A DNA stretch of 64,000 nt, taken from Candidatus Hydrothermarchaeota archaeon (GTDB lineage: Archaea > CAYFZR01). Every line of letters begins with the position of its first letter. The first letter of the stretch is position 1. The notes beneath the pieces are model-generated. The model saw nothing but the letters and a program-made list of their open reading frames with translations. It was not told where the DNA came from and did not search any database. The stretch is from NCBI GenBank assembly GCA_046760505.1, contig JBHIEG010000008.1, forward strand, positions 1 through 64,000. The letters are read 5' to 3'. The position numbers and the translations under genes were made by a program. Positions 1-64,000 of the stretch are shown here, piece after piece.

Positions 1-696
1 ATAGATGCCTTCGTAGTGGTTTGTTCCCCTCATCTTAAGAATTTCCAAGGCTCTTCTCCTCTCGTTTCCTGTTTTGATGTAGTTGAGGATGATCACACCG
101 GAGGCTAAAAATTCTTCAACGTCAAAACTGCTGAACTTTTCGGATCCAACCCCCGATTCCGAGGTAAGTATGGATGTACAACCTGATTTCGTAACGGTCT
201 CATAAAATCCAAGTAGTTCCTGTCTTATATTTGCTTCACCTCTTAACTGAAACACTAAAGCAGAGGTAGTATCGATTACCACTCTCTCTGCATTGATCTC
301 CTCGAATCTTTTACTTATGATGTCCGAAACGGTATCTATTGAAAAATCTCTAGGAAAGAACGCATCCCCCGTGTACTGCGAATCTATAACGTACCTTCCC
401 TCCTCCATTCTGGTTGGAATCACGCTTAGTATTCTCAACTTATCTTTCTTTATGAGGTATTCCAGATTCCAGCCGAATCTGCTACTGTTCGCAATAATAT
501 CAGCGGGTCTTTCTTCGAAACTGATAAAGACGCCGGGTTCATCCCATTGCAGGGCGCCGTAATATAAAAATTGAAGCGAGAAAATGGATTTCCCGGTACC
601 AGGACCTCCGGAAACCAGAATTGTCTTGCCTCTTGGAAAACCACCTTCGATCATCTCGTCTAATCCCATGATACCAGTTTTTACCCTCTTTATCAT
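1..696 (-). CDS. KaiC/RAD55-family ATPase (partial, runs off left edge; not in ORF track)
   Basis: Manual minus-strand translation: MIKRVKTGIMGLDEMIEGGFPRGKTILVSGGPGTGKSIFSLQF...FISFEE...RVVIDT...RRALEILKMRGTNH; Walker A GPGTGKS and KaiC KMRG motif. Alternative ATG at 702. Confidence 0.9.
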   Translation of the reverse strand, partial: MIKRVKTGIMGLDEMIEGGFPRGKTILVSGGPGTGKSIFSLQFLYYGALQWDEPGVFISFEERPADIIANSSRFGWNLEYLIKKDKLRILSVIPTRMEEGRYVIDSQYTGDAFFPRDFSIDTVSDIISKRFEEINAERVVIDTTSALVFQLRGEANIRQELLGFYETVTKSGCTSILTSESGVGSEKFSSFDVEEFLASGVIILNYIKTGNERRRALEILKMRGTNHYEGIY

Positions 697-771
697 CCTC
701 ATCACATCTTAAAATACCTGGTTAAAACTGATACGACGTGAAATAAAGAAATTTCGAAAATGTAATTAAGT

Positions 772-1071
772 TTAAGGGGCGCCTAATCTTTTTATCTCAA
801 ATATCACAGTTCCTCCTTCTGTATAAGGCTCTCCAGGATCGACGCATTGGACATATGCTCTGTCCTTTTGCTTGGAAAGCCCTAACTCAATCGGATTTGC
901 ACCGGTTCTTAAGGCAACAATGTAATGCAGTAAGGGAGCCAACGCATGAGTGCATATAGAATCAGTTTCCTTTAAGTCTATCTCCGGACCTCTGATTATG
1001 ATTTTGTCCCCTAATTTATGGACCGGACACTTTCCCCTAATTTCTATTACGGTGATGCATAAATCATGCAT
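772..1071 (-). CDS. TIGR04076 family small Cys-containing protein
   Basis: GKCPVHKLGDKI...ICTHAL...VQCVDPG...GTVIFEI pattern; GGTGA RBS 4 nt before ATG. Confidence 0.75.
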   Translation of the reverse strand: MHDLCITVIEIRGKCPVHKLGDKIIIRGPEIDLKETDSICTHALAPLLHYIVALRTGANPIELGLSKQKDRAYVQCVDPGEPYTEGGTVIFEIKRLGAP

Positions 1072-1075
1072 GATA

Positions 1076-2095
1076 TCACCCAGTTATACTTCTGACCAAT
1101 TCGTATTCCTCTATCGTATTAACGAATGTCCCTATGTTGCCGAGTCTCACATTATTTAAAACAGGCTTTACAGAAAAATAAGCAGCAATCATCTCATATA
1201 ATGTCGGGGATCGAAGATTACTCAATTTATATGAAGGAAAAAAGGCTAATATGGTGAAGGGTATGTCCCTATCAACATCCCTCAATATATTTGCTATCTT
1301 CAAGATCTGGTCCTTTTCTACCATACCGGGAATATAAAGTGTAAGCACCTCAAACACAAAATCATTGTCTTTCAGTAAATAGGGAAGTTCAAGTATATTT
1401 TTGTTCGAAACACCTGTCAGTTTTTTATGTATCTCATCATCGAACGCCTTTATGTCAAGCCAAAAAGAATCCACACCGCTTTCTCTTAACCTCTCCAAGT
1501 TTTCTGGGGTCAACCCATATCCATTGGTCTCGATCAGTACCCATATATCATCTATTTCTTTTTTTATCAATTTAGTGCATTCCTCGTAGAATTCAGGTCT
1601 GCAAGTTATATCTCCGCCTGTAAAACCAACTATATTTCTGGCAGGGCCCCATCCTTGCGGACTCCAAACGATTTGCTCGGGATTAAGAGCTTTCGGGCAG
1701 TACTTAGATCTCTCTCCATATATACACCTTCCACAGGATAAACAGAGATCTTGCGCATGAAAAGCGGTTGCTCTATCTCGGGGCTCGTAGTAAGTAATAT
1801 CTTTGCTGTAATCCATCACTGTACTCACAATGTCATCTGGAGAAAGCCATTCACCACTTGCTTTTTGAGAAAATTCACTGGAATGACATTTTAAACAACT
1901 GAAGTTACACCCGCTTTGGTATATAGAAAGGTAGTGCTCGGGTCTGGAGAGATGGGCACCTTTTACTAGTCTATAAACCTTGTTATCAGCGTATCTTAAA
2001 GTGACTTGGCATGCTCTTCCTTTACTTCCATCTATATCAATGGTTAGGCAGCTTCCTCTTTCATATCCTTGTTTTATGAGATGACATTCACTCAT
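1076..2095 (-). CDS. Radical SAM protein (PFL-activating-enzyme-like)
   Basis: CNFSCLKC (CxxxCxxC), FTGGD, IETNG, LDIKAF motifs; extra Cys cluster CLSCGRC...YCP. Confidence 0.85.
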   Translation of the reverse strand: MSECHLIKQGYERGSCLTIDIDGSKGRACQVTLRYADNKVYRLVKGAHLSRPEHYLSIYQSGCNFSCLKCHSSEFSQKASGEWLSPDDIVSTVMDYSKDITYYEPRDRATAFHAQDLCLSCGRCIYGERSKYCPKALNPEQIVWSPQGWGPARNIVGFTGGDITCRPEFYEECTKLIKKEIDDIWVLIETNGYGLTPENLERLRESGVDSFWLDIKAFDDEIHKKLTGVSNKNILELPYLLKDNDFVFEVLTLYIPGMVEKDQILKIANILRDVDRDIPFTILAFFPSYKLSNLRSPTLYEMIAAYFSVKPVLNNVRLGNIGTFVNTIEEYELVRSITG

Positions 2096-2726
2096 ATTCT
2101 AATACTACTATTTTAGGGACTTCGGGTAATGTTTCTCTCTCCACGATTAGTTTCTTCGTTCTCTCGACCTCTGTCTTGTTTTCAAGAAACTTGTTTAGCG
2201 GCTCAATTGGCAGGGTTACGACTTCTGTTTTATAGTGCATTGGAACGATTATCTTTGGAGTAAGTTGCTCTATTACTTTATCTGCTTCTCTCGCATTTAT
2301 CGTAAAGGTTCCGCCTACAGGTATAAAGAGAACGTCAACTTCTCCGATGTCTCTGATTTGATTTTCATCTAGAATATGCCCGAGATCGCCAAGGTGGCAA
2401 AATCTAACTCCATCAACTTCAAATACGAAAACCGTGTTTTTTCCCCGCATTCTACCTTTTGAATCATCATGAAATGTCTCAATACCCTTAAATTCAATAT
2501 TTTTCGCTTTTTTCTTTCCTTCCCCTTTAATTACGGATGGTTTTCCCTTTAAAACCTTTACTTTGTTGTGATCGAAGTGATCATGGCTTACAAGCGCGAT
2601 ATCTGCTTCCACTTCCGGAGTTCTATATCCGACGTCTTTCTGTGAAAAAGGATCCGTGACAATGCATATACCTTCTCTGTCTGTAATTTTAAAACAAGCA
2701 TGTCCTAACCATTCTATTTCGGCCAT
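2088..2726 (-). CDS. MBL-fold Zn-dependent hydrolase
   Basis: WLGHACF, SHDHFDH, HLGDLG, IPVGG, PMHY motifs. Confidence 0.9.
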   Translation of the reverse strand: MAEIEWLGHACFKITDREGICIVTDPFSQKDVGYRTPEVEADIALVSHDHFDHNKVKVLKGKPSVIKGEGKKKAKNIEFKGIETFHDDSKGRMRGKNTVFVFEVDGVRFCHLGDLGHILDENQIRDIGEVDVLFIPVGGTFTINAREADKVIEQLTPKIIVPMHYKTEVVTLPIEPLNKFLENKTEVERTKKLIVERETLPEVPKIVVLEYE

Positions 2727-2760
2727 ATTAAACCCCTAATTTATAATACATTTTATATTT

Positions 2761-3105
2761 TTATATATATCTTGACAGTACTGGTATTTCTGTTTTTTCT
2801 CCCAAAAAAGCCTTTATGGCCAGGAACAAATAAATCGCCGTCCCGGCTATTGCAACAATAAGCCACCCAACTCCTAAAAGAAGCCAAACCAACCATCCAA
2901 GGAGTGGAATCTTAATGAATATCGCTCCAAGTATAGTTAAGATAACATAAACTCCCATCAATATGATGCCGAGTGCAATGCTTTGTCTGGCATGAAATCT
3001 GCAAAAATCGCTTTCTGGTTTTAGGAAATATACAACTATGCCGCCTATTAATCCAAGTGGAAAATATGCAAGGAGTCCGAGCAGTTTTTCGTCCTCAGAT
3101 ACTAT
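2761..3105 (-). CDS. DUF4870-like small membrane protein (probable ATA start; ORF track starts at 3150)
   Basis: LLAYF..IGGIVVYFLKPESDFCRFHARQSI plus hydrophobic helices ending KAFLGEKTEIPV; GGAGGTGA at 3117-3110 lies 4 nt before ATA. Confidence 0.75.
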   Translation of the reverse strand: MVSEDEKLLGLLAYFPLGLIGGIVVYFLKPESDFCRFHARQSIALGIILMGVYVILTILGAIFIKIPLLGWLVWLLLGVGWLIVAIAGTAIYLFLAIKAFLGEKTEIPVLSRYI

Positions 3106-3163
3106 AGAATCACCTCCTTGTTCATTATTGGTAATCTGAATATATAACATTTTATCCCATCGC

Positions 3164-3766
3164 TCAATAAAAGATAAGCAACAAGAACACCATTATTGGA
3201 GTCATAAAGATTGATATTCCCAGAGAATAACCAAATTTAGTCGAATATTCAGAAAAAGAAAGTCTATACGCGATGTGGAATCCATCCGTCTCCTTACTTA
3301 TCAGAGATGATATCAAATAAAACATAAGAGAAACAAAGGCAAAACAACCTAAAAAGCCACTATTAAGAATATTTGAAAAAACATTCGCTAAAATGGAAAA
3401 TAAAAGATTAAATGTAGGACCTGCAGAATATATTTTTAGAATAGTCAGCATGTCTGCATTATCAAACGATTTTTCGTCAAATTCAATGCCGAACCCCTTC
3501 CAAAATAATTTGAAATTCTTGATTTTTACATTTTCGATGGAAGCAACTATAATATGCCCGGCTTCATGAACAAAAAAAGATAGTACAAAGGAGACAAGTA
3601 AATAGAAGAGGGATGCCGAGAAATTTATCGTTTTAAGCATGATTATAAAAATACTTATGGATAAAACGGGAAATATACTCAAGACGTTCAGCAAGCAGAT
3701 TAATCCAAGCAAATTTAAAACAGCATTGTATCTTATCGCCGATCCCGAATAAATTATATATCTCAT
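3164..3766 (-). CDS. Site-2 protease / M50-family membrane metallopeptidase
   Basis: Hydrophobic protein with HEAGH zinc motif, downstream AGP.FN and TDG motifs. Confidence 0.7.
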   Translation of the reverse strand: MRYIIYSGSAIRYNAVLNLLGLICLLNVLSIFPVLSISIFIIMLKTINFSASLFYLLVSFVLSFFVHEAGHIIVASIENVKIKNFKLFWKGFGIEFDEKSFDNADMLTILKIYSAGPTFNLLFSILANVFSNILNSGFLGCFAFVSLMFYLISSLISKETDGFHIAYRLSFSEYSTKFGYSLGISIFMTPIMVFLLLIFY

Positions 3767-3790
3767 CGATGATATGTGTATTGGATCAGA

Positions 3791-3863
3791 AGCCCGGTGG
3801 TGTAGCGGTCAATCATAGGGGACTCTGGATCCCTTGACGGCGGTTCGAATCCGCCCCGGGCTA
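3791..3863 (+). tRNA. tRNA-Gln (anticodon CTG)
   Basis: Acceptor AGCCCGG/CCGGGCT + discriminator A, anticodon loop CTCTGGA, T arm GGCGG-TTCGAAT-CCGCC; A1-U72 typical of archaeal tRNA-Gln; TATA-like TTATATAT about 28 nt upstream; CCA not encoded. Confidence 0.97.
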
Positions 3864-4139
3864 CTATTTCTTCAGTTTTTGTAACTGGGGAGACGCTCCG
3901 AGTTACAGGATTGCAATGGAAGTGATGAGAAGTGAAGGCGGGTTTTAAAAAGGGAGAATAAAATTCCATCGTTTCTTTTTATTTTAAGTGAAATGCACTA
4001 GGTGTAAAATTTATATGGAGAGATTTGAGGTGGTTAATTACTAAACATATTTTTTAAGATTTTTATAGCAATTTTCTGGGAAATTATAACATATTTATAT
4101 CCAAAATCGAGATATACCAATTGTAACATAGTTTAATTG

Positions 4140-6458
4140 ATGCTGAAGTCAGTAAGGATAATTGTAACTGGAATTGTCCAAGCAGTGGGCTTTAGACCAT
4201 TTATTTATCGAATTGCCAAGAAAAATAAACTCAATGGATTCGTAAGGAACATTGGAAATGCGGTAGAAATCTCTGTTACAGGAGAAGAAGATGATATACA
4301 CTGGTTCATATCGGAAATAAAAAACGATCATCCTCCTCTAGCGGAGATAGATAACATAGTGGTTGAAGAAATTGATAAAAAAGAATTTTTTGAGTTCGAG
4401 ATTGTAGAGAGCAAGCCCAAGTTCCTTGCTACTGATTCAATGATACCATCTGACATTGCGATATGCAATGAATGTTTGAGAGAATTATTCGATCCAAAAG
4501 ACAGGAGATATGGATATCCATTTACCGTTTGCACAAACTGTGGTCCCAGATTCACCATAATAAAGGGAATTCCTTACGATAGAAAATTTACCACTATGGT
4601 TGAATTCCCAATGTGTAAATCTTGCAATGGGGAGTACACAGATCCTTTAGATAGAAGGTATCATGCGGAGCCAATTGCCTGCTGGGATTGCGGTCCTCTT
4701 GTCTTTCTCTTGGACAGTGAGGAGAAAGAGGTATCTCAGGATTTATCAGAGGTTACTAAACTCGTAGATGAGGGGAATATAGTCGCGATCAAGGGAATAG
4801 GAGGCTTTCATATAGCATGCAAGACAAGTGATGACGAAGTCGTTCTAAAATTAAGAAAAAAATTGAACAGAATGGAACAGCCCTTCGCAATTATGGCAAA
4901 GGATTTAGATTCAATAAAAAAATTCGCGGAAATAGATGAAATTGAAAAAAATGAAATAGAATCTATAAGCAGACCTATAGTTGTATTGAATAAGAAAGAT
5001 CCTTTTTTACTATCTGATTACGTTGCCCCGGGATTGCATACAATTGGTGTGATGTTGCCATACTCGGGACTGCACCACTTACTCATGAAAAATACAAGAG
5101 AACTCGCCTGGATCATGACAAGTGCCAATTTTCCCGGTGAACCCATGATCACTAGCCAGGATGAGGCTATAAAAAGGTTAAGTGGAGTAGCAGATTATTT
5201 CCTTGTACATAACAGAGAGATAGCGAACAGATGCGATGATTCCGTAATAAGATTTGTAGATAAGAAGAGGACTTTTTTAAGAAGATCAAGGGGTTTTGTC
5301 CCCAGACAAATTAATTTAGAATTAGAGTTTCCAACCGTGATTGGACTTGGAGCTGAATTAGACGTTACTTTAGCTATTTTAAAGAAAAAAAGGTGTTATC
5401 TATCTCAGCACATAGGAGATACATCTCGTGTTAGCACGCTAGAATTTTTAAAATCTGCCCTAGAACACATGATGAAGATAACAGACGTCAAGGAATACGA
5501 AGCGATTGCATGTGACATGCATCCAAGTTTCAATACCACAAAATATGCGTTTGAGCTCTCCCAAAAGGTTGTTCAGGTTCAACATCACCACGCTCATATA
5601 GTTTCACTTATGGCAGAGAAAAAAGTATCTGAACCATTAATTGGTATTGCATGCGATGGGATGGGTTATGGAACAGACGGAATATGGGGTGGGGAGATAA
5701 TACTCTCAAGTTTAGATGATTTTGAGAGACTTGCTTCTTTAACTCCATATCCATTGATAGGAGGAGATTTAGCGACTAGATACCCTAGCAGGATTCTGCT
5801 TGGAATTTTAAACGATGTTGTTGAGAGAAGTAAAATAGAGAAGTACTTTGAAAGTGTAAATTACACGGGATTTAAGTACGGAAAAAAGGAATTTGAAATC
5901 TGTTTAAGACAGTTAGACAATAATATAAATGTTTTTCAGTCAACAAGTATGGGAAGAGTTTTAGATTCTATTTCTGCTTTATTAAACGTGTGTTTGGTGA
6001 GAACCTACGAGGGAGAACCAGCGATGAAACTGGAGTCTTATGCAAGAAAGGGAGAACCAAAAATTAAGCTACCGATAGAGTTTCGCAAAATTGATGGAAT
6101 AAGAAGACTAGATGTGAGCTTAATTTTAAAGGAGATATTTGAAAGTAAATCAAGACCTAGAGATCTTGCTGCCTCAGCTCAAAAAACACTTGCAGAGGGA
6201 CTTGCTATACTAGCTGGCGAGTTTTCAGAAAAATATGGTTTCGCAGCAGGTATGAGTGGAGGAGTTGCTTACAATGAAAGTATAGTAAGAACTATAAGAG
6301 AATACCTTGAAGAAGAAAGGATAAAGTTCTATACCCACACACTTGTACCTTCTGGAGACGGTGGATTGGCTCTTGGACAATCCGTTGTGGCTGGAGCAAA
6401 GATTCTAAATGAAAAGAATTACATTCTTTCAATGCCTAAATCATCTAGAATCAGTTGA
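4140..6458 (+). CDS. hypF: Carbamoyltransferase HypF
   Basis: Acylphosphatase N-terminus GIVQAVGFRPF, Zn fingers CTNCGPRF and CWDCGP, KGIGGFH, HHHAH, DGGLALGQ. Confidence 0.97.
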   Translation: MLKSVRIIVTGIVQAVGFRPFIYRIAKKNKLNGFVRNIGNAVEISVTGEEDDIHWFISEIKNDHPPLAEIDNIVVEEIDKKEFFEFEIVESKPKFLATDSMIPSDIAICNECLRELFDPKDRRYGYPFTVCTNCGPRFTIIKGIPYDRKFTTMVEFPMCKSCNGEYTDPLDRRYHAEPIACWDCGPLVFLLDSEEKEVSQDLSEVTKLVDEGNIVAIKGIGGFHIACKTSDDEVVLKLRKKLNRMEQPFAIMAKDLDSIKKFAEIDEIEKNEIESISRPIVVLNKKDPFLLSDYVAPGLHTIGVMLPYSGLHHLLMKNTRELAWIMTSANFPGEPMITSQDEAIKRLSGVADYFLVHNREIANRCDDSVIRFVDKKRTFLRRSRGFVPRQINLELEFPTVIGLGAELDVTLAILKKKRCYLSQHIGDTSRVSTLEFLKSALEHMMKITDVKEYEAIACDMHPSFNTTKYAFELSQKVVQVQHHHAHIVSLMAEKKVSEPLIGIACDGMGYGTDGIWGGEIILSSLDDFERLASLTPYPLIGGDLATRYPSRILLGILNDVVERSKIEKYFESVNYTGFKYGKKEFEICLRQLDNNINVFQSTSMGRVLDSISALLNVCLVRTYEGEPAMKLESYARKGEPKIKLPIEFRKIDGIRRLDVSLILKEIFESKSRPRDLAASAQKTLAEGLAILAGEFSEKYGFAAGMSGGVAYNESIVRTIREYLEEERIKFYTHTLVPSGDGGLALGQSVVAGAKILNEKNYILSMPKSSRIS

Positions 6459-6886
6459 ATGACCCTTGGAATTGATTCTTCGACTTTTTGCGTGCATTTT
6501 TCATCAAATGTTGTGCAGTCCTCTATCTCTATCGCATAAATAATAATGTCCTCAGGCATTCTTTCTTCCATGAGGATTCTTCCGGTTTCCAAGACAGTTG
6601 GTAAGTCCAAAACATGAGTTGATCTTATATTTTGTGATTTAGGAAGTTCTTGAGGCTTTAGCCTGTAAATTTCCCCAGGCTCTCCTTCTTCAGTCTTTAT
6701 CGCATCTACGATGATGACTCTTTGATAATCGATAATGAAATCAAGTAAATCTAATCCCGCAACGCTTGCTTCACTTACATAAATGTTATCTGGAAGATTT
6801 AATTCCCTCATTTTTCTTATTACATGAATTCCAACACCGTCATCTCTTAGAAGTGGATTTCCTATTCCAAGTATTAAAGTTTTCAT
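6419..6886 (-). CDS. [NiFe]-hydrogenase maturation protease (HycI/HybD family)
   Basis: LGIGNPLLRDDGVG, IIVDA, STH motifs; overlaps hypD stop. Confidence 0.93.
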   Translation of the reverse strand: MKTLILGIGNPLLRDDGVGIHVIRKMRELNLPDNIYVSEASVAGLDLLDFIIDYQRVIIVDAIKTEEGEPGEIYRLKPQELPKSQNIRSTHVLDLPTVLETGRILMEERMPEDIIIYAIEIEDCTTFDEKCTQKVEESIPRVIQLILDDLGIERM

Positions 6887-7959
6887 GAAACCACTTCGTA
6901 CTTATAGGCTACCTGGCAACTCCCTTCAACTGAGACCATGCATGGGCCTAAAGGAGTTACAGGAGTGCATCTTTCACCAAATAATTTACACTCATGTGGC
7001 TTTTTGTTTCCTCTCAAAATTTCTCCGCAGAGGCATTCTTTATAAAAATGGGGTGCTTCTTGGAACTCTATATCAAATTTTTCCAAAGTATCGTATTTTT
7101 TATATCTTTCTTTAAGTTTAAAAGAAGCATTTGGAATCACAGGAAAACCTCTCCATCTCCGAGATTCTACATCGAATACCTTTTCCATCATTTTTTTTGC
7201 ACGTACATTCCCTTTTTGCCTGACAGATCTCTTGTACTCGTTGAATACAGAGTTGTCTTTTTCCTTAAGCATCTTCAATATCTTTAATATACTAAGTAAA
7301 ACATCGTTTGGCTCAAATCCTGTAATTGCCTGCGGGATCTTGTATTTCTCTGAAATGGGTATGTAAGGTTCAACCCCAATAATAGTAGAGACATGTCCCG
7401 GCTCTATGAGGGCATCTAACTTAATTTCTTCGGTATCAAGTAAAAAATCTATTGCTGGGGGGATTAATCTGTGAGAACATATTATAGAGAAATTTTCTGG
7501 TAAATTTTTCATTAGAATACTTGCTGTAGAAGGAGCAGTGGTCTCAAACCCTATTGCAGAGAATATGACCTCCTCTTTAGAATTTTTTGCCTGTTTCAGT
7601 GCATCTAGTGGCGAATAAACTACTCTTATATCACCGCCCATTCCCCTCGCATTATATAATGACATCTCACTTCCCGGAACCCTTAATAAATCACCGTAAA
7701 CAAATATCCTATTTCCTTCTAAGGCTAGCTTAATCGCAACATCTATTTCTTCTGGAGGTGTTATACAAACAGGACATCCTGGTCCGGCTACAACCTCTAT
7801 GTTTTGCGGAAGCAGTGAGCGTAGACCGAATCTAGCTATAGTATCCTCATGAGTACCGCAAACATGCATTATTCTTACAGAATCAAATTCTTTCGAGAGG
7901 TCATTTATTTTTTCAATAAGCAATCTGCTTATTCTTTCATCTCGGTAATAATCTAGCAT
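6883..7959 (-). CDS. hypD: Hydrogenase formation protein HypD
   Basis: HVCGTHE, GPGCPVC, GFETTAP, PGHVS, GPCMVSVEGSC. Confidence 0.97.
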   Translation of the reverse strand: MLDYYRDERISRLLIEKINDLSKEFDSVRIMHVCGTHEDTIARFGLRSLLPQNIEVVAGPGCPVCITPPEEIDVAIKLALEGNRIFVYGDLLRVPGSEMSLYNARGMGGDIRVVYSPLDALKQAKNSKEEVIFSAIGFETTAPSTASILMKNLPENFSIICSHRLIPPAIDFLLDTEEIKLDALIEPGHVSTIIGVEPYIPISEKYKIPQAITGFEPNDVLLSILKILKMLKEKDNSVFNEYKRSVRQKGNVRAKKMMEKVFDVESRRWRGFPVIPNASFKLKERYKKYDTLEKFDIEFQEAPHFYKECLCGEILRGNKKPHECKLFGERCTPVTPLGPCMVSVEGSCQVAYKYEVVS

Positions 7960-8177
7960 TATATGGTCTCCAAAAGTTCTTTCCAGAGTTCTAATGAGTC
8001 CAGTGCTTCTTCCTTTGATAAAATCTGAATAGCATAGCCAACGTGAACTATTACATAGTCCCCTGGTTCTACTCTTTCGAGAAGAGAGGTATCAACTTCT
8101 CTTAGCACGCCACCAATATCTACCAATGCCTTATTGTCCCTTATTTCTTTCACCAGTCCGGGTATCGCGAGACACAA
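7959..8177 (-). CDS. hypC: Hydrogenase chaperone HypC (TTG start giving the required N-terminal MCLAIPG)
   Basis: CLAIPG...GDYVIVHVGYAI; TTG at 8177 directly precedes the Cys (ORF track starts at 8204). Confidence 0.95.
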   Translation of the reverse strand: MCLAIPGLVKEIRDNKALVDIGGVLREVDTSLLERVEPGDYVIVHVGYAIQILSKEEALDSLELWKELLETI

Positions 8178-8244
8178 ATATAACAAACCCAAAGAATATG
8201 ACATCGAACCAATATTTATAAGATATTATCGAGTAGGTGGGGTT

Positions 8245-9255
8245 ATGAAGATCACCTTAGCTCATGGTTCAGGTGGAGAACTCACAAACAGACTTATTGA
8301 AAGGGTAATAATGAAAAAAATTAAACTCAAAGAATTTAAAGAAGGAATTGGCATCCCTGCCTTGGACGATGGAGCAAGCATACCATTTGATGAGTTTGAT
8401 ATTGTTTTGACAACAGATTCCCATACAGTTAAACCAATATTTTTTCCCGGTGGAGATATAGGAAAACTCTCTGTCTGTGGTACAATCAACGATCTTGCAG
8501 TAATGGGGGCCAAACCCATGGCAATTCTATCTTCTTTTGTTATAGAAGAAGGATTCGAAGTTTCTGATTTAGAAAAGATTCTTTCATCCATGGACAGTGT
8601 TAGCAAGGCTTTAAATGTCCCTATTATTGGTGGAGACACCAAGGTTATGGGAAAGGGAGAATTAGACGAAATAATCATAACAACAACAGGAATAGGTATA
8701 GCAAACAAAAAATCCCTCACTTTGGATTCAAATGTAAGGATCGGGGACAAGATAATTTTATCAGGCACAATAGGAGACCATGGAATAGCTATTTTAACAA
8801 GCAGAGAAGGTTTTGAGGTAGAAGGGGAAATAAAATCCGATCTGAATGAGATTTGGACGATGGTAGAGGGAGTAATTGATAAGGTAAATGCAATGAAAGA
8901 TCCTACCAGAGGTGGGCTTTCAGCTGCATTAATAGACTTTGCATCCAAGTCAAATGTAGGAATAGAAATATTTGAGGATAGAATACCTATAAAGAAAGAA
9001 GTAAAATCTATATGCGAGATGCTGGGATTGAATCCTTATGACCTTACGAATGAAGGCAAAGTGGTTATAGCAGTAAGTCCTGAAAATGCAGATTCCGTTT
9101 TAGAACATCTTAGGTCAACTTATCAAGGAAAAGAAGCACAGATTATTGGCGAAGCAACAGATACCTATGCTGGAAAGGTAATATTGAATACCGTAGTAGG
9201 AGGGAAAAGATTTCTGGAAAGACCAATTGGAGACCCGATTCCCAGGATCTGTTAA
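8245..9255 (+). CDS. hypE: Carbamoyl dehydratase HypE
   Basis: LAHGSGG, TTDSHTV.PIFFPGGDIG, GGDTKV, KDPTRGG, C-terminal PRIC; ATG at 8245 after GGTGGGG. Confidence 0.97.
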   Translation: MKITLAHGSGGELTNRLIERVIMKKIKLKEFKEGIGIPALDDGASIPFDEFDIVLTTDSHTVKPIFFPGGDIGKLSVCGTINDLAVMGAKPMAILSSFVIEEGFEVSDLEKILSSMDSVSKALNVPIIGGDTKVMGKGELDEIIITTTGIGIANKKSLTLDSNVRIGDKIILSGTIGDHGIAILTSREGFEVEGEIKSDLNEIWTMVEGVIDKVNAMKDPTRGGLSAALIDFASKSNVGIEIFEDRIPIKKEVKSICEMLGLNPYDLTNEGKVVIAVSPENADSVLEHLRSTYQGKEAQIIGEATDTYAGKVILNTVVGGKRFLERPIGDPIPRIC

Positions 9256-9263
9256 TTTTTTTT

Positions 9264-9638
9264 CTATTCTATAGAGTCTTCAACTTCCATGTTGATCTTT
9301 TCGATTATGCATTCGTTTCCTTTTCTTATTTCAGGCATTCCATTGCAAACAGGACACTTTATGTAAATTAACTGGTGAGATTCCTCTTTGTAATCTAAGG
9401 GTCCGGTGTAACCGCAGTTGCATTCGCCTTCTGCTTTTTGCATTTTTATCTTAAAATCCGCCCCCTTAATTATATCATCATCGATCAATGTTTCTAATAA
9501 GAATTTAAGCTGTTCTGGATCTAAAAAGAGCAGCTCTCCTAAATTTAATTCCACTGATATTACTTTATGTGCTTTGTGCTTTTTCGCCTCTTTTTTAATT
9601 TTTTCCAAAATGTTAGATGCAAATGCCAACTCATGCAT
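9264..9638 (-). CDS. hypA: Nickel metallochaperone HypA
   Basis: N-terminal MHE, ECNCG and CPVC zinc ligands. Confidence 0.93.
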   Translation of the reverse strand: MHELAFASNILEKIKKEAKKHKAHKVISVELNLGELLFLDPEQLKFLLETLIDDDIIKGADFKIKMQKAEGECNCGYTGPLDYKEESHQLIYIKCPVCNGMPEIRKGNECIIEKINMEVEDSIE

Positions 9639-9809
9639 TTATCCACCACTTTCCATATAGAGTTACTTTATAAAAATTAAATATTAAATATAAGTTAGGT
9701 CAAAATTCCAATCTGTTTTTAATTCATATAATTTTTTTAATTTATATAACTCTATTCTATTACACTTTTATTCTATCATAATTTTTTCTTATATAATCCA
9801 TCATTATTG

Positions 9810-9828
9810 GATATAACTTCGTTATATC
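9810..9828. promoter_or_regulatory. Perfect inverted repeat GATATAAC-TTC-GTTATATC, candidate regulator site in the hypA/hdrA divergent region
   Basis: 8-bp arms, 3-nt spacer, seen directly; a related site lies at 4084-4101 upstream of hypF. Confidence 0.4.
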
Positions 9829-9891
9829 TTCTAAATATAATTATTTTTCATTTTAAAGCATTTTAAGAGCAGAAATTGTTATATACCCCTT

Positions 9892-9936
9892 TTAGTATAT
9901 ATTAATACGTGGAAACAGAGTTTGAGTATATACTAA
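9892..9936. promoter_or_regulatory. Two copies of near-palindrome TTAGTATATACTAA downstream of the putative hdrA TATA box
   Basis: TTAGTATATATTAA (9892-9905) and TGAGTATATACTAA (9923-9936), one mismatch each, 31 bp apart. Confidence 0.4.
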
Positions 9937-10006
9937 CAAAAACAAAAATACTACTGAATCATAACTGCTTTAGACTATTTTTTCATCTTTCTCCGGAGGT
10001 TTCATA

Positions 10007-11758
10007 ATGGAGCCCAAGATTGGAATTTATATTTGTAGGTGTGAAGGTGAGATCTCTAACGTAGTGGACGTAAGCGCAGTTGCAGATTTTGCAAGACAAT
10101 TGCCTAACGTAGTTTCAGTAAAAGAACTTGAAAGTCTCTGTTCATTTGAGGATCAGGTTTCCATGAAAAGAGATATCCAAAACGGAGTAGTAAATCGAGT
10201 TGTTTTAGCTGCATGTAGTCCCAGAATGTATGAAGTTCCGATTAAACAAGCAATCGAAGAAGCAGGATTGAACGTATATCTCTTCGAGAAGGCCAATATA
10301 AGGGAGCAATGTGCTTGGTCCCATTCAAACGTTCCTGATAAAGCGACTGAGAAAGCAAAGGCATTGGTTGCCAGTGCAGTGGCAAAGGTTAGGAATTCGG
10401 TAGAAAGAGAAGATCGAGAAATCAAAATTTTAGATAGAGCACTTGTGATTGGAGGGGGAGTGGCAGGATTAGAAGCAGCTTTGGATCTAGCAAATCAAGG
10501 ATTCTATACATATTTGGTTGAAAGAGAATCGGAACTTGGGGGAAGAGCATATAAACTGAGTATGACCTTCCCTACAACGAGCTGTGGAATATGCTGCATG
10601 CACTACTGTAAAGAATGCAGATTGACCCCAGGATTAATGGATGTTTACCTAAATCGAAATGTAGATGTTATGACCGACACAGAAGTTATAGGCGTAGACG
10701 GCTACGTTGGAAATTATCAAATAACTGTCAAGAACAGGAAAAGCGGAATGGTTAGAAAATTTGCGGTAGGAACAATTATAGTTGCAACAGGTTCTAAGAT
10801 CTATGATGCACGCAGAATTCCAGAGTATGGATACGGAGAGTACGAGGATGTTCTAACTATTCTAGATCTTGAACGGAGAATAGTTGAGGACAGGCTTAAA
10901 GGAAGAGTTTTAAGCAGACCATCTGACGGTAAAGTGCCAAAGGTTGTTAGTTTTATCCAGTGTGTTGGGTCCAGAGCAGAGAAAGGCGGAAATCCATATT
11001 GCTCATTGGTTTGCTGCAACTATGCATTAGGTCAGGCAAGCACGATTAAAAAAATGTATCCTGATTGTGACGTATACATATTCTACATTGACATAAGAGG
11101 CCCATACCGGGGTATAGAGGAGTTTTACGAAGAAGTTCGAGAGATGGGAGTCAAATTTGTAAGGGGTCGTGTAGCCAGAGTTGAAAAGGTAGGAGATAAA
11201 TTAGTTTTAAGCGCAGAAGATAAAGACCTCGGAGAGCAGGTACAGGTCGAATCAGATCTGGTTATTTTATCGGTTGGTCAAGAGCCTAATGATGGAACTC
11301 CTGAACTGGCCAAGATGCTGAATATTCCCTTAGGCCCTGATGGATTCTTCGAGGACTTAAATCTAGTACTTGAACCCGAAGAGAGAAGAGGAATATATCT
11401 AGCCGGATGTGCACAAGGTCCAAGAGGGATTAGATGGTCTGTTGCAGATGGAAGGATAGCGGCTTCCCATGCAGCAGCACTAATGTCCGAGGGAATTCTA
11501 AGGACTGAGGCCATTGTAGCATTGGTAGATGAAGATTCCTGCGGAGGATGCGGAATCTGCACGAGTGTATGTCCATACAACGTTCCCAAGCTTAAAGAAG
11601 TAAATGGAAGAAGGATTTCTGAGATCGCTCCAGTCTCATGTAATGGATGTGGCGTATGCGCTTCTGCATGTCCATCAGACGCTATCGATATGGAGAGTTA
11701 TCAGGAAAACCAAATACTGGCGCAGATAGAGGCGCTAGCCAAAATGGAGGTTAAATGA
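10007..11758 (+). CDS. hdrA: Heterodisulfide reductase subunit A-like flavoprotein (short variant)
   Basis: IGIYICRC, AACSP, NIREQCAW, VIGGGVAG FAD motif, CVGSR...YCS.VCC, C-terminal 2x[4Fe-4S] ferredoxin motifs. Confidence 0.93.
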   Translation: MEPKIGIYICRCEGEISNVVDVSAVADFARQLPNVVSVKELESLCSFEDQVSMKRDIQNGVVNRVVLAACSPRMYEVPIKQAIEEAGLNVYLFEKANIREQCAWSHSNVPDKATEKAKALVASAVAKVRNSVEREDREIKILDRALVIGGGVAGLEAALDLANQGFYTYLVERESELGGRAYKLSMTFPTTSCGICCMHYCKECRLTPGLMDVYLNRNVDVMTDTEVIGVDGYVGNYQITVKNRKSGMVRKFAVGTIIVATGSKIYDARRIPEYGYGEYEDVLTILDLERRIVEDRLKGRVLSRPSDGKVPKVVSFIQCVGSRAEKGGNPYCSLVCCNYALGQASTIKKMYPDCDVYIFYIDIRGPYRGIEEFYEEVREMGVKFVRGRVARVEKVGDKLVLSAEDKDLGEQVQVESDLVILSVGQEPNDGTPELAKMLNIPLGPDGFFEDLNLVLEPEERRGIYLAGCAQGPRGIRWSVADGRIAASHAAALMSEGILRTEAIVALVDEDSCGGCGICTSVCPYNVPKLKEVNGRRISEIAPVSCNGCGVCASACPSDAIDMESYQENQILAQIEALAKMEVK

Positions 11759-12291
11759 TGGCGGAAATTAAACTTCCGGTTAGATTAACGGAGAACGATC
11801 CAGGTTTTGTAGATGAAATCGTCAGGGCGGGAGGTCCCTTGGTATACAAATGCCTTCAGTGCGGAAGGTGTGCAGGGGATTGTCCTCTTGGCATAGAACC
11901 CCTCCATCATATTAGAAGACTGATAAAAATGGCTATTTATGGATTGAGAGAAAGAGTACTCTCCGATCCTGGAATCTGGAGATGTACCACCTGTCACACT
12001 TGCTGGGAAAGATGTCCCTTGGAAGTGAATCCTACCGACTTCGTAATCGCTCTCAGGAGGATACTTGCAAGAGAAGGTAATATTCCTGAATCTACAAAGA
12101 AAATTGCGAATAATATCGTAGCCACAGGGCATGCAGTAAATTTAGGAGAAGAACAGAAGAAAATTAGATCCTCTTTAGGCCTTGACCCTGTTCCTCCGAC
12201 CGCATTGTCGAATAAAGAAGCATTGAACGACCTTAAAGCCATTATCAAGAAGACAAAGGCAGATAAACTCATTGGATTCGGAGGTTATTAA
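11755..12291 (+). CDS. hdrC: Heterodisulfide reductase subunit C
   Basis: CLQCGRCAGDCP and WRCTTCHTCWERCP; located between hdrA and hdrB. Confidence 0.93.
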   Translation: MMAEIKLPVRLTENDPGFVDEIVRAGGPLVYKCLQCGRCAGDCPLGIEPLHHIRRLIKMAIYGLRERVLSDPGIWRCTTCHTCWERCPLEVNPTDFVIALRRILAREGNIPESTKKIANNIVATGHAVNLGEEQKKIRSSLGLDPVPPTALSNKEALNDLKAIIKKTKADKLIGFGGY

Positions 12292-13182
12292 ATGACCTAT
12301 GCACTCTTTTTAGGATGCATTGCGCCTTTAAGATATCCAGACATCGAAAAAGCAACTAGAATATCTCTAAAGAATTTGGGAATTGAAATCAAAGATATGG
12401 AAGGCGCTACCTGCTGTCCGGCAGGAGCATCCTTTAACTGTATTGACGAGATTACATCCCTCGCTATATCGGCAAGAAATCTATCTATAGCAGAGGAAAT
12501 GAAATGTGATGTAGTTACGATATGCAGCGGGTGCTTTTCTACTCTTAAAGAAGCAAACAAGAAACTTAGAGAGAATAATGAGAAAAGAAAATTGGTTAAT
12601 GAGGTTCTTGGCGAAATTGGAAGAGCATACAAAGGCAAAACGGAAATAAAACATCTTGTAGAATTATTATATGATGATGTAGGCATCGAAAGGATTAGAG
12701 ATTCAATTAAAAGACCTTTAAACGGTATTAAAATTGCACCACACTACGGATGCCATATACTAAGACCCTCCATATTTCTGGATGTAGACAATCCTGAAAA
12801 GCCCAGAAAGCTTGATGAATTAATCAATGCACTAGGTGCCAAAAGCTTATCATACCAACACAAATTGATGTGCTGCGGGGCAGGAGGAGGGCTCCGCGCA
12901 TATGACCATAATTTTGCAACGAGAATAGTAACCAGAAAATTAAATGCCATCAAAGAAGCTGGAGCCCATGCTATCGTAGACGTTTGTCCTTTCTGCCATC
13001 TTCAATTTGATGTATCTCAAGCAGAACTCAATGAAAAGAAAGGATACGAGTTTAAAATCCCTGTCTTTCATTATACACAATTACTCGCATTAGCCCAAGG
13101 AAATGATCCTAAAGAAATCATTAGCGTTTCAAAAATACCGAGAGAAAATATAATTAATAAAATTAAGGTAGAGGCGAAATGA
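12292..13182 (+). CDS. hdrB: Heterodisulfide reductase subunit B
   Basis: Two CCG domains: FLGC..TCCPA..CSGC and HYGCH..CCGAGGG..CPFCHLQFD. Confidence 0.95.
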   Translation: MTYALFLGCIAPLRYPDIEKATRISLKNLGIEIKDMEGATCCPAGASFNCIDEITSLAISARNLSIAEEMKCDVVTICSGCFSTLKEANKKLRENNEKRKLVNEVLGEIGRAYKGKTEIKHLVELLYDDVGIERIRDSIKRPLNGIKIAPHYGCHILRPSIFLDVDNPEKPRKLDELINALGAKSLSYQHKLMCCGAGGGLRAYDHNFATRIVTRKLNAIKEAGAHAIVDVCPFCHLQFDVSQAELNEKKGYEFKIPVFHYTQLLALAQGNDPKEIISVSKIPRENIINKIKVEAK

Positions 13183-13183
13183 A

Positions 13184-13603
13184 ATGGATGATTTCGAACC
13201 AAATATAATAGGTTTTTTGTGCAGATGGTGTTCTTATGCAGGAGCAGACCTCGCGGGAATAGACAGAATGCACTATCCTCCGAATGTAAGAGTTATCAGA
13301 GTTATGTGTTCAGGAAGAATAGATCCATTATTCGTTTTAGAGGCATTTAGACAGGGTATAGACGGCGTGTTAATAATGGGATGTCATCCGGATGAATGTC
13401 ATCATGTCTCTGGAAATCTCAAGGCACTCAAAAGAGTTACACTCCTAAAAAAATTGATGGAACAACTTGGATTAAATCCAAAAAGGCTGAGGCTTGACTG
13501 GATCTCTGCTTATGAAGGGGGTAAGTTTGCAAAGGTTTCAACTGAAATGGTTCAAGAGATAAAGAAAATAGGTCCAAATCCTTTAAAGGAGGATTTAAGA
13601 TGA
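13184..13603 (+). CDS. mvhD: F420-non-reducing hydrogenase [2Fe-2S] subunit D
   Basis: FLCRWCSYAGADLAG, RVMCSGR, GCHPDECH. Confidence 0.96.
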   Translation: MDDFEPNIIGFLCRWCSYAGADLAGIDRMHYPPNVRVIRVMCSGRIDPLFVLEAFRQGIDGVLIMGCHPDECHHVSGNLKALKRVTLLKKLMEQLGLNPKRLRLDWISAYEGGKFAKVSTEMVQEIKKIGPNPLKEDLR

Positions 13604-14586
13604 AAAATTCAGATAATAAACTCAAATTAGCAATAGGTCTTGGTGCTACCTGCTCTGGATGTGATATTGCACTCCTTGACATAAAGGAAAAAATCTTAGG
13701 CCTTCTCGAAATAGCCGACATAATTTTCTGGCCTACTGGAATGGATGGAAAACAAAGAGATCTCGAGAAAATGAGAGATGAGAGCATCGATATCGGAATA
13801 TACCATGGTTCGGTAAGAAATTCTGAAAATGAGGAAATAGCCAAGTTAATCAGAGAAAAATCCAAAATTCTGATAGCTTTTGGATCATGTGCATGCTACG
13901 GTGGAATTCCGGGTCTAGCTAATATATCAAACAAATCTGAAATATTTGAAATAGTTTACAAAAAAACAAAGTCTACTGTAAATCCTGAGTTTGTCACGCC
14001 TCAAAAAAACCTGAGTTTCAATGGAAGAATCCTTAGTTTGCCTGAGTTTTATGATACGGTAAGATCGCTTGATCAAACCGTCGAAGTTGATTACTATCTT
14101 CCTGGTTGTCCTCCTCCTGTTCAGTTAATAGAACTTGCTATTTCCGCTATAGCGAGCGGAGAATTACCTCCTAAAGGATCTGTAATAGCCTCAGATAAAT
14201 CCCTTTGTGAGGAATGTCCAAGGGAAATAGAAGACAAAAAAATCTCCTTTATACATAGAATTTATGAGATAGTTCCAGATCAAAAGAGATGTTTACTAGA
14301 ACAGGGAATTATTTGCTTAGGTCCTGCCACAAGAGGAGGCTGCGAGGCAAAATGTATCAAGGTGAATATGCCTTGCGAGGGATGTCTGGGCCCTTTACCA
14401 AACTTAAAGGATCAAGGAAGCTCTATTTTGAGTGCAATAGCATCTATACTTGCCGTTGAAGATGAAAAACAGTTGGCTGAAGATGAGTTGAAAAAGTTAG
14501 TTGAAAAGATCTTTGATCCCCTGGGTACATTCTATAGATTTACGCTTCCTGTTGCCCCCATTAATAGAAGGGTTGAGGATGGTTGA
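13600..14586 (+). CDS. mvhG: F420-non-reducing hydrogenase small subunit G
   Basis: TCSGCD, FGSCACYGG, PGCPP, CLLEQGIICLGPATRGGC. Confidence 0.94.
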   Translation: MKNSDNKLKLAIGLGATCSGCDIALLDIKEKILGLLEIADIIFWPTGMDGKQRDLEKMRDESIDIGIYHGSVRNSENEEIAKLIREKSKILIAFGSCACYGGIPGLANISNKSEIFEIVYKKTKSTVNPEFVTPQKNLSFNGRILSLPEFYDTVRSLDQTVEVDYYLPGCPPPVQLIELAISAIASGELPPKGSVIASDKSLCEECPREIEDKKISFIHRIYEIVPDQKRCLLEQGIICLGPATRGGCEAKCIKVNMPCEGCLGPLPNLKDQGSSILSAIASILAVEDEKQLAEDELKKLVEKIFDPLGTFYRFTLPVAPINRRVEDG

Positions 14587-16078
14587 AATGCCTAAGATAT
14601 TCGATGAGCCTGAGACAATTACTACAAGAAATATAACCATAAAGCCGATTACCCGCTTAGAAGGTCACGGAAAGATCGACATATTCCTAAACGATCAGGG
14701 AAACGTTAGGGACGCATACTTCCAAGTTGTTGAACTACGCGGTTTTGAAAGATTTTGCATAGGAAGACCTGTTGAAGAACTTCCCAGAATAACTCCAAGA
14801 ATATGTGGTGTTTGTCCCGGTCCCCATCACATGGCTTCTACGAAAGCAACTGATGCTGTATTTGGAGCAGAAGTACCAGAGCCGGCAAAGAAGTTAAGGG
14901 AACTTTACTACATGGCTCATATTATTCACAGCCACATAGCGCATTTCTATGTACTTGCTGCTCCTGACTTCATACTGGGTCCTGCAGAAGATCCAAGCAA
15001 AAGAAATATTGTAGGAGTGATAGAAGCAGTAGGAAAAGATACCGTTAACGATGTTATTACGCATAGAGCATATGCACAAAAGATTCAAGAGATAATAGGT
15101 GGTAGAGCAACACATTCTGTTTGCGGCCTGCCAGGGGGAATGTCTAAGGCAATAAGTGAGGAGGAAAGAAAAGAAATCGAAACGATGGCAAGATCTTGCG
15201 TTAACTTCTCGAGAAGATCTATCCAGATTTTTGAAGATTTGGTTCTCGGTAATGATACCTATGTAGATATTATTAAGGGAGACATATACAAGAATCAAAC
15301 ATATTACATGGGTCTTGTTGATGAAGAGAACAGGCTAAACCTGTATGATGGAAAGATAAGAGTTGTTGATCAGAAAGGAAATGAATTCACTAAATTTGAG
15401 GCAAAAGATTATTTGGAACATATCGCCGAGCATGTAGAGCCCTGGACCTATCTAAAGTTTCCATATCTAAAGGCTATCGGATGGAAAGGTCTAATCGATG
15501 GTCAGGAGAGTGGAGTATATAGAGTAGGACCTCTTGCAAGACTTAATGTAGCAGATGAAATTCCAACACCGCTTGCTCAAGAGGAATACGAGAAAATGAT
15601 TGAGATTCTTGGAGGAAAACCTGTTCATGCGACTCTTGCATATCACTGGGCAAGATTGATTGAACTGTTGTATGCAAGTGAGCGGTTGCATGAACTCTCA
15701 GTGGATCCAGAAATAACGAGTAATGATATTAGGGGAAAATTAGGCGAACCGAGCGAAGGAGTAGGCGTAATCGAGGCACCAAGAGGGACACTTTTCCATC
15801 ACTATATCACAGATGAAAGTGGTATCGTAAAAGAAATAAATTTAATAGTTGCGACAGGAAATAATAACGCTGCGATATGCATTTCGGTTAAAAAAGCAGC
15901 AGAATCTCTTATAAGAGACTGGAAGGTTAGTAACGGACTTTTAAATATGATAGAAATGGCTTTTAGAGCCTACGATCCTTGTTTCGCCTGCGCAACTCAT
16001 GCATTAGGTCGCATACCTCTAGATGTTCGGATATATGATAACGAAAAGAGATTGTTCAAAAGACTTACCAACTTTTGA
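14579..16078 (+). CDS. mvhA: Group 3c [NiFe]-hydrogenase large subunit A
   Basis: TRLEGHG, L1 RICGVC, EAPRG, L2 DPCFACATH plus cleavable extension; ATG at 14579 (ORF track 14501). Confidence 0.95.
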   Translation: MVEMPKIFDEPETITTRNITIKPITRLEGHGKIDIFLNDQGNVRDAYFQVVELRGFERFCIGRPVEELPRITPRICGVCPGPHHMASTKATDAVFGAEVPEPAKKLRELYYMAHIIHSHIAHFYVLAAPDFILGPAEDPSKRNIVGVIEAVGKDTVNDVITHRAYAQKIQEIIGGRATHSVCGLPGGMSKAISEEERKEIETMARSCVNFSRRSIQIFEDLVLGNDTYVDIIKGDIYKNQTYYMGLVDEENRLNLYDGKIRVVDQKGNEFTKFEAKDYLEHIAEHVEPWTYLKFPYLKAIGWKGLIDGQESGVYRVGPLARLNVADEIPTPLAQEEYEKMIEILGGKPVHATLAYHWARLIELLYASERLHELSVDPEITSNDIRGKLGEPSEGVGVIEAPRGTLFHHYITDESGIVKEINLIVATGNNNAAICISVKKAAESLIRDWKVSNGLLNMIEMAFRAYDPCFACATHALGRIPLDVRIYDNEKRLFKRLTNF

Positions 16079-16423
16079 TTATAACATGCTTTCTAGCTTT
16101 TCCTTGGCATCGTTCATCTCTAGACGTATCAAACCGATATTTACATCTCTGTCAGTGATTACCGCCAGTATGGCTTTTCCTACATCCAGCACGAGAATCT
16201 TACCGTTTTCGGCTTCTATCATTGCTTGAGTTAACTTACCTTGTCCGGTCCTTTCAGCGGACTTTTCCCCAGTACCAAAGATGGCTGCACTCATCGCTCC
16301 AATCATATCTCCATCCATCGATTTTGGGAGTGCATTAGCTATTAGTAAGCCATCCTTTCCAACGATGAGAGAGCCAACTATGCCGTCTACCTTGGTCAAA
16401 TCTGAGAGCACGACATCTATCAT
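16079..16423 (-). CDS. Roadblock/LC7 (MglB-like) protein
   Basis: GIVGSLIVGKDGLLIA...IGAMSAAIFGTGE...IEAENGKILV...NIGLIRLEM. Confidence 0.9.
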   Translation of the reverse strand: MIDVVLSDLTKVDGIVGSLIVGKDGLLIANALPKSMDGDMIGAMSAAIFGTGEKSAERTGQGKLTQAMIEAENGKILVLDVGKAILAVITDRDVNIGLIRLEMNDAKEKLESML

Positions 16424-16427
16424 AACA

Positions 16428-16931
16428 TCACCTCATGGCTTCCTCCAGTATCTTATCGATGAACTGTTCATCTGGATCTTTTAGTCTATATTTTTTCATA
16501 AGCGTCTTTCTATCAATTTCGAAGGCTCCAATCAACCTTTCAAAGAATTTTTTACATTCTGTTTTTAGGGAGCCGTTTCTCTGAATGAATGATAACGTTG
16601 TTTTGAAATTGGCTTCTTCAGGATCATATACTATAAATTCAAATTCTTCTTTTACATCTTCTACCAATTTTTCACCTGCAATATCTCCAACCAGTCCTCC
16701 GGCATCGGAATAAAATACTGATAGTGCTCTGCCTTCTTTGAATATTATCCAGACATCTCGATTGATACTTTTTTTAGGGAAAAATATCCGGAGATAACCA
16801 CTAAATTTATCTTTTCTCAGTTTCTTAAGTTTATTCACAAATTCGCAGGGATCGATAATTCTTTCTTCCTCTAATATATGGGATTTACTCATTACCCATG
16901 ATAAGTTTGAGAGATAGTCATTCTTCTTCAT
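16428..16931 (-). CDS. DUF2226-like protein
   Basis: FSGYLRI...IIFKEG core and C-terminal DRKTLMKKYRLKDPDEQFIDKILE resembling the DUF2226 tail; ATGA overlap with ferredoxin. Confidence 0.6.
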   Translation of the reverse strand: MKKNDYLSNLSWVMSKSHILEEERIIDPCEFVNKLKKLRKDKFSGYLRIFFPKKSINRDVWIIFKEGRALSVFYSDAGGLVGDIAGEKLVEDVKEEFEFIVYDPEEANFKTTLSFIQRNGSLKTECKKFFERLIGAFEIDRKTLMKKYRLKDPDEQFIDKILEEAMR

Positions 16932-17176
16932 CTCATCCTCTCTATCATTTTAATTGCATTTGTATCCCAGTAATATACCTTTACCTCCACTGTTTCATTA
17001 AAGTCTATGGCTTCTGCGGGACATCTATCAATGCAATTCAAACAAATTATGCAGTCTTCCTTCCTCTTTATATCAGGAACATCATCCTCGTTTTTTTCAA
17101 ACACTGTGGTTGGACAAATATCTACGCATATGTTGCATTTTTTACAAAGGTCTTTGTCTATGAAGATTTCAGGCAT
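16928..17176 (-). CDS. 2x[4Fe-4S] ferredoxin with C-terminal extension
   Basis: CKKCNICVDICP and CIICLNCIDRCP. Confidence 0.92.
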   Translation of the reverse strand: MPEIFIDKDLCKKCNICVDICPTTVFEKNEDDVPDIKRKEDCIICLNCIDRCPAEAIDFNETVEVKVYYWDTNAIKMIERMR

Positions 17177-18596
17177 TATTTACCTCCTTTGAATATCTTT
17201 TAATGTAATGCAAATTCCCCTCGTGGTCAAATATTTCGATTTCACTACAAAATCTGCCTATTCTATGTGTAGCACATGAGAGACAAGGATCATGGGCTCT
17301 GACTGCAATTTCTATTAGATTTAACTTATTTTCATCCACTTTGCCGTCGCTGATTGCTTTTCTAGAAGCGTCTAAAATTGCCTGATTAATCGCCTTGTTG
17401 TTAATCTGCGTAGCCACTATTATATTCGCCCCCTTTATCCTACCCTTTTCATCTATCTCATAATGATGTATTAAAGTACCTCTAGGTGCCTCAACATGAC
17501 CTATTCCCACATTTTTGTACTCTCCTATATCTGCCCTGTATTCTCCATTCAAATCCTCAGATGATAGTTCTAGAGCCTTTTCAGATGCATACAACAACTC
17601 TATGAGCCTAGCATAATGATAAAGTAGAGTTGCGTGAGCCGGTCTCCCATAAGTCTCTCTAAAAATCTCAAGTTCTTCCTGTGCTCTTGGAGTTTCCATT
17701 TTTTCAGTAAGATTTATCCTAGCAAGTGTATTGACTCTAAAAGTGCCATTTTCATAGCCCGCTTTCTTATAGTAGGGGAACTTCATATACGTCCATTTTT
17801 CAGCCCTCTCTGCGATGAATTCAATATAATCTTGAGTCTTGAATTTCTCAATCAAATTGCCTTCAGGATCCATTATACAAAGGTCTCCTTCATAATAATT
17901 CATGCAGCCATTTTTTAGGGTTCCAAGGAAGTATGTTTCAAAGACTGCTAAATTTTCAATTAATTCATTGTACTTCTCAAATATACCTTTTCCTAATTCT
18001 AAAGTGAATTCTGCTAGATCTAAGGATTCTTTTGCGAGTTCTCTAACCTTTAATAAGGTTTTTTCATCTGGTAAATTTGCAACTCCGCCAGGAACAGCTA
18101 CGATTGGATGTATTTGCTGACCGCCGAGTAATTTGTTAATTGTCTGACCATTACTCCTTAATTTAAGGGCTTTTTTTGCCAATTCAGGTTGTTTTTTCGC
18201 AATACCTAAAACATTTCTCTCCTCGCTTGGAGAATCCGGACCCATTATAAAATCAGGTCCAGCCAGAATGAAAAAAGAAAGTGCATGACTGTGAATCATA
18301 TGACCAAGGTACATCAATTCTCTAATTTTTTTTGCTGTTTCAGGGATTTCAACATCAAATAAATCATCCACAGCTTTTGCGCTTGCTAGATGATGGGCTG
18401 AAGGACAAACACCACATATTCTTGGAGTTATTCTCGGCATTTCCTCAACACGATAACCTTCCAAAAATTTTTCAAACCCTCTAAGTTCCATGACTTGGAA
18501 TCTGGCATCGTTTACTTCCCCTTTATCATCTAAGAAGAGAGAAACTTTGGCATGGCCTTCAATTCTTGTTACAGGCTCAATAACAATTTTTTTCAT
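17169..18596 (-). CDS. Second [NiFe]-hydrogenase large subunit (group 3c/MvhA-like)
   Basis: TRIEGHA, L1 RICGVC, EAPRG, L2 DPCLSCATH plus extension. Confidence 0.93.
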   Translation of the reverse strand: MKKIVIEPVTRIEGHAKVSLFLDDKGEVNDARFQVMELRGFEKFLEGYRVEEMPRITPRICGVCPSAHHLASAKAVDDLFDVEIPETAKKIRELMYLGHMIHSHALSFFILAGPDFIMGPDSPSEERNVLGIAKKQPELAKKALKLRSNGQTINKLLGGQQIHPIVAVPGGVANLPDEKTLLKVRELAKESLDLAEFTLELGKGIFEKYNELIENLAVFETYFLGTLKNGCMNYYEGDLCIMDPEGNLIEKFKTQDYIEFIAERAEKWTYMKFPYYKKAGYENGTFRVNTLARINLTEKMETPRAQEELEIFRETYGRPAHATLLYHYARLIELLYASEKALELSSEDLNGEYRADIGEYKNVGIGHVEAPRGTLIHHYEIDEKGRIKGANIIVATQINNKAINQAILDASRKAISDGKVDENKLNLIEIAVRAHDPCLSCATHRIGRFCSEIEIFDHEGNLHYIKRYSKEVNNA

Positions 18597-19507
18597 AACT
18601 CCTTCACCATCATTATTCTTGGCTTGGCAAGCATTATTTTTGAAGCAGCTGTAAATGTGTAAGGCATCTTTGAAGCCTCTTTCATGTGGTTAATCACTTC
18701 TTCTAGTTCTATATTTGTTATGGCACTAACTAGTTCAGCTAGAGAATAACCAACATCCTTGAATGGATTTTTCAATATTTTCTCTGATGGTCCATTACAT
18801 CCATTGCAAGGGATACCGTTGCTCGGACATTTTGCATTGCATCCGCCCATTGTAACGGATCCCATGCAGATCAATCCATGGCTTATCAAGCATTTCTCAT
18901 CGGTTATTTTCCCCTCATAACTTCTTCTCAATCTATCTAACTCAACCCTTTCCATGATTCGATTACACTCAGAACAAACGGTTTTTCTTTTTTCTCCTTT
19001 TTTATTCTCTATTACATTAGATATTGCAGTTACTATGTTCTCAGGTGTGGGGGGGCAACCAACTATGTAGAAATCCACATCCACTACTTCATCTAACGTC
19101 TTAACACTTCTTGTTAGTTCTGGCAAACCTTCTTCTTCACTCGGACACACTCCAGTATATTCAGCAGTTACAACGTCCCTATAAACTTTCTTTTTCAATT
19201 CATCAGGAGGATAAAGTCCTCCAAGCGAGAATAAACCTCCATGACAGGCACATGTACCAAATGCAATTAGTGTATCTGCCTTCTCTCTCATTATCTTGGC
19301 TTTTTCTTCGTTTTCTGAATTTCTTATGCACCCACTCACTATGGCAACGTCACACTTAGGAAGTTCTTTTATGTCCATAAGTACTGGAGAATAAACGACT
19401 TCTACCTGTTCTAGGAGAGATAATAGATTTTCATCTAAGTCTAGGATTCCGATCTCGCATCCCCCGCAGATTGCTAACCATTCTGTTGCCAATGTCAATT
19501 TTGACAT
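18593..19507 (-). CDS. Second [NiFe]-hydrogenase small subunit (MvhG-like)
   Basis: ICGGCE, FGTCACHGG, GCPP, CSEC, CLISHGLICMGSVTMGGCNAKCP..GIPCNGCNGP; no Tat signal. Confidence 0.92.
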   Translation of the reverse strand: MSKLTLATEWLAICGGCEIGILDLDENLLSLLEQVEVVYSPVLMDIKELPKCDVAIVSGCIRNSENEEKAKIMREKADTLIAFGTCACHGGLFSLGGLYPPDELKKKVYRDVVTAEYTGVCPSEEEGLPELTRSVKTLDEVVDVDFYIVGCPPTPENIVTAISNVIENKKGEKRKTVCSECNRIMERVELDRLRRSYEGKITDEKCLISHGLICMGSVTMGGCNAKCPSNGIPCNGCNGPSEKILKNPFKDVGYSLAELVSAITNIELEEVINHMKEASKMPYTFTAASKIMLAKPRIMMVKEL

Positions 19508-19981
19508 TTAATCCTCCTCAAAGATCAATTTTTTTAGACAGGCGTTTATTCCCGCCTTCTCAATCTCTAAATCAACTCTTTTCCCTAGAACTACACCAAG
19601 TGCTCCAACAATGTACCCATGAGTCAAATAACAAAGTATCCCTTCTTGTTCAATTCCTTCTCTCATTAGAGTATTCCTGATGGGACAATGTCTGAATACT
19701 AGCTCACAACACAATCTCCCATCTTCGTCGATAAACATATATTCATCTCTTTCACTTCTTTTAAAAAGTTCAATTTCCCATGCACCTTCAAATAGCCTGC
19801 TAATCTCATCAATTGCTTCATTCAGATCTTCTGTTCTTCTAGCCTTAGATGCAAGCTCAATTCCAAGGGATTTTCCCGAATTATAGCTCATTGACTTTGC
19901 CCCAAAGCCGAGAGTATCCTCCAATGACGTAGCAAAACTACCCAAAATCGTCATTAGGAAATGGGTATCTTTTTCTATCAT
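19508..19981 (-). CDS. V4R / methanogen output domain (MetOD1)-like protein
   Basis: GKSLG helix motif, FRHCPIR...ILCYLTHGYIVGAL...ACLKKL three-Cys pattern. Confidence 0.7.
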   Translation of the reverse strand: MIEKDTHFLMTILGSFATSLEDTLGFGAKSMSYNSGKSLGIELASKARRTEDLNEAIDEISRLFEGAWEIELFKRSERDEYMFIDEDGRLCCELVFRHCPIRNTLMREGIEQEGILCYLTHGYIVGALGVVLGKRVDLEIEKAGINACLKKLIFEED

Positions 19982-20023
19982 TTTGCTTTACCCCATTTTA
20001 TTTTACCCTTTTTATCCTGCTCT

Positions 20024-20467
20024 TTACTCTACTTTCTTCACACATTTTTCATTAGTCTCAACTATCTTCACATCTCTCTTTTCATTGGTAAGATGGCTCA
20101 ATGTTCCCGCAATGATACCATTTACCAAAAAACAAGGTGCTCCTCCTTTTTCAACACCTCTTTCTTTAAGAGCATTACCAAGCGGGCAGGAATTAATTTT
20201 TAGAGTTATGCTTCCTTCATCTGACTCTATTTGATAGTCTTTTAACCCTATTATATCTAACAACTCTTTTATTTGTTCCAAAATATTTTCTTTAGTTATC
20301 AGTCTTGAATATCTCTCCCCATATCTTTTACTTGATTGATAACAAATTCCCTTGCCACCAGCCCCTATAAGATCCTCTACCGTCTCATCCACTGCTGTTA
20401 TAAGTATTTTAAGTGCCTCATGCATTCTTGCATAATCATCCTCATCAGGAGTTACGTGGAGAATCAC
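20024..20467 (-). CDS. Second V4R / MetOD1-like protein (GTG start at 20467; ORF track 20566)
   Basis: INSCPLG...APCFLVNGIIAGTL...EKCVKK; TATA-like AAAGTATATAAAA about 35 nt upstream of the GTG. Confidence 0.65.
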   Translation of the reverse strand: MILHVTPDEDDYARMHEALKILITAVDETVEDLIGAGGKGICYQSSKRYGERYSRLITKENILEQIKELLDIIGLKDYQIESDEGSITLKINSCPLGNALKERGVEKGGAPCFLVNGIIAGTLSHLTNEKRDVKIVETNEKCVKKVE

Positions 20468-20692
20468 CGTTATCCCTTTATAATTTAATATAATGAGTTT
20501 TATATACTTTATCTCAACGATTATGGTTAAAATCCTCAAAAATATAGCGCTTATTTTCAATATCAAGAAATAAAATTACAAAGTAGTAATTATTTCCATT
20601 GAAGTATGTGAAATAACATTTAAGAATCAGTAAAAATAAAAACAAAAGATTCAAATTCCATAAAAGTATAGTAAGATGTGCTGGTGAAGGAA

Positions 20693-21400
20693 ATGAAGCA
20701 ATCAAACTTAAATACCGCGGAAGAATGGACTGAGAAGGGATACTCCTTTGAAAAGGATGGCTTGTTTGAAAAAGCAGTTGAATGTTATGATAAAGCGTTA
20801 GAGATCGATTCCAATTATGCAAAGGCATGGAATAATAAGGGAACCTCTCTTTTTACATTGAGAAAGTTTGGAGAAGCAATAAGATGTCTTGACAAGGCCT
20901 TAGAAATAGATCCAGATTATGCTGAGGCATGGAATAATAAAGGGATATGTCTTTTTTCCCTAAGAATGTTCGATGAAGCACTTAAATGCTTTGATAAAGC
21001 GCTGGAAATCGATCCAGAATCGCCAAACGTTTGGTTAAATAAAGGCAATGTCCTGCAAAACATGGGTAAGTACGATCAAGCCATAACATCATACGATATG
21101 GCTCTGAAATTAAATCCAAACTTGAAATGGGCATGGAGCAGTAAGGGATACACCCTCCATGGCATTGGTAATTTGAAGGAGGCAATAATCTGCTACGAAA
21201 AAGCCTTGGAGTTAGATCCCAAGCTTGCTGGAGTATGGAACAACAAGGGACTTGCTCTGAAGGATTTGGGCAGGTTGGAAGAGGCTTTAGAATGCTTCAA
21301 CAATGTTTTAGAGCTTGAACCCTCCCTCACTGTTGCCAAAGCTAATAGAGATATGGTATTAGACCTTATCAAGAAACGAGAAAAATACAGAGTTGATTAA
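20693..21400 (+). CDS. Tetratricopeptide repeat protein (about 6 TPRs)
   Basis: Repeated AWNNKG...A..C.DKALE.DP 34-aa units; GGTGA RBS before ATG 20693. Confidence 0.92.
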   Translation: MKQSNLNTAEEWTEKGYSFEKDGLFEKAVECYDKALEIDSNYAKAWNNKGTSLFTLRKFGEAIRCLDKALEIDPDYAEAWNNKGICLFSLRMFDEALKCFDKALEIDPESPNVWLNKGNVLQNMGKYDQAITSYDMALKLNPNLKWAWSSKGYTLHGIGNLKEAIICYEKALELDPKLAGVWNNKGLALKDLGRLEEALECFNNVLELEPSLTVAKANRDMVLDLIKKREKYRVD

Positions 21401-21402
21401 TA

Positions 21403-23184
21403 CTAAGCCTCTTCTTTCCTAACTTCCTCTACTCTCTTCAACTGTGCCCTGTACATCTCAACTATTTCCTCTACGCTCGTTGCTTCATTTGGTCCTTTGT
21501 CTATTCTCCATCTACCGGTAAATCTTGGAAATCTAACTGCAATCCCCGAATCCTCCCTGATTCTTCCAAATGCACATGTGTGAACAGGACTTAGTGTAAG
21601 CTCATCTCCTATTATCTCCATTACCAAATTTGGCTCAAACCAAACATCCGCCTCGAGTTCACTCTCCACGCTTGGATGTTTCTCGTCGATTTTATACGGG
21701 AGAAGCATCTCTGGAATTTTTTCCAGATCATCATCGGTAAAGCCGCTGCCAACCTTACAAACAGTATAAAACTTTTGTTCTTCTCTATCAATGACGCCTG
21801 TTAATAATGCTCCATAAGTACCTGATCTTTTTCCTCTACCTACAAAAGCTCCAACAACAACGACATCTATGGGTTCGATCATCATGGATTGATAAGAACG
21901 TTTTAGTTTGATCCAGAGCCATCCTCTTGCTCCGGCTTGGTAGACTCCGTCCAATGATTTCAGTATAAGTCCTTCACAGCCGGATGCAACTGCAAGTTCA
22001 AAGAAATTTTCAATTTCTTTGGGATCATCTGTAATTAAGGATTTTGCACATCTTATCCGTGTATTTTCTTTAACAATGCTTTTAAGTCTATTTCTTCTAT
22101 CCATGTAACTTTTTTGTGTCAGATCTTCTCCGTCTATGTAGAGTAGATCAAACAGATATAGGCTTATTGGAAATTTTTCCTTTGCCTCCTCAATTCCGTG
22201 TTTCCTTCTTCTGTGCATAAGCTGCTGGAAGGGCAGTAAATCTTCTGTATCAGGATCTACCGCAACACACTCCCCTTCTATAATTGCGTCTCTTGCCGTT
22301 ATATTTTTTTTAATCAGTTCGCTCACGTCAGGGTATTGATTTGTGATATTCTCAAGTCTTCTTGAGAAAAGAGCAATATTGTCTTTATTTTTATGTATCT
22401 GGATCCTCTCCCCATCGTATTTCCATTCACAAGCAGCTTTTCCACCAAGTTTTTCAAGAACCTCTTCTGGCGTAACAAGTCTTTGAGCCATCATCATTCT
22501 TATCGGTCTTCCAACCTTTACATGGTAGTTTCTCATTCCCTCAAGACCTTCTCTTGCTAGGGTCTTGGCTACGTCACCAAGATCCGATGTCAAGTTGTAT
22601 GCCCTCTCAATGAGTTCTCTGTTCGCTTTATCATTGGTATACGCAATCGAAAGTGCATCTAGGATTGTCATATCTGCTATACCAAGTCTTAGTTTTCCTA
22701 GAACTGCTCTTATAATGTATTTTGCCTCTTTTGGCGTTGCATCCGCCAATAAACCGGATAAAAGCCTTATCTTTAAATCTACACTTCCTGGACCCGTCGA
22801 TCTCGCTATCTTATCAAATGTCTCATAAACTTCCTTTACCGTTAAAGGCTTTGCGAAAAGAGTAGACTGCTTTTTACTTTTTGCTAGATGTTCAGCCGTT
22901 AAACCCAGGTCTCCTCTTTTCTTGAGATCCTTCTCTATTTCCTTAGTGCTGACACCAAATGCACCCGATATGGCACGAATAGCAAGTTTCTCTGCGATGC
23001 CCATTTCTAAATCCACGAAATCTGGATAAAGCTTTCCCTGAGTGAGATATGCGACCTTGTCTACAATATCTTCATCGCACTTTTTGAATAAATCTACCAA
23101 GTAATCGGTCATTTCAAGTCTTTTCGTAGTTGACTCTATGTGCTCATATACAGCTACCAACTCTGAATATTTCAAATGGGACAC
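21403..23184 (-). CDS. lig: ATP-dependent DNA ligase (archaeal replicative type)
   Basis: Motif I EWKYDGERIQ, EGLILK, WIKLK, VRFPRF; N-terminal DNA-binding domain. Confidence 0.97.
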   Translation of the reverse strand: MSHLKYSELVAVYEHIESTTKRLEMTDYLVDLFKKCDEDIVDKVAYLTQGKLYPDFVDLEMGIAEKLAIRAISGAFGVSTKEIEKDLKKRGDLGLTAEHLAKSKKQSTLFAKPLTVKEVYETFDKIARSTGPGSVDLKIRLLSGLLADATPKEAKYIIRAVLGKLRLGIADMTILDALSIAYTNDKANRELIERAYNLTSDLGDVAKTLAREGLEGMRNYHVKVGRPIRMMMAQRLVTPEEVLEKLGGKAACEWKYDGERIQIHKNKDNIALFSRRLENITNQYPDVSELIKKNITARDAIIEGECVAVDPDTEDLLPFQQLMHRRRKHGIEEAKEKFPISLYLFDLLYIDGEDLTQKSYMDRRNRLKSIVKENTRIRCAKSLITDDPKEIENFFELAVASGCEGLILKSLDGVYQAGARGWLWIKLKRSYQSMMIEPIDVVVVGAFVGRGKRSGTYGALLTGVIDREEQKFYTVCKVGSGFTDDDLEKIPEMLLPYKIDEKHPSVESELEADVWFEPNLVMEIIGDELTLSPVHTCAFGRIREDSGIAVRFPRFTGRWRIDKGPNEATSVEEIVEMYRAQLKRVEEVRKEEA

Positions 23185-23230
23185 CTAAGAAATATTTTTA
23201 TCAAATTAGGTAATACTCTTTTTGGTTGAC

Positions 23231-24355
23231 ATGGAATTAATAGAAGATCGTGTACTCCTGTTACTCTCGATTAAAGAAAAAGGCAAAAAAATTAGCATTG
23301 ATCACATTGCTGAAAAAGTAATACGCGACGAAAAAAACTGCATAAATGAATCGCAAATAAAAGATGCAATAGATCGTCTTATCTCCAAAGGACTCATCAG
23401 CGAGAGTAACAAAAATTATTATGCAACAGAAAGAGGAATTCAAGAGATAAAAGAGAGAGTAAAATCGATTGGAAATAAACTCAATCTCTCCTATCGTATG
23501 ATTTTAACAGCAAAGGAATATTATCCCCAGATCGCTGATGCAATAATTCCTTTTTTAAAAGAAAGAGCAACAAGTGTTGTAAAGATTTTTAGCGATGAAA
23601 AAGATCCTGTTAATAAAATTAAGCCTTTATTTGTAAGATATGCAAAGTATAAGCCTAAACCAGTAAATATTCAAATAAATAATACCAAAGATTTAATTAA
23701 ATACGTGGAAAGCCACGCGATAGACTTCATACCCTATATACATAGGATTAATACTAAAGATCCTGATTGGTTCGTCTTGGATTTAGATGCTGGTCCCTCC
23801 TTTGATAAACATGAAAGAGGCTTTTACTTAGTTAAATTGACCGCCAAAAAGTTAGTAGAGACTCTAGAAGAATATGAAATATCCTCTTGTATAAAGTTTA
23901 GTGGATCCAGAGGTATCCAAGTATGGTCGAGTCTGGAGAACAGTAAATTGCCCTCAGGAGATATATTCTCGCTTTATAGAAAATTTGCGCAACAAATTCA
24001 GACAAAATTGGAGGAAAAATTACAGGAGTTACCCTCAAAAACCCTTAAAGAGTTCTACGAAATTGTAAAGACAGGAAAACCTATAACCACCTCTACAGTC
24101 GCGAAAAAAGCCGAAAGATCTGATCAAATCTTAATCGACTGGAGCACGATGAAGCCATCCGGCGACGTAAGAGCCCCTTTTAGCCTGCACTATAAAACTA
24201 CCTTGGTTTCTTGCCCAATAGATCCAAAACGCCTGCTCCTGTTTGAATTATCAGAGGCAAGAACTGAAAATGTTGTGGATAATCTGGAGAGGTTAATCGA
24301 CATATTCAAACTGGAAAAATCTGATCCTTCTCAAATCATAAAAGAAGTATCATAA
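23231..24355 (+). CDS. LigD-type primase-polymerase (AEP) domain protein with N-terminal winged-helix-like region
   Basis: PDWFVLDLDAG (DxD), KFSGSRGIQV, ILIDW...RAPFSL..VSCPI motifs; in-frame TTG at 23222 is an alternative start. Confidence 0.75.
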   Translation: MELIEDRVLLLLSIKEKGKKISIDHIAEKVIRDEKNCINESQIKDAIDRLISKGLISESNKNYYATERGIQEIKERVKSIGNKLNLSYRMILTAKEYYPQIADAIIPFLKERATSVVKIFSDEKDPVNKIKPLFVRYAKYKPKPVNIQINNTKDLIKYVESHAIDFIPYIHRINTKDPDWFVLDLDAGPSFDKHERGFYLVKLTAKKLVETLEEYEISSCIKFSGSRGIQVWSSLENSKLPSGDIFSLYRKFAQQIQTKLEEKLQELPSKTLKEFYEIVKTGKPITTSTVAKKAERSDQILIDWSTMKPSGDVRAPFSLHYKTTLVSCPIDPKRLLLFELSEARTENVVDNLERLIDIFKLEKSDPSQIIKEVS

Positions 24356-24376
24356 AAGGTATGATCGGATGATAGA

Positions 24377-26035
24377 ATGAAAGACGTTTTTTTAATCGAA
24401 GTATCCTTTGAAGTGGCGAATATGGTCGGTGGAATTTACTCGGTTCTCGCCTCCAAGTCAATTAAAATGATGGAAAGATTTCCAAATTATTTGGCTATAG
24501 GTTTCTATGATCCATTTAAATCGCCTAATGATTTTATTTCTAAAAAGGCTGAGCCTGAGATAGAATACATTTTGGAAGATTTAAAAAAGGAAGGAATCGT
24601 ACCATATTACGGTCTATGGAAGGGAGGAAATTGTTCACCCTGCATATTGCTCGAAACTAAGAGTTGTGTGAACAATGAAGATATAAAAAACGATATCAAA
24701 AGAAGAAATTGGGAACTCTTTGGAATAGATAGTTTAAACTCACCGTTTACATATGATGAACCAATAGTATGGTCCGAAGCGGCCGGGAAATTAATAGAAT
24801 TGCTTATAAAGACCGATTTTTACAAAGATAAAAAATCAGTCGTTATAGCTCACGAATGGCTATCATCAGGCGTAATATTTAGAAAAAAGGCAAAAAAACT
24901 GGATTATAAAACCATATTCATGGCGCACCAGACCATGCATGGAAGAGAAGATAGCGCACTAGGAATGGAAGTTGCTTCTTTAATCGATGAGGAATTAAGA
25001 AACGGAAAGACTGTGTCTCCAAAAAGAGCCTACGAAATAAACATAGCTGCTAAACACCTTACTGAAAGGGCAGCATCGAGATACGCTGATCTCTTCGTTA
25101 CCGTATCCTATATAACTGCAAAAGAAGCAGAATACTATCTTGGAAAGGCTCCGGACATGGTTTTACCAAATGGTATTGATCTAAAAAGATTCGATAGATT
25201 AGAAAAAAATCTGAACAAAAATAAAATTTTAAGATTCATAAATGCTTTCTTTTATCCCTACTATGATTTGGAGAATATCGATTTAATAGCGCTAACTTCT
25301 GGAAGGTATGAATTCGAGAATAAAGGATTCGACCTTTTTATATCCTCATTAGCTAAGTTAAATGAAGAATTAAAGACTATTGAGGAAGAAAAGATTGTAA
25401 TAGCATTCTTTTTGGTCCCTGCAGCAGTAAAAGGTTTGAATTCCGATGTTGCGAATATTATTGAAAAATATCCAAGCGAAAAACTTCGTGAAACGTACAA
25501 AGGAATGACTCCTAGGTTGAGTACTCATGATTATCTGCAAGAAAATGATCCAATCCTCAATCTTTGCTGGAAACTTGGATTGAGAAATGAAAAAACAGAT
25601 ACGGTTAAAGTTATTGCAATTCCAGATTACATACGAAGAGACAATCCTCCAATACACCTCGATTACTTCGATTTTGTTAGCGCCTGCGATGTCGGGGTCT
25701 TCCCAAGTAAATATGAACCATTTGGTCTTACTCCCCTAGAAACCGCTGCATGTGGATGCATATCCATTACAACTGACCTAGCAGGCTTCGGTGTTGAACT
25801 ACTTTCAATGGAAAAAGGAAAAAGACACGACGGAATATACGTACTTCCAAGGAGAAATAAGAGTTTTGACGAAACTTCAAATATTCTGAAAAATTTTTTA
25901 TTCGAGCTGGCCACGATGCCAGAAAAAGATAAATCTGAATTAAAAAAGAAGTCACGTGAATTAGCAAGCATTTTCTCCTGGGACAGAGTCATTGAAAACT
26001 ACGTGAAGGCAGTTGAGAGAGTTCTTGAGGTTTGA
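24377..26035 (+). CDS. GT3-family glycogen synthase-like glycosyltransferase
   Basis: EVANMVGGIYSV, AHEW, SGRYEFENKGFDLFI, VFPSKYEPFGLTPLE. Confidence 0.85.
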   Translation: MKDVFLIEVSFEVANMVGGIYSVLASKSIKMMERFPNYLAIGFYDPFKSPNDFISKKAEPEIEYILEDLKKEGIVPYYGLWKGGNCSPCILLETKSCVNNEDIKNDIKRRNWELFGIDSLNSPFTYDEPIVWSEAAGKLIELLIKTDFYKDKKSVVIAHEWLSSGVIFRKKAKKLDYKTIFMAHQTMHGREDSALGMEVASLIDEELRNGKTVSPKRAYEINIAAKHLTERAASRYADLFVTVSYITAKEAEYYLGKAPDMVLPNGIDLKRFDRLEKNLNKNKILRFINAFFYPYYDLENIDLIALTSGRYEFENKGFDLFISSLAKLNEELKTIEEEKIVIAFFLVPAAVKGLNSDVANIIEKYPSEKLRETYKGMTPRLSTHDYLQENDPILNLCWKLGLRNEKTDTVKVIAIPDYIRRDNPPIHLDYFDFVSACDVGVFPSKYEPFGLTPLETAACGCISITTDLAGFGVELLSMEKGKRHDGIYVLPRRNKSFDETSNILKNFLFELATMPEKDKSELKKKSRELASIFSWDRVIENYVKAVERVLEV

Positions 26036-26068
26036 TTTATTAAGAATTAAAAATAAAGAGCATTAAAA

Positions 26069-27163
26069 TTACTTAAGCTGATTTAGTCTTTTAATTGCTT
26101 GGATGCTCTCTTTGTCTCCCAATTTACTTTGGACTACGGCTTCCTCTAAAATTTTAATAGCCTTATCATAATCTTCTCTATTAACAGGGAAAGGGACGCC
26201 ATCTTTTCCTCCAAAGGCAAAGCAATACTTCACAGGATCCTTCCAGCTTGGTCTTTCACCGAATATTATCTCTGAAACCAGCGCCAAGCCTCTTATAGTG
26301 GTTGGTCCCACTCCCCTTATTGCGAGAAGATTTTCAAAATTTTCAGGTTGTAATTCATAAATTCTTTCTATCGCGCTCCAATTCATCCTTTCCGGTACCC
26401 TATAAATAGCATTGCTTGCTTCTGCGGTCTTAAAATTTAGAAGAGTTTTTTGGCCTTTTTTCAGAGATTCAAACAATTTTTTTGTGTAAATCGGCTTTTC
26501 TTTGGATATGTCTGTAATGGTAGATCTACAGCCTCTACTTTCCTTTGAAGTTAAGTCCAGAACTCTATCATGAAGAACATCACCAACTATGCCTTCGTGG
26601 GGTTCTTCCACAAAATCTCTGACTTTCTCTGAGATCCAGTGGTATCTCCTAGCCTTTTTCATTTTTACATTTAAACCTTGCTGTATAACCGCCCATTTTC
26701 CTTTTTCGTTAAGGAACATTGAGTGATGATATAGAGGGTACCCTGCTTGTATCGCGGTGTTGTCCACCTTTGCACACATTTTACTTGAATACTTTAGCAT
26801 TTGAAGTGTTTTTTCTCCCAAAGAAAATTCATCTGCTATTTTTTCCAATTCTAAAGGACTTTTCCTTGATTGTTTACCCTTTCCACCAACTCCCTGAATT
26901 CCTAACTCTGTCTCGGTGAATACTGTTTTCAGTACTCCACAGAGTACGGTGGTTGTGCCTGAAGAATTCCAGTCAAATCCCAGAACATTAGATAGTGCCT
27001 GAAAGAAAAAAGGGTCTGCCAGCCTCAGTAAAATTTCATCTGTTCCATGCTCTTCCGCAATTACCGTCATGATTGATTTGCCTAGCTTAATCATTCTCTC
27101 TGTGAGCCAGTCGGGAGCCTTTCCTCCATGCAACTTGAGGTGGGCAATACCACTTCTTCTCAT
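26069..27163 (-). CDS. DUF763 domain protein
   Basis: LHGGKAP.WL..RM, GFDWNSSGTTT, KVDNTAIQ.GY.LYHH, GVGP HhH-like motif, GGKDGVPFPV. Confidence 0.9.
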   Translation of the reverse strand: MRRSGIAHLKLHGGKAPDWLTERMIKLGKSIMTVIAEEHGTDEILLRLADPFFFQALSNVLGFDWNSSGTTTVLCGVLKTVFTETELGIQGVGGKGKQSRKSPLELEKIADEFSLGEKTLQMLKYSSKMCAKVDNTAIQAGYPLYHHSMFLNEKGKWAVIQQGLNVKMKKARRYHWISEKVRDFVEEPHEGIVGDVLHDRVLDLTSKESRGCRSTITDISKEKPIYTKKLFESLKKGQKTLLNFKTAEASNAIYRVPERMNWSAIERIYELQPENFENLLAIRGVGPTTIRGLALVSEIIFGERPSWKDPVKYCFAFGGKDGVPFPVNREDYDKAIKILEEAVVQSKLGDKESIQAIKRLNQLK

Positions 27164-27213
27164 CTTATTCTAATTGTCTGTTTTTCTATTCGTATTGATC
27201 CGGTGTACAAAGA

Positions 27214-27498
27214 CTAATCATGTTTCTTTACGTATGTAATGGCACAGCCAGTTTCATCTGCAACTTTTATGATTCTATTGAATGCCTCTTCTTTATCTTT
27301 TCTTGTCAGACCTATAAGGTTAAAACTCATGAGTGAAGTCATTTTTTCTTTTGACCCTCTTCTTAGAGCAGGAATTTCAATTATTATATTCGTTAGATCA
27401 GCGTTTACACCTTTTAAGGCCTCTATGATCTTAAACAATACCTCCCTCTCGATTATGTGCCCTGCCATGCCAACCTCATCAATCGCTCTCTCAACCAT
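27214..27498 (-). CDS. Small hypothetical protein, possibly ACT-like (resembles the LOR/SDH N-terminal domain)
   Basis: GAGGTGA 4 nt before ATG 27498; EVGMAGHIIE..L.KII pattern. Confidence 0.55.
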   Translation of the reverse strand: MVERAIDEVGMAGHIIEREVLFKIIEALKGVNADLTNIIIEIPALRRGSKEKMTSLMSFNLIGLTRKDKEEAFNRIIKVADETGCAITYVKKHD

Positions 27499-27600
27499 AT
27501 TTTCACCTCTACAAAATTGTTTTCTCTCATACTTAACACTTGCCTGCATAAAGTTAAAATAAATGTTTACTCATATTGTTTGTGAGCAGGTGAACCTCAA

Positions 27601-28869
27601 TTGTCTACTCTTATGTGGGCTGAACTGATTCTTCTTACCGTACTTGTCCTGTTATCAGGATTTTTTTCTGGTTCAGAAACCGCCTTAATCTCATTGAATA
27701 AAATAAGGATTAAATATCTCGTTCAAAAAGGTGAAAAAAGAGCAAAAACTGTTGATGAATTACTTAAACAACCAAACAGGCTTCTTGCAACAATCCTAAT
27801 AGGAAATAATCTGGTAAACGTTGCTGCATCGGCTCTGGCAACCTCTCTAGCAATCCAGTACTTTGGAAACAAAGGCATTGGAATAGCAACCGGAGTTATG
27901 ACCTTGGTCTTGCTTATGTTTGGAGAAATCAGTCCGAAGGCTTTTGCTACCAAAAATGCTGAAAAAGTATCTTTTATCGTATCAAAACCTATTAAGACGC
28001 TTGAATATGTATTTTATCCAGTGATAGAGATTTTGACGAAATTTACCAATTTTATAGTAAGAATTCTTGGAGGAGAGGCAAAAGCATCTCCATTTATTAC
28101 AGAGGAAGAAATCAAAACAATGCTTTACGTGGGAGAAGAAGAGGGTGAAATCGAGCCAGAAGAAAGAGAGATGATCCATAAGATATTTGAATTCGGCGAA
28201 ACTACCGTTAAAGAGGTTTTGGTACCGAGAATGGACATGGTCTGCATAGAGGCAAACCGATCTTTAGAAGAAGCCGTGGACAAAGCCTTGGAACATGGAT
28301 TTTCAAGGTTACCAGTATATGAAGGCACGGTGGATAACATAGTAGGAATCGTTCACATAAAAGACCTCTTCACGCATATAAGGGAAAAACGACAGGTATC
28401 TCTAAAAGAGGTTATGAGACCAACCTACTATGTTCCTGAAACAAAAAAGGTCAGTGATCTCCTGAAAGATCTGCAAAGAAGCAGACAACATATGGCAATA
28501 TGCACAGACGAGTACGGTGGCACGGTAGGGCTGGTCACCATTGAGGATCTCTTAGAGGAGATAGTTGGAGAGATTACGGACGAACATGATCCTAGGATGG
28601 AATTGATTAAGAAAGTAAATGAGAGAACCTACATTGTTAATGGAGCCGTGCCTATTGATGACTTGAACAAATACTTGGGATCAAATTTCCCTGAGGAGAA
28701 TTCTGAAACCATTGGAGGATTCGTATTCCACTGTCTCGGGAAATTACCTAAACCAGGGGATTCCATTGAGTACGATGGATACGAAATATCTGTTCAAAAA
28801 ATAGAAAAAAGGAGAATCGTGCAGGTAAAAATTATCAAGCCTTTAACACCAAGCAACGAAGAAAATTAA
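27601..28869 (+). CDS. CNNM/CorB-type hemolysin-family membrane protein (DUF21 + CBS pair + CorC domain)
   Basis: [56 protein letters not shown]. Confidence 0.93.
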
Positions 28870-28934
28870 CCTTAGAATAAAATTCTTCGGCATTCTTTCA
28901 TTCAAAAGCCCAAATTTATCTGGAATAAATATAT

Positions 28935-29345
28935 ATGAACAAATGCCACAGTTTATGCATGTCAATATTCAAAAAGATGACCCGTATCCTGAAGAAGGAG
29001 ATAAATTTTCTCTACGTCATTGACTCTCCTGCATGTGTAGAATATTTTAACGATGTATATGATATGTTGGAAAAAAACGATCGTCTTCATGTTCTCGCTT
29101 TGCACAATCCTAGAGATCTAGAGTCAAAAAGCCTTTTCGAAATGCTTAGATCGCTTTCCATTGATCTGCCTAAGGTTAAAAGCTTCAGGATCGTGGAGTG
29201 CAACATATCATTAGCAAGAGTTTATGCCAACGAAATCAAGAAACAATGTAAAAATGAAGATATCAACGTGATAATAATCCCGAAAAAGAGACCTCAAGTT
29301 TATGAAAGGGTCTCCTCCCTCAATATTCCAATCATTACGGTATGA
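28935..29345 (+). CDS. Hypothetical protein, weakly universal-stress-protein-like
   Basis: Fills the gap between genes; beta/alpha pattern ending INVIII...LNIPIITV; start uncertain. Confidence 0.5.
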   Translation: MNKCHSLCMSIFKKMTRILKKEINFLYVIDSPACVEYFNDVYDMLEKNDRLHVLALHNPRDLESKSLFEMLRSLSIDLPKVKSFRIVECNISLARVYANEIKKQCKNEDINVIIIPKKRPQVYERVSSLNIPIITV

Positions 29346-29358
29346 TCTACTTAATGGT

Positions 29359-30627
29359 CTATGCCCTAAAGTACTCTTTCACTATTTTAATGGCACAGTA
29401 TTCTCCACACATTGTGCAAACATCTCGATCATATGGTTCTCTCTGGCTCCTATATTCCCTTGCTTTATAGGGATCTATGGCTACGCTGAACTGTCCTTCC
29501 CAATCCAAATCCATTCTTGCCTTTGCCATCCTTTGATCCAAGTCTCTACCGATCCCCTTTACAATATCTCCAGCGTGGGCCGCAATTTTAGCTGCTATAA
29601 CCCCTTCTTTAACATCTTGTTTGCTCGGAAGGCCTAAATGCTCTGAAGGAGTTACGTAACACAAGAAATCTGCTCCCGATGCCGCTGCAATCGCTCCACC
29701 GATTGCGGAAGTTATATGATCATAACCAGGCGCTATGTCCGTCACGATAGGTCCAAGTACGTAGAATGGGGCGCCTCTACAGATTGATTTTTGAAGTTTT
29801 ACGTGTCCTTCAATCTCATTTAAAGGCATGTGTCCGGGACCCTCTACAATTGTTTGAACACCATACTCCCTTGCTCTCTGGACGAGTTCTCCAAGTATTA
29901 TGAGTTCCTGTATCTGCGGTCTATCCGAAGAATCCGCCAAGCATCCGGGTCTTAAACCATCGCCTAGACTTAACGTTAGGTCGTACTCTTTGGAAATTTC
30001 AAGGAGATAATCATAATTTTTGTACAGGGGATTTTCCTCCTGATTGTGTATTATGTAGGCTGCGAGAAAACTTCCACCCCTGCTCACAATATTGGTTGTC
30101 CTCTTCTGTTTTATAAGTCTCTCCACGGTTTCTTTGGTAACACCGCAATGGACCGTTATGAAGTCTACTCCATCTTTAGCATGCTTCTCTATGGTAGAGA
30201 AGATTGTATCCTCGTCCATATGGATTATTGCTCCTTTTTTCTTTAAGGCGGTAATACCGGCCTGATATATCGGTACAGTTCCCAGAGGAACGTTTAGTCC
30301 AAGCATTTTCTTCCTTATTTTGTCAATGTCCCCTCCAGTGCTAAGATCCATGATTGTGTCAGAGCCATATTCTATTGCTATTCTTGCTTTTTCTATCTCT
30401 AAATCAATATCTTTAAAATCAGGAGAGGTTCCCAGGTTTGCGTTAATCTTAGTTCTTAATCCATGACCTATCCCTATACTCGGAATCTCTCTCGCCACAT
30501 TCTTTGGTATTACCACTTTTCCCTCGTGAACTAATTTAGCAAGTTTCTCAGGGTCTACGCCTTCCTTTTGAGCGACTTCAAAGACCTCCAGAGGTATTTC
30601 GTGTCCTGCTTCTTTCATAATAGTCAA
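29359..30627 (-). CDS. thiC: Phosphomethylpyrimidine synthase
   Basis: KINANLGTS, MDLSTGG, GTVPIYQ, SRGGS, EGPGH, CTMCGEYC; TTG start after GGTGA. Confidence 0.96.
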   Translation of the reverse strand: MTIMKEAGHEIPLEVFEVAQKEGVDPEKLAKLVHEGKVVIPKNVAREIPSIGIGHGLRTKINANLGTSPDFKDIDLEIEKARIAIEYGSDTIMDLSTGGDIDKIRKKMLGLNVPLGTVPIYQAGITALKKKGAIIHMDEDTIFSTIEKHAKDGVDFITVHCGVTKETVERLIKQKRTTNIVSRGGSFLAAYIIHNQEENPLYKNYDYLLEISKEYDLTLSLGDGLRPGCLADSSDRPQIQELIILGELVQRAREYGVQTIVEGPGHMPLNEIEGHVKLQKSICRGAPFYVLGPIVTDIAPGYDHITSAIGGAIAAASGADFLCYVTPSEHLGLPSKQDVKEGVIAAKIAAHAGDIVKGIGRDLDQRMAKARMDLDWEGQFSVAIDPYKAREYRSQREPYDRDVCTMCGEYCAIKIVKEYFRA

Positions 30628-30638
30628 AAATATCACCT

Positions 30639-31133
30639 TTAAACCATTTTCTTTTGTAGGCTGTTAAGTCTCTCCTCGATTGTTTGCCAGTGCCTACCTT
30701 CCCAATAAACCTTTCCGCAGTTCTCGCATATCCAGAATTCATCGTACTTTCTGATAAGTTTAGTGGTAATTACTCCCTCTTTTACTAGCATCTTCAGTTC
30801 TTTTGGATCGGCACTCCTGATCTCAGAATTGCAGACGCTACATCTAACAATGTTTACCTCAAGGTCCAAGTTATATGTCCTGACAACTTCTTCGAGCTGA
30901 TCCATTACTTTGTCCGAATTTATCAGGAGGGCATCCACATTCTCTTTTCTGGCCTTTTCCACAAGGTCCTTGTCTCTGGAAAGTAATACCCTGCTCTCTT
31001 CCTTGGCAAGGATCACCATGAATTCGTCCTCTGCCTCCTGAAAGTCAAAGTCGTTTACGCTGAGCGTATCATGACCCAAAAGTCTCAGCCAACTAGTCAA
31101 TTTTCCTAGCATTCTGTCTACCAAGAATCTCAA
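30639..31133 (-). CDS. Mut7-C RNase (PIN + Zn ribbon) domain protein
   Basis: [39 protein letters not shown]. Confidence 0.9.
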
Positions 31134-32235
31134 TAACTGGACTCTCCCAAAATTTGTTTGGATGTATCAGACCACATCTTATCATGTGATCTACCAAGAC
31201 ACAAGCAAACATCGCTTCTCCAACCGGCACTATTCTAGGAGTTATGTTAGGATCATGTCTCCCTTCTACCTTTAATTTTGTGGGCTTCATACTTATAAGA
31301 TCCACGGTCTCTTGAATCTTTCCTATTGATGAGGTAGGTTTTACTGCAAATCTACATACTATAGGCATTCCGGTTGATATCCCTCCCAAGATGCCTCCGC
31401 AGTTATTTGATTTCATTTTTATCTTGCCTTCTTCAATTATAAAGGGATCGTTGAACTCTGATCCCAGCATTCTGCTTGCATCAAAACCTACTCCTATTTC
31501 AATACCTTTTACTGCGCCAATTGACATTATAGCCTTTGCTATATCTGCCTCCAGTTTATCGAAGACCGGTTCTCCCAAACCCGCTGGAACATTTAGAGCT
31601 ATTAACTCAACAATTCCCCCTGAACTGTCTCCTTGTTCATGGATCTCCTTTATCTTTCTTATCATCAGTTTTGATACATAAGGATCTCCGCAGAAGATTT
31701 CGTCTTCTCGGGACTTTCTGATCTGCTCTATGGACAGTTTCCCGACTCTTATCCCTGCTGCTTCTACCACATGTCCTAAAATTTCTATTCCAACAATATT
31801 GAGAATTTTTTTTGCAACTGCTCCGGCAGCAACTCTAGCAACTGTTTCCCTTCCGCTAGCCCTTCCACCCCCTCTGTAATCCAGATGCTCATATTTTAAC
31901 TTATAAGTAAGGTCAGCGTGACCAGGACGGGGTTTGTATTTAATGGGCTCATAGGGAGAGGAATCAACGTCTCTATTCCAGACCAACATTGATATTGGAG
32001 TGCCGATTGTTTTGCCTTCAAAAATTCCTGATAGGATCTCTATTTCATCTTTTTCCTCTCTTTTGGAGGTTATATCGTGCTTTCCAGGTCTCCTTCTATC
32101 AAGTTCCTCCTGGATGTCTTTTGGTTTTATTGGAACTCCAGCAGGGACACCATCTAATACCACGCCAACAGCTTTGCCATGGGATTCTCCCCAGGTGGTA
32201 ATCTTGAATATTTTTCCAAATGTATTTCCGCTCAT
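31093..32235 (-). CDS. aroC: Chorismate synthase
   Basis: [34 protein letters not shown]. Confidence 0.97.
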
Positions 32236-33503
32236 ATTATCTCGATTTCCATGCCTATATATCTCATAGATTCTACAAAACTTGGGAAAGACACATTAAT
32301 CGATTCCGCCGTGTCTATAACGGTATGACCTTCCGCAACCAAACCTGCTATTGCCAAAGCCATCACTACTCTATGGTCATTGTATCCGTGTAATTCTCTA
32401 CCCTTCAACCTCGAATTCCTTACTATAAGACCATCCGGTCTCTCCTTTATATTTGCACCCATTTTGGATAATTCATTGGCCATGGCACTTATTCTATCAC
32501 TCTCTTTGTATCTTACGTGTTCAGCATTGTATATGGTCGTGGCACCCTTGGCATGGGTCCCGAGTACTGCAAGCGTTGGAACCAAATCCGGTATATACTT
32601 TGCATCAACCGTTAACCCTTTTAAATCTTGCCCTCCGATGACCCGAAATCCAGTTTTAAAGGACTTTATACTAGCACCCATCTCTCTTAGAATTTCAACA
32701 ATTCTATAATCGCCCTGTACGGTGTTTTCAGATAGATTATCTATATAGACATCCGAGTCAATCATAGAGGATGCAGCGAATATATATGAAGAGGATGAAT
32801 AATCTCCCGGTATCCTGTATTTAACGGGTTTAATGGTTTGTTTCCTTATCTCAAACCTATTTTTTTTATATTCTATTTTCACACCCGCTTCTTTCAGTAT
32901 TTCTAAGGTAATCATGACATACGGTAGGGATTTCAATTCTGTAGTTAATTCAATTATGAGTCCATTTTCCAAGAGAGGTCCAAGGAGCAAGAGACCTGAT
33001 ATGAACTGCGAGCTAATATCCCCTCGTATCCTAACATAATTATTCTCAATTTTTCCTCCCTCAATCTTAAGGGGAGCGCATCCATCTCCCTTGAGCGAAG
33101 TGGCCTTGACTCCCAATTGATTTAGTGCATCCAATAATGGTTGATTCGGTCTCCTTCTCACCGATTCATCCCCTGTTAATCTTGCCTTTGTGAGACTCGA
33201 GATAGCGGTTATTAATCTGAGAGTGGTACCCGAATTTGATACATCTATAATCTTAGCTGGCTCTATCAAGTTTCCTCCAGTGCCCTCTATCACATATGTA
33301 TCATTTTCTTCATGAATTTTAGCACCGAGCAATTTGCACGCGTTTATTGTTGCCTTCGTGTCCTCTGAAATGAGAGGAGATTTTATTACCGATGTTCCTT
33401 CTGCTAGTAAGCCAACTATGAACGCTCTGTGAGTGTAACTCTTCGATGGTGGCGCCTCAACTTTTCCGCTCAAGTATTCTGCTGGCCAGCACCTCAATCT
33501 CAT
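32232..33503 (-). CDS. aroA: 3-phosphoshikimate 1-carboxyvinyltransferase
   Basis: [38 protein letters not shown]; start may be 33503-33512. Confidence 0.96.
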
Positions 33504-33537
33504 TTTCATCACTTTTTTGCATTAAAGAATATATCTA

Positions 33538-33562
33538 TACACTAGTGCATAAAGTTTATATA
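33538..33562 (+). promoter_or_regulatory. trpD promoter: near-palindrome TACACTAGTGCA followed by BRE/TATA (AAAGTTTATATA)
   Basis: Seen in the aroA/trpD divergent gap; a similar sequence precedes trpG (38034-38055). Confidence 0.5.
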
Positions 33563-33594
33563 TTCCAGCATTATTATGTCCAAAGGGTGGTTGA

Positions 33595-34644
33595 ATGTTT
33601 GATTCATACTTAAATAAGGTTATTTCGATGGTAAATCTTACACGGCAAGAATCTTATGAAGCAATGAAACATATACTTGATGGCTACATAAGTGATGTAA
33701 GAATAGCATCTTTTTTGACTGCCCTCAATATGAAAGAAGAGAGTGTCGATGAAATAGTTGGATTTGCATCATGTATGAGAGATCACGCAATTAGAATTAA
33801 CCCTAAAGTCGATTTACTTGTAGATACGTGCGGTACGGGTGGAGATAGGGTTAAAACAATTAATGTAAGTACAGCAGCAGCTGTAATACTATCTTCTTGC
33901 GGCGTCTCGGTCGCGAAGCATGGAAATAGAGCGGTAACAAGTAAGGCAGGAAGTGCCGATGTCCTAGAGGCTCTAGGCTTAAATTTAAATCAAGATTATG
34001 CTCAAATAGAGAAATCAATCGAAAAAATTGGAATAGGCTTTATGTTTGCTCCTCATTTTCATCCTTCAATGAAAAGGGTCGCAAGTATAAGAAAGGAACT
34101 GAGAATAAAAACCGTTTTTAACATCCTGGGACCGCTCACAAATCCTGCGAATGCAAACATACAACTGCTAGGTGTTTATTCTGAAGATTTAGTCCATAAA
34201 ATGGCCAACGTTCTTTCCTTTTTGGGATGTGAGAGGGGGCTGGTAGTTCATGGTACTTCCGGGCTAGATGAGATTTCCAATGTGGGAGAAACCGTTATCT
34301 GTGAAATAAACAACGGTAAACTCGATTCTTATAAGATTACGCCTGAGGAGTTTGGTATCAAAGAGGCAAGGTTATCCGATATAGTCGGTGGCAATTCTCT
34401 GGATAATGCAAAATTCATGGTCGATCTCCTCAGAGGATTGAAGAAGGATCCAAGAAAGGATATCATACTCATGAATGCTTCCGGAGCTTTATATGCGGCT
34501 AGAATTGCTAAGGATTTCAAAGAGGGGATTGAAATCGCGAACCAAGCGATTGAAGATGGCTCAGCATTAAAAAAATTAATGAAATTAATTGAGTTTTCCG
34601 GTGGAGATTTGAATAGATTAAAGATCTTTGGGGTGGATATTTGA
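33595..34644 (+). CDS. trpD: Anthranilate phosphoribosyltransferase
   Basis: DTCGTGGD, NVST, KHGNR, GSADVLEALG, FNILGPLTNP, GLDE. Confidence 0.97.
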   Translation: MFDSYLNKVISMVNLTRQESYEAMKHILDGYISDVRIASFLTALNMKEESVDEIVGFASCMRDHAIRINPKVDLLVDTCGTGGDRVKTINVSTAAAVILSSCGVSVAKHGNRAVTSKAGSADVLEALGLNLNQDYAQIEKSIEKIGIGFMFAPHFHPSMKRVASIRKELRIKTVFNILGPLTNPANANIQLLGVYSEDLVHKMANVLSFLGCERGLVVHGTSGLDEISNVGETVICEINNGKLDSYKITPEEFGIKEARLSDIVGGNSLDNAKFMVDLLRGLKKDPRKDIILMNASGALYAARIAKDFKEGIEIANQAIEDGSALKKLMKLIEFSGGDLNRLKIFGVDI

Positions 34645-35288
34645 TAGTCAAGATATGCGGAATAACAAACGAAGAGGACGCTGTTTTAGCAGAAGAACTT
34701 GGAGGCGATATAATAGGATTCATAGCGCACGCAAAATCTAAGAGATTAATCGATATCGAAAAAATAGGCGAGATAACAGATGTTCTATCCTCAAAAACTG
34801 CTTTGGTCATGGAAAACCCGAATGAAGAAATTCTGGACAAAGCAGCTAACATAAACGCTGATTTTATTCAGTTACATGGCAATGAAAGCCCTGAATTATG
34901 CCATAAGTTAAAAGAGATGGGATTTGAGACAATAAAAACCGTCCACGTTCCGGTCAAGGCAACCGATATTAACGGTATGTTGATATATTGTTCTCTGTAC
35001 GAATGTTCATTTTTACTGCTAGACACCAAAATTGGAAGAATTTCAGGCGGAACAGGAATTAGACACGACTGGAATCTAAGCAAAAAAATCATAGAAGAAG
35101 TCAAGAAGCCAGTTTTTCTCTCAGGAGGATTAAACCCTGAAAACGTAAAGAAAGCAATCCAAATAACAAAACCCTACGGAGTAGATGTTTCCAGTGGTGT
35201 CGAGTCTGAAATCGGAAGAAAAGACCCTAACCTGCTATATGAATTCATAAAAAACTCAAAGGAAGGTTTTTATGGAATTAAATCATAG
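34641..35288 (+). CDS. trpF: Phosphoribosylanthranilate isomerase
   Basis: VKICGIT, QLHGNE, GGTG, LSGGLNPENV, GVDVSSGVE. Confidence 0.97.
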   Translation: MIVKICGITNEEDAVLAEELGGDIIGFIAHAKSKRLIDIEKIGEITDVLSSKTALVMENPNEEILDKAANINADFIQLHGNESPELCHKLKEMGFETIKTVHVPVKATDINGMLIYCSLYECSFLLLDTKIGRISGGTGIRHDWNLSKKIIEEVKKPVFLSGGLNPENVKKAIQITKPYGVDVSSGVESEIGRKDPNLLYEFIKNSKEGFYGIKS

Positions 35289-36759
35289 ATCTTTAAGATA
35301 CAGATCATATGACACAGAAATATCTCCAGTAGACATGTACTTTGCTCTTGATTCAAATAAAAAAACCAACTATTCCTATCTCCTAGAATCGGTTGAAGGA
35401 GAGGAAAGACTGGCAAGATTTTCATTTTTTGGAATCGATCCATCATTCTTTCTGCGAATAGAAGAAAATAAATTATATATAGAACTCTACGATGATGAAT
35501 ACATAGATTTTCTGAACGAAGGGATGAAAAAAGTCTGTGATGATTATCAGCAGGAGGATAACAAATTTTTTGGAAAAATAAAGCAAGATTTCGATGTGCT
35601 TGATACCCTTAGATGTTTCAACCTACGTTTGAGTATAAAAAATCCATTTAATAGACAGTCTTTTTTGGGAGGATTGGTTGGATATGTTTCCTATGACATA
35701 GTAAGAAGATGGGTTGAGTTTAGATCGAGAAAATCCCCACAGCCAGATGCGGAATTCCTTTTCATGGATAATTCGTTCGTCTTCGATCATTCGAAGAGAA
35801 AACTATACTTCTTTACCTTGAAAGATAATTTTTCCGAAGTTGAAAAAATTTTGAAAGAGGCAAAGCCACTGAATAAAATAAAAATTCCTGAAAGATATGA
35901 GAGCAAACCCTACAAAGAAAACATGTCAAAATCGGAGTTTATAGAAACAGTAGAACGTGCAAAGGAGTATATTTACTCGGGCGATATATTTCAGGTTGTT
36001 CTGGCGAGAAAAATATGGATGAAAACAAAAGCAGACCCTTTTTTGGTTTATAGAGTGCTTAGGGAAATAAATCCTTCGCCCTACATGTACTTCATGAAAC
36101 TAAACGATCTATCGATCATAGGATCGAGTCCTGAAACCTTGGTCACCATGTATCAGAATAGAATTACCACGAATCCGATTGCTGGGACAAGACCAAGAGG
36201 GAAAAATGAAGAAGAAGATAGAAAAAACCAAGAGGAAATGTTAAATGACCCTAAAGAACTGGCAGAGCATGTTATGCTCGTGGATTTAGGAAGAAACGAT
36301 ATAGGAAAAGTTTCTAAGCCTGGAACAGTAAGATTAAAGGAATACATGAACGTCTCAAAGTACAGTCACGTTATGCACATCGTTTCTCTTGTTGAAGGAG
36401 AAATGAAGAATGATTCCGACATTTACCTTGGATTCAAGGCAGTTTTCCCAGCGGGCACCGTTTCTGGTGCTCCAAAAATCAGGGCGATGGAGATAATCGA
36501 CGAGTGTGAATATGAGAGAAGAGGGATATATGCCGGAGCATTGGGGTACTTCGCCTTCGATAACAGCGCTGATTTTGCCATAGTTATCAGAACAATAACG
36601 ATGGAAAAAAACGTTGCCAGTGTTTACGCTGGTGCAGGCATTGTAGCGGATTCTATTCCTGAGAACGAATGGTATGAAACTGAAAATAAGGCACTTGCTT
36701 TATTAAGATCTGTTGAAATAGCAGAGAGTTTAGAAAAAGAAAAATTAGTTGGACTTTAA
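35272..36759 (+). CDS. trpE: Anthranilate synthase component I
   Basis: [52 protein letters not shown]. Confidence 0.96.
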
Positions 36760-37875
36760 CTTTAGAATTTCGTAATTTCTTATCCCGGCGTCAGCGATTT
36801 TCTTTTCTAGCGGCAGTTTTTCATCATCCCTGTACAATCCGTAGTTCTTCAAAGAATGTCCAACATGAGGCGAGATGGCATAAATCAAATCCCTTATCCT
36901 ATTCTTCTTATCAGACTCCAATTCAATTTCTATTCCGTTATCCAAATCCTGAATCAACAGTCTTACCAGATCATCATCTTCTTTTGGCTTTACGTCTTCC
37001 ACGATTTCCAATTTCTCCAGTTTTCCCATCCATATGTAACTCAATTCTATGCTTACTTTCTCGAGATTATCTTGTGTATCTAGTTTTGCGTGGATTACTT
37101 GAGTCTCATTTGGATCAATTTTCTTGATTTCCCATTTCTGGTGATGAGTTTGAAAATCATTCATGGATGGAAGGTCTATTTTTATTTTTACATTTTCTGC
37201 ATGGATTTTACCCATATTGGATATTCTTAACTCCAGTGATAAGAAAGATTTCTCGACATAGGGATATCTCTTGCAGGTGAGAACTAAATTTGGACGCCAT
37301 TTCTCAAGCATACTTATCTTACGTTGCCTTATCTCATGACAGAGGTCTCTTACCTTATCACTCCTTAACGCGACAAAGTAAAAGGCATAAGGTATCCAAT
37401 GATTTTTGATCGCGCAATCCAAAACGAGTTTTCTCTCTTGAGCCCAACCTTCAATAACTGATTCATAAGGTATTGAAATCAGGAGATCATCTGCCTTGAA
37501 TAATAAATGATCTTCTTCCAGTTGGAAATATCCTTTCTTCTTTCCTATCCCTGTTAACAGGTATGCCTGATTTTTGTTGGATTTACCATTAAAATTTCGA
37601 AGAAATTTACGCTTTGCCTCATAGATTACATCACCAACCAGATATGGATCCTCATCTAAGATTAAATAATTGTAAACGATTAACTGGTTGTCTCTAATTG
37701 CAGAGATAGCTATTTCATCATTATTACATCTCACAGAGAGAACTTTGTCATAGTTTATGTGATGGGATGTTAAATGTGAATCAAATAAAATACTATCTCT
37801 CATTAGTTCTAGAATGCCGTCTACATAGTTTAAACCTGAATTGAATCTTACATTATACTTCCCATAAGAAATCAT
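36745..37875 (-). CDS. Hypothetical multidomain protein (putative PH-like x2, Ig/CARDB-like, C-terminal ubiquitin-like)
   Basis: 376-aa ORF with GGAG RBS and own TATA; ISNMGKIHAENVKI...IDPNET is CARDB-like; C-terminal [27 protein letters not shown] is beta-grasp-like. Confidence 0.75.
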   Translation of the reverse strand: MISYGKYNVRFNSGLNYVDGILELMRDSILFDSHLTSHHINYDKVLSVRCNNDEIAISAIRDNQLIVYNYLILDEDPYLVGDVIYEAKRKFLRNFNGKSNKNQAYLLTGIGKKKGYFQLEEDHLLFKADDLLISIPYESVIEGWAQERKLVLDCAIKNHWIPYAFYFVALRSDKVRDLCHEIRQRKISMLEKWRPNLVLTCKRYPYVEKSFLSLELRISNMGKIHAENVKIKIDLPSMNDFQTHHQKWEIKKIDPNETQVIHAKLDTQDNLEKVSIELSYIWMGKLEKLEIVEDVKPKEDDDLVRLLIQDLDNGIEIELESDKKNRIRDLIYAISPHVGHSLKNYGLYRDDEKLPLEKKIADAGIRNYEILKLKSN

Positions 37876-38120
37876 CGTTTTCTCCTACTTAAGAGTAGTA
37901 AATACAAATATAAAAGATTTTTTAAGACATATGTCAGACTACAATCGATATAAAGAAAAATAAGGAACTATTCCCGGGCAAATTTCAAAAAAATCGAATT
38001 ATTCTCATTTTCGACATCTCATACATTTTGCATCACTCTGCGTAAAGTATTTATAATTGTAAAATTCTCTTTGTGGAATTATAGGCATTAGTGACTAAAA
38101 ATATACATCAAAGTGATAAC

Positions 38121-38687
38121 ATGCGCATACTGGTAATAGACAACAAGGACAGTTTTGTATATAACCTCGTAGATTACGTCTCTAGTCTAGGCACCCAAGT
38201 TAAGGTAATAGGTAACAAGTTCGACCTTAAGGTAATCGAAGAATTTCGCCCTGATGGAATAGTGATCTCTCCCGGACCAGGTACTCCAGAGGAAACTGGT
38301 AATGTCATTCCTGCTATTAAGAAATATCCCCACATACCTACGCTTGGCGTTTGCTTAGGCCATCAGGCGATAGCGTTAGCTTTTGGAGGGAAAGTAACTA
38401 GGGGAGAAAAACCTGTTCATGGAAAGGCTTCCTTAATCTACCATGATAGAAAAACGATATACAAGGGTCTCCCAAGTCCTTTTCTCGCGGGCAGATATCA
38501 TTCATTGGTTGCTAAAGAACCCATCCCGAAATGTTTGGAAATTTCCGCCTACACAGAAGATTCAGTTATAATGGGTCTAAGGCACAAGGAGTACCCAATC
38601 GAAGGTGTCCAATTTCATCCTGAGAGCGTTCTTACTCCTCTAGGAAAAAAAATAATTCAAAACTTCTTGGATGCAGTTAAATGTTGA
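38121..38687 (+). CDS. trpG: Anthranilate synthase component II (glutamine amidotransferase)
   Basis: IDNKDSFVYN, SPGPG, GVCLGHQ, RYHSL, QFHPES. Confidence 0.96.
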   Translation: MRILVIDNKDSFVYNLVDYVSSLGTQVKVIGNKFDLKVIEEFRPDGIVISPGPGTPEETGNVIPAIKKYPHIPTLGVCLGHQAIALAFGGKVTRGEKPVHGKASLIYHDRKTIYKGLPSPFLAGRYHSLVAKEPIPKCLEISAYTEDSVIMGLRHKEYPIEGVQFHPESVLTPLGKKIIQNFLDAVKC

Positions 38688-39403
38688 TGGAAATAATTAA
38701 GAAAAATTACGAAAGGGAAATAATTGAAAGGGAAATACCCGATAGACCGATGAGAAGTCTTAGAAAATCTATAAAAAAAACCAAACCAGTTAAGAAACCA
38801 ATTATAGCTGAAATCAAGCCGAAAGGGCCCGACGAAAAAAAATCCAGAAAAATAGATGTGGAAAAAACCGCTAAAATGTTTGAGAAATATGCGGCAGGTA
38901 TATCTGTACTTACAGAGCCTTTCTTTTTCGATGGAAATATATTTTATTTAAAAGTGGTACATGACACGGTGAGGCTACCTGTGTTAAGGAAAGATTTCAT
39001 ACTTCGTAAAGACCAAATAAGGGAATCAGCATCCCTCTATGCTGATGCCGTTTTATTAATCACCTCCTGCTTAAAAGAAGAATTGGGTAAAATGCTTGAT
39101 GAATGCGATAAATATGGGCTAGAGGCTTTGGTAGAAGTAAAAAATGAAGAAGAAATAGAATTAGCATTGAATTTTGGCTCTAAGATTATCGGAATCAACA
39201 ACCGTGATTTAAACACGCTGGAAATAGATAAAACAAAAACAATTAGGCTGGCAGGTTTGATTCCAAATAATATTACAAAAATAGGGATGAGCGGATATTC
39301 CAATAAAAAAGAAGTCAATGAAGCCTTAAAACACGTTGATGCCCTGCTAATCGGAAAGAGCATAATGGATAATCCCGATAAATTAAGGGAATTAGTAAGC
39401 TAA
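38681..39403 (+). CDS. trpC: Indole-3-glycerol phosphate synthase
   Basis: IIAEIK, ISVLTEP, VLRKDFI, LVEV, GINNRDL; operon position. Confidence 0.92.
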   Translation: MLMEIIKKNYEREIIEREIPDRPMRSLRKSIKKTKPVKKPIIAEIKPKGPDEKKSRKIDVEKTAKMFEKYAAGISVLTEPFFFDGNIFYLKVVHDTVRLPVLRKDFILRKDQIRESASLYADAVLLITSCLKEELGKMLDECDKYGLEALVEVKNEEEIELALNFGSKIIGINNRDLNTLEIDKTKTIRLAGLIPNNITKIGMSGYSNKKEVNEALKHVDALLIGKSIMDNPDKLRELVS

Positions 39404-39430
39404 AGGGAGCTGGTAAGTTAAGGGAGTTGA
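39384..39430 (+). repeat. Imperfect tandem repeat (about 2.7 x 17-18 bp) at the trpC/trpB junction
   Basis: TAAGGGAATTAGTAAGC / TAAAGGGAGCTGGTAAGT / TAAGGGAGTTGA. Confidence 0.6.
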
Positions 39431-39434
39431 TCCA

Positions 39435-40622
39435 ATGATATTACCTAACGAAAAAGGAAAATATGGCGAGTTCGGGGGGAGATTTGTCCCAGAGATTCTT
39501 ATGCCAGCACTTGAAGAACTCGAGGATGCTTTTAAAAAGTGTATGAATGATGAGGAGTTTTTGAGAAAATTAGAATACTATAACAGAGAATTTGGCGGAA
39601 GACCCACACCACTGTACTTCGCTGAGAATTTAACAAGAGAGGCAGGGGGAGCAAAGATATACTTGAAGAGAGAAGATCTGGTTCACGGGGGAGCCCATAA
39701 ATTAAACAATACTCTGGGCCAGGCTTTACTTGCAAAATACATGGGCAAATCCAGGATAATCGCTGAGACAGGGGCCGGACAACATGGTATTGCAACCGCA
39801 ATGGCATCTACCGCGTTAGGAATAAAATCTGAAATTTATATGGGCGAAGAGGACATGGAAAGGCAGAAACTTAACGTATTCAGAATGCAACTGATAGGGG
39901 CCAAGGTTCATGCTGTTAAAAGCGGGTCAAAAACCTTGAAAGATGCTATAAACGAGGCGATAAGGGATTGGGTAACCAACGTTGAGACTACCTACTATAT
40001 GATTGGCTCCGTGGTCGGTCCTCATCCTTATCCGATGATAGTAAGAGAATTTCAAAGAGCCATCGGAAGGGAAACCAAGGAACAAATTCTGAAAAAAGAA
40101 GGGAGAATGCCGGATGTGATAGTCGCCTGTGTTGGAGGAGGAAGCAATGCAATGGGAATTTTTTACGATTTCACCGAGGAAAACACCAGATTGATCGGTG
40201 TGGAAGCAGGTGGTCTGGGAATAAAAACAGGGAAACATTCCGCCAGCCTGTGCGCTGGAGAATACGGTGAACTTCACGGAGCCCTAACCTATATCCTTCA
40301 GGATGAATACGGGCAGATCCAGATCTCCCACAGCATATCCGCAGGCCTAGACTATCCAGGCGTGGGTCCGGAGCTTTCATATTTGAAGGATATTAAGCGG
40401 GTAGAGACAGTAAATGTACTGGACAACGAAGCACTGAAGGGTTTTCAGCTTTTGTGTAAGACTGAGGGAATATTACCCGCATTAGAACCTGCTCATGCCA
40501 TATACTATGCGTTTAATCTTGCCAAAAATATGGATGAAGACGAAATAATCGTTGTTAACTTATCAGGAAGGGGAGACAAAGATGTGGACACAGTAGCCCA
40601 TGCCTTGGGGGTCTCACTATGA
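39435..40622 (+). CDS. trpB: Tryptophan synthase beta chain (TrpB1)
   Basis: [50 protein letters not shown]. Confidence 0.98.
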
Positions 40623-41419
40623 AGGTCTTTGAGGAACTGAAAGAAAGACATGAGGGCGGACTAATAGGCTTCATCACCCTCGGAGACCCGCATCCATCCA
40701 TGACTCTAGATATAGTTAATTCTTTGAATGTAGATCTGATTGAACTGGGAATCCCATTTTCTGATCCAATTGCAGATGGTCCAACCATACAGAAGTCCTC
40801 GCAACGAGCACTAAATGCTTATATGAATCCTGATATGGCTTTTGAGATTGCTGAGGAAATAGAATTGACAAAAGTATTTCTGACGTACTACAACATAATT
40901 TTAAGGCGTGGAATAGAGAAATTTTTCTCTGATTGCGCAAGAGTCAATGTTGATGGAGTTATAATCCCCAACCTACCCATAGAGGAATCTTACGATGTTC
41001 TCAAATATTCAAAAGAATACGATGTAGACCTGATATACTTGGTGGCGCCAACGACAACAAAAGAACGCTTAAAAAAGATCTTAAAGGAGGCAAGAGGGTT
41101 CTTATACCTAGTATCGAGATTTGGCGTGACAGGAGAAAGAGAGGAACTTTCCGATATAACAAGAAATCTCATACATCGGATAAGTGATTCTACTAGGGAG
41201 AATATTCCCCTAGCGGTCGGATTTGGAATATCTAAGCCTCAACACGTTTATGAAGTTATCAAAAGCGGAGCCGATGCCGCCATAGTGGGAAGCGCATTCG
41301 TTAGCGTAATAGAGAGGAATCTGAATGACAAGGAAAATATGCTTGAAGAACTTTCGAACTTGTCAAAATCTTTAAAAGAGGCTGCCGTAAAAGGATACAG
41401 GGATAGAAATAAAAAGTAA
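40619..41419 (+). CDS. trpA: Tryptophan synthase alpha chain
   Basis: [32 protein letters not shown]. Confidence 0.97.
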
Positions 41420-41432
41420 TGCTGAAAAAAGA

Positions 41433-42032
41433 CTAGCATTTTTCTCCTATTTTTCTTCCGTATTCGATTCCTGCTTTGACTGTTTTGAACAATTTTTCCC
41501 CAAAATCTCCGTAGCTTTCCAATAGAACCTTACTGATTGTTTCTTCATTGATAGATGGGAGAGAAAGAGAAACAGCCATGCCGAACAAGAACATGTTTCG
41601 AACCTTCGGTATATCCTCAATGTCTTTCATTGCCTCGTTTGTATCCACAAGAACAAGTCTAATCTTTTTTTTCTTGGCCTCATCTTTCACATCATTGAGC
41701 CAGTACTTCGATATTGGCGATGATGTATCTATAATTGCACAGCCACCCTCCGTCATCTCCTGAATGGAGTAGGCAGGTCTCCCGACGGGATCAATCATTA
41801 TCAGGGTTTCTGCACCCTCGGTTCTTTCAGTTGTGGCAATGGAAAACTTTTCCTCTCCAGTACCAAGAAACGGGGGAATCAACAATTTTCTCCCTACGGC
41901 TCCACCAGATTGAGGTTGAATTCTTCCAACAAGTTCATATCCTTCTTCTGCCATGACTTTAGCCATTATTTGAGTTATGTGAGTAAAACCACTTCCTTTG
42001 CTTCCAATTACAACTATATCTTTCCTTGACAT
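41433..42032 (-). CDS. 2-oxoacid:acceptor oxidoreductase gamma/IorB-like subunit (divergent)
   Basis: DIVVIGSKGSG..I..IMA, QSGGAV, KVRNMFLFG, C-terminal AGIEYG pattern of PorC/IorB. Confidence 0.6.
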   Translation of the reverse strand: MSRKDIVVIGSKGSGFTHITQIMAKVMAEEGYELVGRIQPQSGGAVGRKLLIPPFLGTGEEKFSIATTERTEGAETLIMIDPVGRPAYSIQEMTEGGCAIIDTSSPISKYWLNDVKDEAKKKKIRLVLVDTNEAMKDIEDIPKVRNMFLFGMAVSLSLPSINEETISKVLLESYGDFGEKLFKTVKAGIEYGRKIGEKC

Positions 42033-42036
42033 ACCA

Positions 42037-43176
42037 TCACTTCCTCAGCACCGTTGGTAAAGCAGTCTCCACAATTTCAGGCAGTGTGATAACATCCATT
42101 TCAACTTGAGCCTCTTTCACTCCATCTCTTAGATTCTTTTTGCAGAGTGGACAGGTGGTAACTATTGTAGTGGCATCAGTCTTCTTTGCCTGCATCACCC
42201 TAAGCCATGCAAGCCCCTTCATAGCCTCTCTCCGATGCAGTCTTAGAGATCCACCACAGCACCTTGTAAACCTCCCTTTTCTCAGCATTTCTTTCAGTCT
42301 CAATTTAGGTATTTTCCTAAGTACTTTCCTTGGTTCTTCAATTACCTTTAAAGGTCCGGTGACCAAGTGGCAGGAGTCATGATAAGTTACAAGCCTATCC
42401 ACGGGATTCTTAAACTCGAATACATTTTCCTCTAGGGCTCTAGCCATGATCTCAGAGTAGTGGAAGACCTCATAACTGGCGTCTCCTACTATGTACCCGT
42501 AGTCATGATCGAGGACCAAGTAACAGGTGGGACATAGAGTAACCACGAAATCAGGCTCATACTTCTCAAGATTTTCCACATTCTTTTTTGCCATTTCATC
42601 CACATCATTGTCGTGCACCCCGGCTCTTATCAAGATGGAGGTGCAACATGCTTCATCTTTAAATGCTTCCACATCCAAACCTATCATTTTCATTGTCTTG
42701 AGAGCAGCGATAGAAGAGTCAATGTCTTCGTAACTCATTACACAACCAGTAAATAGTAATCCCTTTCCGAAAAGATCTTTGCATGCAGAAGTAGATTCCA
42801 AGTCTACTTTTACCTTTTTTACCCAGTCCAGTCTCTTCTCCCTGTCGAAACCATATTTCTTCGGGTACGGATTTCCTCTTTCCATGAGATCATTCTTTAT
42901 TTCCAGGAGTCTTGGAATCGGTTTGTAAGTTCTTACGTCTTCAATCAGAGGAAATCCCGCGATTGCATAGGGGCATGAAACTTCACACGAATTGCAGTTC
43001 ATGCAGTAGGTTATCACTTCGTTCGCCTTCTCGTATTCGCCTATTCGCATATAGGTGTGCATGAGTCTCTTTGGTATGTCCACTGGACAGCGAACCTGGC
43101 ACATGGTGCATCCCACGCACTTTTTATGATATTCCATGATCTGCTCTGGAGTAAGGATTCTGCCTATGATGCTCAT
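42037..43176 (-). CDS. HdrD/GlcF-like Fe-S protein (2x[4Fe-4S] plus two CCG domains)
   Basis: CVGCTMCQVRCP, CMNCNSCEVSCP, FTGC..ACCTS..CPTC, YHDSCHL..RCCGG..CPLC. Confidence 0.88.
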   Translation of the reverse strand: MSIIGRILTPEQIMEYHKKCVGCTMCQVRCPVDIPKRLMHTYMRIGEYEKANEVITYCMNCNSCEVSCPYAIAGFPLIEDVRTYKPIPRLLEIKNDLMERGNPYPKKYGFDREKRLDWVKKVKVDLESTSACKDLFGKGLLFTGCVMSYEDIDSSIAALKTMKMIGLDVEAFKDEACCTSILIRAGVHDNDVDEMAKKNVENLEKYEPDFVVTLCPTCYLVLDHDYGYIVGDASYEVFHYSEIMARALEENVFEFKNPVDRLVTYHDSCHLVTGPLKVIEEPRKVLRKIPKLRLKEMLRKGRFTRCCGGSLRLHRREAMKGLAWLRVMQAKKTDATTIVTTCPLCKKNLRDGVKEAQVEMDVITLPEIVETALPTVLRK

Positions 43177-44198
43177 ATCACATCCACCTCTAGGAGTTTG
43201 GCGTTAATCTCTTGGAGCGCTCTTTTGGCGCTTCCAACCAGGGGCACATCAGCCATCTCTATGCTTGCTGCCAATGGATCCAAGTTGATAGATATCAGGC
43301 ACTCTGTCTCAAATTTAACCGCAAAAAGGTCCCAAGACATTCCAACCATAAAGGTCACCTCTGCCTCTACAAAAACCCCTGAACTCAGCCCGGTAGATAT
43401 AAAACCCTCTGTTTCTGGAAATTCTGATGCATGTCTAGTGCAGTAAAGACCCACTTCCTTGTTATATTTCTCTTTTAGTATCCTCGCCAGTTCTCTTACC
43501 TCTGTAACTGATTCTTCTCCTAGAACGGATGGCCACCCCGGTAACCCTCTGCGCGCTCTTTCAGCGCCCACTACTCCTTTACCGATGATTATCGCGACGC
43601 TATCAGCCATCTTTAAGTATTCTACCGCCTCTTCGATCCTAGAGGGATCCACATCTCCGGGAACAAAAGGTCGATCCCCTATAACGTTCAAATCTAGACT
43701 AGTTGCTCCCTGCATTGCTAGGTCTTCTGTTATGATTACCGCTACCAGCCTATGTTTGATGATGGTATCCTCAAACGCCTTTTTGATACTGCCAGATAAT
43801 TCAGCAATGCTTCTTGGAACATAAGTGATAACTCCAGATTCCTTTAACACAGTTGGCAGAGAAGCGGTGCACACATAAGATCCTCTCCCGTCTATATCAA
43901 GTCCAACGATAATCACCCCGGGAGTGCCTACCTCTTCTGTTATCAACTGATAAGCCACGTTAACCCCTTTGTCCTTGATAACAGCACAGCCTTTTTTCCC
44001 ACACTGACCTGCTCCAATAATTATGCCAACCGCGTCCGCTTCATTAGAAACAAACAGAACAGGAACGTCAGGTCCTAAGGCTCCATCCATTATCGCATTT
44101 TGAGCGGAATTTAATGGATATCCAGGTAGAAGCGTTACCACATCAGGCTTTATCTCCTTTAAGGTATCCACAATTATGTCGTTTCCAACTTTAAACAT
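43173..44198 (-). CDS. TPP-enzyme N-terminal (PYR) domain fused to an ALS/POX-like middle domain
   Basis: LLPGYP, SNEADAVG (conserved Glu), KDKGVNVA (IorA-like), IEEAVEYLKMADSVAIIIGKG and INLDP...ADVPLVGSAK. Confidence 0.7.
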   Translation of the reverse strand: MFKVGNDIIVDTLKEIKPDVVTLLPGYPLNSAQNAIMDGALGPDVPVLFVSNEADAVGIIIGAGQCGKKGCAVIKDKGVNVAYQLITEEVGTPGVIIVGLDIDGRGSYVCTASLPTVLKESGVITYVPRSIAELSGSIKKAFEDTIIKHRLVAVIITEDLAMQGATSLDLNVIGDRPFVPGDVDPSRIEEAVEYLKMADSVAIIIGKGVVGAERARRGLPGWPSVLGEESVTEVRELARILKEKYNKEVGLYCTRHASEFPETEGFISTGLSSGVFVEAEVTFMVGMSWDLFAVKFETECLISINLDPLAASIEMADVPLVGSAKRALQEINAKLLEVDVI

Positions 44199-44210
44199 AA
44201 CATTCCTCCA

Positions 44211-44738
44211 TTATAGCGAAAGACAATTTGCAATGATTAATTTCGTTCCCGGGATCTCTTTTGCATCTTTACATGCTTTTTCTAGTTCTTTATGGTCATA
44301 TACTGCCCTACAGTAAGGTAAATTTAGTGCTTTTCCCAATGCTTCGTAGTTTATTCCTAAAGATGTTGGAGTTATCCGTTGTCCTCCAGTCATGCTCCAA
44401 GAAGAATCGTTTAATACAATTACGGTTAATCTTTTGACTTTATCCGGATTCATGGCAGCGGTGATCAAAGAATTGAAGTGTAATCCAAAGCCACCATCGC
44501 CAACTATACAAAATATTTCCCCTTTAAAATTGTCATTAACTAAACTGTGACCCATTGCCACAGAAAGAGAGCCGCCAAGAGCTCCAGAACCACCGATGTA
44601 TTGTCTTTTGGGTATCCCACACATCAAAGATGCTATTGTATTGTCGCCAAGATCTACACAAACCCCGTCTTCATGATCCATCGCCTCAACCAATCCGACG
44701 AGGATATCGGGCATTTTTTGAAGTTTCTTTGCTTGCAT
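44211..44738 (-). CDS. TPP-binding (PP) domain subunit
   Basis: GALGGSL..AMG, GDG...LND TPP motif followed by MTGGQ. Confidence 0.85.
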   Translation of the reverse strand: MQAKKLQKMPDILVGLVEAMDHEDGVCVDLGDNTIASLMCGIPKRQYIGGSGALGGSLSVAMGHSLVNDNFKGEIFCIVGDGGFGLHFNSLITAAMNPDKVKRLTVIVLNDSSWSMTGGQRITPTSLGINYEALGKALNLPYCRAVYDHKELEKACKDAKEIPGTKLIIANCLSL

Positions 44739-44832
44739 ACATTCCCCCCCTTTGAAGAATGTAACTAAGACTTGGTGATGAAATAAAAAGATTTTCCAAA
44801 AGCCTTATATTCCCATACACCAATCTCGACTC

Positions 44833-45171
44833 ATGGAATGGATCCCGAAGTGGCTGGCAGATGTTTACCTAAAGTTATTCTCAGTATTCGGAACCGAAGA
44901 GTTCTCTACTCAGCTTGCAAAACATCTATTCGAAGATGATCAGGTATTTTTAAAGGCTCTTTCCGAACTGAAAATGAAGGGGTGGATAACACGGGTGAAA
45001 AAAGGGAGATACAAACTGATTGATTTAAAAGAGCTGGTATTTCAAATAACTCCAGAATTATCCATCGAAAACGTGGAAGAAAAGGTCAGAGAACGAAAGA
45101 AAATATCCAATGAATATATGATAAATCTATCATTTGAGATTCACGGGCTAGGGGGCTTGCCATGTACGTAG
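44833..45171 (+). CDS. Winged-helix DNA-binding protein (AbiEi-like/putative antitoxin or regulator)
   Basis: ALSELKMKGWITRVKKGRYKL wing motif; overlaps the downstream nucleotidyltransferase-like gene. Confidence 0.6.
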   Translation: MEWIPKWLADVYLKLFSVFGTEEFSTQLAKHLFEDDQVFLKALSELKMKGWITRVKKGRYKLIDLKELVFQITPELSIENVEEKVRERKKISNEYMINLSFEIHGLGGLPCT

Positions 45172-45656
45172 AAAAAATTTTATCGATTCTAAAATTATTC
45201 AGAGAAAAGAACATAGACTATGCCCTAGTTGGAGGATTATCCGGCATAATTCACGGAAGCCCCTACACCACTCCAGAGATTGAATTCGTGATATCAACGG
45301 ATCCTAGGAAAATAGAAAAGTATCTTGAAAGACTCGGCTGGAAAAAGGAAAATGATTACTATATTCATAAAACCCTGAAAATACCTCTAAAATTGTACAC
45401 AGACTATAGAGGATTTAATTTAAACAAAAACGTGAAAATAGTCAAGGCTAAGCTAAGGAATAACGAAATAAAGGTTAACTCCCCGGAAGATTATGTGATA
45501 ACTACCGCAAAAGGTGGCTCTCTTGAAGAACTTCATAGAGGTATAGCAGTTCTTATTGCAAACAAAAAATCATTGGACAGAGATTACCTGATCAGAAGAG
45601 CAGGTGAAGAAGGAGTTAAGGAAAGAATCTTGTTCATTTTGAATAAAATTTTGTAG
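45162..45656 (+). CDS. Nucleotidyltransferase-fold protein (DUF6036/AbiEii-like), degenerate active site
   Basis: YALVGGLS.IIHG.P.TT.EIEFVI, SPEDYVI..K, LDRDYL..RA. Confidence 0.6.
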   Translation: MYVEKILSILKLFREKNIDYALVGGLSGIIHGSPYTTPEIEFVISTDPRKIEKYLERLGWKKENDYYIHKTLKIPLKLYTDYRGFNLNKNVKIVKAKLRNNEIKVNSPEDYVITTAKGGSLEELHRGIAVLIANKKSLDRDYLIRRAGEEGVKERILFILNKIL

Positions 45657-45703
45657 GATTGATTACACTTATTTGCTTCCAGTAAATTTTGTTCTTAACT
45701 TAA

Positions 45704-46999
45704 TTAACTTGTAACAAGAACCTTTTGAATTCGTACGTAGGGTCCTCCCTCAGAAACCATAAAACCCTTCTCAATACTAGGTCTAAACCTGCATGTATCG
45801 CCAATTGCATCTATTTTTTGAATTTCGCTAACATTTAACTGAATTCTCAAATGCTTTAAAGGAACTCTCTCTTCTCTATCAATTAAATATGCGATCTCTG
45901 GAGTGATCTCAATTCTTCCATCCGTTGTGTCGCTCATGGCTCTAACGATGCCTTCTACATAAAATTTGGATTTTGTTTCTTCGAATATCTCCTCTTCTCT
46001 CCAATCTGAAGGATTTACATAGACATTGCTTATCATTGGTCTCGGCATGCGAACAATGCCATGAGCGTTTCCTGCCTCATCAGAGGTTTTGGCGGTAAGC
46101 CTCGTATGTAATAGGTCAACCTCTCCTTCCTTAATCAGTACCTTTTTCTTTCCTCTGACTCCTTCATCGTCCCATTTAAAGGACCCATATTCGTTTTTTA
46201 AGGTGGGATCATCGATTATTTCCAATTCTTCATTTTCGAAACCAAAAAAAGATCTTCTGTAGACGTCAGCCTCTAAAAAATGGGATATTTCATGAGCCAA
46301 AGCACCTGTCACTTCGCTATCTAGAATAACATCAAATTTACCACTTACCGGCATGATTTTTGCCTTCAACGAAAAATTTATTCTTTCTATCAATTTTTCT
46401 ATGATATCTTCCCATTTTCTATCTTTTACTACCTCAAAACCGCCTATTCCTCCTATTATCTTGGTTGAGTAACCCTGTTTACTCCCATTTTTTAAAATGT
46501 AAATGATAAAATCGGTTGAAGGGGTCTTTTCTCTCACATTCGTGCCCTCTGAGGTGATAAGATGAGAATCTATGCATCTGTGAGAAAGAATTAACTCAGT
46601 GCGAAAATCGCCTGAGAGTTTGTCTCTTATATTACCCTCAATTCCTCTCAGAAAATCGATGGATTCCTCTACGTTAAACTTGATTTTCTGTGGATGTGTG
46701 TAACTTCCCTCCTCAGGCTGTACGGGAATTAATTCCGTAACTTTTTTAATTTCGTTTGCCTGCTTTAATGCAATCCTAGAAACCTTCTTTATGTTCTCTA
46801 CATCGAGTTTGTCTGTACTGGCGATGCTATAGCCATTTTTTAAGGCTCTCAACACTGCTTTCTCAAAATATGATTCGTTGAAATCAAATGATTCGTTTCT
46901 AAGTGATACTTCGACTTCTCTTTGTTTCAAAATTCTGATATCCGCATACTTTGCCTGGGACATGTCCTCTAATACGCCTAATATATCTCTCTCTTCCAT
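45704..46999 (-). CDS. tldD: TldD/PmbA family metalloprotease
   Basis: YADIR, LAHEISHFLEAD, DDPT...YGSF.WDDEG, PRPMISN, VSEGGP; ATG 46999 (ORF track 47020). Confidence 0.85.
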   Translation of the reverse strand: MEERDILGVLEDMSQAKYADIRILKQREVEVSLRNESFDFNESYFEKAVLRALKNGYSIASTDKLDVENIKKVSRIALKQANEIKKVTELIPVQPEEGSYTHPQKIKFNVEESIDFLRGIEGNIRDKLSGDFRTELILSHRCIDSHLITSEGTNVREKTPSTDFIIYILKNGSKQGYSTKIIGGIGGFEVVKDRKWEDIIEKLIERINFSLKAKIMPVSGKFDVILDSEVTGALAHEISHFLEADVYRRSFFGFENEELEIIDDPTLKNEYGSFKWDDEGVRGKKKVLIKEGEVDLLHTRLTAKTSDEAGNAHGIVRMPRPMISNVYVNPSDWREEEIFEETKSKFYVEGIVRAMSDTTDGRIEITPEIAYLIDREERVPLKHLRIQLNVSEIQKIDAIGDTCRFRPSIEKGFMVSEGGPYVRIQKVLVTS

Positions 47000-47088
47000 A
47001 TTCCAATTTATTATAAGCAAAGAATAAATATTTGCTCAGACGAAAGTTACTAACAATTCAGAAATAAGGATAGAAAGGAGAGATTGGG

Positions 47089-47649
47089 ATGAAACCCTTT
47101 TCAATAAAAATGAATTTAGAAAATGGAAATTTAGAAGAATACAGAAAAAAAATCGTTAGAAGATTAAGCGACATGAAAGGGTTTTACATTGATCAAGAGA
47201 AGGAAAAAAGAGAACTTTCAAAAGATCCTGTAATATACGAAGTTTACGAAGTTTCAACTCCTAGCGAGGCGGGTCAGCTTTCTTATGGGGTTACAATACT
47301 CTATCCTGGTAAAATAGGAGAGGAGTACTATATGACCAAGGGACACTTTCACGAGAAGGAAAGCACAGGTGAAATTTACATAGGTATTTCAGGAAGCGGA
47401 ATTTTGTTGATGGAAACAAAAGATGGAGATCATCACTTCATTGAAATGAGGAGAGGAACAATAGCCTATGTTCCTCCTAACTGGGCACACAGGTCAATAA
47501 ACACAGGGAAGGAGATGCTCACTTTTCTAGCCATCTATCCTTCAGATGCTGGTCACGATTACGGTACCATCGAAAAAAAAGGATTTAGGAAGGTAGTTAT
47601 TGAGGTAGACGGAAAAGCAAAGATAATGGACAACCCAAGATACCAGTGA
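47089..47649 (+). CDS. pgiA: Cupin-type glucose-6-phosphate isomerase
   Basis: YYMTKGHFH, GEIY, YVPP.WAHRSINTG, DAGHDY. Confidence 0.92.
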   Translation: MKPFSIKMNLENGNLEEYRKKIVRRLSDMKGFYIDQEKEKRELSKDPVIYEVYEVSTPSEAGQLSYGVTILYPGKIGEEYYMTKGHFHEKESTGEIYIGISGSGILLMETKDGDHHFIEMRRGTIAYVPPNWAHRSINTGKEMLTFLAIYPSDAGHDYGTIEKKGFRKVVIEVDGKAKIMDNPRYQ

Positions 47650-47660
47650 GTTTATATACA

Positions 47661-48011
47661 CTAGCATGTGAGATGAAGAGCGGCAACTACTTTCTTTGAT
47701 TTTGAAAGATCGTTGAAAATTTTGCATGCCTTTTCGGTTCTTTCTTTAATTAGTTCAATCCCCTTATTTTTTAAGTAATCCTCGACTTCCGGCAAAACTT
47801 TCATTACTCCAGAATGTCCGGTACCAACTATCAAAACATCTGGCTTTTCGCTTAAAGCCTCTTCTAAATCTTCTATTGATAATTGGTGACCAGATTTTCT
47901 CCACCAATTATCCAGAATTCTGTCTCCGAGAATGATTACATCTCTAGTATAACTTCTTCCTTTAATTATAATTTTACCAAATTCGTATGAATCGATCATT
48001 TTTTCTAACAT
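47661..48011 (-). CDS. Mth938-like domain protein
   Basis: IDSYEFGKIII.G..Y..DVI, WWRK.GH, VGTG, AALHLTC. Confidence 0.9.
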   Translation of the reverse strand: MLEKMIDSYEFGKIIIKGRSYTRDVIILGDRILDNWWRKSGHQLSIEDLEEALSEKPDVLIVGTGHSGVMKVLPEVEDYLKNKGIELIKERTEKACKIFNDLSKSKKVVAALHLTC

Positions 48012-48017
48012 AGGGAT

Positions 48018-48404
48018 TTATCCGGCTCGATAGTGTTCTATTCTCTCTCTCACCTGAACAATTAACTCCCTTCCAAAACCGCGATCCTCAATTCCTATTA
48101 CTCGACCGTTTCCCATGATCTCTAATTGCACCCTGCCCACAATTGTTTCGCACTCTTCATATATGTCGTACTGAATGATTCTCTGCACGCTCAATTGTTT
48201 GGATCTAACCCTTGCGATATATCCCTCGTCACCTCTCTTGAGATCTTCCTTAGATTTGGCTGTTATGAACAGGAGGTCTCCTACATTTATATCCATCAAA
48301 GCGTTTAGATTATGAATACTCTTTATTTCCAGCGTTCTGATTCTATCGTGCAACAGGTCTCGAAGAACTTTTGGAGAAATAGAGGTCAAAGCATAAATTT
48401 TCAT
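48018..48404 (-). CDS. DUF473 family protein
   Basis: LTSISP.VL.DL...IRTLEIKS.HN pattern; GAGGTGA RBS. Confidence 0.75.
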   Translation of the reverse strand: MKIYALTSISPKVLRDLLHDRIRTLEIKSIHNLNALMDINVGDLLFITAKSKEDLKRGDEGYIARVRSKQLSVQRIIQYDIYEECETIVGRVQLEIMGNGRVIGIEDRGFGRELIVQVRERIEHYRAG

Positions 48405-48413
48405 AGGATCACC

Positions 48414-49133
48414 TCACAAATACATCACTGACGGTGGTCTCTCCCTTTCCTCAGCTGTTTTCATTTGCTGACTTAGATTGTGCATGTATTCTTCGAATTT
48501 CTCGGCTTCTTCAAGAAGGGGTTCCGTTCTTATTTCTAAACCAAGTAGTCTGTTCAAAGCTTTTACCATTTCTGCTGCTGATCTCGGATCAGGTGCTACA
48601 CCTTCCGTCTCAGACAATATGCACACAGAAAAGAGATTTTTGTTATAGCAATCCAATAATATTTGTCCCGAAATTCCCGTTATGCCCCCTCGTTCCATTA
48701 AGGGTATATTTGTTTTTTTAAGTATTTCTAAACTGTCTGAAGTTCCTGCAACACCAAATACATTTCTTTCTTCTTTTCTACCGGCAGCTATTCCGGCCAG
48801 AGTTACAACCAGTTTTGGATTGTACTGAGAAATCCAATCGACTATTGAACTTGATGTATCAAATACTGCTTGGGGAGGTATAAATATGTCAGAATACAGT
48901 ATAAAAAGATCCTCGGAGGCGTAAATGCGAACCGGAGGTCTAACGATACCTTTCTCCAGAACAGCAATCGGAGCAAAGTGTGGGGATTTTACATACGCCA
49001 CATATTCCATATTTAGTTCATTTATTATGTGATATGCTGCAATACTCCCTACCAAGCCTACTCCTGGGAAACCCTCTACTACGGTTGGTTCTTTGACGTA
49101 GAACTCGGCTACCTCCACTACCTTGGTTTCCAT
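48414..49133 (-). CDS. Proteasome assembly chaperone (PAC2) family protein
   Basis: EGFPGVGLVGSIA, PPVRIY, GISG, PDPRSAA, C-terminal MYL. Confidence 0.92.
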   Translation of the reverse strand: METKVVEVAEFYVKEPTVVEGFPGVGLVGSIAAYHIINELNMEYVAYVKSPHFAPIAVLEKGIVRPPVRIYASEDLFILYSDIFIPPQAVFDTSSSIVDWISQYNPKLVVTLAGIAAGRKEERNVFGVAGTSDSLEILKKTNIPLMERGGITGISGQILLDCYNKNLFSVCILSETEGVAPDPRSAAEMVKALNRLLGLEIRTEPLLEEAEKFEEYMHNLSQQMKTAEERERPPSVMYL

Positions 49134-49179
49134 GGTAACACCTCGTTTAGATTTTATTAAAAAATAAAATGTATGTGAT

Positions 49180-49563
49180 TTATAAAGATCTCGATCTCCT
49201 AAATTTTTTCAGGTAAAAATAGGATCCCTTGTAATTTATTAATTCTCCTTGACAGTATTCTCCAGAGATCGGTCTTATAAGCATATCTGCACGTACTTTT
49301 TTCGCAACATTCTCGATGTATGGTACTAACTCCATTGGCGGTCTTATCGAATAAATTAATTCTGAACCTTCGTATATACTCAAATCTGGCTCAATTATGT
49401 TGTCTATTATAACATCAAAATCTTCACTCACCGCATTGATATCCGTGGCAACTACCCTTAAACCCCGCTCCCTTAAAGATCTGGCTATTTTTGTATAGTT
49501 TCCCAGTCCTACCTCAACTACCTTGGTATAATTTTCGGAAATATAATCTATGATTCCTTTCAT
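49180..49563 (-). CDS. UPF0146 family protein
   Basis: KVVEVGLG, ATDI, D.I.EPDLSIY...LIYSIRPP.EL. Confidence 0.9.
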   Translation of the reverse strand: MKGIIDYISENYTKVVEVGLGNYTKIARSLRERGLRVVATDINAVSEDFDVIIDNIIEPDLSIYEGSELIYSIRPPMELVPYIENVAKKVRADMLIRPISGEYCQGELINYKGSYFYLKKFRRSRSL

Positions 49564-49571
49564 ATTGAGAT

Positions 49572-51995
49572 TTACCTTTTTTCTTCTGTAAATCTCCAGA
49601 AGAATACTTCGTCCATAAAGTGCTTACCTATTTTCGGTCTCTGTGTTATTCCACCTGTTAAGGCTTCCATCTGAATTTTCTTCTCAATCATTGATACCAT
49701 CTTTCTGGCAGAAATAACCGAGTCCGGATTGACGGAAATTGATGTGGCGCCCATTCTTATCAAGAATTCGAGATAATCAGGGTATACACTTGGTGCCTGT
49801 CCGCAAATAGACGTTGTCACACCGTATTTCTTGCAGACCGTTATTGTATAAGCCAGAGCCCTCAGAACGGATAGATCTCTTTCATCGTATATTTCCTGAA
49901 CTGCCTCATCGTTTCTATCAACACCGAGGATTAACATGGTTAGATCATTCGTACCGAAACTGATTCCATCCACACCCGCCTTGCAGAACTCCTCTATTAA
50001 GAATACACTGCTTGGCACCTCAACCATGATCCAGAGCTGGAAATCTGGATCTACCCTGTTATCAAGCCCTTCTTCCCTCATTATTTCAACTACTTTGTTG
50101 AATACATCGACCTTTCTTACGAAAGGAAGCATAACCCATACGTTTGTTAATCCAAACTCTTCCCTTACCTTTCTGATCGCCCTGAGTTCCAGTCTGAATA
50201 TATCATGTTCCTTCAGATATCTGTGCTGACCTCTATAACCTATCATCGGATTGGGTCCTACGTGTCCAGCCTCGAGTTCGTATTTCTCTCCTCCAGGCAT
50301 CTCCAAGAACTCGTCGGGCTTAAAATCCAAGAACCTGTAAACAACGGGCTTTGGATAGAAGGCCTCCGCTACCTGTCTTATGCCTTCAGCAAACCTTTCT
50401 ATCATGACGCTTTCTCCGCCCTCTTCGATCAGGAGTCTCGGATGTTTGCCAATGCTAAGCATCAAGTGTTCCGCTCTGAGCAGACCGACGCCATCAGGCT
50501 CCGAGTCTCTTGCCACCTTTTCAGCGATTTCAGGGATTGAGAGATTTACATAAACCTTCGTAGCAGTTGTAGGCTGTACAAGTCCTACCGGTATAGCCTT
50601 AGCCACCGCTTCCTCCTCAATCAGTTCCTCAATGCGACCTCTGTATACTACACCCGTAGTTCCATCTACCGTTACCTCTCCAACTCCATCTAAAACTTCT
50701 GTTCCATTTCCTGTACCCACTATGCATGGTATACCCAACTCCCTGCTTACTATAGCCGCGTGACATGTTTTTCCTCCAGAATTCGTAACAATGGCCGCAG
50801 ATTTTTTCATAGCAGGTACCCAATCAGGCGTGGTCATTTCTGTAACTATTACATCTCCTTCTTTTACTTGTCCAATATCCTTCACATCCAATATTACCTT
50901 TACAGGACCTGAACCTATTCCAGGGCTTACTCCTAGCCCTTTTAATAAAATTTCTCTCTCACCAGAAACAGGTTCCACTTTCTCTACCTCTTTTTCCTCC
51001 TTAACTTCAACCTTTGAATATATGGTCTCCGGTCTTGACTGTAAGATATATATGTTGTTGTTTTGATCTATAGCCCACTCTATGTCCTGGGGCACGCCGT
51101 AGTGATCTTCTATCTGTTTTCCATATTTTGCTATGGTTATCACTTCTTCATCTGTTAATGAAGGTTTCTCCTGTTTATCGTCCTCTACAGGGATGTGTTT
51201 CGTCTCTCCCGTAGCAGGATCCATCTGGAATTGAGTAGTCTTTTTTGCTATATCCTTTTTAAGTATTTTTAGTGTATTTTTATCCACCAAAAATTCATCA
51301 GGAGTGATTTTACCGCTTACTATTGCCTCCCCTAAACCCCAACCTGAATTTATGAGAATTTTATCTCTCTCACCAGTAGTCGGTTCTAGGGTAAACATTA
51401 CCCCTGCGCTCCTAGAGTTTACCATTTGCTGAACCGCCACGCTTATCAAGACGTCCTCATGTCTGAAGCCTTTTTCAACCCTGTACATAGTTGCCCTGGG
51501 TGTGAACAATGACCCCCAGCACTTTTGCACCTTCTCTAAAAGATCCTCCCCTGTTACATTCAGATAGGTATCCTGCTGACCAGCAAAACTTGCCCCAGGT
51601 AAATCCTCTGCTGTGGCGCTGGATCTTACCGCAACAAGCAAGTTTTTATCCTTGGTCTTTTTTCTTAATTCCTCATAGGCTTTTACTATAGCCTCTTTTA
51701 TTTCATCTGGCATTGGTGTAGTTTCAATAATCTCTCTAGCCTTTCCAGCGGCCTTGTTCAGTTCATCTAGGTCCGTTATGTCGGCTTCCTCAATGGTTCG
51801 ATAAATTTCCTCGCCGATTCCTGTCTTCTTTATAAAGTATTCAAAGGCTTTTGCGGTTACAGCAAAGCCAGGAGGCACAGGAACCTTTATTTTTGCGGAT
51901 AGTTCTCCCAAGTTGGCACACTTGCCACCAACTAAAGGTATATCCTCTTTGGTCAGGTCTTCAAGCCATTTTATAAAATCCTTTTTTTGGGTAAT
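49572..51995 (-). CDS. ppsA: Phosphoenolpyruvate synthase (probable non-canonical ATT start)
   Basis: AVRSSATAEDLP.ASFAGQQDT, TCHAAIVSRE phospho-His, GLLRAE, SFGTNDL, SICGQ; the conserved N-terminus FIKWLEDL...VGGKCANLGE lies upstream of the ORF-track start 51911. Confidence 0.95.
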   Translation of the reverse strand: MTQKKDFIKWLEDLTKEDIPLVGGKCANLGELSAKIKVPVPPGFAVTAKAFEYFIKKTGIGEEIYRTIEEADITDLDELNKAAGKAREIIETTPMPDEIKEAIVKAYEELRKKTKDKNLLVAVRSSATAEDLPGASFAGQQDTYLNVTGEDLLEKVQKCWGSLFTPRATMYRVEKGFRHEDVLISVAVQQMVNSRSAGVMFTLEPTTGERDKILINSGWGLGEAIVSGKITPDEFLVDKNTLKILKKDIAKKTTQFQMDPATGETKHIPVEDDKQEKPSLTDEEVITIAKYGKQIEDHYGVPQDIEWAIDQNNNIYILQSRPETIYSKVEVKEEKEVEKVEPVSGEREILLKGLGVSPGIGSGPVKVILDVKDIGQVKEGDVIVTEMTTPDWVPAMKKSAAIVTNSGGKTCHAAIVSRELGIPCIVGTGNGTEVLDGVGEVTVDGTTGVVYRGRIEELIEEEAVAKAIPVGLVQPTTATKVYVNLSIPEIAEKVARDSEPDGVGLLRAEHLMLSIGKHPRLLIEEGGESVMIERFAEGIRQVAEAFYPKPVVYRFLDFKPDEFLEMPGGEKYELEAGHVGPNPMIGYRGQHRYLKEHDIFRLELRAIRKVREEFGLTNVWVMLPFVRKVDVFNKVVEIMREEGLDNRVDPDFQLWIMVEVPSSVFLIEEFCKAGVDGISFGTNDLTMLILGVDRNDEAVQEIYDERDLSVLRALAYTITVCKKYGVTTSICGQAPSVYPDYLEFLIRMGATSISVNPDSVISARKMVSMIEKKIQMEALTGGITQRPKIGKHFMDEVFFWRFTEEKR

Positions 51996-52143
51996 CTGTA
52001 TCCCCCTCCTCTTGTAAGGTTAACTGCTGAGATTAAGAAATGTGTTGAAATATATAAATCTATTTACTTTTATTTACTGTACAACATTATACACTGAGAT
52101 CAATTTCGCTGGTTATTTATACTCCTTCCCTAGAGGATTTAGC

Positions 52144-52869
52144 ATGGAAGAAAAGAGGATGCCGATATGGGAACACTTGGAGGAACTGAGGAGAAGGATC
52201 TTAATATCTGCCGGAGCCGTACTGTTATTTGCAATAATAACATTTCCTCTCACAGATGATCTTTTAGAACAATTAAAGAATGCTTTCCTCTCCAACAATC
52301 CTGCGTTTCCAGGGGGCATAGACCTCGTTGTACTCGCCCCGATGGAGGCGATATTCGTGAGATTCAAGATGGCTGTAGTTTTGGGTCTCGCTCTAGCCCT
52401 GCCTGTTATCATGTACGAGGGTTTTAAGTTTATCGCGCCAGGACTCTATCCAAAGGAGAAAAGGTTCATATTGAGTATATCTCTGTTTTGGCTTTTCTTG
52501 AGTTTATTCGGTCTAGCATTTGCAATTTTTCTCGTAATTCCATTGACCTTTAAATTTATTTTAAGGTTTGCGCTTCCTTTTGCGACGCCCGAACTAAGGC
52601 TTGAATACTTCGTGACCTTCATACTATACACTGCGCTGGGTTGCATAGCGATAGCCCAGTTACCTCTCGTTATGGGTGCTATATCATACTTAGGATTCGT
52701 GACACCTCAGCAACTTAAATCCTACAGGAGGTACGCGATAGTAATACTCGCAATAATAACCGCAATAGTGACCCCGGATCCAACCGGGATTACCATGATC
52801 TTTGAACTTATCCCCCTTTTATTTTTGTATGAAGTTGGCATACAGGTAGCCAAAATTGCCAGGAGGTGA
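52144..52869 (+). CDS. tatC: Twin-arginine translocase subunit TatC
   Basis: EHLEELRRR, FIAPGLYPKE, RRYAIV, AIVTPDP, LYEVGI; ATG 52144. Confidence 0.95.
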   Translation: MEEKRMPIWEHLEELRRRILISAGAVLLFAIITFPLTDDLLEQLKNAFLSNNPAFPGGIDLVVLAPMEAIFVRFKMAVVLGLALALPVIMYEGFKFIAPGLYPKEKRFILSISLFWLFLSLFGLAFAIFLVIPLTFKFILRFALPFATPELRLEYFVTFILYTALGCIAIAQLPLVMGAISYLGFVTPQQLKSYRRYAIVILAIITAIVTPDPTGITMIFELIPLLFLYEVGIQVAKIARR

Positions 52870-52873
52870 TTCA

Positions 52874-53401
52874 TTGGACGTTATTGAGGCAATTAAAGAG
52901 AGAAGAAGCGTGAGAGAATTTACCGATGATGATGTGAGCGATGAAATCGTTAGAGAAATACTTGATTGTGCAAGATGGGCTCCATCTGGGATAAACAATC
53001 AGGCTTGGAGATTTATCGTTATAAAGAATAATGAAACAAAAGAAAAACTCTCAAAACTCACCCACTATGGGCGTATTATTAGAGAGTCAAAAGTCTGTAT
53101 AGCTGTTTTCCTAGATCTCAATGTTATGTATGACAGGACAAAGGATGTTCAATCAATCGGCGCCTGTATCCAAAATATGTTATTGGCGGTACATGCACTC
53201 GGTTTGGGAGCGGTATGGCTTGGAGAAATATTAAAGAACAAAGAAAAGGTTAGGGAGATTCTGGAAGCCCCAGAATTTTATGAACTCATGGCAGTGGTTG
53301 CATTGGGCTATCCGAAACCTAAAAAAAGGACTTCGAGTAGAAAGGATCTAAGTGAAATTACTTACTCAGAAACCTATGGAAACAAATTTGAGGTAGGTTA
53401 A
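52874..53401 (+). CDS. Nitroreductase family protein
   Basis: RRSVREF, WAPSGINNQAW, QNMLLAVHALGLGAVW, LGYP; TTG 4 nt after GGAGGTGA. Confidence 0.93.
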   Translation: MDVIEAIKERRSVREFTDDDVSDEIVREILDCARWAPSGINNQAWRFIVIKNNETKEKLSKLTHYGRIIRESKVCIAVFLDLNVMYDRTKDVQSIGACIQNMLLAVHALGLGAVWLGEILKNKEKVREILEAPEFYELMAVVALGYPKPKKRTSSRKDLSEITYSETYGNKFEVG

Positions 53402-53403
53402 CC

Positions 53404-54546
53404 TTGAGGGAAGAGGGGAAATCCAAAGCAGAGATATTTAAAGAGTTGGAAAAATACAGGGACCTAGATTACAGATATGAAAATGGAAGAATACTGAGTT
53501 CCATGTGTACAATTCCTCACGAAATTGCGAAAGAAGTCTTCATGAATTTTTTTGAAACAAATCTTGGAGATCCTGGTCTCTTTTCAGGAACGAATTATAT
53601 AGAAAAAGAAGTAATATCAGCATTGGGCTCCTTACTTGGAAAAAACAAGGCATGCGGATACCTGGTCTCAGGGGGCACCGAAGCAAACATGATGGCGATG
53701 AGGGTAGCAAGGAATCTGAAGGGAATTGAGAGGCCGGAGGTAATTATACCTGAAAGCGCCCATTTCTCATTCGACAAGGCAGGAGACGTATTAGGAATTA
53801 ATATGCGTAAAGTTCCTCTAGATGGTAATTTTAGGGCAGATTTGGAAGCAGTAGAGAATTCTATAGGGAAGAACACCATAGCCATAGTCGGAGTGGCAGG
53901 TACAACTGAATTTGGAGTTATCGATCCGGTGGAAGAACTTGCAAAGTTATCCCTAGATTACGATTTGTTTTTACACATAGATGCCGCATTTGGAGGTTTC
54001 GTAATACCTTTCCTTAAAGAGATGGGATATAATCTTCCGGATTTTGATTTTTCAATAAATGGAGTCGATTCTATTACAATAGATCCTCACAAAATGGGTT
54101 TGGCTCCCATCCCAAGTGGAGGAATACTTTTTAGTGACCCTAAGGTACTAAAATATCTTGAAGTAGAAACCCCCTACTTAACTGAGCCCAAGCAATTTAC
54201 AATGGTTGGAACACGTCCCGGAGCATCTGCGGCCGCGACATGGGCTGTCTTGAATTTACTCGGTAGGAAAGGGTACAGGGAAATAGTAAAAAACTGCATG
54301 GAACTCACATATTACCTAGCGGATGGTATAAAAAAGCTCGGACTTAAATTACCTGTTGAGCCCACTCTAAACGTGCTCGCATTTCATGTTGAGGATCTCG
54401 ATGGTGTGATTAAAAGATTAAAAAAGGAGGGATGGATCGTATCTAGAACCAGGAAACCACCCTGTATAAGAATTGTCATAATGCCCCACGTAAAAAAAGA
54501 ACATATAGACGATTTTTTGGAGACATTAGAAAAAATTCTGGGATAA
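53404..54546 (+). CDS. mfnA: Tyrosine/aspartate decarboxylase (PLP, group II)
   Basis: [38 protein letters not shown]. Confidence 0.93.
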
Positions 54547-54548
54547 TT

Positions 54549-55106
54549 ATGCTGGAAAAATTAAAGGAGAGTTTGAAAAACATACCCGTGATAAAAAAAG
54601 GTGAATATGAATATTTCGTCCATCCGATAACAGATGGCATACCCCTAGTGGAGCCCGAGGTGCTTAGAGAGGCTTCAACATACATAATAAATACGGTTGA
54701 CCTGAACGTGGATAAAATACTCACAATAGAAGCCATGGGTATACATCTGGCTACAACCCTATCTCTCATGACAGATCTGCCATTGGTGATAGTTAGAAAA
54801 AGGAAATATGGTCTCGCAGGAGAAGTGGCTGTTCATCAAGTGACTGGATACAGTAAGGGAGAACTGTACATAAATGGTGTAATGGAAGGAGATCGTATTT
54901 TGATTGTTGATGATGTAATAAGCACGGGTGGCACATTAACCTCAGTTATATCCGCATTAAAACAAATAGGAGCGATTATCACGGACGTTATAACCGTATT
55001 CGAGAGAGGAGAAGGAGTAAGAGAAGTGAAAAAATCTACAGGAATAGATGTCAAGACATTAATCAGAATTGATGTGAAGGACGGTAAAGTTACACTTATT
55101 GAGTAG
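54549..55106 (+). CDS. hpt: Archaeal hypoxanthine/guanine phosphoribosyltransferase
   Basis: [34 protein letters not shown]. Confidence 0.9.
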
Positions 55107-55125
55107 TCAACTGTTTAGGGAAAAA

Positions 55126-55875
55126 ATGAAAATAACCATACTTGGTAGTGGATCTACACATGGAACGCCAAAAATAAACTGTCAGTGCAAAAATTGTATT
55201 AGTGGTTTAAAACGCCTTAGATCCGGATTCATTGTTGAAACAGGGGATAAAAATATTCTTGTAGATCCAAATCCTGATATCCGGTTCCAGTTACTTGAGT
55301 ACCCAAAAATGCCAGATGCGATAATCGCTACCCATATGCACTTTGATCATATTGGCGGTCTTGGAGATATTATCGGTGAAAAAATACCTCTTTATGCCAC
55401 CAAGGATGTTTTGGATTATTTGCTAGGATATTTTGGATACATGATAGAGGAGAACAGAATCGATCCAAATCCCATCAAGATCTTTCAGAAATTCAACATA
55501 GGGGATGTAGAGGTAAAACTCTTTCCTGTGATCCATACATCAAGCCCTCTAACGTCAGTGGGCATAAAAATTTATGATGGTTCTGAGTTTGTGTATTCAG
55601 GGGACACAGGTTATAAGTTGGACGAAGAATCACTGTACACCATGAAAAAGGCTGATTTACTTCTCATAGAGGCAACATTTTATAAAGAACATTTTCCAAC
55701 AATCCATCTCCGTTTAGAAGATACCATAAGGCTTACTAAAGAATTAGATCCTGAAAAAGCAATATTTACACATATTAGCCACAAAAATCTCTCCCAATAT
55801 GATTTAGAGAAATATGTCGGACTCATATTCGACAATGTTTTGATTGCCAGAGACTTTATGCAAGTGGAGGTATAA
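55126..55875 (+). CDS. PhnP-like MBL-fold hydrolase
   Basis: LGSGS.HG.P.INCQC..C, THMHFDH, YSGDT, THISH. Confidence 0.88.
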   Translation: MKITILGSGSTHGTPKINCQCKNCISGLKRLRSGFIVETGDKNILVDPNPDIRFQLLEYPKMPDAIIATHMHFDHIGGLGDIIGEKIPLYATKDVLDYLLGYFGYMIEENRIDPNPIKIFQKFNIGDVEVKLFPVIHTSSPLTSVGIKIYDGSEFVYSGDTGYKLDEESLYTMKKADLLLIEATFYKEHFPTIHLRLEDTIRLTKELDPEKAIFTHISHKNLSQYDLEKYVGLIFDNVLIARDFMQVEV

Positions 55876-55877
55876 CC

Positions 55878-56870
55878 ATGATATCTGATCAAGACATCAA
55901 AAACATCTGCGAACTCGTTAAGAACTACAGATCGATTTTCCTACAGCTTCCGGAAGGTTTAAAGAGGAAAGGTCCGGAAATAGCTAAAAAATTGAATGAT
56001 CTGGGGAAAGATGTTATAATCTCTGGAGATTCATGCTACGGTGCATGCGATCTGAGAATCAACGATGCAAAAATCTCAGGTGTAGATGCCATATTGCACA
56101 TAGGTCATGTAAACATGGGACTGGATTGTGAGGTGCCCGTAATCTTCTACGAATTGGATTTAAAGTTAGATACTAGAATCGCTGAATTAATTGAGAAAAA
56201 AATGAATAAGCTTGACAAAAAGAGAGTTGCGCTCATATCAAATGTTCAGCACGTTAAATCCCTTCCTCTTATTAAGAAAAAATTGGAGGATAGAGGTATT
56301 TCTGTTTATATACCAAGCGCGAGAGGACACGAAAAAATAGTATACGATGGTCAGGTTCTCGGCTGTTATTACAGGCATGTCGAGAAAATTTTGGATAGAA
56401 TAGATTGCATATTCTACGTTGGCACAGGAAACTTCCATCCGCTTGGAGTTTCTCTCTCAACTGATAAACCTGTATACTCAATCGACCCCTATACATCAAA
56501 GATTACATCTATGGATGAGTTAAAAGAAAAAATTCTGAGAAAAAGATGGGGCAGAATCGTAAGTGCGATGGATGCAAACTCATTCGGTATTATAGTGAGC
56601 AGCAAACCCGGACAATTCCGGCTTGAATACGCTAAACATATATGTGAAAGGTTGAAAAAGAAAGGAAAGGACGCATACATCATACTTATGGATGATATCA
56701 ACAACTCGAAACTAATTTTCAACTTAGATGCTTACGTGGTAGTCGCCTGTCCCAGAATCGTGATAGACGATGCCGAGACATTTAAGTATCCTGTATTAAG
56801 TCCAACAGAGCTTGAAATTTCATTAAATAACGAAAAATGGAACGAATATCGTTTTAATCATCACGAATGA
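55878..56870 (+). CDS. dph2: Diphthamide biosynthesis enzyme Dph2
   Basis: LQLPEGLK, CYGACD, GQVLGC, NFHP, KPGQ, ACPR. Confidence 0.95.
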   Translation: MISDQDIKNICELVKNYRSIFLQLPEGLKRKGPEIAKKLNDLGKDVIISGDSCYGACDLRINDAKISGVDAILHIGHVNMGLDCEVPVIFYELDLKLDTRIAELIEKKMNKLDKKRVALISNVQHVKSLPLIKKKLEDRGISVYIPSARGHEKIVYDGQVLGCYYRHVEKILDRIDCIFYVGTGNFHPLGVSLSTDKPVYSIDPYTSKITSMDELKEKILRKRWGRIVSAMDANSFGIIVSSKPGQFRLEYAKHICERLKKKGKDAYIILMDDINNSKLIFNLDAYVVVACPRIVIDDAETFKYPVLSPTELEISLNNEKWNEYRFNHHE

Positions 56871-56912
56871 TTAATTTAAAAATCGAAAAACAAAAAATTC
56901 CGGGAAGATTGC

Positions 56913-58538
56913 ATGAAGCCGATGGGATACTCAGGAAAAATTGCAAGGATAGATTTGACGAGAGAAAATGTAAAGGTCCAAGAAATAGATAGTGAAACCG
57001 CCTACAACTTTATTGGAGGAAACGGCTTTGCTGTCAAGATCCTTTATGAAGAATTAATACCAAATACAGATCCTCTTTCTCCTGAGAATTTGATTTCAAT
57101 TTTTACTGGACCTGTGAATGGAACAAGGGTGCCGATGGCAAGCAAGTATTGCCTGGCATCAAAGTCCCCTTTAACAAGCACATTCTTCGACTCATACTCC
57201 GGAGGAGACTTCGGTCCTGAATTAAAGAGAGCAGGCTATGATGGAATCTTAATAAAGGGCAGGGCAAAGGAGCCAAAAATAATTGTAATAGAAGATGAGA
57301 GCATAGAAATACTTTCAACAGACTACTGGGGTCTCGACACCTATGAAACTCAGGATTCTATTAAGAAAGATTTTGGAGATTTCAAAAGTATCTGCATCGG
57401 TATAGCGGGAGAAAACCTTGTAAAGTATGCTAATGTGGTATCAAAGAACAGATTTTTTGGAAGAGGGGGTTTGGGCTCGGTTTTTGGTTCAAAAAACCTC
57501 AAAGCAATTCTTGCAAGGGGAGACAGAGAGATTTATGTAGCCGATTACGAAGAAATATCCAGTATCAATGAAGAGTTCAAAGAAAAAATCTCGGAATTAG
57601 AAGGATTGAAAAAGTACGGAACCCCAATGCTCGTAGAGTATCTCAATGAGAGGAACTTACTTCCCACCAATAATTGGAAGAATTTCAAACTGAAAGACTT
57701 TGAAGAAATTTCTGGGGATGAATTCAAGAATTTAAAAATAAAAACTAGATCCTGCCCCATGTGTCCTATAGCCTGTGGTAAAACCGTAAAAATTGATGAA
57801 ATAATTTGTGATGGTCCAGAATATGAAACAATTTATGCATTTGGATCTTTATTGAACAATCTATCCAAAAAATCGATATTAAGCGCGAATCATCTGTGCA
57901 ACAGATATGGAATTGACACCATATCCTGTGGTGTTACCATAGCATGTTACTATGAATTCGCTGGAAAAGAGGAGCCTATTGAGGATCTAATTGAGAAAAT
58001 TGCCTTCAGAAATGAAATAGGTGATATTCTAGCAGAAGGTTCAAAGATTTTTTCGGAAAAGAAAGACTGCAGAGAATATGCAATGCAAGTTGGGGGTCTA
58101 GAGTTGCCGGGGCACTCTCCAACGCTTTTAAGCATAGCACTGGGATACCTTACATCGGTTAGAGGATCGAGTCACCACGATTTTAGACCCACGGTAGAAT
58201 ATGTGGGCTTGCTAAAAGATCTTTCTCCTGAGGAAATCGTGTTCGCAGTAAAAAGATCTCAGTATGCGGGAGCCATTAGAGATTCAATGGTTATATGTTC
58301 ATTCGCGGAAAGAGCATACGGACACTTTGTAGGAGACATCCATGCTCGCATACTGAACGCGGTAACAGGATTCTCATACAAAGCAATTGATTTGGAAAGA
58401 ATCGGCAAGAAAATATACAATCTTGAAATATCTTTTAACAGAAGAGAAAAATTGGAAGAAAAAAGCATTCCTGAAAGAATAAACGTTGATCGAGAAATTT
58501 TAAATGCGATGATAAGATACTACTACTCCAAGGACTAA
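56913..58538 (+). CDS. Aldehyde:ferredoxin oxidoreductase family (tungsten/molybdopterin) enzyme
   Basis: KSPLT, GGDFGPELK.AGYD, GRGGLGSVFGSKNLKA, CPMCPIACG, GPEYET, GIDTIS. Confidence 0.92.
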   Translation: MKPMGYSGKIARIDLTRENVKVQEIDSETAYNFIGGNGFAVKILYEELIPNTDPLSPENLISIFTGPVNGTRVPMASKYCLASKSPLTSTFFDSYSGGDFGPELKRAGYDGILIKGRAKEPKIIVIEDESIEILSTDYWGLDTYETQDSIKKDFGDFKSICIGIAGENLVKYANVVSKNRFFGRGGLGSVFGSKNLKAILARGDREIYVADYEEISSINEEFKEKISELEGLKKYGTPMLVEYLNERNLLPTNNWKNFKLKDFEEISGDEFKNLKIKTRSCPMCPIACGKTVKIDEIICDGPEYETIYAFGSLLNNLSKKSILSANHLCNRYGIDTISCGVTIACYYEFAGKEEPIEDLIEKIAFRNEIGDILAEGSKIFSEKKDCREYAMQVGGLELPGHSPTLLSIALGYLTSVRGSSHHDFRPTVEYVGLLKDLSPEEIVFAVKRSQYAGAIRDSMVICSFAERAYGHFVGDIHARILNAVTGFSYKAIDLERIGKKIYNLEISFNRREKLEEKSIPERINVDREILNAMIRYYYSKD

Positions 58539-58540
58539 CC

Positions 58541-59575
58541 ATGTCTATCCTTCACGTTGGAATTTTTGGTAGCTATAATCACGGGAAAACAACCATAGCA
58601 AAAAAACTATCCCAAAGGGAAGGCACAGCAACAGATATAGCATTTTATAGTTTCAGGATGGGAGAAAGAACTGTTGAACTGGTAGACGTCCCTGGAGATC
58701 CCGAAAAGATCCAGCCTGCTCTCCAGGTTGCAAGCATAATAGATGCTGGAATTCTTGTGATATCAGCGGTAGATGGTTTAACCGCAATGACTGGAGAACA
58801 CATACTGATATTGGATTCTCTGAACATAGATCTTGGCGTCATAGCGCTGACGAAAGTAGACCTCTGTGACTCTTCCACGCTCAAAAAATTAGAAAGGGGA
58901 ATCGAAGATATGGTCAGGGGAACTTCACTAGAAAGATTTCCCATGATAGAAACATCCACAGTAATAAACACGGGATTTGAGGAGATAAAAAACGAGTTAC
59001 TGAAAATTGAGACGCCTGAAAGAAAAGATGGGCCTTTTAAAATGCCTGTTGACCATGCTTTTGAAGTAAAAGCAAATACAGTCGCTACTGGAACAATAAA
59101 AAGGGGAAAAGTAGGTGTACACAAGACTGTTCAGGCTCTACCGCTGGAAAAAGAGATTTTTATAAGATCAATTCAATCTTACGGAGTTGAATTAAACGAG
59201 GCAAAGGCCGGTGACAGGGTTGGAATAGGTTTTAAAGAAATAAATCCCTGGGAGATTCCCAGAGGAACAGTTTTATGCGAGCCGGAATCTTTGAGCGTCT
59301 CCAAAGAAATAAAATGCAATTTGAGGGTCTTTGACTTCTATAAAGGGAGTGTAGAAAATGGTCAGAGACTCCATCTTTCCATAGGACTTCAATTTATCCC
59401 GGTCATCGTAAAATTGAAGGAAGAAATCAAGCCGGGTAAAGAAGCTGAGATTGAACTGCAAGCAGAAAAACCCGTTGTAACCGAGATAGGTGAGCCATTA
59501 TTCCTAACCAGACCTGAACTCCCATTCGGTCAGCTAAGAATTTGTGGCTATGGAAAAGTTATAGATCTAGGTTGA
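58541..59575 (+). CDS. SelB-like (aSelBL-type) translational GTPase, domains I-III only
   Basis: GSYNHGKTT, GTATDI, DVPGDPEKI, TKVD, VDHAFEVK, SIQ, GDRVG. Confidence 0.8.
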   Translation: MSILHVGIFGSYNHGKTTIAKKLSQREGTATDIAFYSFRMGERTVELVDVPGDPEKIQPALQVASIIDAGILVISAVDGLTAMTGEHILILDSLNIDLGVIALTKVDLCDSSTLKKLERGIEDMVRGTSLERFPMIETSTVINTGFEEIKNELLKIETPERKDGPFKMPVDHAFEVKANTVATGTIKRGKVGVHKTVQALPLEKEIFIRSIQSYGVELNEAKAGDRVGIGFKEINPWEIPRGTVLCEPESLSVSKEIKCNLRVFDFYKGSVENGQRLHLSIGLQFIPVIVKLKEEIKPGKEAEIELQAEKPVVTEIGEPLFLTRPELPFGQLRICGYGKVIDLG

Positions 59576-60178
59576 TTTTCTTAAATTCATTAGATTTACC
59601 TTTCTCCAAATGAAAATCAGTAATAGGGCAAACAACGCCCCGAATACAAACCATATAAATATGTTAGGTTCTATATGCCTCACTATCATGGCTTTTTCCT
59701 CCATCACTGGCGCTTTTGCTGCTCTCTCTGCTTCAATTGCGAACTGTGGCTCTATTCCATATGTAAAGCGATAATAGAGTTTCTGAAATATGTAACCAAC
59801 GAAAGATGCACTCAGTAAAAAGTAAATTGCAAATAAAGCTTGTTTCAAAAAAATTCTCGTTTTTTCTTCTCCTACGGGAGTAATAATGATGAATTTATTT
59901 GTAGGTTCATATATCTTTATTTCCCTGCCCTTCTTGCTGTATTTTATATCCTTAACCTTTATTAAACCGCTTTCCAAAAGCCTCTCTATGTTGTAGTGCA
60001 AGGTGGGCAATCCGATTTCAAGTTTCTCAGAGATCTCTGTCAGGGATAGAGGCTCCTTGCACAATAGTTCCAAGATCTTTCTTGATGTAACATTTGCAAG
60101 GGTTTGAGAGATCTTCTTTGCATTGTCATCCGTCATCGGCAGTATTACAAGTCTCTCTTCGGGTTTCTCCTCATACAT
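59567..60178 (-). CDS. ArsR-family HTH regulator with two C-terminal transmembrane segments
   Basis: LAN.TSRKILELL..PLSLTEISEKL...TLHYNIERL..SGLI...YS.KGREIKIY; hydrophobic C-terminal helices. Confidence 0.85.
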   Translation of the reverse strand: MYEEKPEERLVILPMTDDNAKKISQTLANVTSRKILELLCKEPLSLTEISEKLEIGLPTLHYNIERLLESGLIKVKDIKYSKKGREIKIYEPTNKFIIITPVGEEKTRIFLKQALFAIYFLLSASFVGYIFQKLYYRFTYGIEPQFAIEAERAAKAPVMEEKAMIVRHIEPNIFIWFVFGALFALLLIFIWRKVNLMNLRKST

Positions 60179-60317
60179 AAAAATCTAACTTAAAATGTCC
60201 TTCAAGAGATTATAAGATTTGCCATTGCTTCAATCCATTTTGAACATATAACCCAGGTATTAAAGATTACGATATCAAACAAATAATTCATATACAAGTC
60301 GAGAGATTTATTATGAG

Positions 60318-62972
60318 ATGAAAGCATTCAACATCTTCAAACATTTAACAATTATCTCACCACTATTAGGTGTAATATTCATAATTTCTTTCATCAAGAT
60401 ATATCCCGAATGGCTCTGGTTTTCTTCGGTAAACTATTCTTCTGTTTACTGGACAATCCTTTCGACGAAGTTAGCCATTGCGATTATCGTTGCCACATTT
60501 TTCTTTACTTTCATCTCGATAAACTTTTATCTTATGGATAGGGCGATGAAAAAATACGAAATCCCCGAAATAACTGACAAAAAAAGTAGCAAAATGATTT
60601 ACGCCGGAATAGGTGTTTTTAGCCTGATCGTAGGAATCATTGCCTCATCCGCTTGGAAAACTGCTCTTCTCTATTTTAATCAGGTTCCGTTCGGAGTCAG
60701 TGACCCTCTTTTTAACCGGGATATCGGCTTCTACATTTTTTCCCTCCCTTTCTACTGGTTTGCTTGGAATCTCCTCTTTTACAGCGCTGTATGCTCTCTT
60801 GCAATTGTTTTTCTGGTTCCCTTTTACAATCAGAGGATTCCTTTTGAATATCTGCCCGAACAAACCCCCGAGTTAATGGTTAATCACTACATCTTGGGGG
60901 GTCTCGTCTTTTTATTGCTGGCACTCAGATTCTACCTAAACCGTTATGAAATCCTTTATTCTACAAGCGGAGTTGTTTTTGGTGCTGGTTACACGGATGT
61001 ACATATAAAACTCCCGGTTCTAACTCTGCTCACAGTTACGTGTATATTCGGAGCAATCTGTATATTTTTGGGCTCCAGATTCAGGAGAAAAACTCTTCCA
61101 CTAATTGGAGTGTTGCCACTCCTCATTATTTTTATTCTCGGTCTCTTAATACTCCCCGGAGTCGTGCAAAAATTTAAGGTAGAGCCCAATGAACTTGCAT
61201 TGGAATCTCCCTACATCGAAAACAACATAAAGTACACAAATCTTGCTTACGGCCTTGATAAGGTTAGAGAAAAACCTTTTCCGGCGACAGCAAATCTAAC
61301 CTTAGAAGATATCGAGAAAAACAAGGGTACGATAGAAAACATAAGGCTCTGGGATCATAGACCTCTAAAGGCAACTTATGGCCAGATACAGGAAATAAGG
61401 CTCTACTACGAATTTCATGATATTGACATAGACAGATACGAAATAGACGGAAATTACAGGCAGGTTGTTCTCTCTGCAAGGGAACTCCTACCAGAGAAAT
61501 TAGATCCAAGAGCAAGAACATGGGTAAATCAGCACTCTGTTTTCACTCACGGCTACGGAGTCGTTATGAGTCCTATAAATATAGCAACCGAGGAAGGGTT
61601 ACCTGAGTTAATAATAAGAGATATTCCACCGGTCTCAAGAACAGATGACGTAAAACTCAAAAGACCTGAGATATACTACGGTGAAAGAACCGACGATTAT
61701 GTAATTGTCAGAGGAAATATCAAGGAGTTCGACTACCCCAAGGGAGAAGAAAACGTATACACTACTTATGGAGGAAAAGGCGGAGTAAAATTTGGCTCTT
61801 TCTTTAAAAAACTAGCCATGACTCTCAGATTCGGTGATTTTGAACTCTTCATAAGTGAATACATCACCCCAGAAAGCAGAATCATGTTCTACAGAAACAT
61901 CAGGGAGAGAACATCCGAGATAGCTCCGTATCTAATGTATGATCGCGACCCCTACGTTGTAATTTCGGAGGGAAAAATCTACTGGATCATAGACGCCTAT
62001 ACGGTAACAGATAGATATCCATATTCAGAGCTTAATGGAAGAATAAACTACATAAGAAACTCAGTAAAGGCCGTAATTGATGCATACAATGGTAACGTAA
62101 CATTCTACATCGTAGACACAAATGATCCCATAATAAAAACCTACTCTAGAATGTTCCCAGATACATTCAAATCCTTCGATGAAATGCCTGATGAGATTAA
62201 AAAACATATCAGGTATCCAGAAGACCTTTTCTCAATTCAAGTGGAGATGTACGGCTCATATCACATGAAAGATCCTCAGGTTTTTTACAACAAAGAAGAC
62301 ATGTGGATCATACCCAAGGAAGTATACGAAGAGAAAGCGCAAACAATGACTCCATACTACATAATCATGAAACTGCCTGAGGAAAAGAGAGAAGAGTTTT
62401 TGCTCATGATACCCTACACTCCTCTCAAGAAGGACAACATGATTGCATGGATAGGAGCCAGATGCGATCCACCTAAATACGGTGAACTGGTTTTATTCAG
62501 GTTTCCAAAGGGAGAATTGATATACGGTCCATTTCAAATTGAGGCTAGAATTGATCAAGATCCTGAGATTTCCAAGCAGATATCCCTGTGGAGTCAGAGA
62601 GGTTCTAGGGTGATAAGGGGCAATTTACTTGCTATACCCATAGAAAAATCCATCATTTATGTGGAGCCCCTGTACATAAGATCCGAAAAAGGAGAACTTC
62701 CAGAGCTTAAAAGAGTAATTCTTTCTTTCGCCATGAAGGTTGTTATGGAAGAAAACTTAGCAGAAGCCTTGAACAAGATGTTTGGAAAAAGAGTAGCCAC
62801 GAAGGAAATATCTGAAGCCTTTACAATAAAAGAAATGGTTGCAAAAGCTCTTTACCACTTTAATAAGGCTGAAGAGTACTTGAAAAAAGGCAACTGGACG
62901 GGCTACGGAGAAGAACTCGGAAAAACCAAGGAGATGCTCGCAACCTTAAACGCAACACTAGGCAAATCTTAA
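60318..62972 (+). CDS. UPF0182 family membrane protein
   Basis: WLWF, DPLF.RDIGFY.FSLP, GAGYTD, NIRLWD, YIRNSVKA.IDAY.G, RYPEDLF, YVEPLY. Confidence 0.95.
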   Translation: MKAFNIFKHLTIISPLLGVIFIISFIKIYPEWLWFSSVNYSSVYWTILSTKLAIAIIVATFFFTFISINFYLMDRAMKKYEIPEITDKKSSKMIYAGIGVFSLIVGIIASSAWKTALLYFNQVPFGVSDPLFNRDIGFYIFSLPFYWFAWNLLFYSAVCSLAIVFLVPFYNQRIPFEYLPEQTPELMVNHYILGGLVFLLLALRFYLNRYEILYSTSGVVFGAGYTDVHIKLPVLTLLTVTCIFGAICIFLGSRFRRKTLPLIGVLPLLIIFILGLLILPGVVQKFKVEPNELALESPYIENNIKYTNLAYGLDKVREKPFPATANLTLEDIEKNKGTIENIRLWDHRPLKATYGQIQEIRLYYEFHDIDIDRYEIDGNYRQVVLSARELLPEKLDPRARTWVNQHSVFTHGYGVVMSPINIATEEGLPELIIRDIPPVSRTDDVKLKRPEIYYGERTDDYVIVRGNIKEFDYPKGEENVYTTYGGKGGVKFGSFFKKLAMTLRFGDFELFISEYITPESRIMFYRNIRERTSEIAPYLMYDRDPYVVISEGKIYWIIDAYTVTDRYPYSELNGRINYIRNSVKAVIDAYNGNVTFYIVDTNDPIIKTYSRMFPDTFKSFDEMPDEIKKHIRYPEDLFSIQVEMYGSYHMKDPQVFYNKEDMWIIPKEVYEEKAQTMTPYYIIMKLPEEKREEFLLMIPYTPLKKDNMIAWIGARCDPPKYGELVLFRFPKGELIYGPFQIEARIDQDPEISKQISLWSQRGSRVIRGNLLAIPIEKSIIYVEPLYIRSEKGELPELKRVILSFAMKVVMEENLAEALNKMFGKRVATKEISEAFTIKEMVAKALYHFNKAEEYLKKGNWTGYGEELGKTKEMLATLNATLGKS

Positions 62973-63081
62973 GTATTGCAAATATAATTGTAATATACAT
63001 TTGGAAGATTATAAGTATGGCTTCCTGCCTATAGTCGTAGAGCGAGCAATATATTATCACAATAGTTTTTGGGGTGGAGAG

Positions 63082-63783
63082 ATGGTCAAGATCCAGTGGT
63101 TGGGACATGCGGGTTTTAGGATATCGAACAAAACCACGATCATCATAGATCCTTTCCTAACCGGCAATCCCAAAGCAAGAGTGAGTTTAGAAGAAATAGA
63201 CAGGGCAGACATCGTATGTGTTACACATGGACACGGAGATCATTTAGGTGATTCAATAGAAATTGCAAAAAGGCACAACTCCACGCTCGTTGGCATCTAT
63301 GAGGTAGCGGTTTTTGCAAACAAGAAGGGGATAGAGAAGGTAGAACCCATGAATATCGGGGGAACCATACGTATCGATGACATAGAAATAACCATGACGG
63401 AGGCTAAACATTCCTCTGATATAGTTGACGCAAATCTTCCGGGAGGACATTCATGCGGTTTTGTAATCACTATTGATGATTTAAGAATCTATCATGCCGG
63501 TGATACATCCCTCTTCTCTGACATGCAGCTGATTGGTGAGGTATACAAACCTGATGTAGCCCTGCTACCTATAGGAGACAGATTCACGATGGGACCGAGG
63601 GAAGCGGCAATGGCCTCGGAACTGATAAGACCGAAGGTTGTAATACCAATGCACTACAATACCTTTCCGCTGATAACACAAGATCCAGAACATTTCTCTC
63701 GCTGTGTAAAATCTTTGGTACCCGAAGTAGAGGTGGTACTACTCGCACCAGGAGAAACTTATTCCGTAAAGAAGAAAGATTAG
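63082..63783 (+). CDS. UPF0173 metal-dependent hydrolase (MBL fold)
   Basis: WLGHA, IDPFLTGNP, THGHGDH, YHAGDT, LPIGDRFTMGP, PMHYNTF; ATG 63082. Confidence 0.93.
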   Translation: MVKIQWLGHAGFRISNKTTIIIDPFLTGNPKARVSLEEIDRADIVCVTHGHGDHLGDSIEIAKRHNSTLVGIYEVAVFANKKGIEKVEPMNIGGTIRIDDIEITMTEAKHSSDIVDANLPGGHSCGFVITIDDLRIYHAGDTSLFSDMQLIGEVYKPDVALLPIGDRFTMGPREAAMASELIRPKVVIPMHYNTFPLITQDPEHFSRCVKSLVPEVEVVLLAPGETYSVKKKD

Positions 63784-63855
63784 TTTCCCTACTGATCTCT
63801 AGTTACCTATAGTTATTGCCCCGTCCTTTTATCGAAATTTCGGCATATGTTACAA

Positions 63856-64000
63856 TTAGATTATTTTTTCCAGAAGTATTTTTGGATTCTCAACTACCAC
63901 TTCATAGGCTTCCTTCTCACCCAATCCGCTTCCCATAGCTACATTCATCGCGATATCGTGATCTATTAGATCCTCCGGAGAATGAGCATCGGTGTTCACC
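63856..64000 (-). CDS. C-terminus of a PHP-domain protein (partial, runs off right edge)
   Basis: Manual translation VNTDAHSPEDLIDHDIAMNVAMGSGLGEKEAYEVVVENPKILLEKII*; NTDAH is the PHP metal motif. Confidence 0.8.
   Translation of the reverse strand, partial: VNTDAHSPEDLIDHDIAMNVAMGSGLGEKEAYEVVVENPKILLEKII

Follow-up and report, generated by a model that had tools for sequence, protein, structure and literature searches.

The large subunits of group 2b sensor hydrogenases are not known to carry a C-terminal extension or to undergo proteolytic maturation; other marks of this group are a cognate histidine kinase or response regulator, low turnover, H2 binding that is insensitive to O2, and signaling that depends on H2. 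HoxBC-HoxJ of Ralstonia/Cupriavidus, the group 2b system named in PMC3087415, is alike in concept only to the locus described here, in that a soluble NiFe heterodimer is encoded together with signaling proteins and no energy-conserving partner. Unlike HoxBC-HoxJ, the present cluster is archaeal and of the group 3 Mvh type, encodes no histidine kinase, retains a 31-residue extension and has V4R, Roadblock and PATAN-like partners. A group 2b (HoxBC/HupUV) affiliation was considered and rejected, since the top family models and the top PDB structures all belong to the group 3 Mvh/Vhu type, with group 2b entering this comparison by description only. The nearest solved relative of both subunits is the F420-non-reducing MvhAGD-HdrABC complex of methanogens (group 3c; PDB 5odc; E 6e-128 for the large and 1e-72 for the small subunit), with which the cluster's enzyme shares the same NiFe ligands, the 12 FeS cysteines and a cytoplasmic location; unlike that complex, the cluster surrounds its hydrogenase with a 2x[4Fe-4S] ferredoxin and V4R, Roadblock and DUF2226 proteins, while MvhD and Hdr are absent. 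The original prediction named Mvh-like genes beside chemotaxis genes in Geobacter as a possible precedent, and a methyl-accepting chemotaxis protein gene, 'MvhV', is indeed annotated in the Mvh cluster of Geobacter sulfurreducens (PMC7894505). In contrast to the window's cluster, that one is bacterial, its partner is the chemotaxis protein, and the passages of PMC7894505 that describe it show no function.

The partner proteins have described counterparts as well. We know of no hydrogenase in the MglA/MglB and conservon (CvnA-D) modules, to whose MglB and CvnB proteins the cluster's Roadblock protein is related and whose PatA_N/PATAN neighbors its DUF2226 protein may resemble in predicted structure. 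Genes for PATAN and MglB neighbor MglA GTPase genes (PMC4316618), whereas a GTPase is missing from the cluster and from the 80 related loci analyzed (the best 80 of 161), and relatives carry archaeal MinD. The V4R proteins share a fold with PoxR/DmpR/MopR and TRAPPC3/Bet3 (TM about 0.6), and their conserved cysteines, candidate ligands of the kind of Zn site that ties the sheet to a helix, appear to lie in the Zn-binding region of those proteins; the cluster-type V4R proteins differ in that they stand alone at 147-187 aa, have no AAA+ or DNA-binding output and fall below the Pfam V4R threshold.

The window, the whole 64,000-nucleotide stretch of DNA that was analyzed, belongs to an archaeon whose origin is a hydrothermal vent. 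Its relevant features are as follows.

6443..6829, minus strand: HycI-family hydrogenase maturation protease (PF01750 profile, 69.7 bits)
10007..16078, plus strand: HdrA-HdrC-HdrB-MvhD-MvhG-MvhA operon (Pfam), convergent with the cluster and outside it
16079..16423, minus strand: Roadblock/LC7 (MglB-like) protein, 114 aa (Pfam Robl_LC7, 65.2 bits, cut-off 23)
16428..16931, minus strand: DUF2226 protein, 167 aa (Pfam DUF2226, 25.8 bits, cut-off 22)
16928..17176, minus strand: small ferredoxin, 82 aa (several Pfam Fer4 families)
17169..18596, minus strand: MvhA-like large subunit of the [NiFe]-hydrogenase, 475 aa (Pfam NiFeSe_Hases, 125.1 bits)
18593..19507, minus strand: MvhG-like small subunit of the [NiFe]-hydrogenase, 304 aa (Pfam Oxidored_q6, 100.7 bits)
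19508..19981, minus strand: V4R-fold protein b (V4Rb), 157 aa (predicted fold; cysteines C99, C117 and C148)
20024..20467, minus strand: V4R-like protein a (V4Ra), 147 aa, GTG start (paralogue of V4Rb)
20468..20650, minus strand: non-coding region 5' of the cluster, with a TATA-like stretch at 20510-20498, inside the presence/absence unit

The seven co-oriented, tightly joined genes of the original prediction (16079-20467, minus strand) match the recomputed ORF coordinates exactly, and their assigned content is correct by Pfam and, for the V4R proteins, by paralogy and predicted fold. V4Ra, V4Rb, the small subunit (HydS), the large subunit (HydL), the ferredoxin, DUF2226 and Roadblock follow one another with junctions of a 42-nt gap, no gap, a 4-nt overlap, an 8-nt overlap, a 4-nt overlap and a 4-nt gap. 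The TATA-like, A/T-rich stretch, read by eye as a putative promoter, lies 31-43 nt upstream of the V4Ra GTG, and position 20495 is variable between contigs of runs X2 and X3. The complete Mvh-Hdr system said to lie next door is likewise there, as a full HdrACB-MvhDGA operon that ends one base short of the Roadblock stop codon and is also found in a sister species at ~81% nucleotide identity. MvhD, Hdr, a diaphorase and a membrane anchor are all missing from the seven genes by Pfam, and in simple scans of the cluster neither a twin-arginine motif nor any 19-residue segment averaging >1.74 in Kyte-Doolittle hydropathy came up, as expected from the predicted lack of these partners and of a Tat signal. 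No kinase occurs among the seven genes or in annotated related loci, and neither a DNA-binding domain nor a GTPase provides an output domain in the window's cluster. The seven-gene cluster is one presence/absence unit relative to the sister species (G001, same genus), in which synteny is kept on both sides and exactly 16079-20650 is missing between flanks of 78-81% nucleotide identity; both cluster junctions are bridged by contigs of four DNA runs from one study.

As judged by sequence, the hydrogenase is a soluble, MvhAG-type, group 3c-like enzyme. The best NCBIfam models are VhuA for the large subunit (428.7 bits, under the cut-off of 800) and VhuG for the small subunit (232.5 bits, under the equivalog cut-off of 450), trees place the large subunit among Mvh-type sequences, and the PDB matches are 9sw2_F and 5odc_F (E about 1e-128) and 5odc_E, which is MvhG (E 1.3e-72), respectively. 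The large subunit is 44% identical to MvhA of the adjoining operon, and it has no close orthologue, identities reaching 53-54% at best. The NiFe and FeS ligands, predicted to be intact, are invariant in alignments with canonical MvhA and MvhG: the large subunit carries RICGVC at 59-64 and DPCLSCATH at 436-444, with C61, C64, C438, C441 and H444 invariant (22 rows, canonical MvhA included), and the small subunit has 12 invariant FeS cysteines over 22 aligned rows, the window's own MvhG included, enough for the three [4Fe-4S] clusters that MvhG carries. The ferredoxin is of the 2x[4Fe-4S] type, with two CxxCxxCxxxCP motifs (CKKCNICVDICP and CIICLNCIDRCP).

Thirty-one residues follow H444 in the large subunit, and a PF01750 profile search of the organism's own genome returned a single HycI-family maturation protease; among relatives, the large subunit of G379 stops at the His, while G104 and L074 have a dedicated HycI protease gene within the cluster. 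Dereplication at 85% identity leaves 21 V4R-linked large subunits. The V4R-linked large subunits fall into more than one clade (IQ-TREE; AU p=0.016), so the link to V4R either persisted or arose again in different hydrogenase lineages. Not one alignment column tells V4R-linked from MvhD-linked large subunits (0 columns; 17 versus 9 rows). Of the proposal that a group 3c hydrogenase was repurposed as a sensor, the Mvh-type affiliation stands; the absence of diagnostic columns and the retained 31-residue extension speak against a sensor role.

The predicted model of V4Rb (AF2; pLDDT 95.0, pTM 0.87) adopts the two-layer alpha/beta fold of V4R/TRAPPC3, and its best Foldseek matches are the sensor domains of PoxR/DmpR/MopR (E 5e-6, TM 0.64, probability 1.0), with Thor-TRAPPC3 and the V4R protein MJ1460 as further matches. 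Against the Pfam V4R family (PF02830), V4Rb gives no match even at E<=10 and V4Ra reaches 16.2 bits (E 0.012), under the cut-off of 31; the two are nonetheless paralogues (27% identity, E 3e-12), V4Ra is recovered by a profile search with the family to which both belong (entry P0122), and relatives of V4Rb are annotated as 'hydrocarbon binding protein (contains V4R domain)'. That family is small and distinct: of 1.84 billion representatives, 66 match it at E<=1e-3. C99 and C117 are invariant in it and C148 is present in at least 90% of rows (V4Rb numbering). The original prediction had these thiols relaying H2 status, which is doubtful: in PoxR and Thor-TRAPPC3 the cysteines of this fold coordinate structural Zn (PMC10933270), and those conserved here may simply do the same.

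The remaining partners are, as was claimed, signaling-type domains like the V4R fold, with Roadblock and DUF2226 both recognized by Pfam. PDB relatives of the Roadblock protein include an Asgard Roadblock (7yh1_D, E 2.5e-15), CvnB5 and MglB, and it shares 43-44% identity with the Roadblock proteins encoded alongside V4R and hydrogenase in G379 and G034. For the DUF2226 protein the Pfam match is partial (profile positions 131-176), a search for PatA_N (PF14332) gave no Pfam match, and its own AF2 model is poor (pLDDT 57); its Atlas structure neighbors are DUF2226 and PatA_N/DUF4388 clusters at TM 0.54-0.64, a comparison among predicted models that serves as a lead only. The genome holds five DUF2226 paralogues and two related clusters that lack a hydrogenase, namely DUF2226-Roadblock-V4R-V4R on contig C5 and GTPase-GAF/PAS/V4R-Roadblock-V4R-GTPase on contig C44. 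Its four Arf-like matches all lie outside the seven-gene cluster.

The gene set recurs in other archaea. Metagenome loci were fetched with the V4R protein alone as query, and the best 80 of 161 were analyzed, each adjacency being counted over loci with room on the contig for that neighbor. Within this set HydS adjoins V4R in 73/73 loci at a median gap of 13 nt, HydL is present in 63/63, Roadblock lies downstream in 57/58, and a homologous ferredoxin is adjacent, upstream, in 74/75, giving the typical order Fdx-V4R-HydS-HydL-Roadblock. MvhD, HdrA, HdrB and HdrC occur within about 8 kb in none of these 80 loci, and a small-GTPase homologue in none of them either. Approached from the V4R side, the expected linkage of relatives to V4R and Roadblock is therefore borne out and that to a small GTPase is not, and the GTPase- or KaiC-type output of the original prediction finds neither protein in the cluster. 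The recurrent NTPase neighbor of related clusters is archaeal MinD (TIGR01969, 338-370 bits), which lies before or after the core in 32/80 loci, as a DUF2226-like gene does in 33/80 (best 80 of 161). At E<=1e-8, 20 of 401 archaeal species genomes carry a V4R family member, next to HydS in 11, with orders in this sample that include Fdx-V4R-S-L, V4R-V4R-S-Fdx-L with a divergent Roadblock, and a fused V4R-V4R-S-L-Fdx. The operon of G034 ends in MinD-Roadblock-DUF2226 (DUF2226 Pfam E 2.7e-11) and also encodes a coiled-coil protein. The 99%-complete genome of G217 has the cluster and no MvhD; among genomes with the cluster apart from the window's own, 4/5 encode MvhD somewhere. The V4R-hydrogenase neighborhood is broad but rare in archaea, occurring in Methanobacteriales, Methanomicrobiales, Thorarchaeota-like and other archaea, many of them methanogens. 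Chance does not explain the arrangement, because the cluster is one presence/absence unit and the same genes come together in unrelated archaea.

Together the seven genes make up one accessory module, which belongs to a type conserved among archaea; our literature searches turned up no account of a hydrogenase-V4R/Roadblock module. On genomic evidence the hydrogenase is coupled to V4R, Roadblock and DUF2226, proteins of NTPase-switch type, and not to MvhD/HdrABC, given the unit character of the cluster, its conserved neighborhood and the use of the same partners elsewhere in the genome. Elsewhere, this domain set accompanies small GTPases or MinD-type ATPases.

We tentatively read the module as an H2/redox sensor input device, at a probability of roughly 0.4; in this reading we infer that the proteins form a complex, which way information travels and to what output. 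The HydSL heterodimer would equilibrate with H2, charging its FeS chain and the ferredoxin. One or both V4R proteins, always encoded immediately before the small subunit and therefore probably bound to the enzyme, would act as extra subunits that report its state, and Roadblock and DUF2226 would hand it on to an NTPase switch whose gene lies outside the cluster. Contig C44 supplies candidates in its Arf/Ras-like GTPases, and a MinD, as in related clusters, is another; in this way the module would serve as an H2/redox input device. The ligand-sensing fold predicted for V4R favors this reading, as does the cluster of G217 in a genome that lacks MvhD. Counting against it are the lack of an output domain in the cluster together with the absence of a GTPase from the best 80 of 161 related loci, ligands that by sequence resemble those of a working enzyme with no column distinct from MvhD-linked large subunits, the 31-residue extension and the cluster-encoded HycI of G104 and L074, which are traits of matured metabolic enzymes, and the dispensability of the module between sister species. 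The ferredoxin encoded with the enzyme would suit the delivery of electrons to metabolism as well as it suits sensing.

Such delivery is central to the strongest alternative, itself a reasonable though doubtful candidate, in which the hydrogenase is a regulated or positioned metabolic isoenzyme that is soluble and ferredoxin-coupled (H2 + oxidized Fd <-> reduced Fd, in uptake or evolution). The enzyme would here be the output or cargo, its activity gated by V4R through a small effector that V4R binds, with Roadblock, DUF2226 and the relatives' MinD scaffolding or positioning it. This would account for NiFe and FeS ligands indistinguishable from those of metabolic Mvh, a ferredoxin of its own in 74/75 loci, the C-terminal extension and the relatives' HycI genes, and the tight V4R-HydS spacing suggestive of stoichiometric subunits; bona fide MinD, from a family of positioning ATPases, and the coiled-coil protein of G034 also fit. 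However, reduction of a low-potential ferredoxin by H2 is unfavorable at low H2 without bifurcation or ion coupling (PMC3087415), so a plain uptake role is hard to see, while such elaborate partners would still have to be explained if the role were H2 evolution, and the same partner set is used with sensor domains and GTPases elsewhere in the genome.

It is unlikely that the enzyme is instead an MvhAG isoenzyme docking in trans onto the adjoining MvhD/HdrABC, with the accessory genes as unrelated passengers. The closest solved relatives are indeed MvhA and MvhG, the cluster borders on a complete HdrACB-MvhDGA operon, and most other cluster-bearing genomes (4/5) have MvhD somewhere, but MvhD/Hdr is absent within about 8 kb from all of the best 80 of 161 loci, G217 has the cluster with no MvhD, and the accessory genes accompany the hydrogenase despite rearrangements and in hydrogenase lineages that are not sisters, as passengers would not. 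V4R proteins of the BchJ type are proposed carriers of tetrapyrrole intermediates. An H2-dependent reductase in which V4R holds a small hydrophobic substrate and electrons reach it from HydSL by way of the ferredoxin is nevertheless improbable, for although V4R is a cavity-forming, ligand-binding fold whose top matches are the phenol-binding PoxR, DmpR and MopR, palmitate-binding TRAPPC3 is also related (PMC10933270) and HydS invariably adjoins V4R directly (best 80 of 161 loci), no recognizable reductase or catalytic domain lies beside the hydrogenase, no ligand is known, and Roadblock, DUF2226 and MinD would be left unexplained.

The reading of the module as an H2/redox input device carries a further possibility, which we put forward still more guardedly, that it is the first archaeal hydrogen sensor, in which the redox state of an Mvh-type enzyme would pass through V4R and a Roadblock/PATAN-like pair to a MinD or Ras/Arf-like switch. 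If so, that switch would control behavior, cell polarity or gene expression according to H2, and H2 metabolism would be linked to the Roadblock/TRAPP/GTPase toolkit that later served eukaryotic trafficking and nutrient sensing.

The seven cluster genes are consecutive minus-strand open reading frames running from 20467 down to 16079, and by their coordinates the first two genes are separated by 42 nt and the second and third abut; the next three junctions overlap by 4, 8 and 4 nt, and the last leaves a 4-nt gap. The best start choice for the first gene, V4Ra, is the GTG at 20467, and the 147-residue form is also present in the public protein set (P0122). By eye, a putative TATA-like A/T-rich stretch lies at 20510-20498, 31-43 nt 5' of this GTG. 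Population variation is seen beside that stretch, at 20476-20496, as a 1-base deletion at 20495 in the contig of DNA run X2 and, in run X3, as a G>A change accompanied by alternative short contigs. Pfam assigns five of the seven products.

Products of the cluster (16079-20467, minus strand, in gene order) and of the adjoining operon
V4Ra: V4R-like protein, below the Pfam V4R cut-off (16.2 bits versus 31)
V4Rb: V4R-like protein, no Pfam V4R match
HydS: MvhG-like hydrogenase small subunit, Pfam Oxidored_q6, 100.7 bits
HydL: MvhA-like hydrogenase large subunit, Pfam NiFeSe_Hases, 125.1 bits
Ferredoxin: 82 aa, two CxxCxxCxxxCP motifs, named by Pfam
DUF2226 protein: Pfam DUF2226, 25.8 bits, cut-off 22
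Roadblock/LC7 protein: Pfam, 65.2 bits
10007-16078, plus strand: HdrA, HdrC, HdrB, MvhD, MvhG and MvhA, by Pfam

The HdrACB-MvhDGA operon ends one base short of the Roadblock stop codon, and its MvhA and HydL, which are 44% identical, are the only NiFe large subunits in the genome. The nearest solved relatives of HydL are MvhA chains (9sw2_F and 5odc_F, E about 1e-128) and that of HydS is MvhG (5odc_E, E 1.3e-72), while the best NCBIfam models, VhuA and VhuG, score far under their equivalog cut-offs. In 22-row alignments that include the window's own MvhA and MvhG, residues C61, C64, C438, C441 and H444 of HydL and 12 cysteines of HydS are invariant. HydL carries 31 residues after H444, and a HycI-type protease is present as a single copy in the genome (window 6443-6829). 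A simple scan found neither a twin-arginine motif nor a membrane-helix-like stretch. The best of 8000 scored matches to HydL, from 5.8 billion clusters, is 53-54% identical, and a genome-contig search returned no close orthologue, giving only 25 distant, mostly bacterial loci at no more than 40% identity; the clade test was therefore run from the V4R side.

Two further observations concern the large-subunit genes themselves. The mechanical reading frame of the window's MvhA (14501-16078) begins with TTG at 14501, giving an 86-nt overlap with mvhG, but similarity to other large subunits starts at 14627, and the true start is probably a Met codon near 14580. The two genes also share a 32-nt exact match in inverted orientation (18403-18434 versus 14786-14817), which covers the ...RITPRICGVCP motif despite the low overall identity of the proteins and breaks the unitigs of all four DNA runs at 18403-18434. 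The match may have arisen by chance, given a strong codon bias, or through a short tract of gene conversion; a palindrome at 18403-18434 was considered and rejected, the repeat being this match to the paralogous motif in mvhA.

The lineage is isolated, as its GTDB r232 phylum comprises two species genomes in one genus, the only other being the sister species G001. There, the sequences aligning with window 9780-16078 (81% identity) and 20651-24000 (78%) lie 8 bases apart on one contig, the MvhA stop is separated from the start of a TPR gene by about 55 bp, and only one large-subunit match is present. Because these flanks align 8 bases apart without the cluster, window 16079-20650 (4,572 bp, comprising the seven genes and their upstream region) is a single presence/absence unit. 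The join is not an assembly artefact, since DNA contigs from four runs of one study (hydrothermal vent metagenome by label; possibly the source in two cases) span the left junction in all four runs and the right junction in three, the fourth breaking at the polymorphic spot near 20476-20496. Recent horizontal transfer is unsupported, as the composition is native-like: GC is 0.369 in the cluster and 0.382 genome-wide, and its tetranucleotide distance lies inside the range of random windows (37% as far or farther). With this composition and a two-genome phylum, gain and loss of the cluster cannot be polarised. An NHEJ-like pair, here in an archaeon, is encoded divergently at window 21403-24355, with a 593-aa ATP-dependent DNA ligase on the minus strand and, on the plus strand, a 377-aa LigD-type primase-polymerase that has an N-terminal winged-helix match.

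A scan of metagenome contigs with a five-sequence V4R alignment, a retrieval that is blind to neighbours, gave 161 relatives. The 80 best of them were analysed; they include many near-duplicate loci and reduce to 21 linked representatives at 85% large-subunit identity. Counting loci with room on the contig, a HydS homologue lies directly downstream of V4R in 73 of 73 (median gap 13 nt), HydL follows HydS in 63 of 63, a Roadblock homologue follows HydL in 57 of 58, and a ferredoxin homologue lies directly upstream of V4R in 74 of 75. MvhD, HdrA, HdrB and HdrC (E<1e-6) were found at none of the 80 loci, anywhere within about 8 kb. The linkage of relatives to V4R and Roadblock genes on which the original prediction turned is thus borne out when approached from the V4R side. 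A second Roadblock-domain protein recurs, as do a genuine MinD of the archaeal type (TIGR01969, 338 bits, without cysteine; 32 of 80 loci) and a 224-aa DUF2226-like protein (33 of 80), whose likeness, from Atlas feature scores, is a lead only; the genes for the latter two either precede the ferredoxin gene or follow the second Roadblock gene. A role of the MinD-like neighbour as an Fe-S carrier was rejected, given that it has no cysteine and scores above the threshold for archaeal MinD. At Methanobacterium-type loci, the Roadblock protein closest to the window's (47-49% identity) is encoded not by the gene fused after HydL but by a separate one some 6.5-7.8 kb upstream of the cluster (L080:415-756, L097, L115, L121, L140-L143 and L147).

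Among 401 archaeal species genomes, a V4R family member (E<=1e-8) occurs in 20 and lies beside HydS in 11 of those, the window's genome counted. The operon first noticed in the window is confirmed and proves more widespread than was then apparent. Six genomes of family f57 and G104 have the order Fdx-V4R-HydS-HydL, and a HycI protease gene precedes the ferredoxin in G104 and at locus L074. The f11 genomes G379 and G034 have V4R(-V4R)-HydS-Fdx-HydL; G379 adds a divergent Roadblock gene (43% identical to the window's), and the G034 operon continues with a coiled-coil protein, MinD, Roadblock (44% identical) and then a Pfam-significant DUF2226 (E 2.7e-11). G217 encodes a fused V4R-V4R, HydS, HydL and Fdx. 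Because the same gene set recurs in differing orders, the window's V4R, V4R, HydS, HydL, Fdx, DUF2226 and Roadblock genes are a rearranged member of it, closest in content to the f11 clusters. The V4R-linked HydL of these f11 relatives is short, with 405 aa in G379 (L175, C10, 10122-11339), where it ends exactly at DPCLSCASH without a C-terminal extension, and 390 aa in G034 (L176, C18, 9809-10981), where an in-frame TGA is reported in the match.

Taken together, the partners are NTPase-switch and ligand-sensing parts, and in our reading HydSL and its ferredoxin are coupled to this switch-type set, not to MvhD/Hdr. We consider that the hydrogenase module most likely serves as an H2/redox input, a reading to which we give a probability of roughly 0.4. 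Beyond the observed gene content, folds, metal ligands, unit character and conserved neighbourhood, such an input would involve physical association of the products, a direction of signalling and an output, steps that we infer. Almost as plausible is a ferredoxin-linked enzyme that is gated, scaffolded or positioned by its partner proteins, a reading favoured by the intact catalytic apparatus, the C-terminal extension of HydL, the cluster-encoded protease of relatives and MinD. That HydSL instead uses MvhD/Hdr in trans is unlikely; the window does encode both beside the cluster, and MvhD is absent from the G217 genome, which is 99% complete. The sensor interpretation of the original prediction is plausible as a hypothesis, but the thiol relay, the GTPase/KaiC output and a 'repurposing' visible in the enzyme itself are not supported.

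V4Ra and V4Rb are paralogues (27% identity, E 3e-12), and the predicted fold of V4Rb reaches pLDDT 95 with an alignment of 25 relatives. In Foldseek, this model is most similar to the V4R domains with which PoxR, DmpR and MopR sense phenol (E about 5e-6, TM about 0.63). Thor-TRAPPC3, Bet3-family proteins and the V4R protein MJ1460 come next, and on these matches the label 'V4R-like' is valid as a fold. A search of 1.84 billion representatives with a profile of the two paralogues finds only 66 proteins at E<=1e-3, and in this family two cysteines are invariant and a third nearly so. Source names of relatives include Methanobacterium, Methanobacteriaceae, Methanothermobacter, Methanomicrobiales, Methanoculleus, Thorarchaeota and one Desulfotalea MAG, and for the majority the annotation reads 'hydrocarbon binding protein (contains V4R domain)'. 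According to the relevant passage of PMC10933270, cysteines of V4R/TRAPPC3 coordinate structural Zn, and the fold provides cavities for ligands; the structural role of such cysteines weakens the idea that V4R thiols relay H2 status. H2-driven reduction of a V4R-bound ligand, to which such a cavity would be suited, is more doubtful than any of the readings considered so far.

Solved relatives of the Roadblock protein include Asgard Roadblock proteins, CvnB5 and MglB. The DUF2226 Atlas model resembles DUF2226 and PatA_N/DUF4388 (PATAN) clusters (TM 0.54-0.64), a lead that compares predicted models only, and a passage of PMC4316618 reports PATAN genes in the vicinity of mglA and mglB. A word-based homologue search with the DUF2226 protein found only itself, an AF2 model built with six paralogues has pLDDT 57, and aligning the paralogue profile by hhalign with two proteins of locus L113, of 224 and 628 aa, gave no significant match (E 0.045 and 0.14; probability about 1%). 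The DUF2226 likeness of these two proteins comes from Atlas feature scores only, whereas the DUF2226 of G034 is significant in Pfam.

Searching the organism's own genome with the seven cluster proteins by tblastn, followed by Pfam, gave two further modules on other contigs.

Modules with the same partners and no hydrogenase
C5:24724-26533 (L064:12725-14534), one strand: DUF2226 (170 aa), Roadblock (123 aa) and fused V4R-V4R (323 aa; V4R 65.7 bits)
C44:4190-8332 (L065), minus strand: Arf-like GTPase (376-aa ORF), GAF-PAS-V4R (510 aa), Roadblock (130 aa), V4R and Arf/Ras-like GTPase (175 aa)

Given these modules beyond the hydrogenase cluster, V4R, Roadblock and DUF2226 are a recurring set in this organism, and one locus adds sensor domains and small GTPases. 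Homologues of the C44 GTPase occur at none of the 80 related loci (best 80 of 161), which counts against the GTPase output proposed for the hydrogenase cluster. The fused V4R-V4R protein of C5 also has a weak MetOD1 match, and its module adjoins an NFACT gene. At C5:19407-19886, next to a radical SAM gene, the same contig encodes a stand-alone 159-aa paralogue of the V4R family that is conserved in G001. The C44 cluster is conservon-like, with a MinD homologue about 2.7 kb off, at 799-1509.

FastTree analysis of 114 large subunits places methanogen-type V4R/Roadblock-linked enzymes in one clade of 20 (support 99), apart from MvhD-linked enzymes. With IQ-TREE (PMSF, quick search, 47 rows), linked enzymes fall in at least three lineages, and HydL sits in a supported 16-row set with its own genome's MvhA clade, the L074/G104 sequences and sequences of unknown context, the order inside this set being unresolved. 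An AU test rejects the tree in which the 18 linked rows form one group (delta lnL 43.5, p=0.016), this group having been defined after the first tree was seen and containing one very long branch. As the linked enzymes are not one group, the V4R-hydrogenase partnership is either old and repeatedly lost or formed more than once, and under either history it is maintained by selection. At 85% consensus, no alignment column separates the 17 linked from the 9 other large-subunit rows; the catalytic subunit shows no shared 'sensor' signature, and the proposed repurposing is not visible in the enzyme.

In the literature searched, which was without supplements and subscription journals, we found no paper linking V4R, Roadblock or DUF2226 to a hydrogenase; the term 'DUF2226' occurs in none of it, and papers containing both 'V4R' and 'hydrogenase' do not, by title or passage, concern such a link. 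Signalling genes next to Mvh genes have their closest precedent in a Geobacter Mvh cluster annotated, in a passage of PMC7894505, with an MCP ('MvhV'); the original prediction mentions Mvh-like genes beside chemotaxis genes in Geobacter as a possible precedent. On the literature searched, the cluster is an Mvh-type hydrogenase with a probably new conserved partnership. For Methanothermobacter, whose two type genomes encode five hydrogenases, the relevant passages of Kaster et al. 2011 (PMC3087415) state that no H2 sensor had been found and that no Ralstonia-type sensory hydrogenase is encoded.

For the perception of H2 by methanogens and other archaea that depend on it, this cluster is a concrete and widespread candidate. 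The gene set is compact enough to be searched for, expressed and deleted, and its source annotations include Methanobacterium, Methanothermobacter, Methanoculleus and others. Even if the module is a regulated or positioned enzyme and not a sensor, Mvh-type hydrogenases have a second conserved partnership beyond MvhD/Hdr, and counting 'group 3c' genes in genomes as bifurcating Mvh-Hdr overcounts. V4R, Roadblock, PATAN and MinD, prokaryotic relatives of eukaryotic trafficking and GTPase-regulator parts, would in that case still have a redox enzyme as client or input.

Follow-up and report, generated by a model that had tools for sequence, protein, structure and literature searches.

A rare four-gene archaeal cassette predicted to encode a chimeric 2-oxoacid oxidoreductase with an HdrD-like subunit

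Gene content and distribution of the cassette

The stretch of DNA analysed here (the window, 64,000 nucleotides from Candidatus Hydrothermarchaeota archaeon, GCA_046760505.1 JBHIEG010000008.1:1-64000) contains four ORFs that span positions 41433-44738 of the minus strand and are read in the order PP, PYR-M, CCG and gamma (Table 1). They are separated by 12, -4 (an overlap) and 4 nt, just as an earlier note on this DNA had described when proposing a four-gene operon, and comparably tight spacing is observed in three other loci (L008, L009 and L010). All four have homologues at 41-88% identity, and other genomes encode these in matching order, so that chance ORFs can be dismissed and the genes taken as real. 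Judging by their sequence and position, the T/A-rich stretch and the G-run upstream of the first gene may serve the operon as promoter and ribosome-binding site. Among the runs listed as holding the stretch there are no RNA runs; the four DNA runs belong to one study, possibly its source.

Table 1. Genes and features of the cassette, with positions counted from the first letter of the window
Feature	Position	Strand	Basis
PP subunit, 175 aa	44211..44738	-	ORF; PF02775; alignment of 9; tree
PYR + middle-domain (PYR-M) subunit, 341 aa	43173..44198	-	ORF; family matches; model; Foldseek
HdrD/TfrB-like iron-sulfur (CCG) subunit, 379 aa	42037..43176	-	ORF; PF02754; EtfD match; docking model
Divergent OFOR gamma-type subunit, 199 aa	41433..42032	-	ORF; PF01558; fold match
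Operon upstream region	44741..44790	-	T/A-rich TATA-like stretch ~44781-44790; G-run 44744-44750 right before ATG

The linkage of the CCG gene to the TPP genes, which is central to the idea of a single four-subunit enzyme, extends beyond the window. In all five cassette-type loci with sufficient downstream DNA (the window, L008, L016, L009 and L010), the CCG and gamma genes lie 3′ of PYR-M in the same order. The five loci come from three lineages with unrelated flanks, namely the genus of the window itself, one MAG labelled as Methanocellales and one from Bathyarchaeota. For instance, trpA/trpB as neighbours of the cassette are confined to the genus of the window (L008), while L009 is flanked by a DJ-1/PfpI and a GNAT gene, and L010 by genes for an M42 peptidase and a CBS protein. 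As the flanks differ between lineages, the trp neighbourhood is considered incidental. Consequently, a tie to tryptophan or aromatic metabolism was rejected, and the earlier hint, drawn from the proximity of trp/aro genes, that aryl-pyruvates might be the substrates is not supported.

The PYR-M protein is extremely rare. Only six proteins of this kind are present in a library of 5.8 billion proteins, and a phmmer search of 1.84 billion cluster representatives of any length returned three matches, with no fused form of the core among them.

A TPP core divided between two genes

The first gene encodes a free PP-domain subunit, as had been read from its GDG...ND and TGGQ motifs. The protein matches PF02775 (E 4.1e-16; 59.6 bits against a cut-off of 21.9) and carries GDGG at residues 80-83, D111 and MTGGQ at residues 116-120, with G80-D81-G82-G83 and D111 invariant in all nine aligned sequences. 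Its best named matches are ComE (9.3e-10) and phosphonopyruvate decarboxylase (2.7e-8), and IOR_alpha matches as well (3.7e-8); none of the three comes near its cut-off. In a tree of 17 rows, a 100/99 branch splits PP from four ALS-like PP domains and leaves it outside their clade, on the side of ComE, OFOR-beta and IorA, with the PP of Methanopyri-type genomes as the sister clade of the cassette PP (support 95/94).

In the second protein, the proposed fusion of a PYR domain with IorA-like features to an ALS/POX-type middle domain is supported by sequence matches and, for the middle domain, also by fold. Residues 3-86 match IOR_alpha (E 1.8e-5), and residues 271-330 match PF00205 at a level under its cut-off (E 3.2e-5; 24.1 against 30.4 bits). 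Outside its own family, the PYR domain has a single match among 1.84 billion representatives, an IorA-like protein. Glu53 of this IorA/ComD-like domain is invariant in 8/8 sequences and, judging by its place, would be the catalytic, cofactor-activating glutamate. The middle domain, of a nucleotide-binding type resembling POX, ALS and ETF-alpha, has G206-K207-G208 and G211 as invariant residues, and a profile search of this domain against the PDB retrieves PoxB (3eya, E 2.1e-4) and ETF-alpha chains (E 1.5e-3 to 3.2e-3). With the predicted model of PYR-M (pLDDT 77.3, pTM 0.53), the top Foldseek matches are PQO (9ev5), HACS (8vzc), AHAS (8et5) and POX (1pow), at E about 1e-13 and an rmsd of 16-17 Å that reflects the uncertain orientation of the PYR-M domains. 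The fold matches of the middle domain comprise FAD-binding, ADP-binding (OXC, HACS) and cofactor-free (AlsS) members, as well as HACL, and its best sequence matches, PoxB and the FAD domain of ETF-alpha, bind FAD. A flavin or an adenine nucleotide is therefore the probable ligand of this domain.

The IorA-like PYR domain and the position of PP on the OFOR/ComE side, together with the gamma subunit and the two ferredoxin-type motifs described below, would suit a variant of the ordinary ferredoxin-dependent OFOR or IOR, with the CCG protein simply taking the place of the delta ferredoxin subunit. Nevertheless, such a variant is very unlikely. TIGR03336 (IOR_alpha) reaches 23.3 and 32.2 bits where 650.9 are required, and the matches listed at E up to 0.1 do not include PF01855 (POR_N). 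OFOR beta subunits carry a proximal [4Fe-4S] cluster bound by four Cys. By contrast, the only invariant Cys in the alignment of nine PP sequences are C77 and C172, and PP therefore lacks a cluster site of this type. The identification as IOR or OFOR was rejected on these three grounds. Without the four-Cys site, the classical OFOR radical route via the proximal cluster would be unlikely, and a flavin route would be needed. The POX/ETF type of the middle domain also argues against an OFOR variant, and a delta subunit would have no need of two complete CCG domains.

Distant relatives of the core (35-40% identity) occur in Methanopyri-type methanogens. There, PP and PYR-M are found together in five loci (L003, L004, L011, L012 and L015) and PYR-M alone in three (L013, L019 and L020), with no CCG or gamma gene in any of the eight; searches of the whole genomes G037 and G014 with the cassette gamma as query also found no gamma. 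This two-protein core has the same invariant residues as that of the cassette. In place of CCG and gamma, a conserved protein of 132-134 aa is encoded upstream in all five loci that hold PP; its 132-aa form has no Pfam match and was not found in the window's host genome (G000), and the Atlas points weakly to PEP-utilizer mobile domains (0.86). McrA is present in both Methanopyri-type hosts tested (G043 and G044). These core-only relatives mark an uncharacterised TPP enzyme of methanogens and, as they lack CCG and gamma, the TPP core may be a non-redox decarboxylase or ligase.

If this also applied to the cassette, its core would be a decarboxylase, carboligase or lyase, like ComDE or HACL, and CCG and gamma would perform a later thiol step, such as the conversion of an aldehyde to a thiol or thioester handling in sulfur-cofactor synthesis. 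This explanation, which could also draw on sulfopyruvate and phosphonopyruvate decarboxylases as the best named matches of PP and on the CoA-dependent lyases (HACS/HACL and OXC) among the fold matches, is improbable. ComD and ComE scores are far under the cut-offs (19.3 against 147.95 for TIGR03845 and 38.7 against 221.5 for TIGR03846), and canonical ComD and ComE are encoded elsewhere in G037 and G014, alongside the relatives; thus, the family is not simply ComDE, and this identification was rejected. In G000 and the sister genome G001, neither ComD nor ComE has a match over its cut-off. Moreover, the cassette contains no sulfur-transfer gene, and McrA was not found in the cassette hosts G000 (rated 100% complete), G041 and G042.

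The gamma-type and HdrD-like subunits

The fourth protein is a divergent oxidoreductase gamma subunit, as originally proposed. It matches PF01558 (E 1.7e-7; 32 bits, over the cut-off of 27.4) and also OAFO_sf (5.9e-7) and IorB (7.6e-4). At residues 10-15 it has GSKGSG in place of GxGGQG, and this motif is invariant in 4/4 sequences. Its sequence has no match in the PDB at E up to 1, and the top fold matches of its model (pLDDT 84.8, pTM 0.85) are PorC (2raa), an OFOR gamma (3on3) and M. acetivorans PFOR (9bt4), at TM 0.47-0.56. The only homologues found are cassette members, namely three proteins plus that of L010, which was detected by BLASTP. By analogy with 2-oxoacid:ferredoxin oxidoreductases, the gamma subunit probably binds CoA. 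As regards its anatomy, the chimera proposed earlier is supported, with an IorA-like PYR domain, PP on the ComE/OFOR-beta/IorA side of the 17-row tree, a middle domain resembling that of POX and a gamma of PorC/OFOR fold.

The CCG subunit has the composition claimed for it, two [4Fe-4S] sites and two CCG domains. It matches PF02754 in two stretches (E 7.2e-26) and 4Fe-4S dicluster families. Two ferredoxin-type CX2CX2CX3CP motifs (C20-C30 and C58-C68) are accompanied by two five-Cys CCG motifs (C145/C177/C178/C215/C218 and C269/C306/C307/C342/C345), and all 18 motif Cys, ten of them in the CCG motifs, are invariant in 4/4 sequences; in the first CCG motif, the window has CCT where L009 and L010 have CCG. 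The protein corresponds to residues 134-486 of TfrB, that is, its C-terminal part (E 5.2e-42; 144 bits against a cut-off of 385), and scores 32.9 against a cut-off of 345 for HdrB. Other NCBIfam matches are LdhH (4e-35) and GlpC (9.8e-22), which are subunits of quinone-linked dehydrogenases, and the best solved relative is EtfD (9ojn, E 5.8e-23). According to one study (PMC13083937), EtfD passes electrons from the flavoprotein ETF to menaquinone, with the flavin modelled beside the CCG clusters, and one of its domains has four ligands and a linear 3Fe-4S cluster.

In docking predictions, the CCG subunit was placed onto the middle domain and the PP subunit with a score of 0.68, compared with 0.00 for the best of three controls. 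A score of 0.68 is attained by 116 of 157 solved complexes and by 2 of 215 mismatched pairs, counts that serve as a rough guide, because our own alignments were used and FAD, which is not scored, rode along. At least 93% of the contacts agreed between runs, and the pLDDT of the partner was at least 86. On the CCG side, the interface comprises residues 20-28, 35-45, 67 and 69, assigned to the two ferredoxin-type cluster motifs, together with two stretches next to the second CCG motif (residues 298-305 and 329-333). On the core side, it comprises residues 194-198 and 280-317 of the middle domain and residues 7-17 and 35-44 of PP. The model supports docking of the CCG subunit on the middle domain and the PP subunit, in a place where a cofactor of the middle domain would face the clusters. 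Ferredoxin-type clusters predicted to dock on the middle domain would fit electron transfer from the core better than two separate reactions, which argues further against a non-redox core.

The interface also touches the residues adjoining C306/C307, so that electrons could flow in either direction. This contact would fit electron entry at the CCG clusters and thereby an alternative in which the HdrD-like subunit of the same four-subunit oxidoreductase is a mere relay, as in EtfD, GlpC, GlcF or LutA. The acceptor would then be ferredoxin, a further redox protein, or a quinone or membrane partner whose gene lies elsewhere. EtfD as the best solved relative, the resemblance of the middle domain to the FAD domain of ETF-alpha, and the LdhH and GlpC matches are all consistent with a relay. 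Nevertheless, this role seems rather unlikely. No transmembrane segment was found in any of the four proteins (the maximum hydropathy of the CCG subunit is 0.94), and neither a cytochrome b nor any other membrane gene is present in the cassette. Furthermore, all ten CCG Cys are retained, as in Hdr, and ferredoxin reduction is already served by four canonical OFOR sets in the host genome.

Proposed reaction and comparison with known systems

The tentatively preferred explanation is that the four genes encode a soluble, chimeric 2-oxoacid oxidoreductase complex whose HdrD-like subunit acts as the electron outlet, most likely towards a disulfide. PP and PYR-M would together rebuild a POX/PQO-like TPP enzyme split into two genes. 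On TPP, a 2-oxoacid would be oxidatively decarboxylated, and the acyl group would leave as acyl-CoA via gamma. The middle domain would hand the two electrons on to the iron-sulfur chain of the HdrD-like subunit, whose two noncubane CCG clusters would most likely be their end point and would reduce a disulfide. Candidates for the latter are a CoM-S-S-CoB-like heterodisulfide and other low-molecular or protein disulfides. In favour of such chemistry, thiol/disulfide machinery is present in the host genome, with TfrA (806 bits, cut-off 718), TfrB (458, cut-off 385), an HdrA2-like protein and 14 HdrD-like matches. As TfrB over the cut-off was not found in G001 or in the cassette hosts G041 and G042, the CoM/CoB heterodisulfide is no common denominator of the hosts. 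Also against the preferred explanation stand the fold matches that do not bind FAD, the PF00205 score under its cut-off, the core-only relatives, the example of EtfD as a CCG protein that is no disulfide reductase, and the divergence of gamma with its altered glycine motif.

It is possible, if doubtful, that the cassette represents a new enzyme class, a 2-oxoacid:disulfide oxidoreductase in which TPP-dependent oxidative decarboxylation and gamma-dependent acyl-CoA formation would be wired by a flavin directly to noncubane clusters of Hdr type, so that thiols (CoM/CoB-like or of another pair) would be regenerated without ferredoxin in MCR-less, Hdr-rich archaea. Should the complex act as in the preferred explanation, anaerobic archaea would have one more outlet, and a new one, for the oxidation of 2-oxoacids. 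Among the many orphan HdrD-like proteins that non-methanogenic archaea possess, one would gain a defined electron donor, and a small soluble system would be available for studying electron delivery to CCG clusters. The ecological weight of the family is probably small, given that about a dozen loci were found in very large collections.

Each of the four modules is well known. No comparable characterised complex was found in the PDB, and the searched full-text literature, whose coverage does not extend to subscription journals, yielded no report of a TPP enzyme coupled to a protein of the HdrD type; the combination of a POX-type TPP core, an OFOR gamma and an HdrD-type CCG protein was found in neither. 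The nearest counterparts of the core are the FAD/TPP pyruvate oxidases, such as E. coli PoxB (3eya/3ey9), Corynebacterium PQO (9ev5) and Lactobacillus POX (1pow), which have PYR, middle and PP domains in common with it. In PoxB and PQO, electrons are delivered to a non-ferredoxin acceptor, as would occur in the cassette enzyme. By contrast, the cassette core is encoded by two genes with PP first, its PP lies outside the ALS-like clade, its PYR domain is IorA-like and its FAD is putative; there is no membrane-binding tail, and gamma and CCG subunits are added.

With OFORs and IorAB, the cassette shares the gamma-type subunit, the IorA-like PYR domain and the side of the tree on which PP falls, while differing in the lack of a conserved four-Cys site in PP and in scores far under the IOR cut-offs. 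In addition, a CCG protein stands in place of the delta ferredoxin, and the position of OFOR domain II is taken by a POX-type middle domain. ComDE and phosphonopyruvate decarboxylase, the best named matches of PP, resemble the cassette core as TPP enzymes split into PYR and PP proteins. However, ComDE has no middle domain, and its gene order is the reverse of the PP-first order of the cassette.

Finally, two ferredoxin-type clusters and two CCG domains are also characteristic of HdrD, the C-terminal part of TfrB, HdrBC and mycobacterial EtfD (9OJN). The cassette CCG protein differs in its score, far under the TfrB cut-off, and in being a separate paralogue among the 14 HdrD-like matches of the host. 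The retention of all ten CCG Cys resembles Hdr and is unlike EtfD. In HdrABC and in ETF:EtfD, a flavoprotein module feeds the cluster chain (PMC13083937), and such a module in the cassette would do the same. In contrast to all of these proteins, the predicted partner of the cassette protein is a TPP enzyme, instead of HdrA, HdrE, TfrA or ETF; neither an HdrE-like nor a TfrA-like gene lies in the cassette, and the system has no membrane part.

A compact operon with few relatives

The ORF listing contains, on the minus strand and exactly at the coordinates given in the earlier note, the genes for PP, PYR-M, an HdrD-like CCG protein and an OFOR-type gamma subunit, with, in that order, a 12-nt gap, an overlap of 4 nt and a 4-nt gap between them. 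Downstream, trpA is convergent with the operon, and two small, overlapping plus-strand ORFs diverge from it upstream; thus, the unit comprises exactly these four genes. A T/A-rich stretch and a G-run can be read in the sequence upstream of the first ATG. The divergent ORFs have no Pfam match, and a homologue of the first is found near the cassette of L008, a locus from the same genus (3346-3675, minus strand), with other genes lying between. The GC content is 0.446 in the bin 42001-44000, over the operon, versus 0.378-0.388 two bins off on both sides, a mild bump that is compatible with acquisition of the cassette.

Location of the cassette genes and of proteins next to them or to core-only relatives, with identity of the cassette proteins to those of three other loci
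Feature	Location	Strand	Length	L008	L009	L010
PP gene	44211-44738	minus	175 aa	87%	70%	57%
PYR-M gene	43173-44198	minus	341 aa	88%	59%	55%
CCG gene	42037-43176	minus	379 aa	88%	49%	41%
Gamma gene	41433-42032	minus	199 aa	85%	55%	45%
Two divergent ORFs	44833-45656	plus	112 and 164 aa			
Protein upstream of core-only PP	L003:2941-3339	minus	132-134 aa			
Protein upstream of core-only PP	L004:2917-3315	minus	132-134 aa			
Protein upstream of core-only PP	L011:3898-4302		132-134 aa			
Protein upstream of core-only PP	L012:4833-5237		132-134 aa			
Protein upstream of core-only PP	L015:4747-5184		132-134 aa			

Relatives of PYR-M are rare. A search of a 5.8-billion-protein library (E up to 1e-3, near lengths only) returned 6 proteins including the query itself, and 1.84 billion representatives of any length gave 3 matches, of which one is 59% identical, another 39% identical and the third IorA-like (E 3.5e-4). 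Pattern scanning confirmed 8 loci among 192 candidate stretches in 185,579 species genomes and 5 among 374 candidates in metagenomes. Around the host genome, G000, 7 of the 41 genomes sampled gave a hit within E 1e-3; this hit is strong in four only (G000, its sister G001, G037 and G014, each at E 1e-55 or lower), and the other three have weak partial matches to long ORFs.

The linkage to a CCG gene, noted in a single genome, recurs elsewhere. PP, PYR-M, CCG and gamma follow one another in that order in all five cassette-type loci with enough downstream DNA, namely the window, L008 and L016, L009 from a MAG labelled Methanocellales and L010 from a Bathyarchaeota MAG; L017 and L018 break off within PYR-M and give no information on this point. 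L008 and L016 represent a genus-level relative of the window, so that the independent lineages are three. Additional to these is L018 (partial record P0006, from a MAG labelled Thermoprotei), where PP is located upstream of PYR-M. Cassette-type PYR-M proteins are 55-88% identical to that of the window, and the flanks of the cassette are different in every lineage. The patchy distribution of this tiny family across distant archaeal lineages, together with the slightly raised GC content of the operon, fits transfer of the cassette as a whole.

Subunits and their affinities

The PP subunit matches PF02775 in Pfam (E 4.1e-16). Among named NCBIfam models it comes closest to those for sulfopyruvate decarboxylase beta (9.3e-10), phosphonopyruvate decarboxylase (2.7e-8) and IOR alpha (3.7e-8), each time with a score far under the cut-off. 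In an alignment of nine PP sequences, GDGG and D111 are invariant throughout, as are two Cys only. There is no conserved four-Cys site, which argues against the classical OFOR route; an ordinary OFOR variant is the weakest rival explanation and would be hardly expected. The gamma subunit itself does belong to the OFOR type. It matches PF01558 at 32 bits, over the cut-off, and the best fold matches of its predicted model (pLDDT 84.8) are PorC (2raa), an OFOR gamma (3on3) and the PFOR gamma of M. acetivorans, at TM 0.47-0.56, followed after the OFOR gammas by Mur-ligase nucleotide-binding domains. Its divergent GSKGSG motif is invariant in 4/4 sequences.

A maximum-likelihood tree of PP domains was built with 17 rows (5 cassette, 3 Methanopyri-type, 7 paralogues from G000, and ComE and one ALS-like protein of G037). 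The cassette and Methanopyri-type domains form one clade (support 95/94), which groups with ComE and OFOR-beta/IorA, and a 100/99 branch separates four ALS-like PP domains; long branches are flagged, and the tree leaves open the three-way order of the clade, ComE and OFOR. Residues 3-86 of PYR-M match IOR alpha (1.8e-5) and residues 9-157 match ComD (8.1e-4), with weak matches of the C-terminal half to PF00205 and ALS-like models. In the PDB, a profile of eight PYR-M family members finds the middle domain of E. coli PoxB (3eya, E 2.1e-4) and, in several ETF-alpha chains, the FAD domain (E 1.5e-3 to 3.2e-3). Thus, the PP and PYR domains are ComDE/IOR-like and the middle domain is POX/ETF-like, and the word chimeric used in the earlier note is fair. 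The AlphaFold model of PYR-M has a pLDDT of 77.3 and a pTM of 0.53, and Foldseek aligns it with PQO, HACS, AHAS, POX, OXC and others over ~370 columns (E about 1e-13). Because the rmsd of these alignments is 16-17 A, the model supports both domain folds and not their mutual orientation.

The CCG subunit matches PF02754 in two stretches (Pfam, E 7.2e-26) and the C-terminal part of TfrB (E 5.2e-42), at 144 bits versus a cut-off of 385. The four sequences compared all keep two CX2CX2CX3CP motifs and both five-Cys CCG motifs unchanged in their cysteines, and the conservation of all ten CCG cysteines speaks against a mere scaffold role of the CCG domains. By hydropathy, none of the four cassette proteins contains a hydrophobic stretch of transmembrane strength. 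In L010, the first ferredoxin-type Cys motif precedes the first ATG, GTG or TTG of the CCG gene; the frame is open through this stretch (8003-8100), which overlaps the end of PYR-M and has ATT or ATA codons, and there could be a non-canonical start or else an assembly error.

Core-only relatives and host genomes

Distant relatives of the core, PP and PYR-M at 35-40% identity, are found in methanogens. No CCG or gamma homologue is present in the eight Methanopyri-type loci (L003, L004, L011, L012, L013, L015, L019, L020), with only about 0.8 kb of downstream DNA in L011; L014, an uninformative fragment, is outside this count. With the window's gamma as query, no homologue was found anywhere in G037 or G014, and the best CCG-like match in G037 is its TfrB (614 bits, over the cut-off), ~290 kb off. 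A non-redox TPP core followed by a thiol step, an improbable alternative, is sustained by these core-only relatives. PP adjoins or is near PYR-M in five of the eight loci, and all five that hold PP encode immediately upstream of it a conserved protein without a Pfam match, for which Atlas gives only a faint hint of PEP-utilizer mobile (swivel) domains and which may be the partner of the core-only enzyme. In L012, from a Methanobacteriota-labelled MAG, PP and PYR-M are about 1.26 kb apart (5733-6991), with minus-strand ORFs within the insert; the gap is alike in L011 and L015, and the genes abut or overlap in G037 and G014.

No McrA match is present in G000, whose completeness is rated at 100% and contamination at 5.67%. 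None was seen either in the other cassette hosts G041 and G042, the completeness of which is not established, and McrA is present in the Methanopyri-type hosts G043 and G044. The OFOR/IOR gene sets of G000 number five, four of them canonical and one, on another contig, divergent; the genome also encodes an HdrA2-like protein, a fused HdrB/C-like protein and CdhA; ComD and ComE are absent above cut-off. HdrD-like paralogues are abundant in every cassette host, with 14 matches in G000, 19 in G001, 16 in G041 and 7 in G042. TfrA (806 bits vs 718) and TfrB (458 vs 385) exceed NCBIfam cut-offs in G000 (L022, G000:C7:43297-56583), and among G001, G037, G041 and G042 TfrB does so in G037 only, and thus not in the sister genome. 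Consequently, a CoM/CoB heterodisulfide is plausible in G000 and not established across cassette hosts generally.

Beside TfrA/TfrB, L022 contains an HdrD-like gene, its 271-aa neighbour, which has no family match and is a possible membrane partner, the HdrA2-like protein and the fused HdrB/C-like protein (627 aa). On the same contig, L021 (G000:C7:25027-31738) encodes a GlcD-like FAD oxidase (479 aa) followed by HdrD-like (358 aa) and LarA-like (417 aa) proteins and, on the opposite strand, a second divergent three-gene OFOR-like set (alpha 429 aa, PP 306 aa, gamma 231 aa), whose PP has Cys-rich ends and whose gamma matches the first 73 positions of PF01558 only.

A candidate route to a disulfide

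The favored, tentative reading is that the four proteins form a soluble 2-oxoacid oxidoreductase that sends electrons through the CCG clusters to a disulfide and the acyl group to CoA. TPP would be located at the PYR/PP interface, and the two electrons would be accepted, as they are in PoxB and PQO, by a flavin in the middle domain. Gamma would provide CoA, so that the acyl group is retained as a thioester, and the electrons would pass from HdrC-like to HdrB-like noncubane clusters, where the disulfide is reduced.

Binding of the CCG subunit to the TPP core is supported, though not proven, by a complex prediction, in which PYR-M, PP and FAD riding along were given CCG as partner, with a family alignment for each protein. 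The score was 0.68 for CCG and no higher than 0.00 for any of 3 controls; the score mark is reached by 116/157 solved complexes and 2/215 mismatched pairs, counts that are rough here given own alignments and the ligand. Contact agreement between runs was at least 93% and partner pLDDT at least 86. To our knowledge, there is no solved complex of a TPP enzyme with an HdrD-type protein, and PDB searches with the subunit sequences and profiles found none; it thus seems unlikely that the docking succeeded through recall of a solved structure. The confident contacts involve both ferredoxin-type motif regions and a patch beside the second CCG motif of CCG, and the middle domain and N-terminal part of PP on the core side. 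These predicted contacts do not single out one cluster as the first electron acceptor.

The main rival explanation, which is rather unlikely, is the same enzyme with the CCG subunit as a relay, like ETF:EtfD. In the work on that complex, modelling places the flavin at 11.6-12.5 A from the CCG-bound clusters, and electrons exit via cubane clusters (PMC13083937). The closest solved relative of the CCG subunit is indeed mycobacterial EtfD (9ojn, E 5.8e-23). No description of a complex of this kind was found in the full-text literature searched, with subscription journals outside it. The modules are each known, and their combination is new within what was searched.
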